A DNA stretch of 42,814 nucleotides from Sphaeroforma arctica JP610 (taxonomy: Eukaryota): positions 1 to 42,814 of the forward strand of contig NW_014039770.1 of assembly GCF_001186125.1 (NCBI RefSeq). The letters are read 5' to 3'. Positions 1 through 42,814 of this stretch are shown piece by piece. Within the stretch, counting starts at the first letter, position 1. Each line of letters starts with the position of its first letter. The translations under genes and the position numbers were made by a program. Below the pieces are notes generated by a model, which did no database searches, was not told where the DNA came from, and saw nothing but the letters and a program-made list of their open reading frames with translations.

Positions 1-514
1 TATATGTGTGTGTGTGTGTGTATATACCGCTCAGTAGCCTATGAACTAGGGACCTAGGAGATTCACGATTAGTAGCGGGCACTTGGGGCACTTACCTGAA
101 ATAGAAGTTCGGCTCGACGCTGACCTTGGAAATCCATATGCCAGCCCTCATTGTGCTGTGCGCTAACTTTTGACATGTTGTTCCTTACAGTTATAAGTTG
201 GTGGTGAATACCACGCTAAATGCCGTGCTTTGTAGACGCTATCTTGTAGCGTGGCGTGTGTGTGCGTGCGAAATTCATTTTTTCATATATATTATTATGA
301 TTCTAAATGTTTACTTTTTATTGTGCCTGTATTTAATCTGTACTGGAGTAGAAGAATTGTTTGAGCCTTGAATCTATTAAGCACATTTATCACACATTTA
401 TATTTTAGTTGACTTGCTTCCATACGAAATAGAATCAGACTTAGACTGTGTCAGCTGCTTCTCCCTTTGCTCCAGTACTGATCACCTCCTATACTATTCC
501 TATACAGTACAATC

Positions 515-1763
515 ATGACAGAGGTCAGGCGCTTCGTCTGTGACGACATGTTCCGCTTCAATACCGTGTAAGTTATAGTCGTTTTGTGTGTGTCAAAATC
601 ATATATTCGTGCACACATACTTATGATTTCACACGTTCGTATACACATATATGCTGTGAAGGATCGGGACTTTGGTGTGCTAATCGCGAATTTTAATTGC
701 TGTGTATCATGTAAGTATGTGGCGAAGTCTTCGTTTCAATAAACACAGACGCATACGAGTATGCAAGTTTATCCTGTTGAGTATGGCGCTGACGAAAGGA
801 TTCGCACCACGGTTGCCATTTGTTCCCGACTCGTCTCTAAGATAAATGTAAGCTGGCATATTCAGCACGTTATCGGTGTTCTATATGTATGCATTCGTTG
901 AATGAAAACGTACATATGTCTTCGGTGTACATACATATAACCATTCTAGTAGAGATATTCGGTTATATCCATTCAAACTTGATATCGATATATATATATA
1001 TACTATTTATCCATATTATATATATATATATATATATACGTGTGTGTTGAGTGTATGTTATTTTGTAGATGTATATGTATANNNNNNNNNNNNNNNNNNN
1101 NNNNNNNNNNNNNNNNNNNNNNNNNNNNNNNNNNNNNNNNNNNNNNNNNNNNNNNNNNNNNNNNNNNNNNNNNNNNNNNNNNNNNNNNNNNNNNNNNNNN
1201 NNNNNNNNNNNNNNNNNNNNNNNNNNNNNNNNNNNNNNNNNNNNNNNNNNNNNNNNNNNNNNNNNNNNNNNNNNNNNNNNNNNNNNNNNNNNNNNNNNNN
1301 NNNNNNNNNNNNNNNNNNNNNNNNNNNNNNNNNNNNNNNNNNNNNNNNNNNNNNNNNNNNNNNNNNNNNNNNNNNNNNNNNNNNNNNNNNNNNNNNNNNN
1401 NNNNNNNNNNNNNNNNNNNNNNNNNNNNNNNNNNNNNNNNNNNNNNNNNNNNNNNNNNNNNNNNNNNNNNNNNNNNNNNNNNNNNNNNNNNNNNNNNNNN
1501 NNNNNNNNNNNNNNNNNNNNNNNNNNNNNNNNNNNNNNNNNNNNNNNNNNNNNNNNNNNNNNNNNNNNNNNNNNNNNNNNNNNNNNNNNNNNNNNNNNNN
1601 NNNNNNNNNNNNNNNNNNNNNNNNNNNNNNNNNNNNNNNNNNNNNNNNNNNNNNNNNNNNNNNNNNNNNNNNNNNNNNNNNNNNNNNNNNNNNNNNNNNN
1701 NNNNNNNNCTTGCAGGTCCGATTCTAGAGGATCCCACCTGTGTGTGTGTGTGTGTGTTTATGC

Positions 1764-1809
<46 letters not shown>

Positions 1810-1836
1810 GTGTGTGTGTGTGTGTGATTTATATAG

Positions 1837-1869
<33 letters not shown>

Positions 1870-1907
1870 GTGTGTGTGTGAAGGATATATATATATTTGT
1901 ATACATA

Positions 1908-1946
<39 letters not shown>

Positions 1947-4254
1947 TAATCATACATATTGATTCGTATTCCTTTGTATCATTGCATACATCTGTATAGA
2001 GAATATTTGTATTTTACAAGTACATAGGTTGATATGTAGGTATGCACTATTTCCTATCTTGTTTGCTTGAACATCTACCTCTGATGCGGTATTATATCAG
2101 ACGTTGATGTCTGTAAATTTAATATGTACAATATCGTCTTATCCTGGTTCGCGAAGAAAAATAATTTATTCTTAATTTGGAATCCGAGAGTATCGAGGTT
2201 CATTTCTCATTTTGTTCTTCACTCTACCACAGCAATCTTGATCCTCTGACTGAGACGTATAACCTCGGTTTCTACCTACAATACTTGGCTGTGTGGCCAA
2301 ATTACTTCTCTGTTTGCGAGTCCTCGTCTGGAGAATTGATGGGATATGGTATGCGAACGCTCTGTGTTGGGTTTTAGCTGTCGTACGGGTGTGGTGAATT
2401 AGGTTACTGTTCGGCGTTGCAAATAGCAAGCACAAGCAAATGTATAATCATGAACTACAACAGGATTGTAAAACACTACAATGTCGATATGGAGGCATTC
2501 TTACACGTGACTCTGGTCCTGTGTTGTAGTTTAGCATGGTTGTTCCTGACATGTGAGCACAGTATGTTCAGCTTTAGAGTGTACGCTATCTGAAGATATA
2601 GTACTCTACCAGCCGTGCGATGGACCTACTTTGATAAGTATCTTATTTTTCTCCACCCAATTAACTTTAAGTGTTACTCTTGTATGCTCAATTTCTATTA
2701 CCATGACTAGAATGTGCACTGTTCCGGTTTTACATATTTAAGTCTACTGCCGACTGCTGTCAGTATGTGCAGAAGACTTTGAATACTTAGAAGTTGAGGT
2801 CGCATGGTGTGACTTATGATTCGTGGACCATGACAATGCTGTTCACATAGATATGCTGTTGCGTGGTACGTGTATAGTTTTTGTTCTAAGTGATAAGGTG
2901 TCAAATCGAACTAGATTATTTTATTCGAGCCGGTTCGATCAGAAGGGTTGCTTAGCATTGCCATGAGTAGGCGAATTCGGGTTTTGATATGACCTTCCGG
3001 CGAATTTTCGAGATTTTTTTTATTCTCAAGGAATGTGTAGAGGATATTATTCAGGCTAGGACACATGAATTACTTATGGGTTGGGCAAACACCTATGCAA
3101 AGGCCTGTCAAGACACAGTATGGATCATAGGAATGCGGTAGAACACCACCGTATTCAGTCAATATAACTACATTCTTGCGAAAACAAATGTGGGCATATT
3201 TAATGATAATTTTCATTTCTTTGATACTTTACTAGTCATGGGCAAAGCCGAAGGAAGAGGCGAAGAATGGCATGGCCATGTCACGTGTCTCACCGTCACA
3301 CCCACATACCGTCGATTGGGGCTGGCCAATCAGATGATGGATCTACTGGAGAGAGTCTCGGAACACATGTATGTCTTGCACAGACACTGAAAGAATCACA
3401 CTTCCTATTTAGTATTGTACAATGTGTTCAAACTGATTAATTTGGAAATGATAGTAGAATTCTTCTATGGGCTTTCTCTGTACTCAGAATATGTATGAAT
3501 CCATACATGGAGCAATCAAGGATAGGACCACAACAACGCACTGAGTGAAGTAGGTCAGCCAAAAGTTGATTAAGTATTGATGTTTTCACGCACTAACCCG
3601 AAGATATCTGCTTTGCCGCTTATTGCGTACATATGCTTCATCATATCTCTCACCTTACAACACTCTCTGTAAACTCAGATACGATGGATACTTCGTAGAT
3701 TTATTCGTGCGGAAATCCAATGAAGTGGCGATAGGGATGTATCGTAAGCTAGGATACACAGTCTATCGGCGAGTCTTAGGCTACTATTCGGCGTCAGTAG
3801 ATGCGGATGAAGAAGATGCTTATGGTAAGTTGTGGTTAGTACATATGGTCCCTCTATTTATTGAATGTTATATTGGTTTTGTGCAGACTCGTAATTCACA
3901 GTAAGTTGTGGTTAATACTCTTGGTCCCTCCATTCATCGTACGTTATGTTGGTTGTAAGCAGACTCGTATTCGCACAGTAAGTTGTGGTTAATACTCATG
4001 TCTCTCCATTTATCGTACGTTATATTGGTTGTAAACGGTTGCTTCGGTTTCACATGGACCTTCGATCTTTTCATGATGAATATATCTGCCATTTCAATGC
4101 GCAATACTATTTGCGATACTGCGAGGGCCTTACAACCAAACGTCCTTGTAATGTGTTTTCAACAGATATGCGGAAGGCCTTACCGAGGGACGTGACGAAA
4201 AAATCAGTCATCCCACTCGATCATCCAGTATTACCTGAAGATGTGTATAGTTGA
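515..4254 (+). CDS. NAA20: N-alpha-acetyltransferase 20 (NatB catalytic subunit, NAA20/Nat3); exons 515-567, 2233-2348, 3236-3368, 3679-3824, 4166-4254 (178 aa)
   Basis: Spliced translation MTEVRRFVCDDMFRFNTVNLDPLTETYNLGFYLQYLAVWPNYF...VMGKAEGRGEEWHGHVTCLTVTPTYRRLGLA...FVDLFVRKSNEVAIGMYRKLGYTVYRRVLGYYS...EDAYDMRKALPRDVTKKSVIPLDHPVLPED closely matches known NAA20 along its whole length. All junctions are GT-AG; 537 nt total, in frame. Confidence 0.95.
988..1955. repeat. (TA)n/(TG)n compound microsatellite in NAA20 intron 1, interrupted by an assembly gap
   Basis: Long runs of tatata and tgtgtg flank the N gap at 1082-1708. Confidence 0.9.
1709..1737 (+). other. Probable cloning-vector polylinker remnant (assembly artefact)
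   Basis: cttgcaggtccgattctagaggatcccac at a contig edge is a low-quality match to the pUC-derived MCS CTGCAGGTCGACTCTAGAGGATCCC, ending in CAC like a half Eco72I/PmlI blunt fosmid cloning site. Confidence 0.75.
3825..4040 (+). repeat. Three tandem ~76-77 bp units in NAA20 intron 4, each starting with the donor GTAAGT
   Basis: gtaagttgtggtta... starts at 3825, 3901 and 3978. Confidence 0.85.
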
Positions 4255-4697
4255 GATGCACCCGAGGATATACCTTACTAGCAAGTATCCCCGAGTCGGG
4301 CAGTCAGGCTTGGAACGAGCTGACATAGTTCTATCCTGGAGGCATCGACTGCGCTTCATAGCCTCCAACGATGATTGATCGAATATGTAGAACCCCAACT
4401 CTAGAGTGTGGAAATAGAGCACGGTATGCCTGGGTCTTAGCTTAAGTAGCGCCGCGGAGTCCTCTGGGTTACAGTACAACGGAATGCGCTTGTTGAATCG
4501 CTTATATGGGAGTGCAGAAGTGGCCCAGGAAGTATTAAAATTGCATAGTGCCACTTGTGTTTATGACACTACTTTCCCTTGCTGTCCAATGACCGTATGT
4601 GAACCATATTGCGATTTTATTTTTGACATCCGAATTTTCTCACCCATTCTTTTTATGAACTAAATTCTATCAACATACACAACTGAGAATCGCCATT

Positions 4698-4824
4698 ATA
4701 TGCACTAATATTTACCTACATCCAACTGATTATCTCCTTTATATACACTAAATTATCTAAATACAACTAGTTATCTCCTTTATATACACTAATATTAATC
4801 TATATCCAGCTAATTATCTTTCCA
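4698..4824. repeat. Three ~42 bp tandem units directly 3' of the LYAR-like stop codon
   Basis: atatacactaa...ttatctccttt repeated three times with mismatches. Confidence 0.75.
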
Positions 4825-4826
4825 GC

Positions 4827-6892
4827 TTACGCCTTGACCTTCTTCGCCACGGTCCCTTCAATGCCCGATTCCCTCTTGCGCTTCTTGGTCATCTCCTTGG
4901 CCGCTTTCTTCACTTTCTTCGCCTTCTTGTCCTTTGTAGTCTCACTCGTCACCTGCTCTGTTTCCTCCAGAACAGATCCGACTTTGCTCTCTTTTTTCTC
5001 TTTCTTACTCTTTTTGTCCTTTTTACTCTTCTTCACGGGCTCAGCTTCCGTTTCTGTTACATCGACCTCCTTAACATTCTTACTTTTCTTCTCTTTTTTG
5101 TATTTCTTTGATTTCTTACTCTTCTTGCTTACTACACTGCTCTCCTTCTTGGTAGTATCTTCATCACTGTCTTTGGCTGACACCTGTACTTCAGCTATCT
5201 CGTTGTGCGATGTGACAGTCTCAGCCACAGGCGCTACTGCCGTAGAGGGTGCGGCAACCGCCTTGGCCACGAAATCATCGAATATTTGCCTCGACAAGGA
5301 CTCGTCTCGGAGCTGCATTTGGGATATGATTGAGGAGTGGTATTCAATGCCAGGGGGAATAGCCTGCTAGCATATCTAACATCCATATGTATATCATGTT
5401 ATTCTGACGAAGGCAATCCGGCGTAGCTTTGGATAACATGAGTGCTGTAGAGCTTGGAGTATGTCATTTATGCTTCCATATATTCTATCTGGCATTTCGT
5501 TGTATCTTTTATTATCAAAAACTTGTCGAGTGGCGCAAGATCGCATCTGATATGTGTAGTGCACGCGCACATACAGATGCTTACTCGCAATGATATTGTA
5601 CTCGTGCACCTTCGGATAAACATATGTTCCAGTTTGTATAAGTGCATCTTCTTATGGCTTAAAACTTGAACAGTACGCGGACGGTCGTATTATGCTTATT
5701 CGTTATAAATAAATATATGTGTGTGTGTGTGAACAGATATATAGCAAAAATCACAACTATAAGTACAACAATATATGTATTCTGAATGACTTCATGCATA
5801 TGCTGACGCATATTTGTTTCATATACAAAGCCAAACACGCACAAACACACATATATAAAAATATATATCATATATATCATACATATATATATCATATATA
5901 TATATATAATACATATATATATACATATAAATATATACATATATATAAGTATGTGTGTATATATATATATATCATATACTTTTATATATGTATATATATC
6001 ATATATACATATATAAATATAAATATATATATATACCATACATATACATTTATCCATACATACATATATATACATTTGTGTGTGTATTTATAGATATACA
6101 TTTGTGTGTATGTGTGTATGTATGTATAATATATGTATGTATAATATATATATATATATATATAGGTGTGCATCCATACACACAAATATATATATATGTA
6201 TGTATATATATGTGTATATGTATGTATGTATGTTTATATATATATATATATATGTGCGTGTGTATATCTATATATATCTATATATATATATATACAAGTA
6301 TATATATATATATATATACATACTTTTGCATATGCATATACATATACATATACATCTACATATTCGTATATAGTGAAACGCGCATGCCCCGCCCAAAATG
6401 TTACAATACGGTCAATGTATATCTGTACGAACACCTCGGACATTCTTCCCGATAGATATTGACTGAATATTTACAAGCAACTATATGTACTATTCCAGAG
6501 CGTGTCACTCGAAACAGGAAACATACCCCTAAACTATTTGAGCAGAAATTCTTAAACTTTGGCCATTTCCTGGGGATGTTCTCGTATGTCAGCATCTTCT
6601 CCAACATAGGTCTCATGCGTCTATCGGCGTCTCCCGAGTCTACAAACTGTTGTATATTTTCCAACCATTGATTCTGCGTGTTTTGTTTCTTCAGTTGCTT
6701 AGCTGAAGCACCTTTGTATAAGGCTCCTTGGTATCGTTGGGCTTCGGATACACAGCTGGAGTGTTGGTTGTACGAGTTACCCTCGAAAACTACATTACAG
6801 TCAATGCATGATACGGCAGCTCTGCACCCGTGATTGGCGACTTTGGCTTTCTTCAGGGCCTCGCCACACCCGTCGCATTGAAAGAACACCAT
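4827..6892 (-). CDS. LYAR: LYAR-type C2HC zinc-finger nucleolar protein; exons 6892-6527 and 5312-4827 (283 aa)
   Basis: N-terminus [56 protein letters not shown] has the two LYAR zinc fingers, followed by [20 protein letters not shown] phase-0 intron (ggg|gtatgt ... tgcag|ctc) joins a Lys/Glu-rich KKSKK tail. Confidence 0.9.
5715..6372. repeat. Degenerate (TA)n/(CA)n/(TG)n array in the LYAR-like intron
   Basis: About 650 bp almost entirely alternating purine-pyrimidine; source of the spurious Ile/Tyr ORFs. Confidence 0.9.
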
Positions 6893-7921
6893 CCTCTCCT
6901 TATGTATGTGTAGTTGTGTATATAGATGTTCTAACAATTATGTAGGCTAGTATGTACGTAGCGTAATAATACTTTACTATCAACAAAGTTTATAGAGATT
7001 CGGATGATCTGAATATTGCCGGACTTGATTTCTATATACGAGCCATATGAAGCATAGCAGTACATAGATCGCACGGTTGATCATCGGCAAAATATATATT
7101 TTACATGTACATGTTCTACATATTTTTATTATACGTACACGTGTATTTTGATGGTCCACGTGCAGGGTATATTTCTATTGGGTGTCACAAAGGATCATCA
7201 CAGCCACACAAATAACAGTTAACACTTTGGTTGCGACTCGCGAAGCCGCGATCCGGTCACCGCAACAAGAGTCCCTGCCCCAATAGGTTTGTTGGGTTAC
7301 ATCGCTTACAACGTATTTTCGTCGTACGAACTGAAACTTTGGGAGCTAAGCTCAAAACGTTTGGCGGTTTAAGCTGAATTAACGGTTATGTTCAACTTTC
7401 AAATATACTGAAGCCAGCTGATATTGATTAGGTCCAAAAGGGGTTTCCCGGCCATGTAAACGTTCAACCGTTTATACCCCAAAAAAATATCAAGTCTACG
7501 TCCTATTTACATACGACTCTATACTCTACAATCTACATTCACAAATCACATGCCCAAAAATATTTACAAGACCGTGCCCAAGATATTTTGATTTGTCCCG
7601 CCGCCTTGTTCTTAAAATAGATTTTAAATTTAAGGACTTCGTATTGGTTATTGTTATCACATTTGTTGCCACATTTACATTTTCCATGATCCGATGACGA
7701 TTAGAATTTTGCGTTGTTTCTCAGTACTAGATATGAGAAAGAATGTTTTTAGAGCTTATGTGTGTGGATGGGAATCGTAACTATTGCGGACAGCGCGATG
7801 GTATGAGCTTATAACGAGTTTTGTATTGTAGTTCATTTAAATTCTGCTGCGCCTCGCCTACTTCATCCCAAATCACTCTCAGAGTCTCAACTTCACGTAC
7901 ATGGGTTATTAAACTTTTATA
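6893..7921. promoter_or_regulatory. Divergent intergenic region (probable shared promoter) between the LYAR-like and POR start codons
   Basis: Head-to-head ATGs at 6892 (-) and 7922 (+), about 1 kb apart; no specific elements assigned. Confidence 0.5.
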
Positions 7922-10900
7922 ATGGATTCAGATCATATCGAGCAACCCACTGAGGCTGAAGCGGTAGGTTATCTTTCATAGATTTCTGCCCCATCTGTTG
8001 CTTTCACCATCGTGGAGTTGTGTGTATGGCCTGCTTGGGATAATATCGCATAATGTGTTACTTCTCTGTAGAAATGTGATTTATATACATATTATATTAC
8101 ATTCTATATATATATATATATATTATATATATATATATATATATATGTNTNTTNTATATAATATATATATANNNNNNNNNNNNNNNNNNNNNNNNNNNNN
8201 NNNNNNNNNNNNNNNNNNNNNNNNNNNNNNNNNNNNNNNNNNNNNNNNNNNNNNNNNNNNNNNNNNNNNNNNNNNNNNNNNNNNNNNNNNNNNNNNNNNN
8301 NNNNNNNNNNNNNNNNNNNNNNNNNNNNNNNNNNNNNNNNNNNNNNNNNNNNNNNNNNNNNNNNNNNNNNNNNNNNNNNNNNNNNNNNNNNNNNNNNNNN
8401 NNNNNNNNNNNNNNNNNNNNNNNNNNNNNNNNNNNNNNNNNNNNNNNNNNNNNNNNNNNNNNNNNNNNNNNNNNNNNNNNNNNNNNNNNNNNNNNNNNNN
8501 NNNNNNNNNNNNNNNNNNNNNNNNNNNNNNNNNNNNNNNNNNNNNNNNNNNNNNNNNNNNNNNNNNNNNNNNNNNNNNNNNNNNNNNNNNNNNNNNNNNN
8601 NNNNNNNNNNNNNNNNNNNNNNNNNNNNNNNNNNNNNNNNNNNNNNNNNNNNNNNNNNNNNNNNNNNNNNNNNNNNNNNNNNNNNNNNNNNNNNNNNNNN
8701 NNNNNNNNNNNNNNNNNNNNNNNNNNNNNNNNNNNNNNNNNNNNNNNNNNNNNNNNNNNNNNNNNNNNNNNNNNNNNNNNNNNNNNNNNNNNNNNNNNNN
8801 NNNNNNNNNNNNNNNNNNNNNNNNNNNNNNNNNNNNNNNNNNNNNNNNNNNNNNNNNNNNNNNNNNNNNNNNNNNNNNNNNNNNNNNNNNNNNNNNNNNN
8901 NNNNNNNNNNNNNNNNNNNNNNNNNNNNNNNNNNNNNNNNNNNNNNNNNNNNNTATATATGCATATGACATACACACACACACATATATATATATATTTA
9001 TATATTTATATATATATATATGAGTGTATATGTGCAAGAACACACCCATACGTGCTTAAGCGTATATATGTATTGTTCTGTATACATGTGATGTGTTTTT
9101 GATGGTATACTATATATATTGGTGTGACGTAAGTATGTCAGGAGGTAGACTGCAATACACGTTTGTTAGAAGCTCAATTTTTTAATTTTAATCGTTGAGT
9201 TGGCAAAGATGCTCCAGTTTACTTTATATTCATATGTACAATCGAGATAATCGTGCGGTCGTTGACTGTATGTATACATATTGTTTATCGTACAAAGTCG
9301 CGCAGTATGAGCATATGATTGAAAACTTTCGGATCGTTTGGAGTCATATACGACACATACACTTGTTTAATCGTTGAGAAGTTAGACAATTGAAATTGTA
9401 GTCGTAAGCACTTCTGTACACACCTATATACATCATATGTCGGCGTCGATACGATATATATGTATATGTCCTACTATTTATGTGTTTTTTTTTACTATAA
9501 TCTAATACATTGTATTTTTTATATCTGAAGGTCTATTCATGTATATGTACATAGCAACCATAAACCCATATTTGTCTAAGGTCTCAGAAGGTGGACATTG
9601 TATACAATCATGAAATACAGCCGTTTCAATCTCTTCTACATTCAAAGAGGAATGTCTATAGGCTATAGGTGGATGCAAACAATTTCATGTGAGACGGTAG
9701 AATTCACAAGCACTTTTAGTTGTTCAGAGTTATGTGTGTATGCGCTACAGACTGGTAGCTCACTTGCAGTTTCTATGGTCTAGAAATTCTTCTCAGCGAA
9801 CTTTATCAGACCTATATATATATGCGATGCTACCCTGTCAGCGACAGTGGTAGATAGAGTATGTGCTTTATGGCTCTCCAATATTCTTTGACTGTGCACA
9901 AAGCTGATGTTTGAAGGCGTTCTTCAATCAGACAATTACGAGGTATGGATTTTTATGATATACATCGTCAGTAATGGTGTTTCGGATAAGAAATATCATC
10001 GGAATCTGTGCTACTGGCCGCATCGGTGCTCAATCCGTGCTGTCTTTGGTAGCTTTCGAATACACTTTGTATTTGCACAAAGATCTGTCAGTCAAGCACG
10101 AGGTATAGAATTAATGGTCAGAAAAAGTTTCGAATATGATATACCATCGGCATCTGGGCTCATCGGTTTGTTGCTTCACTATTCCTTCACACGGCAACTA
10201 GCATACTACAAAAGGTTCGATGTCCTCGGATTGCGCGAGTATTTTCTTTTCGCTCAATCCACTGTGTCTCACGCGTCTCTCCTAACCTTCTCTCTACACA
10301 GCCTTTGCTCGACCTCTTCGACATGGTCACTCTGGTACTAGTGGTTGTGGCGAGTTTGGCCTATCTGTACTACGACAAGTTTGTGAACAAGCCAAAGAAA
10401 CCTTTCGAGCTGGTGTCACGTAGTACTGGGAGCGATTCCAAGACTAACTTCTCATCCGGAGATTCCTTCGTGGACAAGATCAAAGACGAAGGGATCAATC
10501 TGCTGATACTGTATGGGTCGCAGACCGGTACGGCCGAGGACTTCGCGGCACGTCTAAGCACAGAAGCGACTCTGTATGGACTCAAGGCACTCCCGTACGA
10601 CATGGAAGACTGTGAAGCAGCTGATTTGGAGCGCATGAAGGAATGTGAGAATGCGGCGATTGTGCTATGCCTGGCGACCTACGGAGAAGGAGATCCCACG
10701 GACAATGCCATAGACTTCCACCAATGGCTCAAGGACGATGGGGAGGGTGTGTCTCTGGAGGGTGTGAACTACACAGTGTTTGCACTCGGGAACAGCACGT
10801 ACGAGCACTACCAGGCGGTAGGTCGACTGGCCGATAAGGTGCTGAAGCGCCTGGGCGCCACTCAGGTGTGTGCGCGAGGCGAAGGTGACGATGACAAGAA

Positions 10901-13900
10901 CATTGAGGAGGATTTTATCAAGTGGAAGAAGGGGATGTTTAGGTCCATGTGCAAGCAATTCAACATGGAGGTCCCCGAGGGCGTTGAGAATGCCGTAGCT
11001 GCCAGACAGTACAAGCTGACTGAAGTGAACACTGCCGAGAAGAAGGTTCGCGTGTACGAGGGCGAGATGGGACGACACAGATCGATTCCTTTTCCCCGTA
11101 CGTTTGTACCGGATTCCAAGAACCCCCAGATGGTACGTGTGAAGGTCAATCGTGAGCTGTACAAGGACAAGACACGCTCATGCCGACACGTGGAGCTGGA
11201 TATCAGCGGCACTAAGATCAAGTACTATGCTGGCGACCATGTGGGCATCTATCCTACTAACAACACTGATTTGGTACTGGAAATGGGGCGCTTGCTGCAG
11301 GTGAATCTGGATGCTGTGCTCAAACTGGAGCCAACAGAGGCGAATGCATCCAAGCGTGTGCCATTCCCTTCTCCGTGTACGTACAGAGCGGCTTTTGCGC
11401 ATTATCTGGACATTAATCAGCACCCCAAGCCACACCAGTTGAGACAAATGGCACAGTATGCTGAGGGCCAGGACAAAGAGTTCCTGCTGCACCTTGCCTC
11501 GGAAAAGGGGGCTGAGGAGTACAACAAATGGGTGCTCACAGAGTGCCGTACATATGCAGAGGTCATCAAGAGCCTAAACACACTCAATCCACCAGCCGAT
11601 CTTATCATTGAGATCATGCCTCGGTTGCAACCACGCTACTACTCCATATCCTCATCGAATAAGGTATGCTCAAAGTTTACAAACACGTCATTTGGGGGTT
11701 GGAAGGATAGGGAAGATGCCGAAGCGGCGCACACTATTTATTTGTGAGCAATGTTTTCCATTACAATTCATCTCTAATGGGGATATGTTTTAGGCCTGGC
11801 ACGCGCATATCACTTGAGGAACTCCACATCAGTACTCTGATCGAAAATCAAACTTTACTTCGTTTCCTGTAGGCGCACCCGGATAGCATCCACGTCACCG
11901 CCGTTGTAGTCGAGTACGACACCCCCACTGGAAGAAGTGTTCAGGGCGTGTGCACATCCTACCTACAGAACATCAGCTGCGACGATAGCTGTATGTTTGC
12001 TTTCCCTATGTATCCCCCCATATATCTGTGTACTCTGCAAATTTTGTGTGGTATGCTACATCGCTGACACCTTTTATTGGTTGATTTTGGGGTATAGAAC
12101 TTGGAGACCGCAGCAGTGCATTGAGAGGTATGGGCGAGACTAGGATGTCGATAATCATTTGATATCACCTCGATCATATTTTCACTAGATCGACTGTATC
12201 AAGACCTGTATATGTAGCTCAAGATGCGCATTTAAGAGCGCAAGCATGGAATCGGTGTACCCAGCGCCTGAACGAACGCTGTGTGCATACACAAGTTTGC
12301 GTTACTGCAATCTATGCATGCTTGATATATAGATATAGCTATATATTTATCTAGATATAGCTGTATATTTGTATGTATTTTCTGTGGTCCGTGCACAGAT
12401 ATACGTTTTCTTTGCGGAGTTCCCTCATGTGTCCTGTGGTCGTCAGCTGGCTTACCATCGATGATTTGTCGTATATTGAGTCTTCAAATCCTGCAAATAA
12501 TTTTAAAACACATGCATGTGATCAATTACGTACTTATCTATGAGGGATATGGTTGTGCATTCCGTGCTCATCCGACACAATATGTATTACCTGTTGCGCA
12601 GACGATCTGCCAGAAGTGCCAATCTTTGTGCGTCACTCCACATTCCGATTGCCAAAGAGTATCAGCACTCCCATTGTGATGATCGGTCCGGGTACCGGTT
12701 TGGCCCCTTTCCGAGGTTTCTTACAGGACCGCGAGCAGGATATGCTGAAGTTGGGTAGGTTCACAGGCAAATCTGTGATAGACAGTTACGGTTTTAGGAT
12801 ACTCGCAATACCACATACGTATATCAGTTGATAGTTGCAGCATTTCTGTGTTGCTATGCGAATTGGCCAGTACTTCTCCCGCTACAAGCCCCTGCATATA
12901 TATATATATATACTGGTACCATCGTGATGAATTAATAGTAAATCATCCGTTCGTGACCTGGGTGGCGTGTTAATCACAAGCCACTATTGCAGTTCCACAC
13001 TTAAATGCAACAACATTTTTTTACCTGCAATTTCATGATATATCTGTACTTGNNNNNNNNNNNNNNNNNNNNAACAACATGTTTTACCTACAATCTCATG
13101 ATATATCTGTATTTAATGAGTATGTCCTTGAAAGATTCAGGGTGCCTATATCATAAAGAGATATTACAAGTGACTATATTTGAAACTGCGACGTATCCTA
13201 ACGTAACCGATGTTCTGTCTGTGATCTAGCAGTCGAGTATGATTTTATGCTTCGCCATTGGTACTAAATCTGCAAATGATCTTGTGGCCAACAGAAGGGG
13301 ACGACAAACTTGGCAAATCAATGTTATTCTATGGTTGCCGGAATCGCAACGAAGACTATCTGTACCAGGAAGAGCTGGAAGCGTTCAACGCCAGCGGTGT
13401 CGTGGATGACCTACAAGTGGCATTCTCGCGCGAGTCTGCTGAGAAGGTGTATGTCTCACACTTGATGAAGCAACACAAGAAGCAGATCTGGGATATGCTT
13501 GACCAGAAAGGGCACATCTACGTTTGTGGGTATGTTTCTGTGGTATGAGCTCCATATACTGTATCGTTTGCTCCTTCGCTACTTTCCTGGGATGTCAGTG
13601 ACGGGTAACTAAAGTGATCTGGCATTTTTTTTTTCTGCCTGTACAGGAAGTGCTTTATTCTCTCCTGCTCCGTGCAGTGACTTTACAGCTGTATTCACGT
13701 ATTTGCGCGCATATATGTACATATATGTGTTCATATATGTATATATATATATAATGTATTTAAACACATGTTGTCGATGCAATCTGACCCTTCCGTTGCG
13801 TTCTCATATAGATTCTGTATACGCGTTAATTAATACTCGATTCTGTTTGATTGCTTATCTAGTGATGCGAGAAATATGGCTAAGGATGTCCATCAGATTC

Positions 13901-14007
13901 TGCATGACCTGATTGTCGAACATGGAGGCCACTCCTTCGAAGGAGCGGAGAAGTATATCCGGGATCTTCAAAGTAGAGGCAGATATGCGCAGGATGTATG
14001 GTCATAA
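7922..14007 (+). CDS. POR: NADPH-cytochrome P450 reductase; exons 7922-7963, 10302-11663, 11873-11990, 12602-12754, 13295-13529, 13863-14007 (684 aa)
   Basis: N-terminal TM anchor; FMN motifs [24 protein letters not shown] and [14 protein letters not shown] motif [13 protein letters not shown] and GVCTSYL; NADPH motifs [25 protein letters not shown]...KVYVSH and [14 protein letters not shown]-terminal RYAQDVWS. All junctions GT-AG, 2055 nt in frame. The first exon ([14 protein letters not shown]|gtaggt) is inferred from phase and position and is less certain. Confidence 0.93.
8085..9070. repeat. (TA)n-rich array with assembly gap in POR intron 1
   Basis: tatata runs on both sides of the N gap at 8172-8953. 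Confidence 0.85.
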
Positions 14008-15113
14008 GCACGTCGAGTATTGCTTCTATTGTATAGAAGCCTGTGCAGTGCTTCAGCCTCAATAAGGTTTACCGCGATTACAGGAATAGAAGGCTACTAT
14101 AATATTAAATAACAGCGTATTACGTATGCGTATCAGGCTCGCTGACAGAGCTCATTAGCGCCTGATCGATTAATAGGACTTACAATCGCCTACTGCGCTG
14201 TTCTGCTGTACTATAGTTACTCGACTCGTTGTGTAGATGCATGTGCCCGCTTCGTCGTGTGTATTGACAGTCAACCCAAGATCATGCAAACATCTATAGG
14301 GTGTTGCGAATTGTATATAAAGCTAAATATCGTAGTATAATAACGTATTTTTCGAGAGCTTTACGTTGAAGACCAATCATCCGCCGACAATTCACCGTAT
14401 GATCTGTAAGCTGATGCCTGTGTATTTTCTATCGTTTTTCTGCACCACGGGTACGATTTTAAATTCAGATTTCCTTCGCCTTTCATGTAAAAAGAGGATG
14501 TCGTTTCTACATATAGAAGAAAATGACGAGGAATTGGTTTTTATAATAGCTTTCCTCCCGAGAAGTGAATTGCGGTTTCTGTATCTATTGTTTGATTTTA
14601 AGGCTATATTAATTACCAAACTCCTAAGTGCGATATTTCAGAGGACGAAGTAGAGCGCCAATTCGTGGTCTGTTACGACTACAAACTAGAGGAATTCCCA
14701 ACTGGAGTTGTAACCTACCCACTTGAATCTTCAAGATATACATCGGCGGGACTCCATTCACCGAGTCTCATGACTCATATCTAGAGTAGATTGTGGTAAA
14801 TCTCGAAATCTATTCGCCCTATTCTATTTTTTTTCAAATTGTTGTATGTTCCATGAATCCATGGTATGTAACCGAACCGTAACATACAATCCAGTATTAC
14901 TGAATACATCGTATTCCACATTCCAATTTCCACCCTCTCTGGCAATAAGAATTTAAAAAATGTGTGTTCAATTTAGAAGACAGGTAATGAAATCAGAAAT
15001 GTAATCAAAAATATATATACGGAATCACGGATGAGATGAGATGAGATTGTGATTGCATCGCCCAATAAGAACCACCAATTTTACTGATGACTCATACCGA
15101 CTTCGAAGTTTGA

Positions 15114-15180
15114 TACATACTGTACAGTGTACAAACTACATACTGTACAATGTACAAACTACAGTCTACAATATGTACTA
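15114..15180. repeat. Short ~23 bp tandem repeat just upstream of the nitronate monooxygenase start
   Basis: tacatactgtaca(g/a)tgtacaaac twice, plus a decayed third unit. Confidence 0.65.
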
Positions 15181-15234
15181 CACGCATTTATATGATGGCA
15201 AACAGTAAACACAGTTACATATCAGTAATAAATT

Positions 15235-16243
15235 ATGCGTATCGAGGTGCAACGTGTGCTACAACGTTTTCGCCGGTTGCCAGTGGTGCTAGCCCCTATG
15301 GCGGGAGTGTCTACACCTCGACTGGTCGCCGCTATTTGCAATGAAGGCGCGACCGGCATACATGCAGGGGGTTTCCGTAGTGTAATGCAACTAGCACAGG
15401 ATATCGACGAGATCAGGAGCCTACTTGGTGAAGGTAGGTATAATATACAGCTGGATGACTTTTGCGTATATGTTATGGACGATTGTGAAGGATAGAATGT
15501 AGAATGCATCAGGTACTTTAATACATAACAGTGTCATATGAGTAGTAGATGATATAAAGATGCAGAACTATACTGATCAGTATGTACCCAGATGTATATA
15601 TATATATTTATATATATATATATGTNNNNNNNNNNNNNNNNNNNNNNNNNNNNNNNNNNNNNNNNNNNNNNNNNNNNNNNNNNNNNNNNNNNNNNNNNNN
15701 NNNNNNNNNNNNNNNNNNNNNNNNNNNNNNNNNNNNNNNNNNNNNNNNNNNNNNNNNNNNNNNNNNNNNNNNNNNNNNNNNNNNNNNNNNNNNNNNNNNN
15801 NNNNNNNNNNNNNNNNNNNNNNNNNNNNNNNNNNNNNNNNNNNNNNNNNNNNNNNNNNNNNNNNNNNNNNNNNNNNNNNNNNNNNNNNNNNNNNNNNNNN
15901 NNNNNNNNNNNNNNNNNNNNNNNNNNNNNNNNNNNNNNNNNNNNNNNNNNNNNNNNNNNNNNNNNNNNNNNNNNNNNNNNNNNNNNNNNNNNNNNNNNNN
16001 NNNNNNNNNNNNNNNNNNNNNNNNNNNNNNNNNNNNNNNNNNNNNNNNNNNNNNNNNNNNNNNNNNNNNNNNNNNNNNNNNNNNNNNNNNNNNNNNNNNN
16101 NNNNNNNNNNNNNNNNNNNNNNNNNNNNNNNNNNNNNNNNNNNNNNNNNNNNNNNNNNNNNNNNNNNNNNNNNNNNNNNNNNNNNNNNNNNNNNNNNNNN
16201 NNNNNNNNNNNNNNNNNNNNNNNNNNNNNNNNNNNNNNNTAAG

Positions 16244-16278
<35 letters not shown>

Positions 16279-17856
16279 TATACCTATCTATATATACACA
16301 TATATACCTATGAATATATGTATTTATGTGTGTGCATTAATATATATATTTATTTATATATATTGTGTTCTGTTATTTTGGGGAGGGTGAAGAGTCACTA
16401 ATATTTTAAGTTATGTGATGTTTTTTTGCGTATGATTTGTACCCGTATACTCTCAGGTGGTGGACTTTTGCACGTCATATTCTTGTATGTTACCATTGAA
16501 TAGGTAAGATATACATAACCTTCATTTATAGCTTTGGAAAACGGCCATACAAATCTTACGATCCAGAACACCAGCATGCCTTCGGTGTCAATTTAATGGT
16601 ACCTCCGGAAGGTGAAAACGGAGGTGTAGACGATGCGTATTCGAAATTAGAATTAGCACAACAAATAGAACGTGCCCGTGTCAGCGTGCTACCCTTCTAT
16701 CAGAGAGCGCAAGGTGCCTCTGTGGTGGTACCAACCCCCAAGGTCACACCATCGTGTTATAAAGAGCAGGTTGATTTGTGTCTTGATAAGGGGGTTCCTG
16801 TGGTCACTTTCGTTTTTGGGCGTGTCAAGCCTTCAGAAATCAAACGTTTGCAAGATGGCGGTTGTGTTGTCATGGGAACGGCCACCAGTGTGGAGGAGGC
16901 GATTTTATTACGTCAGGATGGTGTGGACGCGATCTTTGCGCAGGTAATGTCAAATCATTCGCGCGGAAAAGATATACTTTGCCTCCATCGCAATTGCACG
17001 ACTAATTAAGATGACTGCGAAAGTTATCCATCTTCAAGAGAAGTGCTGTGATAGCTCTAGGTTTACCGAGTATTTCTTAATGCCACATCTATCAAATGTG
17101 CGACAGGGTGCAGAGGCTGGAGGTCATAGAGGCTCGTTCTTACGCGGCATTCATCTTGTCGGTACTATGAGTCTAGTTCCACAAATTGTGGATGCCGTTT
17201 ACCCGCTTCCTGTCATAGCAGCTGGTGGCATCGCAGATGGTCGCGGAGTAACAGCAGCAAGAGCACTAGGTATGGCATTCTAGATACGGGCGCTATCTCG
17301 TGATTAGCTTTGTTTTTGAAGATATATGTCTGTGGTGTACAGTTTTAAACTCAACCCTGTGGGGCCTGCAATCGCGTGATTTCTTGTTCATAGCTATAAA
17401 TGCTTTATTCCAATTGCAGGTGCGAGCGCCTCTGCGATTGGTACCGCGTTTCTAACCAGCAACGAGAGTGAAGCACAGCCACTACATAAACGAGAAATAC
17501 TACGAAAAGATCGATCTGAAACGGATACAATTGTCACTGACGTATTTACAGGAAAGGCCGCTAGAGGCTTTTGCAATGACTTTGTGAGTCAATATCGACC
17601 CCACAACAGTAATCAGCAGTTCGACCGAATCACTCAGGGAGATATGCCGGTCGATATAACGCGCATACGCGGAGAACAGAGCAATGTGGCCCCTTACCCA
17701 ATTCAGCAGGCACTGACTAATCCGCTCAAGCAGTTTTGTATTGCACACAATGATCCCACGTTGATAAGCATGTGGTGTGGCCAAAGTTTTCGTTTAGCCA
17801 CAGACAACAAAGTATCCCGTATCATCGAGGAGATTAAAGATAAATTGCGCCTGTAA
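15235..17856 (+). CDS. Nitronate monooxygenase (2-nitropropane dioxygenase family, FMN TIM-barrel); exons 15235-15433, 16567-16943, 17107-17269, 17420-17856 (391 aa)
   Basis: [56 protein letters not shown] (catalytic His), [52 protein letters not shown] and SMWCGQ. 1176 nt in frame. The exon 1/2 junction has an alternative (15437/16532) and the intron contains a gap. Confidence 0.88.
15590..16362. repeat. (TA)n-rich array with assembly gap in nitronate monooxygenase intron 1
   Basis: tatata runs flank the N gap at 15626-16239. Confidence 0.85.
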
Positions 17857-18799
17857 TACGGCCTGCTAACCAAAACGATATATTTATATGTATAGTTGCT
17901 GGATTCGAGTTTCTCGGTCCGCCCAAGCCAAACAACCTCACACACTTAACTGCGAAGGGCATGTGACCACGAAGAAGATCTTTATTATTAATAAACCTTG
18001 CCGTACGTACCATAAAAGTTACCAAAGCCTGGACTGCTTTAGCAGTAGCCTAGAAATTTTCATTCATGTTTACGCATAACTAGTTCATTGATGTCCGGAC
18101 AAAACACTAGACATATCGTCCGTCGGGCTCCGTGGCCCGTATGGTCCTAAGCACACCTTTCCCATCTTCACGCCACTCTAGTGGAGAAATGCTGTCATAA
18201 ATCTATCAATCTATAGTAAAGTTGTAGATGAATGAATGTTACAAAGTATGTAGGAATGACCTATATCTGTACGCTGCTGATTGGTTCAACGACTGTCGAC
18301 AATCTGTGGTTTATTATATAAAATATCTGGGAATGCGACCAGTCGGCCACACGTTGACCGTTGTGCGGTACTTTATATATGGTGATACTTATGATATGTT
18401 TTGAAATGTGATACATTCAAATTTCAAGCAATCAAGGGGCGGAGTATACCTTGTAATATATTTAAAATACTTGGGACGCGTGAATTGACTTTATTAGAGT
18501 ATGGTTTTAGTTTAAAGGACAGGCCGGTAGGGCCGCCACAGGCCCGGGACGGCGGGGGCCCAGGCGCAGAGCATGACTGTGCACATGAGTATTCATGTTG
18601 TTTTAATTGTGTAATATTAGACTTTACCAACTCTAAGGCTACCAACAATACTGTTAGTGACCTGAGTAAGATACGTGACTTCTGTACCCAACTGTTTAAA
18701 CTGTAGTATATACCTATATAAATGCCCTTTGATTCTGTGTGTTGTCTTCTACTCACGAGTAAAGTTGTCTTGAAACTTCTTCAGATACCTTCAAGATGT

Positions 18800-21780
18800 G
18801 CGTGAGGAGAACAGATGAAAGAGAGTGAGGCGGGTTGGACGTGAGGAGAATAAATGGTTCGAAGGTCCTTCTGTTCTCTCGCTTTATACCATGTAGAAAA
18901 ACAAGAGAAGAGTCTTGAGAAGGAGTGACCAAGAGTCTTGATTTTCACAACCAGTGATAGTATCATCAGTGTTGGTAGTACGATCAGTGGTAATCTTACT
19001 CTATTGACGTCGTTCCAAAACAAGATGATTAAACATAAATAGCAGATTTCAATCTGCAGCCATTTATGTGTTGTTCTTCCAAACACCGCAGAGTCTTAGG
19101 GTGCGACGTTCTCGTTTAAGGAGCTTTCCGCTTGTGTGGGTATAATAGTCCGCACATGACTTTGTTCAGTATACGGTATTGAACACATACTGTGATGTGT
19201 CGACCGATAGGGCGCTGGCTACAAACCCTCGTCGAAAGGAATGTGTTGCTAGAGGTGTGACCAGTTGGAATGGGATACCAGCGGAGGATCTTTAGGTCGG
19301 TCTAAAAGCGGGCGTTCTGGGTTGGTGTGCCACAAATGTCGTCGCGATCATCATCCGTCGGCTGTACTGAATTTATGTCAACATTAAATACTCGCAAACG
19401 ATGGATTGTAATGCTGGCAATAGGTGCTGTGACAGAGTGTTGGAAATTTCTGCTTTGCTGGTCGTCCGTGTGCAGCGAAATCATTGCTCGATCGGTTGTG
19501 TCGCTTGCGACTTACAAAATAGTTTGTACCATTTCATCTACTGGACTGAATATGATGTGGATTGGACTGAATTTGTTATTCGAAGAGATCCGGGGTCCTA
19601 CCAAAAAGAAGTACGCTTGGTACTCCAGAAGACTGCATATACCCAACCAGAGTATTCTAGTCAGAGCACTTTGTCTGGCTGAACGCGTCCCTCTAAGGTA
19701 TAGATAGACTTGTATGCCGTTTTAAGTCCATTCCACATGTCAATTGAGAGGTTACCATATGAAGTCTTGGTGTCACCTGCAAGTGCTTTGCTTTGTTTAA
19801 TCATCACTGAGCTTACAATGTGAGTTCGTTGTAGCTTCATGTGTCATTTGAGCATATGGTAAACCAGGTATTTGATGGTGCCTTCACGTGTGACCGTTTG
19901 CAGCGATCGATCTCCACATACTATTGTCGTGCGGTACTAGCTGTAATGCGGTTCAAATTAAGCCGATACTGAAATGAGAATATATCGATCCCCGCTAAGT
20001 ATGCGGGTCGATGAGAATGACCACGTCTGCGGGATAGTGAACCTCGCCAGACTCTAGCATATGCATGTCGAGTGCAAACTATACTAGCAGTGGCCATTAA
20101 TGCACTTTAGGCCACAGTGATGCAAATATCACTGTAGATGTGTGTTGTACCTTCAACCGAAGGAGGATTTTGACATCATAGACTTGGAGGCATCAATATG
20201 CACACTTTTTTGTTCGTGTAGCCGACGTGCCTCCAGTGGGCCCAGTGTCCAGCTTTATTTGTATTTCAATAGCTTCTCTTTGAGGGACAACCGATCCGCG
20301 GCGCATTTGAGGGTCCCCAGTATATCAGATCTGTCGGCCACAAGGCTTAAAGTCGGTATACCGTCGATGTCAGGGTAAGGAGTTTAATTCAGTAAATAGT
20401 TGGAGGACTGTCTGCGGAGTAGAGCCGCGAGCGCTGTTGTCGAATCCGCTAGTATTAGAACTGGTATGTGTGGTTTTAGCAGGGGTTTGCTCCAGTGGTG
20501 CTGGAGACATCGTTTATCGTACGATGGTACGTACTGATTGACTAACTGGATTCTTGTAGGGATCATGTCCGAATAGTGAGGATCCCAACACTGTGTGCAC
20601 TTTGGGTATTGAAGAAATATATCTCGAGGTCGACGGTTCTAGAGGGCGTATGTCAGTTTCTCAAGTTTGCGAAATGCTGCTCCTGACAAACAAATTCTGG
20701 ATCCTAACTGCGCTGTCGTGGGTTGTAGAGGTGTTGAAGGTTTGCCTTGTCATCTGAGACCAGCCAGGTAGGGTTGTGCTGAAGGGACTACAAACGTTGG
20801 TCACTGTATTAATCCGAAGTAGCGGTACCAAGCTTCCAGGCTGACATACCGCTGCTTGGGCAATAGGCGTTGTTAGATGTTAGAAGATTCGAGTGTCAGT
20901 TTGTTCAATGGCTTGTGTTAGTCGGTACTGGCCGGCCGTCATACCGATATCGACTCCTAGGTGGTCCAGCTTCCGCAACGGTGCCTTCCAGTGGCCTTTT
21001 TCAAGTGTCAAGCGGAGGTTTAGCTACAATACTATTTGGTCGATCCGATTCCGATGTTGAGTGATTCGTGTGATACAAACCATAAGCAACAGGTCGTCCG
21101 TGTCGTCCGTGTATACACTCTTTCCTGACTAGTTTTCTGAATACATCTGGGAATTTGGAAAAACAATGGGGACTGAAAGTGGCTCCCGTAGGGAGCATTA
21201 TATACTCGTATAGTTGTCTCTTCACTCTCTTGGGTCCTCTCATTTGCCACATTTGGGTTCGGGTACTTTTAAGGGCGAAGAAAGCCGTCGCGAAAGTCTG
21301 ATGTCGGAAGGGTGGGCTGTGGTCGCGAGTAACTCTAAACCCTCCATTTTGAACTTTGGCGCCTGAGTATAATTCTGGCTCTGTTGTTCGATTTTGCTAA
21401 ATCGAATAAGTCGTGTATGCAACGGTCTTCGCCCTCGTCTACTTGTCGTATTCAACCGGCTGTTTCTTGTCGGTCGAATGGATACCGACGGTGACCCCAC
21501 GGGATCCCTACTCCACTATGGATCCATTCTATCATCTATTTCGAGGCTCTGGCTTTTCGCCAGGCTACTAGCTTGGAGCTGGCCGAATCGAAGCGCGATG
21601 GAAGGTACACTCTAGTCGATTGCAAATCTACGAAAAGGAGGCAGTTTGTGGAGGTTTCTGAAAACCTCCAACATACGTCCCTGACTTCGTTTTCTTGGTT
21701 GACGCCTTCCTTTGTACACTGTCGTATTGTCGTTAGTGATGTAAGCGTCGGTTTGCCGACACATAAAATTTTCAAAGCGT
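18800..21780 (-). mobile_element. Heavily decayed non-LTR retrotransposon (LINE-like); RT core ~19850-20580; outer limits uncertain
   Basis: Eroded RT motifs in correct order on the minus strand: SDMIPTRI (~20550, like GPDGIP), YRL*AL (~20350, like YRPISL), VHIDASK-YDV (20171-20203, like DxxKAFDSV), GLKC..PLL..ALD (~20070-20115, like GxxQGxxLSPLLF), YPADVVIL (~20015-20040, like YADD), EGTIKYLV (~19862-19885, like KYLG). Many stops and frameshifts. Confidence 0.6.
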
Positions 21781-22085
21781 AAACGTGTCTATTGTCTAAG
21801 CATATTTTTTAAAGCAATTGCGATAGTAGTCGATTGATAAGAATCAGCAATACTCTGGGGGATTAGAAATATTGCTTTAAAACAATCATCTCAATACTGA
21901 ATTCGCCGAGAGGGTTTTATATATGTTTTCGTCGTCGTGCTTGGCAAAAAAATGTATTATTGTTTTTAAAACTAAACAAGATAGTATCTTTAGCAAAAAG
22001 GGTATATATTCTCTAAGCATTACATTACCCAATGACTAGCCACGCATTAGGAATTACTAGCGCGCTATCATCAGACTGGTAGTCT

Positions 22086-22138
22086 GGGTTTTTAGGGTTT
22101 TTAGGGTTTTAGGTTTTAGGGTTTAGGGTTTAGGGTTT
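22086..22138 (+). repeat. Interstitial telomere-like repeat (T3-5AGGG)n
   Basis: gggtttttagggtttttagggttttaggttttagggtttagggtttagggttt. Confidence 0.8.
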
Positions 22139-22199
22139 AAAGCTCGAGAGATAAACTTTGTATCACTAATAGTCCCTAAAATCCTATTTTCAGTTGAGC

Positions 22200-24345
22200 C
22201 ATGTCGCTACTGAAGTATTCAGATACAAGTCGTTAGAGAATTAGTTGGCCTTTCAATGAATGGGCTTACTCCAAATAGCTAATTTATAAAATGAAATAGG
22301 TATCTATAAAAACATTAAACCCCATTTGGAATAGTTTGCGTACATCTTGAAGTTCCAAAGGCCGTCTGCTTGTTGCTTGTTTAAGTTCATATAATCCACG
22401 CTTGAGACGAAGCACACTTCCTGGGGGATAGTGACCGAGGTTAATAGCACCCTTGGGGATATGTGTATACTGGCGTGTCAAGTTTACTATATATGAAGGT
22501 TGTATCAAGAAGTGATGGATAACCTTGTCGGAAGCGGCAGCGACAGCAATGAAGAGGCGGAAGAGTAGCGGCAGAAGTAGCAGGAGAGTAGGTGCCAAAG
22601 TATAAGTGCTCATTTTCTTGTTCATCACCTCGTGCGACCATGCGAGCTTTGTATATAGTGGGGTGTCCATCAGAGTGTATGATTTTGGCACTTGTAGTGA
22701 CTTGGTGAGCTTGAATAACGCCCGCGAGATTGTTGCGAGCATAGGCATCAAATCAAAGGGACAAATTAGGGAGGTTCACGACTGTTAGGACTGGATTTAA
22801 GAACACTATCATCGAGCATGGATGCCATTTCAAATAAAGTAACTTCGGAGGAAGAGGTCGGAAGAACAAAAAAAGCAGTAGATGCAAGAACTTTTTCAGC
22901 GTGGGTGGGCGGGCCATCGTCAGTAGAAGAAGGAGAGGGAATAAAAACCAGGAGGTAGAGCGTATGTGATATGCGCCTGGGCGCTAGGGGCGTGGGGAAG
23001 CTCGGACTTGACATCAATGTAGTTAGGCCATTCTATATTACGCGGTTGGTAGCCAGTTGTCAGCAGAGGAAAAATCACCGTGGGTGGAGGAAATAGTGGA
23101 TACAAGGACCAAAGCTGGGATATAGGAATAGGAGTAGAAGTCGGCGTGCTCGAAGGTATATGAGGTTACGTAGAGCGAAGCATCAATGATGGATGATGAT
23201 AAGTCCAAAATTCGTAATCATATGCAATGACACGTTGACAGGTGCGATATTCAGCAATAGCCTGCTTGCGAGCATGTAATTGAGCATGGACGTCCGAGGA
23301 AGACGACCACCAAGCAGGAGCAGCGGGTGAATGTACAATCGAGGTTATGTTCAATATGAACGATAATCAAAAGCTGAAGAGTGAGAACGAGAGGTGCACG
23401 AGCCGTTGTTATTGCAAGTATAAATAAGGGAAGAGAAATGATGATCAAGGGCATCGTGATACTGAACGGCTTGGGCTGCATTGCCATCAGTTGAAGCTGG
23501 GAAGGGATGAAATGCGGACCTACCAGACGCTGGAGACGGGGGATCAGTGACCTGAGAAGAAGGCAGAGATGCAAAGGGATCTCTTGTAGCTGAGAAGCTA
23601 GCTTGAAGGCGGTGAGGTTGTGGGCTGTTGTGATCAATAGTAACAGGGATGTGTGTATTATGGGGGTGGGTAGCACGACTTTTGGAGTGGTGGCAGGGGA
23701 TGTTGTGGTGGTGGCAGGGGATGTTGTGGTGGTGGCTGTGGTCGTGAGTATGGATGGTGAAGTGACTAGAAGAGGCGTAGTGCTGAGATATAGGGACTGG
23801 CGGCAAGGTGGAGCCAGGGATGGTAGCCGGGCTGTGCCAGAGAGTGAGAATAGTGTTCGAGGTGGAATGGTTAGAACGGGTAGCTCGCTTGGCATGAGCT
23901 GACCACTGTGCTCATCACGTAGAATCAGAAACGCGGCAATAAAGCATATGTCGAGTAGCAAAATTTTGGAAGCGGTATATATCGACTGTGCAATTGAATG
24001 TTATACTAAGGAAGACTCCCAAGGCCAACATGTACTATAATTGTGTCTTTTTGAGTGAATCATCGGATAGACAAAAATGCACCTTTATTTATAGCCAAGT
24101 GTGCTGTAAGGTCCTTTGCGAAATTCTTTTGATGAAATAATTCGCAGAACTCCAACGAAGCAAAAGCATACCAGCGCTCAGGAGAGCCGTGTTACGTGTA
24201 AAGACGTTGAGGGTGCCTTGTGCGCGTTCGACGCGGTTGTTAGGCTGAAGCGTGCTGGAAGGATATCTGTAAGGAGCTTATTTCTTTATTTCTTTAATTT
24301 AAAATACACAGTCGCCGTCAGCAATAGTGGCATGTGACTTCCTGC
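22200..24345 (-). mobile_element. Decayed Ty1/copia pol fragments (integrase C-terminal half, SH3-like segment, Pro/Thr linker, reverse transcriptase)
   Basis: Minus strand: PSSTLQPNNRVERAQGTL...ALLSAGM..RW (~24150-24265, integrase E region), GVFLS...YRF (~23970-24020), IDVKSELPHAP...YALPPGF (~22950-23020), IYKARMVARGDEQ...TYSP (~22585-22660), LDTTFIYSKLDTPVY, SVLRLKRGLYELKQA (~22375-22420). IN-before-RT order is the copia arrangement. Confidence 0.8.
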
Positions 24346-24749
24346 TCNNNNNNNNNNNNNNNNNNNNATCATGGAATATGTACAATGAGGGCCTTGATGT
24401 GCTTGCGCATGTTCTGTTTGTTCTTGAGGTGTGAGTGAATGGCATATTTAGTGCCATCACAAAAGAGATTCAGAGTGTATTTGCTACCATCACGTCTTTC
24501 AGGCATGTAACCTTGAAGGTTTATATGAATTGTTTGCCAGGGTTATGCGATGTATCTGTGGTTGCGTGTTGGACATGTTTGTTTTATCACAGCACTTAGA
24601 AATCATTTGCAGTACGCGGGCATCGAGAGCCAATATCGAGGCAAGAAATAGCATAATTCTGTGATACAAAGGGATCACAAAACTCATATGTACGACAAGT
24701 AAGAAGGAAATAAAGACTACTTGGAATCATAGATTTGTGTGTTTTAACA

Positions 24750-26330
24750 GGTTATAGGCCTATGCTAGTACACACGGTAGATAGCTTTCTATAATTAACA
24801 CACGGTGACAATTGCATTGACCAGTATCCTAGAGGTAAACACACGAATACGAACACGACTACGCTATACAAAGCAATATCAGCTTTATGCAACACATACT
24901 TGAAGAATTCCAAATCAATCAACTGAACACCAATGAATAATCCACACTATCAAAAAGAATCTGCACCCACACCCATGGCAAATACACAACCAGATTAAGC
25001 TATAGTACAACCTACCCCTAGTATCACAATCATCGTGTACGTCGACAATCTAGTTGCAATCGGCGAACACAACACTACATCACATTGGTGAGCAATCTGA
25101 TTGAACTCCTGTTATTTGCCTGAAGGCTTCAACTCAGGCAACGAAGTAATCGCTGTCGCAGTACGCATCTGGTCTGTATGTACAGTTTACAGAACAATAG
25201 AAGGATGTAACACTCATCTCAAAAATATCATCCAACGTGTCAACGAATGTGGCATCAAGAAAGGATCACTAACCACACAAGCCGTACGCGGTATAGCACA
25301 ACTTGACACCATATACACACAATACAACGATACACGACATAAGTAAGATACATCGATAGAACAGTTCGATCCTCTTGGAGAGGAGCTGATCTACTTAGGC
25401 CACGAACATACCAAAATTACGCAAAACTCATAGGTCGATACCATGACAAGAATGAAGAACATGAATTACTCCCACGAAAGATGAATGAGCTCGAGGATAA
25501 ACTAGTTCAGACACAATCTAAACTGTATCTCAAGGAAGAGAACAAACCGTTTAAGCAGGCTTTAGAATCAGAAATAAACAACTTGACAGCCGATCTGTCT
25601 CAGGCACATATGGAGATCAAACAACTGCGTGTCTCTGCTGTAACCCATACAAGCAGCAGACAGCAATTGCCGACGTAAACTGATTAATTCTCTCGACAAC
25701 TCTCAACACAGTTTACAAACCTCATCTATCTAAACCACCACACAAGCTATTTGCACACATTTGCAGACCCAACAACACTGGTAGCAATAGAGGGTTCTGG
25801 TCAACACTACACGAACCCACTAGTTTCAAATCTAGCAGATCAACCGAACAATCCATGCAGAAGCTAGAAGAGATACGACAGCGCTCGATAGATATAGGGA
25901 AGCAAGTCCCTGAAAAGTACCTTACATATGCACTACTATACAGTTTCTCAGACGAGTATAATGCTCTGTAGCGATATGTTCAAACTTGATACCAGCAAGT
26001 TAACAATCGATGAAGCATATACTATGGCACTGAAGTTCGAAGGTGACACTTAGATATAGAAGAGAAGCCTAACGGTGAGCCCAACCGCATCCTTGCATTC
26101 CAGTAGAGCAATGACGACAAAGCCAAGAAACCCAAGCCTACCCCTAGACCATGCCCACTTTGCAAAGAAGTAGGACACAACATTTACACCTGTCCAACCT
26201 CAATATGTCAACGCGGTTGCGCATCAGACCACATGGGTAGCAAATGCACAGAGGATTGGAATTAGCTGATTTGTACGAAGTGCACTAGGGCAAACCACAG
26301 GGGCCAAGCGTGTATGAAGTGAAGGAACGA
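24750..26330 (+). mobile_element. Decayed copia-like 5' portion: PBS-like motif, coiled-coil gag N-terminus, gag core and three CCHC-type zinc knuckles
   Basis: ...ttaaca|ggttataggcct at 24750 (LTR end followed by a GGTTATGGGCC-type PBS). Gag remnant IGKQVPEKYLTYALLYSFSDEY (~25890-25960). Knuckles CPLCKEVGHNIYTC, C..GCASDHMGSKC and CTKCTRANHRGQAC (26152-26313). Paralogous to the gag at 27287-28100. Confidence 0.65.
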
Positions 26331-27286
26331 GGTCCAGGACAAATGTATCACATCAAGTAGTATTGAGCGCCAAAGCCAAGAGATGATTCCGACATGATAG
26401 CATAGTTGAGGGGCTGTACAGGGGCGCCAGTCAGTATGAATTAGACAAACCATAGCAATAAATGTGTGTGACGGATGAAGGTATGTTCCTTGTTGCGTAT
26501 GATGTATGGTTGTAAGTGCAATCGATATGTAACAGTGTTTCACCATCTCACACATGAAGGAACTGTTATAATCATGACGAGTAATGTGTCACATGATGCA
26601 TTAACTGTTATAAATTCAAAGATATGTTACCATTTAGCATTAGCATAGCGGATATTGTAGTCAATAAATGAACTTTGTGCCAATCGTCGACGACACCTCC
26701 GTCTAGGCCAGTAAAGAGCGGTAGTTTTAGGGTTTAGCTAGCATTCACACGTGACTATTGATCTCGATGTCCCGTATACAGCAATCTTGTGTCTGCTAAT
26801 ACACACTTAATCGCAATCGGTAAACTCATCGATGAACTACGTATAGACCGCCAGGAAGTGTACGTCTCTACAACTGCAGCCTTGGCACTTCTGACATTTA
26901 CTACAAGCGACCTGTACCACGTACGTAAACACAATCAAGATTTACAGACTGAGCTTGACGGTTCAAACGCCATAATGTGCAACTTGGGGAATAACATAAT
27001 CTACTTTTAGCTAAACACGAAACACTGAACAGAACACGCGCAACTCTCCGACAGTCATACAAAGACTCAATCACGCCTCTAAGAACAAACAGACCAATCG
27101 ACTGACAAACCCAGTGCTCTTCAGGCTGAGCTCAATTACACGCGCATAGAACTCCAAGAAAAACTCAATATAATCGATCATCTAGAGCGCGCAACCAAGC
27201 CGAAACCAGCCACGTATGCCGACAAGTACGGTATCACTGCCGACGATCCTAGTGTTGCGCTTTCAGAGTGACCAAAATACAAAGAG

Positions 27287-28100
27287 ATGTACAAGCGCAC
27301 TAAATTGGAGAATTGGGAGAATTTCGGACCTTGTATAATAAGACTCAAGATGGAGCTCGCACGTTGTGGTGTTCTTCATCGCCTCCACCCTGCCTCTGAC
27401 AAGATATGTGGTACCGACGTACTAGTCGATGCACGATGCCGTCGTATTATGATCGACTCCATTCAGGAAGAGCTCATTAACACTGTATACAAGAACCACT
27501 ACTCTAAGTCGCCTTCCGAATTCTTTACCTATATCTGCATCACAAACAACTCTGGTAGTCACGGACGCTTCTGGGACTGCATGCAACGCCTTTTCAACTT
27601 TAAGGCATCAGGTACCACAGAGAAGACCATGCAGGCTTTGGAGGAAATTTTCCTAGGCCTCCTCGATGCTGACGAAGTTATTCCAGATGAATACCTTATC
27701 TGTGCTCTACTTTATAGTCTGGTTAACGAATACCAGCTCCTCCGATCCAATGTCTTCGATCTCGACACCGACAAACTCGATGTCAACGAGGTCTATCGCA
27801 TGCCTCTTAAATTCGAAGATGACCACCAAATTTCCGCATGCAATACTGCCACAGGAATCAACGCGCTCACTACGAAAGATTTGAATGAAGCAAAGGACAA
27901 ACGTTCACCTCGTGAGATCACATGCCCCTTATGTAAAGACATCGGTCACGGTATCGACTGCTGCTGCAAATCAATCTGCCGCAGATGCGGCTCCAGGGAT
28001 CACATTGGCAAGAAATGTCTCGTCGACAGTGCGACTCTCACATGTAGCAAGTGTGACAACAAAACAGGCCGAACAACTGAAGATACGGAGCCCTATCCAC
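27287..28100 (+). pseudogene. Copia-type gag with zinc knuckles (within ORF 27287-28492)
   Basis: KLENWENFGPCIIRLKMEL..CG (like KLxGxNYxxWxxxMxxxL), gag core and CCHC knuckles. Confidence 0.7.
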
Positions 28101-28654
28101 AGGAACTCATGCTGTACATAGTTTCACAACTCCCCGCCCTGCTACTCCACATGATCTACCTGAGTGCCACTATAAGCTTAATATACTCAATGCTACCTCA
28201 CAAGGGCCCGCGCAAACGTTACCCTTACTGCTTCACTTATCGACTCCGGAGCAGTGGTTCATATACGTTCCACACAGATGGCGTCAAAGAATTACACACT
28301 GGTTGCTTTATCGTAGAGTTCCCTGTTAAGAGTCAAATTATCCTTAATCCCAGGCCTTGGCCCAGTTCTTATTATGCCAACCGCGACTCAAAATATTTTA
28401 TTCGTACAATTACTACAACGACACAATTATGGCATATATTTCCCGCCGGAACCGAATGCCTCCGTTCCCACCGAGTGTTGCATACTCGATAACAAGTCTT
28501 ACATCCTATCCCAACCCACAATGGCCAATACACAGCGGCCAGCTTCACAGCCAGCACCATTGAGAACTGACAAGACCGGTTAGGACATCGATCCGACACA
28601 CCACAAACGCTGTCTCAGAGCAACATCACGCCTACCCCCCTACCCAAGCCTTCG

Positions 28655-29085
28655 CACGATGACTGGATGTTGAATCCTACTCTCGTTCAAAAACACGTCA
28701 CTGATGTCTTCGGCGCGATAGACATCGATCTATTTGCGCAGAAACACAATACACAGGTCTCTATCTATTGTAGCCTGGAACAAGATACACCATTGCATGA
28801 CGCCTTCAAACAGTCATGGAATCAACCAAACACACATCTTCACGGTAATATACTTTTTCGTATCAAAACATGGTGCGAGGCACTTCACAAGCTTGAAAAG
28901 GAATATGGCCTTATTACAATGGTCTTTCCACTTCAACCTAACATACACAACTACAACCAGACGAAACTTCAGTTACACTCATACGTAGAAGTCATCAAAA
29001 CCACCGCCGATACATTCTTGCAATCTGGCACCGAGATTCCCGGACCACCTAAGTGGCGATATATCTGCATTGCTCGAGTGGTCAG
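28655..29085 (+). pseudogene. Dam-like DNA N6-adenine methyltransferase domain in copia pol (motif IV reads NILF)
   Basis: DDWMLNP...FGAIDIDLFAQKHNTQVSIYCS...DAFKQSW....LHGNILF...LHKL...TMVFP...FLQSGTEIPGPPKW follows the DIRS/phage Dam pattern W-L...DLFA-x3-N...DA-x3-W...NPP[FW]. Confidence 0.75.
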
Positions 29086-29599
29086 TACTATACACACAGT
29101 TCCACCAACAACAGAGCTCCTAGACGCCAAGGCCAAATGCACATATCGTCCGCGCGCCACCCCTGTGCCCGCAAATGCGCAGACGTCCAGTGTCACGCAA
29201 AACAAAGGACGAGAATACTTTGCCACCAGTTGGAATGTCTTTCATGTTGACCTACACACGGGTTTACCTGCTTTCCCGACTGGCTATGCATACAACATCA
29301 AATATGTAGATGCTAATAGCGGACAACCTTTCATCTATCCACTCAACCACAAAGACGATACCAGTGCAACATTAGACCTCTTCTACACTGACATAGGCAA
29401 GACTACCTCGCAAATCTCCGAGAACTCAAATGCGATCGTGGTGGAGATTTTGTCTCCAAGGATTTTACCCGTATCAACACACTCCAGCACGTTATCTAGC
29501 CTAGGAGAAGACCACATTGAAGTATGCGAATGATAGAATCATTGGCCAATTTAAGTGGAAAAGAATCAGTTTTAAGTGTAAAAAAATTATTCCAGTGCT

Positions 29600-30450
29600 A
29601 CTGTCTATAATAGTGCACATGCGGACTAACGGATAAGAAAAGTTGTCTGATTTGTGGTTTTTAGCTTGACAACTGTCGCAAACCAGAGGTCCAGCTGCAA
29701 TCCTTGTCATATGGCGCTTAGTACCACAGCGACCACAGCCACGCATATACACATTGACAGTACGGTTTGTTGGCCAGTAGATAAAGCACGGTGAGCGTCC
29801 GGCTGGTGGACGCGTGCGGGTGCGGTGTGGTAGGTAAAGTGAATGACTGAATTAACCAACCTAGTATTAGGTTTGTTTGTTGAGTCATTTACCTTATTTA
29901 CTACAAAACTGGAAAGTGTTGCGAGTACTTCGATCTTAGTCCACACGATCCGCTTCTGGGAGGATTTATCTTAACCTTCCCCGTTGGGTGATAGTGCTGG
30001 CTTACCACCGGCTGATTCGCTCCTATCACAAAATTTACCCAAGACGAGATTATGACTGAACCACCCAACCTAAACCAACCGACCTGGTACTTGCCATGTC
30101 TGCGAGAAACAGCTCTTATTTTTCGGTTTTCCTTCAAGGCGATCAGAATACTTAACGAGTTGCTGAGATGTGGCTTCAGTTGACGAGAGGACTCTCTTTG
30201 CTTGACGAGAAGGGCAAAGTGCCGCTACTTTGGGCGCATTGAGAAAGTTAGGATGTTTGGATATTTGCAGTTGAGCAAGAGTAGTCTTGACGCCACGACT
30301 AACCAAGAATTGGCAAGTTTATCCCTGCTGCTTAGGCTAGAGACCAATAGGAAAATATCGATATTAAAAATCATCAGTGGAGATAAGAATTCCGCGTCGG
30401 GGCGTCTTAGAGCTTGGTGCGACGAGCGGCCTATGTACGCATGTGTTCAT
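29600..30450 (-). mobile_element. Decayed gag/LINE-ORF1-like remnant with two zinc knuckles, abutting the truncated copia integrase
   Basis: CGRCGTKRHMTR-C and CDSCQAKNHKSDN (~29640-29740), preceded by ..WTKIEVLATLSSF; broken by frameshifts. Confidence 0.5.
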
Positions 30451-30599
30451 CAGCCTCACGTTTAAAAGTAGTATCCAAGATGGGGTAGCTAGGTGCCCTT
30501 GGTTGAGGGAGCTTACTACCTCATCAGATAGATATTAAATAATCAGAGATTGCGCCTTAAGGTATTTGCTGTCCTCTCGGTATACAGGAAGGAATATAT

Positions 30600-31478
30600 A
30601 CTTGCCAAATGGTCCGTGGGAGGGTAGGATGACGGAGCGGAGTCAGAGCATGTAAGAGTTCATTTTCGATCTCTGCTGACACCCGGTGCGAACCTTCCCA
30701 GAGGTCAATATTGAGGCCATCCTTGACAAGGACAGTCCAGGACACCGTAACGCCCTTTCTGGTGAGCTGAATACTAGATAAGATAATGTCAATATTATCT
30801 AAAATAGGCCCATAACCTAAAGATACCTATGTACGGATTTACTAAAAGACCAAACTCCATTGTTGATACTAGGTAAGGCTTATAATAAATTTATTGGTCC
30901 TGTTGTCAATTCAAAGTGGACCATGCTGGTTTTTTGTAAACCAAGCTGGTTTCTTGTAAAACAGGATGTGGGGAAAAACCCATGAGTTGGGGGTTTGGTA
31001 GACAGGACTAGGTTTTACTCCGATAGTGACTTGCCAAATGGTCCGTGGGAGGGTAGGATGACAGAGCGGAGTCAGAGCATGTAAGAGTTCATTTTTGATC
31101 GCTGCTGACACCCGGTGGGAGGTGGTATCCGATATTTATTCAGATGTTGCTTTCCCAGAGATCAATATTGAAGCCATCCTTGTCAAGGACAGTCCATGAC
31201 ACCGTAGCGCCCTTTGTGGTGAGCTGAATACTAGATAAGATAATGTCAGTATTCTCTAAAATAGGCCCATAACTTAAAGAGACCTATGTACGGAGTTACT
31301 CAAAGACCAAACTCCATTGTTGATACTAGGTAAGACTTATAATAAAGCTATTGGTCCTGTTGTCAATTCAAAGTGGACCATACTGGTTTCTTGTAAACCA
31401 TGCTGATTTCTTGTAAACCATGCCATGAGTTGGGGGTTTGGTAGAAAGGAATAAACTAGGTTTTACTCCGATAGTGAG
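30600..31478. repeat. Two tandem ~430-450 bp diverged copies (30600-31028 and 31029-31478)
   Basis: acttgccaaatggtccgtgggagggtaggatga starts both units and ctaggttttactccgatagtga ends both. Confidence 0.9.
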
Positions 31479-31750
31479 GCTGTGGCCTGTGAGTGACTGG
31501 GTGTGGGCCTGTGCCCTGTGAGCCCGTGAGGCCATGAGCATGTGAGGCCGTGGAATCGTGGACGTGAGGCATGAGGCGTGAGGCTTAAGGCAGGAGAAGC
31601 GGACTCTCTCGTGGCCCCGTGTGGGCAACTGGGACCTGGGTATCGAATACGGAATAATCGCAGTCAAACAGCAGCCAGCAGGTCGCAACTCGCAAGTCGC
31701 AGCTCGCAAGTCGCAACTCGTGACTGAGTACTGACTCGTCACTTCAGCAG
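31478..31750. repeat. GC-rich 7-nt-period low-complexity repeats
   Basis: Runs such as gtgaggc/gtgggcc/atgaggc and gtcgcaa/ctcgcaa/gtcgcag. Confidence 0.6.
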
Positions 31751-32033
31751 TCGTCACAACGATGCTCATTTTACGTCCTTTTTTAAATTAAAAAAAAGAA
31801 GGAACATTGCCAAACGCGGAAATGCCAAATTGCCAATACATACCAGTGATATTTACCACTGATACCAGCTTCTCAGGGCTGTAGCCTGTAAAAGTGTAGG
31901 CTTTACGCCGCTGCGGTAGCAAGTAGCCGCCTGTAGGCCGTAGGGAGTGTAGGCTTCGCGGGCGCCTTCGCCTTCGCTGACGCTCTTTTAACACACACAC
32001 AAGTCAAAAGTGACACAAGAAGAAAATGAAGAA

Positions 32034-32877
32034 TGTAGTGCGCGAAATTGAGTAATTTGTGCTCTATATGGTTTAAGGAAAACCACCTTGTGGCAGAGAA
32101 AAGCTTTGTTAATTCGCACTGTTTACTACTCAAGTTGTAAACCTCTATAGTTGTTAGAATGAACTTATGGGCACACTTTATCTATACTTATACAGTATAA
32201 TCAGTAACTTGTGCACAACACTCAGTGTCCACTATAATAATCTACAAGATATATTACTGCATATTTAGATAACCTAGCATTAGTCTAAGCGTCTTCCACC
32301 GTAACTTATACTCATGTCGACATCCAATAGTCTTTCTAAAGGTCGATCGTTCAACAGAGCCTTGCTCATCACATCCTTCATAAAGCAACATCCATAACTT
32401 CACTCACATGTGCGCATCATCATCTTATGGCTTCACATCTGTATATTCTGAGTTCAGGTATGTATACTTCGATGTATACTGTACGATATACTGTTTTCCA
32501 CTAATCAATCTTTATCTGATGTTCATAACATCGATTCGTTATGTCGTGTGAACATCACATCTGCTCTTATCACATCATCACATTTCATCACTGCCGTGTT
32601 ATCAGGTAGTTGCACATATAATGCTGTTCTTATATCACGTACTAACCTGTTATATGCTTGTTAATAATCCTCATTCTCCAAAATGTGCCTTCTTCATGTT
32701 CAATACCAGAATCTCATATATATTATATTATCACATGTGTGCTTATATTAACCTCAACATCACAAATTATATTCTCATGTATAAATTATATATGCCTAAT
32801 ACCACACTGAAAATTATTTCATATTGGAGTAAACTTCTTCTGAATGGAATGTGGCAGAGTACGATGTGCGCATTACA
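32034..32877 (-). repeat. 3' LTR (844 bp)
   Basis: Starts tgtagtgcgc and ends gcgcattaca (10-bp imperfect inverted termini); colinear with 40602-41388; followed by cgccccctcc (PPT complement). Confidence 0.85.
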
Positions 32878-34389
32878 CGCCCCTCCACAGAGACAAGTAC
32901 CGTAATACGCGTCTCTGTGGATTCTGCACAGTGTTACCTGACTGTAGTATGAACATATATCAGCCCAATGGCATAGAACAATATACATATACAGTCGCCA
33001 GCATATCAGAAAATTCAAACATCACTTGTAGAAAACAGCAACACGAAAAATACAACACGTATGTGCCTGACCGCTTTAAGTAATTGTGTTGTGATTTCTT
33101 GTGTGACAAACACGACAATTCCGCAATGGTACAAAATGCTGCAGAAATGTGTTTGGACGGACACCTATGTGAAAAAACATCATCATCAAATCACCACAAA
33201 AGCACAACAGAAGTTCCTCAGACCCATAAATCAGATATAAAGGGTGACTTACTACTAAAACACGAGATGCACACTGTAAAAACAGACTATAGCCGTCATT
33301 GCTATGTACAACATTTAATCTATCAAACATTACTCGTGGGAGGGAACGTTACGAACCCCTCATTACCCCACATAAACTCGGAAATAGAACCACTACCCGC
33401 GCATGACAATATCAATATCCGGCACGAGTTATATAGTCGTTTTGCAATCACGTACCGGGACTTCAACAGACGTGTTGCCCAAGTACCACGACCTTACTAC
33501 AACAATCGGCCCTTCCATGCACCCTTGCGTCAAACAGATCGGGGGAATCCTACTAAACTGGAGGTGTCCTATAGCGGATTCGAGAATAGTGACAACAGCA
33601 TGCCCGCACTATTGTCGGACAGTAGCGATCGTGAGAACGAGCAATCTCAAGCGCCTTCGAGAAACCTGGACAAGGCGCACGCATACTCGAACAAATGAAC
33701 AAACGCCTGGGATACCCACATCACCTCGTAGCATTCATAAACGTGCAGCCTACCGCAATGTCCGAGCAAATAAACTAAGAGTCTTCATAGACGATATGAC
33801 ACTGGCAACCAGAGAACAAGGTATGCGAACAAATGTGACTTTGATTTTTTTATCATGTATAAAAGGTGCGGTGCTAATACAAATCGGTGGCCATTCAGGT
33901 CAACACAGAAATGTCGCATCGCACATGTATATCTAAGGGGCTATGACCACTGAGTTCTTCTTAGTAACGAATATATATATAAGTAATGTAATAGGTATAC
34001 TATTAAGATGAGATCATCTGGCGATACCAGTATCCTCATTCATCCAGTTGTCCATCTGCGTCTGGCGTAGTGATTGATTATAACCCATCTGTGTGCACAT
34101 TCGCAGCTGAGAATGGGAGACACCCGTAGATTTCAAGTATGTCACCAGCTCTGGCAAGAGCTCAAACGAGGTGACAATTGCGGTACACAATGTAGCACAA
34201 TGTTGCTCCTAGGTAGATCACACAGCTGTTGATATCGTCCCCAAACGGACCGCATCCGTTGGGCCCATTCCTTGGCTGCCTTGGATGTTAAGAAGTACAG
34301 GCAAGGCGATTAATATGTGTAGAGTCTGTCTCCTCATACTCATATTTATCCGTGTGGTAGTAATCGATGAAAGCACGATGTATCTTCAC

Positions 34390-35850
34390 TGTCTTATTCT
34401 TGTATAACAACACGTGAAGAGTAGTGCTTTCATGTCCAATGGGTTCCGCAGGAGCATACCAGTGGGCACATAGTTTATGATGGCCAATGTCACGCCAAAA
34501 TCAAACTGTTGTTCCTACTGGGATTTGTGGTGTGTCTCGCCGCGACTTGTCTGCGTTACATTGTTGTGTAAGCCGTCGTCGTGTATACAAACGAGTTGCA
34601 ATACGGTCTCTGATGACCGCAGGAAGGCCAATATCCTCGACTAGCATAGTACCAATCTTATCCTATAAGGTCAATTGTTTGGACCCATCGTACTACCAGT
34701 ATGAAGAAAGAAGGGAGAAAAGTCTGTCTGCGGCACGACTGTGGCATTATGGGCTGACGCCGCTGCGTACACATTCGACACCCAGTCATAGTATGTCGAT
34801 GACTCATTTAGGGGGCCATCCACTCTTCCTGAGTGCGTATAGCCCTCTCTACCCTTTCATTTCATCCATGATGTGCGACTGAAGTAAGATGCACAAACAT
34901 GCCTTGCTCTAACGTTCCGCAGAAGCATACCAGTGGGCACATAGTTTATGATGGCCAATGTCACGCCAAAATCGAACTGTTGTTCCTACTGGGATTTGTG
35001 GTGTGTCCCGCCGCGACTTGTCTGTGTTGCATTGTTGTGTAAGCCGTCGTCGTGTATACAAACGAGTTGCAATACGGTCTCTGATGACCGCAGGAAGGCC
35101 AATATCCTCGACTAGCATAGTACCAATCTTAACCTATAAGGTCAATTGTTGGGACCCATCGTACTACCAGTGTAAAGAAAGAAGGGAGAAAAGTCTGTCT
35201 GCGGCACGACTGTGGCATTATGAGCTGACGCCGCTGCGTACACATTCGACACCCAGTCATGGTATGTCGATGACTTATTTAGAGGGGCCATCCACTCTTC
35301 CTGAGTGCGTATAGCCCTCTCTACCCTTTCATTTCATCCATGATGTGCGACTGAAGTAAGATGTACAAACATGCCTTGCTCTAACGCGAAGTCTTTAAAA
35401 CCTCTTGCAATCGAATACACTATCCTTGTCAGCAGTAATTTGTTGAGGAAGCCCTCACGGAAACACTTGCTCACGCATGAACTTAATAACTCTCATAGAG
35501 GTTTTCATTGCTTGCGTAAAGATGCTAACCACTAATAGTTTATACATCTTATATACTGCTACCAGTACCGAGGATTCGCCAGTAGGAGCCATTGGAATGT
35601 CCACGACGTCCAGGCTCCAGTTGGCGGTAATGACCACTGTTCGCTCGGGTTGATGCAACAATCCTAAAGATTCTGGAGGTGGCCTCCCATACTGCTGGCA
35701 TTGTGCACACACCCTTCCTATCATCCGCAACTGAGGTCGTAGATTGTCCCAACCAAGCACATCTTTGGTCAAGTACTTCAAGCGGGTCTGCGCGGCGTGA
35801 GCATACGCCAAGTGGAGGTACTGCAAGGATTTGACAACTTGGGCACCTGT
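34390..35850 (-). pseudogene. Gypsy integrase (HHCC zinc finger and rve core), frameshifted and partly duplicated
   Basis: HLAYAH...VCAQCQQ (HHCC), WSLDVVDIPMAPTGESSVLVAV (first catalytic D), later DWVSNVYAAASAHNAT. Confidence 0.8.
34443..35385. repeat. Tandem duplication of the integrase core 3' half (34443-34913 and 34914-35385)
   Basis: Two highly similar 471/472 bp units, each gttccgcag...gccttgctctaac. Confidence 0.95.
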
Positions 35851-36309
35851 CAGCTCCACACCACACAACTTGCGTGTTGGACATGCCAAAAGAACAGGCC
35901 AAGGGTCCGTTGGTAGAGGAATAGCCTTGCGTCGAAGTGCAGAGCCTGCTTCACTACCCGTTTCCGCCGTAGAGGCGACGTTTACTGACACAGCGATGAC
36001 TGGTATGCCACATGTCTCTACCCTTGCTTACTCTTGTTGGCGTCGTACATATTCTATAAAACATTGCTCAGTCTTAAGTAGTGCTTGATCTAAGCTTGAC
36101 ATTCCCTCCACTTCTATTGGTGGACAAGACCCTATGACTAAAGAAGCAGCTACTTGTCGCGCCCCATTCCTCACAGCTTTGTGATCCATCTGTACCTTAA
36201 CAGCTAATTGCGTTTGTGATGGCGTACGAGGCACTGTATCCACGACGTCTTCTCCACTAGCCAAGGCTTCGCACTTTCTCCCTATATCGGCACTCAATTG
36301 TATCGTCTT

Positions 36310-36717
36310 GGGCCTAATCTACAGATGAGAGTGACGAAGGACGGTGGCCCCGCATCTTCCCGACCGTGCCTATTGAATACTCCTGCACATTTCGGGATGA
36401 CTATAGGGTCGTCGGCCAATAAGCCAACCATAATCGAGAACCAACCTGTTCAGGGCCAATATGGACAGACTAACGTGCACCAGGCTTTTCTTCCTTTGCC
36501 TTCTGTACTACTGCTGGTAACAGAGTCCAAGGGGGATTAAAGAACCAGTTTACACTGGGGTCGCCCCAGTGTCGTACAAATACCCCCCCCCTTTTAACGT
36601 AGGAACACAGTAATTAGGGAGTATCGCATTGCCGGGGAGTGCAAACTCGTCAGCCGTATGTGGCCCCCAACGTTTATCGGCAGCGCGGAAGTATTGAGAC
36701 GTCAATTGGTATTCTTC
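36310..36717 (-). pseudogene. Dam-like DNA N6-adenine methyltransferase domain in gypsy pol, NPPW motif retained
   Basis: EEYQLTSQYFRAADKRWGPHTADEFALPGNAILPNYC, then after a frameshift NWFFNPPWTLLPAVVQKAKEE (NPPW at 36529-36540), TLVCPYWP*TGWFSIM and VFNRHGREDAGPPSFVTLICRL. Confidence 0.85.
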
Positions 36718-36799
36718 TGTGGAAGGCATAGACACCAGGGGATCAGCGAAGTGTACTCGAAGATCCTCACTGCCCCCTCTTAGGCGCAAAATAGGGTCT

Positions 36800-38040
36800 A
36801 TGGTGACACACAAACGTGATAACACATCTGCGACCGGACTGACCTCTCCGGGTATGTGAACTATTTCTACGTCGAAGTCGCGTACCACGTTAAAATATCG
36901 TCACATTTGTCTGCCTCTCATATCATACACGAATGACTCCCTAGGCTTATAAAATAGTACAACTAACGGTTGGTGATCTGTGTATAAACGTATTACTTTC
37001 GTCGTTCGTCTCAGTATCCGTACATTCTTTCGTATTCCATACACCAGGGCCAACGCCTCTTTATCAGAAATGTGACAGGCCTTCTGTGCCCCATCATAAC
37101 GCGACGAGAAGCTGACTGGAAGAAAGTTACCGTCTCTCAACACAGTAAGTACCCCACCTATCCCCACAGACTCACATGCATCTGCAAACATCACGAGTTG
37201 TTCTGTAGGAAGCGGTTCGACCAACACTGCACATTGCCTCAAAAATTCCACAATTTTGTGAAATGCTGCTCGTTGTGGTTCTTCCCATGTGAAAATGCTG
37301 TCTTCTTTGAGTAGTATGGCCACAGGTTGTAGTATCCTCGCAAAATTGGGCGCGTACTCAGCCCACCAACGTACTGTATGATACCATGACTTCAGTAGGT
37401 CTTTCGATGTTGGTTCACTAAGTTCTAGCAGAGCATGTAGACGCACATCATCCATTGTTGATCCTCTGTAGTCGACCAACCTTCCAATAACCACCACCGG
37501 AGTTCTATACTGAGCAACCATATATTTTGACAGTCTTTATTGCACATTATACCGTTGACACCTCTCCATGAACAGCTTGAGACACTACCAGTGTTCCATT
37601 GGGTCGTTGTGTGCAAATAATATGTCATCTATATAGCAGACCAGATTATCCAATCCTGCAAATATATCCTCCAACACTTGCTGACACCTCCATGATGCCT
37701 CCTTTAACACGAAGGGCATCCCTACAAATGAGTCTCTTCCAAATGGTGTTTTAAAAGACAAGTATTTATGTGACTGAGGCGCCACCCTCAACTGACAGAA
37801 TGCCTGACCCATATCCATGGTCGTTATATAGTTTTTGTTCTTTAACTTCGACAAATAGCCACGTTCTGTAGGTATATGATTAGGTATAGCTCTGAATTGT
37901 GTGTTTACTCTTTTCAAATTGACACAACACCGCCAATCGTCTACCACCACAGGTGTTACCCCCGGTTCTTGTAAATCAGATGGGGAGCTGAGCACCACTC
38001 GCTCTTCGTAATCTTCTCTGTGATGCCTGCCTTCAACCAA
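36800..38040 (-). pseudogene. Gypsy reverse transcriptase and RNase H
   Basis: DWRCCVNLKRVN, TMDMGQAFCQL, SFKTPFG...MPF.LK, CYIDDILF; FTWEEPQRAAF, FADACESVGIGGVL, PVSFSSR, KEALALVYGI, LYTDHQPL, DVEIVHIPGEVSPVADVLSR. Confidence 0.92.
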
Positions 38041-38633
38041 GCTGATACCTTCATAAATAACGCCTTTCCCCGTACTTCGTCGTTATAAAAGTAGCTTCAA
38101 TATTGAGGGACAGCATCATCGTTCTCATACAACACTAAGTCTGCTACATTCAGGAATTTGAGATGCATGGCATCGTACGCAACAGCCTCAAAGACGGCTA
38201 GTAAAGTGTGTGGTTCTTCTTTTGATGATGCTCACACTCTCTCCGCCAGCTTGTATATACCTACGGTTGCAAGATCTGGGTCCATCGCCTTATCTCAGAC
38301 CTCGTATTCCTGCTCATCATCCATCCACTCAGATGTACAGTAATTTTCACTAAGCCTAGGCAAAGCATGTGTGACTCCTGATGCACTCTTCCTCATGAGT
38401 TCCTCATCTTCCTCACATACTGTAGCCGCTATTATGTATTCCATCGCCAGTATTCGAGCTGAATCCATCAGCTCTTCTTGTGGTACTATCGTCAACACTT
38501 GTTTCCTCCAAACTATATGCCAACATAACTCCTGCAGACTTTGTATCCCACCAATAAGTCACAGTTCATGGGTATACCTGTTACCACCAAGCACTTCATA
38601 TCTATCATTTTCGTGTACGTCTTCCATGATGAT

Positions 38634-38745
38634 ACTTGTACGTCTACCACCACCTCACCTATGGGTGTTAGTTTACCCATCTCCGCAATACTTGTACGTC
38701 TACCACCACCTCACCTCTGGGTGTTAGTTCACCCATCTCCGCAAT
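38634..38745. repeat. 56 bp tandem duplication in the protease region
   Basis: acttgtacgtctaccaccacctcacct...cccatctccgcaat occurs twice (38634-38689 and 38690-38745). Confidence 0.9.
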
Positions 38746-38779
38746 TCCGGTATACCTCTCCCCGGAATACGCTGATATT

Positions 38780-38850
38780 GCTATTTCATGCGTTCTACTA
38801 AAGCTGTGGTTATCAGCGTAGGAGTAGCATCCAAATCCAAGTAACTCAAT
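38780..38850 (-). pseudogene. Eroded retropepsin active-site region
   Basis: LSYLDLDATPTLITTALVERM resembles LDTGAxxSLIxxxLV and lies upstream of RT. Confidence 0.55.
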
Positions 38851-40601
38851 CGTTACTCCATTTACTACAGCTATAGCAATGCTCCCATGTCAGTGTTTGT
38901 CAGGTACCACAAACTTTGTGGCACTGGCAGCTACTGTCCCAGCTGACTTCACCAGAGCTAGTGGCAGCTCTTGCTACGCCTCCCGCTGGGTTGGCCCTCA
39001 AGGCCGCCGCCACGACCGCCTCTTCCTATTTCTTTTTCTGTGTAAAAGTCAGACTTACCAGACTGACTATCGATGTCAATAAGTTAACGTGAAGGAAGTA
39101 CGATTTCAAAGTAAATTAGCACTTTGTAATTTTAAGTTTAACTTCAGCCCTTGGTAATGAGACAAAGATTAGGGATGTAAGACTGAGACTTTTGTCTTTG
39201 TGGCTCCGCTCTAATCACTCAATATTTCGGTCTAGATTTATTCGGTGTCAGTAACTAAGATCAGATTTAATTTCATTGGATGCATGATATTTCATTCTAT
39301 ATCATTTCATGCCTCGCAACAACCTTCCAATCGCAATTACAAATAAAACAACTCTAAGTCCAACTTAAGAAAAAGAAAAAGAAATAAAAAAACACCATGA
39401 TGGTACTGTTGAATGTCTGTACCAATACCCCATCACATGGTACCTAGCTCTCAATCCCATTTTTTTTTTGCTTTCAGCAAATTGTTTTGGATCTTATAAG
39501 CGGTAGCCCACCGGTTTCATAGGCTATCTCTACTATCGCTTTATCTTACTCTTTCGAATAGCAGGCTAGCACAAAGTTGTGTAGATCAACTTCTACTTAT
39601 TTTAAGTTTTTCATGACTTGAGACGCAAAGTCTTCGTGCTTAATCATGGGCTGATATGCCAGCTCTGACAATCGGATACTCAAAGCCGGAGCGATTAAGA
39701 TGATGCCACTGGTTTCCTTTTTCGTGAGGATAGAAGGCTAAAGTTGTCCTTCTTAAAGTTTGATGCTGCAGTGGTCACCTTCTTGCTATTGAGAGCCAAT
39801 GCCTCGTCATTCATTTTCTTGGCCATTGACGAGTCTTTAGTGATATCTACTGTTGCAGCCGTACCTTCCACGGCTCCTTGGGCAATAGTTGGAGCCACCT
39901 TTAAACTTTTTAGACTCCAGTCATCGATACCTTTGATTTCAATACTTTCTCTGAACATGTTGGTCCATGCTTTAAGCAAGATTGTCTTGAATACGTTCTG
40001 TTTANNNNNNNNNNNNNNNNNNNNNNNNNNNNNNNNNNNNNNNNNNNNNNNNNNNNNNNNNNNNNNNNNNNNNNNNNNNNNNNNNNNNNNNNNNNNNNNN
40101 NNNNNNNNNNNNNNNNNNNNNNNNNNNNNNNNNNNNNNNNNNNNNNNNNNNNNNNNNNNNNNNNNNNNNNNNNNNNNNNNNNNNNNNNNNNNNNNNNNNN
40201 NCAAGCATCATTGACAATGGATTCCACCAAGTTTTTCAACTGAGACGATAGGTCGATTAGCAAGACCTTTAAAGTCTTTGATTTCAACAGCAAATAAGCT
40301 AGCGTCCCAATTCAACGAGGCTAGCTCGACTGGCACAGCAATTCTCAATTTACTAGAAAGCTCTTCATCTAAGTCTGGCAGCCTAGTGACAGTATCAGCT
40401 TTATCCTTGGCTGTTCACCCTCTATCATTGCGCAAGGCCAGTCACACAAGATTCCAATCCATAATAAACTCGTGCCTCATCGCAGAGAACTTCTGCTTCC
40501 CACGAAAACCGTGATTCATTTTTTTGCCGCATCGGAAATCGACATGATTCCCTCTAATCCTTATTAATATTTACTCAATTTCAATAAGGTCAATGTGTAG
40601 T

Positions 40602-41388
40602 TGTAGTGCGCGAAATTGAGTAATTTATGTTCTATATGGTTTAATGAAAACCACCTTGCGGCAGGAAAAACCTTGTTTATTCGCATTGTTTAATGTACAA
40701 GGTGTAGACATCTATAGTTGTTAGAATCCATACTTATACAGTATAATCAGTAACTTGTGCACAATACGCAGTCTTCACTATAATTATCTACAATATGTAT
40801 TACTGCATATTTAGCCAACCTAACATTAGTCTAAACGTCTTCCACCGTAGCTTATACTCATGTCGACATTCAATAGTCTTTCTCAAGATCATTCGTTCAG
40901 CAGAGCCTTGCTCATCACATCATTTATAAAGCAACATCCATAACTTTACTCACATGTACGTATCATCTTCTTATGGCTTCACATCTGTATACTCTGAGTT
41001 CAGGTGTGTATACTCTAATGTCTACTATACGATATACTGTTTTCCATCAATCGATCTTTTTCTGATGTCCATAACATCGATTTGTTATGTCGTGTGAACA
41101 TCACATCTGCTATCATATTTCATCATTACCGGGTTATCAGGTTACTGCACATATCATGCTGTTCTTATATCTCGTACTAACCTGGTATATGCTTGTTAAT
41201 AGTCCTCATTTTCCAAAGTGTACCTTCCTCATGTTCAATACCAACATCTCATATATATCATGCTATCACATGTGTGCTTATATGAACCTCAACATCACAT
41301 ATATTATATTCTCATGTACCTAATACCACAATATTGGAGTAAACTTCTCTTGAATGGAATGTGGCAGAGTAACGATGTACGTAATACA
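40602..41388 (-). repeat. 5' LTR (787 bp)
   Basis: tgtagtgcgcgaaattgagtaattt...gtacgtaataca; colinear with 32034-32877, with many substitutions and indels. Confidence 0.85.
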
Positions 41389-42318
41389 AGAATCTTTTAA
41401 ATCATCCATCTGACTCCTGAGGCTTTTCACCTCGTGGGGGACTTTTTGACCCTGACCTGTGTTGTAAAGAGTCATGAATATCTGAACTTTATCGAGTATA
41501 TGGCAGGAACTCAACTACAATATTTGAGTCTCGATTAGGATTGAACTATATTTAATTATTTATATAATCAGAGACTTCGTTATGGCTGTCGTCTGGCGGC
41601 ATAATGTTGCACTATACTATTCATATTTTCTTTGGGTCATAAATTGTTTTTTAAAATTTTTATCGAGTATTTGTCGGAATTTAACAGTAACATTTTGTGT
41701 ATCGATTGTGATTGGACTATAATAACAATATAAATGACATCGCTCTGGCTGTCGTGAGTGTCGTGAGTGTCGTCTGATTCCAAAAAAATACATATAAACA
41801 CGCGGTTAATCGGTATTTTTAATCTGTTTTGTTTTGTTTTTGTTTTTGTTGTTGTTGGAATCGTACATACGCTGATACGCATTATTTACACTCATACAGT
41901 TATTACAGTTTGTAAATAAAATAATAAATATGTTTTTTTCTTCAATAATTCTTTATTTGACATTGGTTTTTTCTAACATCAACCTCCCAATATTTTCATG
42001 CTTTTAGTTCTCCACCGATGCAAGCGGTGTTCTATAGCCATAATAATATTTTTTAAAGGCACAATATATGGTATATTTTATTAGTAAAATTTAAAAAATT
42101 AGTCGATTGGGCGGCCTTGACACCTGACGGTGGGCTACTGGGCTGGGCTTGACATATGATTTAAAAAAATTAAAAAATTAGTATTTTTATGTGCTCTAGA
42201 AATGTTTTTCTATAAAAAAAAGAACAAGTTGTTTTTTTTGTTTTTCAAAACAAATACATACCCGAAAGGTGATAAAAAAAGCTATAAATACATGTGTACT
42301 TATTTGAGAAATCTTAAT

Positions 42319-42442
42319 GCCATCATTGTAAGAGCCACCTGAACCGCCACCTACAGATAGAGCCACCTAAATTTATCACCATTGTAAAAGCCACCTACAT
42401 TCACCACCTACGCTTTTAGGGTTTTAGGGTCTAGAAACCCTA
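42319..42442 (+). repeat. (G/A)CCACCT repeat cluster followed by telomere-like TTTTAGGG units
   Basis: gccacct four times plus accacct, then ttttagggttttagggtctagaaacccta. Confidence 0.6.
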
Positions 42443-42814
42443 CGCCTTACCATAGTATACTGTACGTATATACGCAATAAAATTGATTTATATATATATT
42501 ATGATTTAATATTTATGCCTATAATACGTGTATATGTGTGGTTTGAGACATGCATCGTATTAACCGAAGCATAATCTTGAATGTATTTATTGTTCTCGCT
42601 CTCTTCAATTTACTATTACCACGATTATAGAGTCCTTCTGGCGAAGATGACTCTTCTCTTCTTCCTGCGTTACTTGATACCATACGCCAGAGTTAAATGC
42701 TTGGTATGTGTCGTAGATCAGCTCAATTACATAAAATCGTTAAGGGTTAATATTGTATATATACGTATGTATGTGTGTATGTATGTATGTATTTATGTAT
42801 GTATGAATATTAGA

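What the first reader, a model, noticed from the sequence alone, without database searches (positions are those of the whole stretch)
28655..29533. Ty1/copia polyprotein containing a Dam-like DNA adenine methyltransferase in frame with integrase
Seen: one open frame (28667-29533) runs from WMLNP...FGAIDIDLFAQKHN...DAFKQSW...HGNILF...GPPKW into a copia-type integrase (FHVDLHTG...GYAYNIKYVDANSG..FIYPLNHKDD), downstream of a copia gag and LIDSGA protease. Established: this MTase type is a known component of DIRS tyrosine-recombinase retrotransposons and phages, and is not part of canonical copia. Motif IV reads NILF instead of NPPF, so this copy may be dead. Inference: the enzyme could methylate the cDNA or the insertion site.
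Basis: partly seen in the sequence, partly recalled or inferred. Interest (0 to 1): 0.8.

Follow-up and report, generated by a model that had tools for sequence, protein, structure and literature searches.

The report
Copia integrase with built-in adenine methyltransferase
This is a broken copy of a copia-type jumping gene whose family carries an adenine-methyltransferase domain inserted into the zinc-binding part of its integrase, where it likely marks the element's new DNA copies; such domains were so far reported only in other classes of jumping genes.

Summary
Observation confirmed, with corrections. The frame 28571-29533 holds a Dam-like domain (Pfam PF05869 E 1.3e-4; a relative's model matches PCIF1, KsgA/Erm and T4Dam) followed by a copia-type integrase core, after a copia gag and protease. 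It is a family trait, not a DIRS passenger: six other proteins named Sphaeroforma arctica carry it (Dam identity 25-81%), dN/dS against a sister copy is 0.09, and a second, divergent copia-like element in this window has it too. The domain sits between the His-His and Cys-Cys halves of the integrase zinc site, so it likely stays in mature integrase. This copy is dead (stop, frameshifts, Cys pair deleted, no RT or LTR); 27 linker codons are read out of frame. Sister copies read NIPF, not NPPF, which is the Erm-type motif. Dam-carrying LTR elements were described in a May 2026 preprint, including in S. arctica, but all as Ty3/gypsy; copia is not mentioned. The scan listed six earlier gypsy cases in other genomes and none in copia. 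Activity, substrate and donor are untested. New variant of a known kind; interest 0.6.

The parts
26762..28100 (+). Copia-type gag, decayed: coiled-coil N-part, capsid-like part, Cys/His knuckles. No 5' LTR recognised; similarity to other copies starts at about 26741
   Evidence: Pfam Retrotran_gag_2 E 2.7e-5 at residues 106-177 of frame 27272; translation; sister-copy contig aligns from 26741
28218..28520 (+). Aspartic protease (LIDSGA at 28236-28253), frameshifted, with a stop
   Evidence: Translation; tblastn to P0005 residues 97-190, 35% identity, and to P0002. No Pfam hit for the part scanned
28568..28654 (+). First half of the integrase zinc site: W-H-x-R-L-G-H in sister P0002; here the Trp codon is TGA and the first His is Gln. 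A 22-residue spacer follows
   Evidence: Pfam gag_pre-integrs weak in P0005 (E 0.064) and P0002 (E 0.16)
28655..29092 (+). Dam-like (PF05869) N6-adenine methyltransferase domain: motif I DLF 28727-28735, motif IV GNILF 28844-28858 (NIPF in sister copies), GPPKW 29042-29056
   Evidence: fold of relative P0014; dN/dS 0.09
29093..29239 (+). Linker and second half of the zinc site (CxxC-x-x-GK in P0003 and P0014). Partly deleted here; 29159-29239 is read out of frame, net loss 18 nt
   Evidence: a sister-copy contig has 97 letters where the window has 79 (my arithmetic on tables 5, 7, 8)
29240..29495 (+). Copia-type integrase core, N-terminal part (FHVD...CDRGG), frameshifted at about 29398 and cut off at about 29495; no RT, RNase H or 3' LTR follows
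   Evidence: tblastn to P0002/P0003; P0002 core matches copia integrase clusters at TM 0.85-0.88
26410..26745 (-). Second, decayed Dam domain (C-terminal two thirds) of a P0014-type element that the focal element interrupts
   Evidence: tblastn to P0014 E 8e-7 within a 9.1-kb sub-window; local score 91 vs best of 200 shuffles 43; next best rows P0007 67, P0004 47
29505..29780 (-). Gag zinc knuckles and protease start of the same minus-strand element (inferred)
   Evidence: Translation; protease piece matches the P0014 N-terminus, reached by 1 of 500 shuffles
24000..24560 (-). Integrase-like fragments of the minus-strand element, recognised by eye from recalled copia motifs only
   Evidence: Translation; no Pfam hit and no significant match to P0002: unconfirmed
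22284..22775 (-). Copia-type reverse transcriptase fragment, colinear with the minus-strand gag, protease and Dam pieces
   Evidence: Pfam RVT_2 E 1.6e-4, below gathering score

Best explanation
This is a dead copy of a Ty1/copia-type retrotransposon lineage in which a Dam-like adenine-methyltransferase domain is inserted in frame between the His-His and Cys-Cys halves of the integrase zinc-binding domain, so that it likely stays part of mature integrase and would methylate adenines on the element's own new cDNA. Shown: the domain, its position, its presence at the same position in several diverged lineages, purifying selection on it, and the decay of this copy. Inferred: (a) the protease cannot cut the domain out without separating the zinc ligands, so it travels in the pre-integration complex; (b) the family motif NIPF is catalytically competent; (c) the 6mA it lays on cDNA or on DNA next to the insertion is then kept up by the host's AMT1 system and favours transcription of new insertions (the model that the 2026 preprint proposes for gypsy DAM-LTRs); (d) the domain was captured from a gypsy DAM-LTR of the same host lineage rather than directly from DIRS.
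For: Position: P0014 has His-His, Dam and CRVCVEGK in one protein, 194 residues from the second His to the first Cys; P0002, P0005, P0006 have His-His then Dam; P0003 has the Dam C-half then CNPCFVGK. A sister-copy contig spans Dam to integrase core 18 nt longer than the window, a multiple of three. Selection: window vs sister copy B, 88 codons, 35 synonymous and 19 non-synonymous differences, dN/dS 0.09, binomial p 5e-11; window vs copy C 0.30 on 37 codons. Dam identity to the window 81, 55, 51 and 25% for P0002, P0004, P0005, P0014. Fold: model of the P0014 stretch has mean pLDDT 83; best solved matches PCIF1 Z 9.9 (rmsd 3.0, 138 aligned), DIMT1 9.3, KsgA 9.0, ErmE 8.8, ErmC' 8.6, T4Dam 8.1, M.TaqI 8.0; Foldseek PCIF1 E 2e-4. 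Motif: copy C has C at 28854, giving NIPF, as in P0004 and the uninterrupted gypsy polyprotein P0007; NIPY is motif IV of ErmC' (PMC6787224 passage). Host context: S. arctica has 6mA and its DAM-LTRs carry more 6mA and more transcripts than other LTRs (preprint). Donor: without outgroup, copia and gypsy Dams form one side at 86/89; P0014 groups with two gypsy Dams at 95/93.
Against: No activity was measured; the preprint's own expression of eukaryotic DAMs in dam-minus E. coli gave no 6mA gain. None of the 5 readable copia motifs is the canonical NPP(F/Y/W), and the window's subfamily has also lost the two Trp that DIRS, gypsy and phage Dams mostly keep after the next strand (alignment), so the domain may have changed function. 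The model does not show the zinc site re-forming: both flanks have low confidence (residues 1-5, 30-36, 203-214 under 50). No intact full-length copia polyprotein with Dam was found, P0002-P0014 are gene models that may be spliced artificially, and the RT link rests on a second, fragmented element. Donor not settled: with the prokaryotic outgroup the window's clade falls at the base; gypsy-apart is not rejected (p-AU 0.06); copia as one clade is not rejected either (0.40, 0.31). Purifying selection could act on folding of the host integrase rather than on catalysis.
Confidence: 0.5

Rival explanations
1. The domain is a catalytically dead or weakened methyltransferase fold kept as a nucleic-acid or chromatin-binding module of integrase (for example binding flipped or already methylated adenine and steering integration to 6mA-marked, open chromatin), playing the part that chromodomains play in chromoviruses.
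For: 0 of 5 readable copia motifs are NPP; long branches and loss of conserved Trp in the window's subfamily; covalent position inside integrase suits a targeting role; negative heterologous assays in the preprint; earlier scan notes report gypsy Dams with altered catalytic motifs (untested by me).
Against: Motif I (D-L-F) and the Asn and aromatic of motif IV are kept across lineages only 25-55% identical; N-I-P-aromatic is the working motif of ErmC'.
Confidence: 0.3
2. The domain is active but methylates RNA (the element's genomic RNA or the RNA strand of the RNA:DNA intermediate), possibly twice on the same adenine, rather than DNA.
For: Best solved matches are RNA adenine methyltransferases (PCIF1, DIMT1, KsgA, Erm); NIPF fits the consensus (A/S/N)(L/I/V)P(Y/F) that PMC6787224 links to dimethylating enzymes; no DNA 6mA gain in E. 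coli.
Against: Z-scores of RNA and DNA enzymes are within about 1-2 units (T4Dam 8.1, M.TaqI 8.0) at 7-15% identity; sequence relatives are phage DNA methyltransferases (PF05869, phrog_111); the same passage notes a monomethylating enzyme with NVPF; integrase binds DNA, not RNA.
Confidence: 0.13
3. A DIRS or gypsy fragment landed in this one copy, or in a non-autonomous dead lineage, and is a passenger.
For: The window is a tangle of nested, decayed elements, with a DIRS-like and a gypsy DAM element nearby; all copies seen are broken; the open frame here is partly out-of-frame sequence.
Against: Same position in lineages 25-55% identical; dN/dS 0.09; no DIRS RNase H or recombinase, and no gypsy RNase H, at the domain's borders; a second divergent example in the window.
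Confidence: 0.04

Closest known systems
DAM-LTR retrotransposons, 'Ichthyosporean DAM-LTR lineage' (Fernandez-Moreno et al., bioRxiv 10.64898/2026.05.21.726589; whole main text read; figures and supplements not seen)
   Same: Integrase-encoding retrotransposon with a PF05869 Dam domain in Pol; same named organism (S. arctica); Dam related to the gypsy DAM-LTR type; same proposed 6mA logic.
   Different: The preprint's elements are Ty3/gypsy-like, classified by RVT_1; 'copia', 'Ty1', 'RVT2', 'PF07727' and 'zinc' occur 0 times in its main text. Here the carrier has copia gag, copia order and copia-type integrase, and the Dam lies inside the integrase zinc site, not between RT/RNase H and integrase. 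Motif IV is NIPF/NQP/NPIW, not NPP.
DIRS (tyrosine-recombinase) retrotransposon methyltransferase domain
   Same: Same Dam family: DW-L start, DLF motif I, motif IV; 29-31% identity to P0008 and P0010.
   Different: DIRS carry it after RNase H and integrate by a tyrosine recombinase; here no RNase H precedes it and a DDE integrase surrounds it.
Canonical Ty1/copia (Pseudoviridae), e.g. Tnt1-like plant elements
   Same: Retrotran_gag_2 gag, DSG protease directly followed by GAG-pre-integrase and integrase core; P0002 core matches copia integrase clusters.
   Different: About 165 extra residues between the His and Cys zinc ligands (canonical spacing of roughly 20-30 residues is recalled, not from a call).
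DNMT-carrying retrotransposons (de Mendoza et al. 2018, PMC5890265; passages read)
   Same: Retrotransposon Pol that captured a DNA methyltransferase kept under purifying selection.
   Different: Cytosine C5 enzymes, unrelated family, in DIRS, LINE and gypsy; that paper says Symbiodinium copia lack a DNMT. PMC12344493 mentions DNMT3 in 'LTR Copia' in passing, citing that paper; this is cytosine, not adenine.
PCIF1/CAPAM and KsgA/Erm/Dim1 adenine N6-methyltransferases
   Same: Closest solved folds (Z 8.6-9.9); ErmC' motif IV NIPY resembles NIPF.
   Different: 7-15% identity; RNA enzymes with extra substrate-binding domains that this domain lacks.

Membership tests
Ty1/copia | Order gag - protease - integrase, with no RT/RNase H between protease and integrase | tested here: met
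   LIDSGA at 28236, integrase His motif at 28571, core at 29240
Ty1/copia | Copia-type gag and integrase (WHxRLGH, CxxCxxGK, core) | tested here: met
   Retrotran_gag_2 E 2.7e-5; sister P0002 core: 9 of 10 structure rows named rve, and 9 of 10 clusters carry gag_pre-integrs, SH3_retrovirus, Pol_BBD, RVT_2 or copia gag; motifs in P0002, P0003, P0014
Ty1/copia | Copia-type RT (RVT_2) and RNase H downstream of integrase | tested here: inconclusive
   Missing from the truncated focal copy; an RVT_2 fragment (E 1.6e-4) is colinear with the second, minus-strand Dam element but separated from it by other inserted DNA
Ty1/copia | Paired LTRs, primer-binding site, target-site duplication | tested here: inconclusive
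   Self-comparison of the window found no repeat pair around the focal copy; the copy is truncated, and no genome was available to look at other copies
Dam-like N6-adenine methyltransferase (PF05869) | Profile match and class I methyltransferase fold | tested here: met
   PF05869 E 1.3e-4 (window), 1.2e-5 (P0014), both under the gathering score; fold of P0014. The window's own model was unusable (pLDDT 40)
Dam-like N6-adenine methyltransferase (PF05869) | Motif IV N-P-P-aromatic | tested here: not met
   0 of 5 readable copies: NILF, NIPF, NIPF, NQP(end), NPIW. NIPF fits the Erm-type variant
Dam-like N6-adenine methyltransferase (PF05869) | SAM-dependent methylation of adenine N6 in DNA | not testable with these tools
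   Needs a bench assay; the preprint's E. coli assay of other eukaryotic DAMs was negative
DAM-LTR as defined in the 2026 preprint | Ty3/gypsy-like RT (RVT_1) and organisation | tested here: not met
   No RVT_1 or RNase H next to the focal Dam; copia order and integrase. The separate element at 32034-41388 does meet it
DAM-LTR as defined in the 2026 preprint | Dam belongs to the eukaryotic TE Dam clade | tested here: met
   All 24 eukaryotic rows separate from 6 prokaryotic rows at 100/99
DAM-LTR as defined in the 2026 preprint | Raised 6mA and transcription of insertions | not testable with these tools
   Only assembled contigs were available
DIRS | Dam after RNase H, with a tyrosine recombinase | tested here: not met
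   Borders of the domain are integrase His and Cys motifs in the window and in 5 relatives

The most novel reading that the evidence does not exclude
A Ty1/copia lineage took a Dam domain from a gypsy element of the same host and built it into the middle of its integrase zinc finger, making a single integrase-methyltransferase enzyme that stamps 6mA (or, with its Erm-like NIPF motif, another adenine mark) on each new copy as it is inserted, so that the host's AMT1 pathway treats the insertion as an active gene. It would be the first adenine methyltransferase in the copia superfamily and a rare case of a whole enzyme inserted between the ligands of an integrase zinc site.
Probability: 0.35. Interest if true: 0.8.

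Novelty: new variant of a known kind. Interest (0 to 1): 0.6.

Why it matters
It extends Dam capture from DIRS and gypsy to the third major retrotransposon superfamily, probably by transfer between superfamilies within one host, which strengthens the case that the domain is repeatedly selected in hosts that use 6mA as an active mark. The position is informative: a domain locked inside integrase points to action on cDNA or target DNA at integration, which narrows the open question of what these enzymes act on and suggests why isolated domains failed in E. coli. It also shows that the integrase N-terminal zinc domain can tolerate a 165-residue insertion. Screens keyed on RVT_1 would miss such elements, so more may sit among the 46% 'orphan' Dams of the preprint.

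Tried and rejected
No whole genome is held for this window, so other copies were seen only as proteins and as contigs laid on the window. Longer relatives: none for the window frame among 1585 candidates; 2 of 5270 for alignment A1, one gypsy and one DIRS, no copia. Near-length search with A2: 8 hits of 1010 candidates, the 5 strong ones all from this family. DNA-pattern scans for the motif I region: viral contigs 0, 1 and 0 matches; metagenomes 120 loci from 50 of 64 parts scanned, of which 1 of 121 screened holds a full Dam, in DIRS-like context; prokaryote genomes 19 loci, 6 with a Dam hit, none copia-like in the flanks printed. The search for related loci on viral contigs with P0014 and A3 confirmed nothing. 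These blanks are weak, as the collections hold few protist genomes. The window's own structure model was unusable. PDB sequence searches gave nothing useful. ESM Atlas feature search gave no usable hit for P0014 155-380. No RNA holder listed; two runs guessed as RNA laid nothing and one laid only sister copy B: no evidence on expression. The minus-strand integrase piece was not confirmed. Weak Pfam hits RnlA_toxin_N and OGFr_N were rejected as chance: under cut-off, E 0.02-0.1. Rows left out of the tree: P0001, P0003 (no motif I), P0016/P0017 (near copies of P0007), L135/L136 (fragments); searches also drop 6 prokaryotic rows, P0002 and P0006. No complex prediction was sent. Literature searches for a copia Dam found none; subscription journals and the preprint's supplements were not searched or seen and could hold one.

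Full report
Observation. Pfam Dam hits residues 24-85 at E 1.3e-4, under its gathering score; the upstream frame hits the copia gag family at E 2.7e-5. A profile of 23 non-copia Dam domains gives 66.1 bits on 28655-29056 against at most -0.4 on reversed and shuffled windows (most of these rows were found with the window as query). Contigs from 2 of 4 runs laid span 26600-29800 without a difference, so the locus is real DNA.

Host and family. A search of 1.84 billion representatives gave 15 hits at E up to 0.001. One is the window's own protein. Of the 10 looked up, six (P0002-P0006, P0014) are named Sphaeroforma arctica hypothetical proteins. The other hits are Dam domains, mostly of DIRS type, and one uninterrupted gypsy polyprotein, P0007. 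Contigs laid on the window show two sister copies about 80% identical whose translations match P0002 (copy B) and P0003 (copy C). I infer that the window comes from S. arctica or a very close relative, a unicellular relative of animals.

Where the domain sits. In the relatives the Dam starts 22-26 residues after the second His of the integrase W-H-x-R-L-G-H motif and is followed by C-x-x-C-x-x-G-K. P0014 shows all three parts in one protein, with 194 residues from His to Cys; P0003 shows the Dam C-half followed by CNPCFVGK. P0005, P0006 and P0014 also have a Cys just before the Dam, where Pfam aligns the end of the GAG-pre-integrase model in P0005, so the insertion probably happened at the Cys pair itself (inference). 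The integrase core of P0002 matches copia integrase clusters at TM 0.85-0.88. The order gag, protease, integrase with no RT between is the copia order (established knowledge; Gmr1-like gypsy share the order but not these gag and integrase types, recalled).

State of this copy. It is dead: the protease is frameshifted and has a stop, the Trp codon before the His motif is TGA, the Cys pair is partly deleted, 29159-29239 is read out of frame, the core shifts frame at about 29398 and homology ends at about 29495. No RT or LTR follows. The net frame from Dam to core is still the family's own: copy B has 97 letters where the window has 79, a difference of 18 (my arithmetic).

Selection and motif. 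On 88 of about 146 Dam codons, using the differences that the cut tables list, window vs copy B gives 35 synonymous and 19 non-synonymous changes, dN/dS 0.09, p 5e-11; window vs copy C gives 0.30 on 37 codons; B vs C 0.31 on 36 codons, p 0.075. Copy C has C at 28854 and reads NIPF; copy B lacks one base there. P0004 and the gypsy P0007 also read NIPF, P0005 NQP, P0014 NPIW. So NILF is likely decay from NIPF, and NPP is not restored. NIPY is motif IV of ErmC', within a consensus that PMC6787224 links to dimethylating N6 enzymes (passage; also PMC9386465 passage). The motif is therefore compatible with activity but does not show it.

Fold. The window's own model failed (pLDDT 40). The P0014 stretch, folded on 20 sequences, reached pLDDT 83 and matches PCIF1 (Z 9.9, rmsd 3.0, 138 aligned), DIMT1, KsgA, ErmE, ErmC', T4Dam (8.1) and M.TaqI (8.0) (Foldseek). 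In the ESM Atlas its nearest models are Dam and DIRS-like clusters at TM 0.58-0.65. The His and Cys flanks are low-confidence, so closure of the zinc site is not shown.

A second example in the window. On the minus strand, 26410-26745 is another decayed Dam closest to P0014 (score 91 vs best shuffle 43). Gag knuckles and a P0014-like protease start lie at 29505-29780, and an RVT_2 fragment at 22284-22775, all on that strand and in copia order. The focal element seems to interrupt this one. This is the only link between the Dam and a copia-type RT, and it is indirect: other DNA lies between, and the integrase piece is unconfirmed.

Origin. All 24 eukaryotic Dams separate from 6 prokaryotic ones at 100/99, and P0014 groups with two gypsy Dams, one of them from this window, at 95/93; the window's own clade is long and falls at the base. 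Without outgroup and fragments, copia plus gypsy form one side at 86/89. AU tests reject neither copia plus gypsy (0.52), nor copia alone (0.40, 0.31), nor gypsy apart (0.06). A gypsy donor is favoured, not shown; the shared insertion point suggests one capture.

Mechanism. Cutting the domain out would separate the zinc ligands, so it likely remains in mature integrase and sits on cDNA ends and target DNA. My best reading (0.5) is adenine methylation of the new cDNA, then upkeep by host AMT1. Rivals: a non-catalytic binding or targeting module (0.3), RNA methylation (0.13), passenger (0.04).

Known work. The preprint 10.64898/2026.05.21.726589 (whole main text read; figures and supplements not seen) describes DAM-LTRs, including in S. 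arctica, with more 6mA and transcription than other LTRs and no activity in E. coli. All are Ty3/gypsy-like, classified by RVT_1, and copia is never named. Its S. arctica families were picked by tblastn, so these copia families may be among them unrecognised. PMC5890265 (passages), PMC12344493 (passages) and PMC11673190 (passages) give no adenine methyltransferase in copia. Seven searches found none. Earlier scan notes list six gypsy cases and none in copia. No copia Dam turned up outside this organism, a weak negative.

Verdict. Real, selected, family-level feature; new variant of a known kind; interest 0.6.

Noticed in passing
window 32034-41388 (coding on - strand): A separate Ty3/gypsy element with 83%-identical LTRs (32034-32877, 40602-41388; TG...CA; AGAA on both outer sides), RVT_1, RNase H and integrase, carrying a frameshifted Dam between RNase H and integrase (about 36300-36720) with an NPPW motif. 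It fits the published ichthyosporean DAM-LTR type.
   Followed up: partly
window about 19200-21900 (- strand): Decayed DIRS-like element: RT-, RNase H- and tyrosine-recombinase-like motifs seen by eye in the translation; no Dam profile hit there. Its Pfam scans were in calls that failed and were not repeated.
   Followed up: no
window 24750-26400 (+ strand): Copia RT-end/RNase H-like motifs followed by a second gag copy 45% identical to the focal gag; it lies between the Dam and integrase-like pieces of the minus-strand element.
   Followed up: partly
window 4827-6937 (-), 10140-11747 (+), 16500-17856 (+): Host genes: LYAR-type zinc-finger protein, NADPH-cytochrome P450 reductase-like protein (flavodoxin plus FAD-binding) and a nitronate monooxygenase.
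   Followed up: no
P0007 and P0018 (protein ids): Uninterrupted gypsy polyproteins from unnamed sources with Dam between RNase H and integrase; motif IV NIPF in P0007 (with chromodomain) and CPPW in P0018. Useful natural candidates for assays.
   Followed up: partly
L127, L130, L134, L135, L136: DIRS-type eukaryotic Dam domains inside contigs of bacterial MAGs, probably eukaryotic contamination of those bins.
   Followed up: no
window 30600-31477 and 34443-35386: Tandem duplications of about 430-470 bp (84% and 97% identical); the second lies at the gypsy integrase 3' end.
   Followed up: no

What the first reader, a model, noticed from the sequence alone, without database searches (positions are those of the whole stretch)
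28655..36717. A related adenine-MTase cassette in two different LTR superfamilies within 8 kb: candidate family of self-methylating LTR retrotransposons
The copia (+, 28655-29085) and gypsy (-, 36717-36310) domains share their layout: [DE]-[WY]-x-L, then [FW]G-x3-D-x-FA-x3-N-x5-YC, then N-x-x-[FW], then T-[ML]-V-x-P, and a distinctive tail (TFLQSGTEIPGPPKWRYICIARV vs VFNRHGREDAGPPSFVTLICRL). Both lie N-terminal to the integrase core although pol order differs. Inference: repeated capture or exchange of one MTase subfamily under shared selection, such as mimicking an activating host 6mA mark or protecting cDNA. I cannot confirm novelty without a search.
Basis: partly seen in the sequence, partly recalled or inferred. 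Interest (0 to 1): 0.88.

Follow-up and report, generated by a model that had tools for sequence, protein, structure and literature searches.

The report
Copia retrotransposon carrying adenine methyltransferase domain
Two decayed jumping genes of different classes each carry a Dam-type adenine-methyltransferase domain; the gypsy kind was described in 2026, while the copia kind, with the domain wedged inside its integrase, appears undescribed and likely once methylated its own DNA copies.

Summary
Both domains are real DIRS/Dam-type N6-adenine methyltransferase folds (profile 64 and 74 bits), about 25% identical to each other.

The gypsy element is complete but decayed (LTRs 90% identical, 4-bp target duplication). 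It has RT-RH-Dam-IN order and fits the ichthyosporean DAM-LTRs of a May 2026 preprint, so it is known; the scan also noted gypsy-Dam on other DNA.

The copia element is the new part. Its Dam sits inside the integrase zinc finger, between the HH and CC halves. Five more Sphaeroforma arctica proteins on other contigs belong to this family, in two divergent subfamilies. An unrelated intact copia polyprotein (P0011) carries Dam between integrase and RT. The preprint's main text never says 'copia', and no earlier scan note showed copia-Dam.

All eight LTR-borne Dams grouped apart from DIRS-type ones (97/91), but support fell with an outgroup and alternatives were not rejected. Methylation is untested: this copy reads NILF at the catalytic motif, relatives NIPF and NQP. 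New variant of a known kind.

The parts
27272..28100 (+). Copia gag with zinc knuckles
   Evidence: Retrotran_gag_2 E 2.7e-5; CPLCKDIGH knuckle at 27923-27949
28218..28484 (+). Copia aspartic protease remnant (LIDSGA at 28236-28253), broken frame
   Evidence: 35% identical over 94 aa to the protease region of P0007; motif position
28565..28588 (+). HH half of the integrase HHCC finger. This copy reads stop-Q-D-R-L-G-H where P0004 reads W-H-D-R-L-G-H
   Evidence: gag_pre-integrs E 0.16 on P0004
28658..29085 (+). Dam-type N6-adenine methyltransferase domain inserted in the integrase finger. DLFA at 28727; catalytic-motif position reads NILF at 28847-28858
   Evidence: Pfam Dam E 1.3e-4; 63.7 bits; AlphaFold2 pLDDT 84; best viral fold matches are phage adenine methyltransferases
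29158..29178 (+). Damaged CC half of the finger, in a shifted frame (HPCARKC; P0005 reads CNPCFVGKC)
29231..29493 (+). Copia integrase core, frameshifted and cut off near 29500; no RT or 3' LTR found downstream
   Evidence: 81% and 87% identity to P0004 and P0005 in the last piece; rve E 0.001-0.004 on those proteins; E 3.7e-5 to copia protein P0047; no LTR-like pair in 17800-32000
40602..41388 (-). Gypsy 5' LTR (787 nt, TG...CA)
37588..38079 (-). Gypsy reverse transcriptase (YIDD at 37635)
   Evidence: RVT_1 E 7.8e-11
36814..37290 (-). Gypsy RNase H, with one stop near 36901; ends ADVLSR
   Evidence: RT_RNaseH E 2.2e-12
36310..36720 (-). Gypsy Dam domain, NPPW motif kept (36538); two frameshifts (near 36590 and 36480) and one stop
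   Evidence: best matches P0070 (36%) and Abeoforma P0041 (33%)
35300..35814 (-). Gypsy integrase: HH at 35814, CxxC at 35709, then D, D and E motifs in broken frames
   Evidence: Integrase_H2C2 E 0.18, weak; motif positions
32034..32877 (-). Gypsy 3' LTR (844 nt), preceded by a purine run; the element is flanked by a TTCT 4-bp duplication
   Evidence: 89.8% identity to the 5' LTR over 784 columns, K2P 0.11

Best explanation
These are dead copies of two LTR retrotransposon families, one gypsy and one copia, whose Pol carries a Dam-type N6-adenine methyltransferase domain that in active elements likely methylated adenines of the element's own new DNA copy. Shown: the domains, their positions, and a multi-copy copia family with the domain between the HH and CC halves of the integrase finger. 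Inferred: the copia lineage captured the domain long ago, most likely from a gypsy DAM-LTR relative rather than from the neighbouring element. Inferred: because it is part of the integrase chain, it would travel with the cDNA in the pre-integration complex and mark the cDNA or the insertion site. Inferred, following the preprint's model: the host 6mA maintenance enzyme AMT1 would then keep the new copy in transcription-permissive chromatin. Untested: any catalytic activity.
For: Six different contigs carry the copia-family domain: the window, P0004, P0005, P0006, P0007 and P0009. 5 of the 6 show copia protease, HH, CC or integrase-core residues in the same protein. The domain starts 24-25 residues after the second His, where the first Cys sits in normal copia (24 and 27), and CxxC follows 33 residues after the tail in P0005. 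The P0007 subfamily is 35% identical in the protease region but 52% in the Dam N-half. Profile-conserved columns are kept preferentially against P0007 (19/29 vs 10/35, p 0.003) and P0004 (25/27 vs 20/36, p 0.001). P0006 reads NIPF, as does the intact gypsy polyprotein P0035, its best-tree neighbour (83/80). The model is confident (pLDDT 84) and matches phage N6-adenine methyltransferases (E down to 1.9e-7, TM 0.57-0.69 in the top ten). The preprint reports more 6mA and more expression on gypsy DAM-LTRs in S. arctica and A. whisleri (whole main text read).
Against: No intact copy of the copia family was found; all six are fragments or frameshifted. This copy has lost both prolines of the catalytic motif. 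The family also lacks the P-x-W...W motif of the C-half in the window, P0005 and P0006. The conservation test was not significant for P0006 (28/51 vs 37/83, p 0.16) or P0005 (13/17 vs 29/40, p 0.52). The preprint's TE Dams gave no 6mA in E. coli. ApT content of the elements is unremarkable (0.99-1.04 internal). The fold model relied on 57 DIRS-type rows and failed without them (pLDDT 30). The best solved-structure matches are RNA enzymes. The LTR-Dam branch drops to 79/85 and loses P0011 when a phage outgroup is added, and its members were found with the copia profile, which biases the sample.
Confidence: 0.5

Rival explanations
1. In the copia family the domain is a non-catalytic accessory: a SAM- or nucleic-acid-binding module that helps integrase hold the cDNA or choose target sites.
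For: NPP is altered in every family member read (NILF, NIPF, NQP); the C-half tryptophan motif is lost; constraint is significant only in the N-half comparisons; the position inside integrase suits targeting.
Against: The Asn is kept in all four members that cover the motif, and the aromatic residue in the two where it can be read. NIPF also occurs in an intact gypsy polyprotein, P0035. NIPY and NLPY are active motifs in Erm and KsgA enzymes (recalled, not from a call).
Confidence: 0.25
2. The domain is active but methylates RNA or the RNA-DNA hybrid (genomic RNA, cap-adjacent adenine or primer tRNA) rather than the finished cDNA.
For: Top PDB fold matches are KsgA/Dim1 and PCIF1 (TM up to 0.66); there are weak PCIF1_WW hits on relatives; DNA assays in E. 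coli were negative in the preprint, whose authors raise a hybrid substrate.
Against: Viral-library matches are stronger and are phage DNA adenine methyltransferases; no solved structure of this Dam family appeared among the PDB matches; fusion inside integrase points to DNA.
Confidence: 0.15
3. On origin: the copia and gypsy domains were captured independently from DIRS-type elements and share only generic features, so there is no LTR-borne subfamily.
For: 25% identity; low mutual rank (gypsy is 74th of 83 for the copia query); AU does not reject placing the copia family with the DIRS-type rows (p 0.197); similar tails occur in L015, L099 and P0069.
Against: Starred 97/91 branch around the eight LTR-borne rows; the best non-family match of the copia domain is gypsy P0035, which shares NIPF and the tail.
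Confidence: 0.35
4. The copia-side domain is a one-off nested fragment of a DIRS or gypsy element that landed in a dead copia copy.
For: The region is a heap of decayed, nested elements, and this copy is truncated.
Against: The same in-frame junctions occur on other contigs and in a subfamily only 35-52% identical; no RNase H or other donor residues flank the domain.
Confidence: 0.03

Closest known systems
DAM-LTR retrotransposons, Ichthyosporean lineage (Fernandez-Moreno et al., bioRxiv 10.64898/2026.05.21.726589; whole main text read, supplements closed)
   Same: Ty3/gypsy LTR element with a DIRS-derived Dam domain, reported from Sphaeroforma arctica, Abeoforma whisleri and Pirum gemmata, without a chromodomain; the same 6mA/AMT1 model. 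The window's gypsy Dam groups with Abeoforma P0041 and with P0070 (90/87).
   Different: The preprint's DAM-LTRs are Ty3/gypsy-like and were classified by RVT_1; 'copia' and 'Ty1' occur 0 times in its main text. It describes no domain inserted inside the integrase finger, and no copia with Dam between integrase and RT.
DIRS-element methyltransferase domain (Pfam PF05869 Dam; cited in PMC5890265 and PMC6338049, passages read)
   Same: Same domain and motif order; in the gypsy copy it follows RNase H directly, as in DIRS.
   Different: The hosts use a DDE integrase, not a tyrosine recombinase. The copia family has NIP/NQP/NIL at the catalytic motif and lacks the C-half tryptophans.
Retrotransposon-borne C5 cytosine methyltransferases (SymbioDIRS-Dnmt3, SymbioLINE-Dnmt, KnitGypsy-Dnmt3; de Mendoza et al. 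2018, PMC5890265, passages read)
   Same: A methyltransferase captured in Pol, proposed to mark the element's cDNA.
   Different: Different enzyme class (5mC). That paper states that Symbiodinium copia lack a DNMT domain.
Phage N6-adenine methyltransferases (Dam family, phrog_111) and PCIF1/CAPAM
   Same: Predicted fold; weak sequence hits (phrog_111 E 0.013-0.06; PCIF1 E 0.61).
   Different: Stand-alone or cellular enzymes; a two-sequence phage profile scores the window domains at only 15 and 0 bits.

Membership tests
Ty3/gypsy DAM-LTR (minus-strand element) | Direct LTRs with TG...CA ends and a target-site duplication | tested here: met
   787 and 844 nt LTRs, 89.8% identical, TTCT on both sides
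Ty3/gypsy DAM-LTR (minus-strand element) | RT-RH-IN order with RVT_1-type RT and a DDE integrase | tested here: met
   RVT_1 and RT_RNaseH hits; RT-RH matches gypsy P0035, P0041 and P0070 at E 1e-26 to 1e-31, while the five DIRS-type queries gave no RT-region hit at E 1e-3; integrase motifs (Pfam H2C2 only E 0.18)
Ty3/gypsy DAM-LTR (minus-strand element) | Dam domain with Asn-Pro-Pro triplet | tested here: met
   NPPW at 36538; 73.6 bits
Ichthyosporean DAM-LTR lineage | Dam falls in the clade of Pirum/Abeoforma/Sphaeroforma elements | tested here: inconclusive
Ty1/copia (plus-strand element) | gag-PR-IN order with copia-type gag, pre-integrase and integrase core | tested here: met
   Retrotran_gag_2; 10 of 11 integrase-core hits scanned carry RVT_2, gag_pre-integrs or Pol_BBD and none carries RVT_1 (27 of the 70 hits were scanned)
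Ty1/copia (plus-strand element) | RVT_2-type RT and RNase H downstream of IN; flanking LTRs | tested here: inconclusive
   This copy is cut off near 29500 and no LTR pair was found; none of the five relatives is long enough to include RT. Met in P0011 (RVT_2 E 8e-60), which is a different family
Eukaryotic TE Dam family (plus-strand domain) | Sequence and fold homology to DIRS-type Dam | tested here: met
   63.7 bits
Eukaryotic TE Dam family (plus-strand domain) | Asn-Pro-Pro catalytic triplet | tested here: not met
   NIL in the window and P0004 (frameshift at that spot in P0004), NIP in P0006, NQP in P0007
Active N6-adenine DNA methyltransferase | Methyl transfer to DNA adenine; raised 6mA on copies | not testable with these tools
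   No methylation data or assay was available
DIRS element | Tyrosine recombinase instead of DDE integrase | tested here: not met
   Both elements have DDE integrase parts; no Phage_integrase hit in the 16 window ORFs scanned

The most novel reading that the evidence does not exclude
Ty1/copia elements have captured an adenine methyltransferase at least twice: once inside the integrase zinc finger (Sphaeroforma family) and once between integrase and RT (P0011). The donor is a pool of Dam domains circulating among LTR elements. The integrase-embedded form is an active, tethered writer that stamps the host's activating 6mA mark on the cDNA or insertion site at the moment of integration.
Probability: 0.3. 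Interest if true: 0.75.

Novelty: new variant of a known kind. Interest (0 to 1): 0.52.

Why it matters
It extends Dam capture to a third retrotransposon group and suggests that an RVT_1-based screen missed it. A domain inside the integrase zinc finger cannot be cut out without breaking the finger, so it must stay with integrase. That ties its action to the pre-integration complex and narrows the open question of what retrotransposon Dam domains methylate. Public 6mA data for S. arctica (described in the preprint) allow a direct comparison of copia-Dam with Dam-less copia copies, and P0011 offers an intact NPPF enzyme in a full copia polyprotein for a bench test.

Tried and rejected
No whole genome is held for this window and no sequencing-run data were obtained, so copy number, DNA-level dN/dS, expression and 6mA are open.

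Searches that found nothing: word-index search for long relatives of the copia Dam (0 of 18 candidates) and of the gypsy Dam (0 of 10); related-locus scans of viral and metagenome contigs; phage tblastn (no match; only E 9 hits); PDB sequence searches (PCIF1 at E 0.61).

AlphaFold2 on a three-row alignment failed (pLDDT 30). VIA-align was not obtained. Atlas look-alikes gave a Dam cluster at 0.91 with Dam on 14% of members, a lead only; for P0011 they gave ordinary copia clusters with no Dam listed. Rfam gave only sub-threshold microsatellite matches and ARAGORN no tRNA; no primer-binding site was identified. Dinucleotide bias was uninformative.

Trees without other LTR-borne Dams left both domains as long branches in an open fork. 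Rejected: a DIRS identity for the gypsy element; a tail private to the pair; recent exchange between the neighbours (no DNA similarity beyond one 30-nt stretch). No complex prediction was run.
Full report
Setting. The window is eukaryotic DNA with (TA)n runs and gaps, a cytochrome P450 reductase gene and a nitronate monooxygenase gene, followed by a heap of decayed LTR elements. No genome is held for it. The closest named relatives of the copia region are Sphaeroforma arctica proteins at about 75-87% identity in the in-frame pieces, so the host is inferred to be that ichthyosporean or a near relative.

The observation. The plus-strand domain lies in one open frame and hits Pfam Dam at E 1.3e-4, below the curated cut-off. 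The minus-strand domain is split over three frames by two frameshifts and carries one stop; its first two pieces hit Dam at E 5e-4. The two align at about 25% identity, reached by 1 of 3000 and 0 of 3000 shuffles.

Reference set. After dropping short or unrelated reads and near-duplicates, 62 rows built a profile; one of them, L133, was a mis-binned phage sequence and was left out of later counts (61 rows). The pattern enforced the N-terminal motifs and my filter required the PP pair, so their conservation in this set is by construction. I checked 15 of these loci with Pfam: 12 have RVT_1 in the Dam ORF, 2 show a tyrosine recombinase, and none of the 28 ORFs shows rve. 'DIRS-type' is therefore a label from layout for most rows. 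The profile scores the gypsy domain at 73.6 bits and the copia domain at 63.7, and finds no third site in the window. With 57 of these rows as alignment, AlphaFold2 gives the copia domain pLDDT 84. Foldseek matches it to phage N6-adenine methyltransferases (13 hits at E<=1e-3) and more weakly to KsgA/Dim1 and PCIF1 in the PDB. This shows compatibility with the fold; it is not independent of the alignment.

The gypsy element. It spans 41388 to 32034, with TG...CA LTRs 89.8% identical and a TTCT duplication on both sides. The order is RT, RNase H, Dam, integrase. The catalytic motif NPPW is kept. Its best Dam matches among 83 rows are gypsy polyproteins P0070 and Abeoforma P0041. This is the kind described by Fernandez-Moreno et al. 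(bioRxiv 10.64898/2026.05.21.726589; whole main text read; supplements closed). That paper names an ichthyosporean lineage that includes S. arctica. Six earlier scan notes describe gypsy-Dam on other DNA (unchecked).

The copia element. It has gag, a broken protease, the HH half of the integrase finger, Dam, a damaged CC half and part of the integrase core, and then stops near 29500. Its integrase core is copia-type: 10 of 11 core hits scanned carry copia companion domains and none carries RVT_1 (27 of 70 hits scanned). The layout recurs on five other S. arctica contigs. P0004 runs HH-Dam-core, P0005 runs Dam-CxxC-core, P0006 is Dam plus linker, and P0007 and P0009 run HH-Dam, with the protease in P0007. 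Dam begins 24-25 residues after the second His, where normal copia have the first Cys (24 and 27 in two examples), and CxxC follows 33 residues after the tail in P0005. P0007 is a distant subfamily: 35% identical in the protease region and 52% in the Dam N-half, so the insertion is old. Profile-conserved columns are preferentially kept against P0007 and P0004 (p 0.003 and 0.001) but not significantly against P0006 or P0005 (p 0.16 and 0.52). The catalytic motif is atypical: NILF here, NIL plus a frameshift in P0004, NIPF in P0006 and NQP in P0007. The C-half tryptophan motif is missing in the three members that cover it.

A second copia with Dam. The same search returned P0011, an intact 1248-residue polyprotein seen on one 6.1-kb contig of unnamed origin. 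It runs protease, intact HHCC, integrase, SH3, Dam (E 1.4e-12, NPPF), RVT_2. The position differs from the Sphaeroforma family, which suggests a separate capture; a single origin is not rejected (AU p 0.27). It is a single record.

One subfamily or two? Pairwise, the window's two domains are no closer to each other than to DIRS-type domains (53 of 61 and 60 of 61 score as well or better), but both are decayed, which depresses their mutual score. Trees with only DIRS-type rows were unresolved. A 31-row tree (18 of the 61 loci chosen by hand, 11 search hits, 2 window rows) puts all eight LTR-borne Dams on one side of a 97/91 branch. In it the copia family is next to the gypsy chromovirus P0035 (83/80; shared NIPF and tail), and the window gypsy is with P0041 and P0070 (90/87). 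With a phage outgroup, seven of them stay together at 79/85 and P0011 moves to the long outgroup branch. AU tests reject none of four alternatives (p 0.13-0.27). The LTR-borne rows were found with the copia profile, which favours this grouping. The best estimate is an old gypsy-to-copia transfer within one LTR-borne pool; it is not proven.

How it most likely works. From established retrotransposon biology, integrase stays on the cDNA ends until insertion, and the HHCC finger needs both halves on one chain. A domain inserted between them is therefore carried to the integration site. The most likely role is to methylate adenines of the cDNA or nearby target DNA and so seed a host-maintained 6mA mark (0.5). 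A non-catalytic binding role (0.25) and an RNA or hybrid substrate (0.15) are live rivals. The copies in this window are dead, and none of this was measured.

Novelty. The gypsy half is known. For copia plus Dam I found nothing in print in seven of my nine library searches that addressed it (listings seen, plus passages of PMC5890265, PMC6338049 and PMC11673190). 'Copia' and 'Ty1' occur 0 times in the preprint's main text. Its classification rests on RVT_1, and its Dam cut-off of 1e-5 is stricter than my hmmscan values for this family (1e-4 to 5e-3; different search space, so this is inference). The library lacks most subscription journals, and the preprint's supplements and the repeat databases were not seen. 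Earlier scan notes show copia with C5 cytosine methyltransferases, none with Dam. Verdict: a real feature, half already described and half a new variant; interest 0.52.

Noticed in passing
P0011 (unnamed 6.1-kb contig): Intact copia polyprotein with an above-threshold Dam domain (NPPF) between integrase SH3 and RT; a second copia-Dam layout.
   Followed up: partly
window 36772-36789 (-): An exact LRLRGG hexapeptide, which matches the ubiquitin C-terminus (recalled), lies between RNase H and Dam in the gypsy Pol. It could be a host deubiquitinase cut site or chance. It was not found in the fetched proteins; 0 papers held it together with 'retrotransposon'.
   Followed up: partly
window 25668-26872 (+): Older copia gag copy, 59% identical at DNA level to 27437-27823, with a weak integrase-core hit at 26675-26872 (E 0.015) and no Dam hit; either a deleted copy or a Dam-less relative.
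   Followed up: partly
window 20300-24550 (-) and 25038-25049 (+): Further copia remnants: RVT_2 at 22287-22775 (E 1.6e-4), an integrase remnant near 24100-24550, and a YVDN RT motif at 25038. No Dam hit in any of them.
   Followed up: partly
window 34443-35386: 471-nt tandem duplication (97% identical) of the gypsy integrase C-terminal region.
   Followed up: no
window 30600-31477 and 29826-29905: A tandem pair of about 430-450 nt (84% identical) and an 80-nt imperfect palindrome lie between the two elements; origin unknown.
   Followed up: no
window 10140-14060 (+) and 16500-17856 (+): Host genes: NADPH-cytochrome P450 reductase-like (Flavodoxin_1 plus FAD_binding_1) and a nitronate monooxygenase in two pieces.
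   Followed up: no
L001:3737-5905 (-): A DIRS-type RT-Dam ORF inside a 30.6-kb contig of the viral collection; possibly eukaryotic DNA filed as viral.
   Followed up: no
P0035 / P0074 (unnamed 5.1-kb contig): Intact gypsy chromovirus polyprotein RT-RH-Dam-IN-chromodomain with an NIPF motif; nearest non-family relative of the copia Dam.
   Followed up: partly

What the first reader, a model, noticed from the sequence alone, without database searches (positions are those of the whole stretch)
36310..36717. Ty3/gypsy pol with a Dam-like N6-adenine methyltransferase between RNase H and integrase, NPPW intact
Seen: after the RNase H end (HIPGEVSPVADVLSR) the frame continues to EEYQL...WGPHTADEFALPGNAILPNYC, then across frameshifts WFFNPPWTLLPAVVQK, TLVCPYWP*TGWF and GPPSF. 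Established: NPP[YFW] is catalytic motif IV of amino-MTases, and in DIRS elements such a domain follows RNase H, but DIRS use a tyrosine recombinase. Here a DDE integrase with HHCC follows and direct LTRs flank the unit.
Basis: partly seen in the sequence, partly recalled or inferred. Interest (0 to 1): 0.85.

Follow-up and report, generated by a model that had tools for sequence, protein, structure and literature searches.

The report
Dead gypsy retrotransposon with Dam-like domain
A dead Ty3/gypsy jumping gene in the protist Sphaeroforma arctica carries a broken Dam-like methyltransferase domain between RNase H and integrase, a design a 2026 preprint already reported for this species; active copies likely use the domain to mark their own nucleic acid, which is untested.

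Summary
On the minus strand a decayed 9.4-kb LTR element (LTRs 32034-32877 and 40602-41388, AGAA on both outer flanks) encodes RT, RNase H, a Dam-like domain (36723-36324) and an HHCC/DDE integrase. A profile of retrotransposon Dam domains matches three raw frames in order. With X at the breaks it scores 72 bits; 0 of 2000 shuffles reach that. RT-RH falls with gypsy, not inside DIRS. The copy is dead: two frameshifts and a stop lie in the domain, although NPPW survives. The host is Sphaeroforma arctica, for which a May 2026 preprint already describes a Ty3/gypsy 'DAM-LTR' lineage; it also ran the proposed E. coli test, with a negative result. The scan found the design before on other DNA. So the finding is known. 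The newer lead lies 7 kb away: a truncated copia-type element whose Dam domain appears to sit between the HH and CC halves of the integrase zinc finger. Six other S. arctica proteins show parts or all of this order. The preprint's main text never mentions copia. No copia reverse transcriptase was linked to that unit.

The parts
40602..41388 (-). 5' LTR (TG...CA)
   Evidence: aligns with 32034-32877, 706 of 784 aligned bases identical; K2P 0.111
41389..41392 (.). target-site duplication AGAA, right copy
   Evidence: chance of a 4-bp match about 0.004 from base composition
39000..40601 (-). unassigned leader/gag region with an assembly gap (N at 40005-40201); no canonical TGG primer-binding site after the LTR
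   Evidence: no Pfam hit on the parts scanned
38500..38900 (-). possible zinc-knuckle and protease remnants, read by eye only, heavily broken
   Evidence: a gypsy protease profile did not detect them
36808..37938 (-). Ty3/gypsy-type reverse transcriptase (YIDD) and RNase H, with in-frame stops
   Evidence: PF00078 E 2e-14, PF17917 E 8e-12; gypsy profile iE 9e-71; best PDB hit Ty3-G Gag-Pol, E 5.5e-28
36324..36723 (-). Dam-like (PF05869/PCIF1-related) N6-adenine methyltransferase domain in three frames; DEFA at the DLFA position; NPPW at 36538; two frameshifts (one at a G9 run) and one stop
35827..36323 (-). linker of about 165 codons; a further frame change returns to the RT frame
35133..35826 (-). 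integrase: HHCC zinc finger (H-x4-H ... C-x2-C) and D,D,E core, frameshifted near 35390
   Evidence: gypsy profile iE 8e-9 and 2e-4; sub-profiles iE 0.029, 7e-4 and 6e-5; Ty3-G is the only PDB hit, E 0.37; no Pfam call
34443..35386 (-). tandem 472-bp duplication of the integrase C-terminal part
   Evidence: K2P 0.028; second copy hit by the integrase profile, iE 0.02
32878..32886 (-). short purine-rich tract next to the 3' LTR (PPT-like)
32034..32877 (-). 3' LTR (TG...CA)
32030..32033 (.). target-site duplication AGAA, left copy
27272..28489 (+). NEIGHBOUR element: copia-type gag with zinc knuckles; protease-like DSGA motif in another frame at 28236-28274
   Evidence: PF14223 E 2.7e-5, below the curated cut-off; motif read by eye
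28574..29496 (+). NEIGHBOUR element: HH remnant (DRLGH), in-frame Dam-like domain 28655-29068 (DLFA kept, NPP replaced by NIL), CC remnant, copia-like integrase core, cut off near 29500
   Evidence: PF05869 E 1.3e-4; TE-Dam profile iE 1e-23 (that profile was seeded from this ORF); paralogs

Best explanation
This is a dead copy of a Ty3/gypsy LTR retrotransposon of Sphaeroforma arctica whose pol carries a Dam-like methyltransferase domain between RNase H and integrase, and in active copies the domain likely methylates adenine on the element's own new DNA or RNA:DNA intermediate. Shown here: the domain, its place, the gypsy-type RT-RH, the HHCC/DDE integrase, the LTR pair with matching flanks, the host, and the decay. 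Inferred (about 0.4): active copies make one PR-RT-RH-Dam-IN polyprotein and package it. The domain then uses SAM to put 6mA on the reverse-transcription product. After integration the host AMT1 system would maintain that mark and keep the new copy transcribed, which is the preprint's model. The confidence given is for the identity; the two substrate rivals below share the remaining mechanism odds.
For: Domain. In the Dam tree it sits with retrotransposon Dams against phage Dams, 100/100. Gypsy: (20 of 20 hits are gypsy-type pol by Pfam content). The intact DAM-gypsy P0148 scores 63 bits against this RT-RH, the DIRS protein P0151 16 bits; both were picked by a Dam query. P0148 shows RT-RH-Dam-rve-chromo in one 1208-aa ORF. 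LTRs and flanks. Host: the neighbouring reductase gene is 100% identical to SARC_08600, on a contig of 42814 bases. The preprint reports an ichthyosporean Ty3/gypsy DAM-LTR lineage without chromodomain in S. arctica, with more 6mA and more transcription than other LTR elements.
Against: Activity is unshown: the preprint's E. coli test gave no 6mA gain, and its 6mA link is a correlation. Iyer et al. judge DIRS1 MTase domains likely inactive and derived from PCIF1. The best solved-structure match of a related domain (P0155) is the RNA cap methyltransferase PCIF1/CAPAM, E 4e-4, ahead of M.TaqI, E 0.08. Pfam misses both the Dam and the integrase of this copy, and the Atlas gave no usable hit. RT-RH as sister to DIRS was not rejected (p-AU 0.31); its branch is long and only 1 of the 4 DIRS rows has an RT. 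An assembly gap and the lack of a canonical PBS weaken the tie of the 5' LTR to pol. No intact copy of this family was found.
Confidence: 0.88

Rival explanations
1. Same element, but the domain methylates RNA, as PCIF1/CAPAM does. It would act on the cap-proximal or another adenosine of the element's own genomic RNA, to stabilise it or mark it for packaging.
For: The fold search of the related P0155 model ranks CAPAM first, then the RNA enzymes KsgA and Erm. The PCIF1_WW family hits 2 of the 15 relatives and appears in the Atlas list at 0.86. Iyer et al. place DIRS1 MTases in the PCIF1 clade. No DNA methylation was seen in E. coli.
Against: The PDB sequence search returned no relative of the domain, so the fold ranking may only reflect what has been solved. 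Pfam Dam, built on phage DNA enzymes, hits 12 of 15 relatives at E<=0.01. The preprint's 6mA enrichment is on DNA. The model folded was a copia-family paralog, not this copy.
Confidence: 0.25
2. Same element, but the domain is a non-catalytic nucleic-acid or SAM binder that tethers pol or integrase to transcripts or to 6mA-rich chromatin.
For: The NPP motif varies among relatives (NIP, NIL, NQP, NPI, FPP). Iyer et al. propose inactivity. The E. coli assay was negative. Earlier scan notes report motif-less versions (e1-7126729, not checked here).
Against: This copy keeps NPPW despite heavy decay elsewhere, and 4 of the 8 outside relatives keep NPP plus an aromatic residue. The preprint reports NPP as conserved in almost all sampled DAMs.
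Confidence: 0.25
3. A chance neighbourhood: a DIRS RT-RH-MT fragment lies next to an unrelated gypsy integrase, or the assembly joins two elements.
For: RH followed by MT is the DIRS order. The AU test does not reject window plus DIRS. The contig has gaps and nested decayed elements.
Against: RH is gypsy-type (PF17917/PF17919) and scores 0-16 bits against the DIRS proteins. No tyrosine recombinase was called in six frames of 32878-40005 (a weak negative, since Pfam also missed Dam and IN). The repeats are direct with matching 4-bp flanks, not inverted. An intact protein of the same order exists (P0148).
Confidence: 0.04

Closest known systems
Ichthyosporean DAM-LTR lineage (Fernandez-Moreno et al., bioRxiv 10.64898/2026.05.21.726589; whole main text read, figures and supplement not seen)
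   Same: Same host species, Ty3/gypsy organisation, DAM domain with NPP motif, no chromodomain detected
   Different: This copy is dead. The main text does not give the domain order for this lineage, and clade membership could not be tested without its sequences.
DIRS1-like retrotransposons, RT-RH-MT pol (PMC3266345, passages read)
   Same: Homologous MT domain directly after RNase H
   Different: DIRS1 use a tyrosine recombinase and inverted repeats; here a DDE integrase, direct LTRs, matching 4-bp flanks and a gypsy-type RH
Phage Dam, PF05869 (T1-type)
   Same: Weak but significant profile match through the NPP motif (22 bits)
   Different: Stand-alone phage DNA enzymes, separated from the retrotransposon Dams by a 100/100 branch
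PCIF1/CAPAM cap m6Am methyltransferase (PDB 6irw)
   Same: Closest solved fold of the related P0155 domain; same clade according to PMC4738411 (passages read)
   Different: Host RNA enzyme with WW and other domains; 13% identity
P0148 (unnamed NCBI/JGI protein)
   Same: Intact RT-RH-Dam-integrase order in one ORF; highest identity to this Dam among the rows tested (30%)
   Different: Has a chromodomain, a NIPF motif and a shorter linker; its RT is not grouped with this one

Membership tests
Ty3/gypsy LTR retrotransposon | pol order RT-RH-IN | tested here: met
Ty3/gypsy LTR retrotransposon | RT-RH of gypsy type by profile and tree | tested here: met
   (gypsy side of a 100/100 branch); place within gypsy unresolved, and sister-to-DIRS not rejected
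Ty3/gypsy LTR retrotransposon | HHCC + DDE integrase | tested here: met
   no Pfam call
Ty3/gypsy LTR retrotransposon | direct LTRs with TG..CA ends and target-site duplication | tested here: met
Ty3/gypsy LTR retrotransposon | gag, protease and primer-binding site | tested here: inconclusive
   only remnants read by eye; protease profile negative; no TGG PBS; assembly gap
DAM-LTR (2026 preprint) | DAM domain inside a non-DIRS LTR element | tested here: met
   by my own profiles, not by the preprint's Pfam threshold, which this broken copy does not reach
Ichthyosporean DAM-LTR lineage | ichthyosporean host | tested here: met
Ichthyosporean DAM-LTR lineage | no chromodomain | tested here: inconclusive
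   no hit with a 9-sequence chromo profile or Pfam, but the copy is decayed
Ichthyosporean DAM-LTR lineage | grouping with Pirum/Abeoforma/Sphaeroforma DAMs in a tree | not testable with these tools
   the preprint's sequences and supplement were not available
DIRS1-like | tyrosine recombinase and inverted terminal repeats | tested here: not met
DIRS1-like | RT-RH nested in DIRS | tested here: not met
   (4 DIRS rows form a 100/100 group without it)
Active N6-adenine methyltransferase | open frame with SAM-binding and NPP-aromatic motifs | tested here: not met
   NPPW present; two frameshifts, one stop and DEFA
Active N6-adenine methyltransferase | methyl transfer and substrate | not testable with these tools
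   needs a bench assay; the preprint's E. coli test was negative
Ty1/copia (neighbour 27272-29496) | copia-type gag, then protease, then integrase with no RT between | tested here: inconclusive
   PF14223 E 2.7e-5; in paralogs gag_pre-integrs E 0.064 and 0.16, rve E 0.001 and 0.004; all below curated cut-offs, order consistent
Ty1/copia (neighbour 27272-29496) | RVT_2 and RNase H after the integrase, LTRs | tested here: inconclusive
   the unit is cut off near 29500; no full-length relative found

The most novel reading that the evidence does not exclude
S. arctica also has a Ty1/copia family with a Dam-like domain (window 27272-29496 and six annotated paralogs), a second superfamily to capture it, and there the domain is inserted inside the integrase zinc finger, between HH and CC. 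It could then not be cut away from integrase and would ride in the pre-integration complex, acting on the cDNA or reading the target site. The same genome would hold gypsy and copia elements that each placed a Dam domain at the N-terminal side of integrase.
Probability: 0.55. Interest if true: 0.62.

Novelty: already known. Interest (0 to 1): 0.3.

Why it matters
For the finding as given, little: it is one more dead copy of a class described in May 2026 for this same species, and it cannot settle what the domain methylates. The open question, posed for DIRS as 'function unknown' (PMC3266345), is whether these domains act on DNA, RNA or nothing. The neighbouring copia-like unit would matter more. 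It would extend DAM capture beyond gypsy, may account for some of the 46% of eukaryotic DAM proteins the preprint could not assign (its text names RVT-1 and tyrosine integrase as TE markers), and a domain locked inside integrase points to action in the pre-integration complex, which can be tested.

Tried and rejected
Pfam on single frames of the gypsy Dam: no Dam call. Atlas on its N-half: no usable hit. Direct comparison of the two window Dam domains: score 44, reached by 18 of 5000 shuffles, modest. Search for close or intact relatives of the gypsy element: best 32% identity, and none of 20 hits has a precomputed Dam family; metagenome scan, 0 of 63 candidates confirmed. No whole genome or read data were available, so younger copies and assembly errors at the G9 run were not examined. 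Copia-like unit: no longer protein among 1585 candidates; viral contigs 0 of 2; metagenomes 0 of 178; phage tblastn no match; PDB sequence search no true relative. Profiles for gypsy protease, SH3 tail and chromodomain found nothing, so a GPY/F-like tail near 34540-34370 is read by eye only. My first reading that the integrase is truncated at 35390 was wrong: it continues in another frame. Tree tests were inconclusive for window RT-RH plus DIRS (p-AU 0.31) and for gypsy Dam plus copia-like Dams (p-AU 0.39); P0012 was left out of the RT-RH tree for lacking RT. The first TE-Dam profile held one S. arctica protein, so it was rebuilt without it (71.9 bits) and also without the DAM-gypsy (64.3 bits). 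The P0155 model is confident only at about residues 190-350, so it does not show the zinc finger closing around the insert. The VIA fold comparison was not obtained. No tRNA gene lies in the window. LTR divergence was not turned into an age, because no rate is known to me.

Full report
Observation. The finding lies on the minus strand, and every quoted peptide is present. After the RNase H end the same frame runs on through EEYQL to the WGPHTADEFA block. The NPPW block is in a second frame and the CPYWP and GPPSF blocks in a third. The first break falls at a run of nine G. The motif alone proves little: [DNS]PP[YFW] occurs three times in the six frames of the window, and Pfam calls no Dam on these pieces.

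Is it a Dam-like domain? I built two profiles that do not contain this sequence. One came from 16 phage Dam proteins (T1 and relatives). It scores the stretch, with X at the breaks, at 22.2 bits; 0 of 2000 shuffles reach this, best 7.2. The other came from retrotransposon-type Dam domains found with a different query. With its one S. arctica member dropped, 8 sequences remain. It hits the three unjoined frames in order at iE 1e-4, 0.025 and 6e-7, and scores 71.9 bits with X at the breaks, 0 of 2000 shuffles; without the DAM-gypsy member as well it scores 64.3 bits. I chose the break points by eye, but the unjoined hits do not depend on them. In a tree of 21 rows the domain sits with retrotransposon Dams against 8 phage Dams (100/100), unresolved within them. 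NPPW is kept; the DLFA-type motif reads DEFA.

The element. RT and RNase H are gypsy-type: PF00078, PF17917 and PF17919, Ty3-G as best PDB hit, and 20 of 20 database hits with gypsy-type domain content. A profile of the 15 of those 20 that are longer than 1000 residues hits 37938-36808 (iE 9e-71), skips about 330 codons where it has about 110 positions, and resumes at 35826-35392 (8e-9) and, in another frame, 35345-35133 (2e-4). That is an HHCC zinc finger and a full D,D,E core; Ty3-G is the only PDB hit, weakly (E 0.37). A 472-bp tandem duplication covers the integrase C-terminal part. Direct LTRs at 40602-41388 and 32034-32877 have TG...CA ends, 706 of 784 aligned bases identical, AGAA on both outer flanks, and a purine-rich tract before the 3' LTR. 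There is no canonical primer-binding site, the gag region holds an assembly gap, and the protease was not detected by profile. Nine stops lie in the five pol segments counted, with several frameshifts: the copy is dead.

Gypsy or DIRS? In a 25-row RT-RH tree the four DIRS rows form a 100/100 group without the window row, which lies among the gypsy rows without support. Forcing it to be sister to DIRS costs 5.7 log units and is not rejected (p-AU 0.31). Only one DIRS row has an RT and the window branch is long, so the tree excludes nesting in DIRS but does not fix a place. Of two references picked by Dam alone, the intact DAM-gypsy P0148 scores 63 bits and the DIRS P0151 16 bits. No tyrosine recombinase was called in six frames of 32878-40005, a weak negative.

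Host and prior work. The reductase gene at 10314-11744 is 100% identical to SARC_08600 of Sphaeroforma arctica, on a contig of this length. bioRxiv 10.64898/2026.05.21.726589 (whole main text read; figures and supplement not seen) defines DAM-LTR elements and names an ichthyosporean Ty3/gypsy lineage without chromodomain in Pirum, Abeoforma and S. arctica. It reports more 6mA and more transcription on these than on other LTR elements, and no 6mA gain on expression in dam-deficient E. coli. It is the only paper holding 'DAM-LTR'. PMC5890265 and PMC3266345 (passages) cover the DIRS domain. PMC4738411 (passages) places it with PCIF1 and judges it likely inactive. Earlier scan notes report the same design in other genomes; I had found the preprint before reading them and did not check them. 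I could not test clade membership, but species and design agree.

Mechanism. Most likely (about 0.4, inferred) the domain travels in the pol polyprotein and writes 6mA on the element's cDNA or RNA:DNA hybrid, and host AMT1 then maintains the mark. The support is the preprint's correlation and the retained NPPW; against it stands the negative E. coli test. An RNA substrate (0.25) is suggested by the fold search: a model of the related domain in P0155 (pLDDT mostly 80-90 over residues 190-350) matches the cap methyltransferase PCIF1/CAPAM best (E 4e-4), then KsgA and Erm, with M.TaqI at E 0.08. A non-catalytic role (0.25) fits the variable motif among relatives. A chance junction of DIRS and gypsy parts is unlikely (0.04).

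The neighbour. At 27272-29496 (+) lies a second, truncated unit: copia-type gag (PF14223, E 2.7e-5, below cut-off), a DSGA motif, an HH remnant, an in-frame Dam-like domain (PF05869, E 1.3e-4; NPP replaced by NIL), a CC remnant and an integrase core. A search of 1.84 billion proteins gave 15 hits: the window's own protein, six other S. arctica proteins and eight from elsewhere. In 4 of the six an HH-type motif precedes the Dam domain; in 2 of the six a CxxC followed by GK comes after it; one (SARC_09551) has both in a single predicted protein. The copia pre-integrase family hits weakly just before the domain in 2 of the 4 paralogs scanned (E 0.064 and 0.16). That copia integrases begin with W-H-x-R-L-G-H and C-x2-C-x2-G-K is recalled, not from a call. 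The domain therefore seems to lie inside the integrase zinc finger. Against this: all family hits are below cut-off, the gene models may contain invented introns, no RVT_2 or LTR was linked, no full-length relative was found, and the model does not resolve the finger. The preprint's main text has no 'copia' or 'Ty1'. Searches for a copia DAM gave 0 papers, or papers that from listing or passages do not describe one (in one search three papers held the terms, two were listed, and one was seen only as a listing). The unseen supplement may include these elements. Earlier scan notes describe copia elements with a cytosine-type methyltransferase at a similar place (unchecked).

Verdict. The copia-DAM reading has a probability of about 0.55 and would deserve about 0.62.

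Noticed in passing
window 27272-29496 (+): Truncated copia-like unit: gag (PF14223), DSGA protease motif, HH remnant, in-frame Dam-like domain, CC remnant, integrase core. Six S. arctica paralogs (SARC_07328, 05500, 02258, 01068, 02379, 09551); SARC_09551 has HH, Dam and CxxC in that order in one predicted protein. Not in the preprint's main text.
   Followed up: partly
window 26462-26674 (-): A third, decayed Dam-like piece (iE 5e-4 with the profile holding SARC_09551, tblastn E 2e-6 to it; not found once that protein is dropped).
   Followed up: partly
window 25400-26350 (+): A second decayed copia-like gag with zinc knuckles, 38% identical to the one at 27476-28072. A copia-RT-like YVD motif near 25030 was read by eye; no Pfam hit.
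   Followed up: partly
window 33084-33936 (+): Two overlapping open frames of 204 and 182 codons, antisense, between integrase and 3' LTR of the gypsy element; only a weak NCH3 hit (E 0.005). Unexplained.
   Followed up: no
window 30600-31477: Tandem repeat of about 430-457 bp, 88-97% alike, possibly LTR-like; not assigned.
   Followed up: no
window 10314-11744 (+): NADPH-cytochrome P450 reductase, SARC_08600; ordinary host gene.
   Followed up: yes
P0148 (protein, unnamed contig of 5141 bases): Intact 1208-aa gypsy polyprotein RT-RH-Dam-rve-chromo with a NIPF motif; host not determined.
   Followed up: no
P0152 (protein): Dam-like domain followed by a DTGS protease-like motif, i.e. Dam upstream of a possible protease (read by eye).
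   Followed up: no
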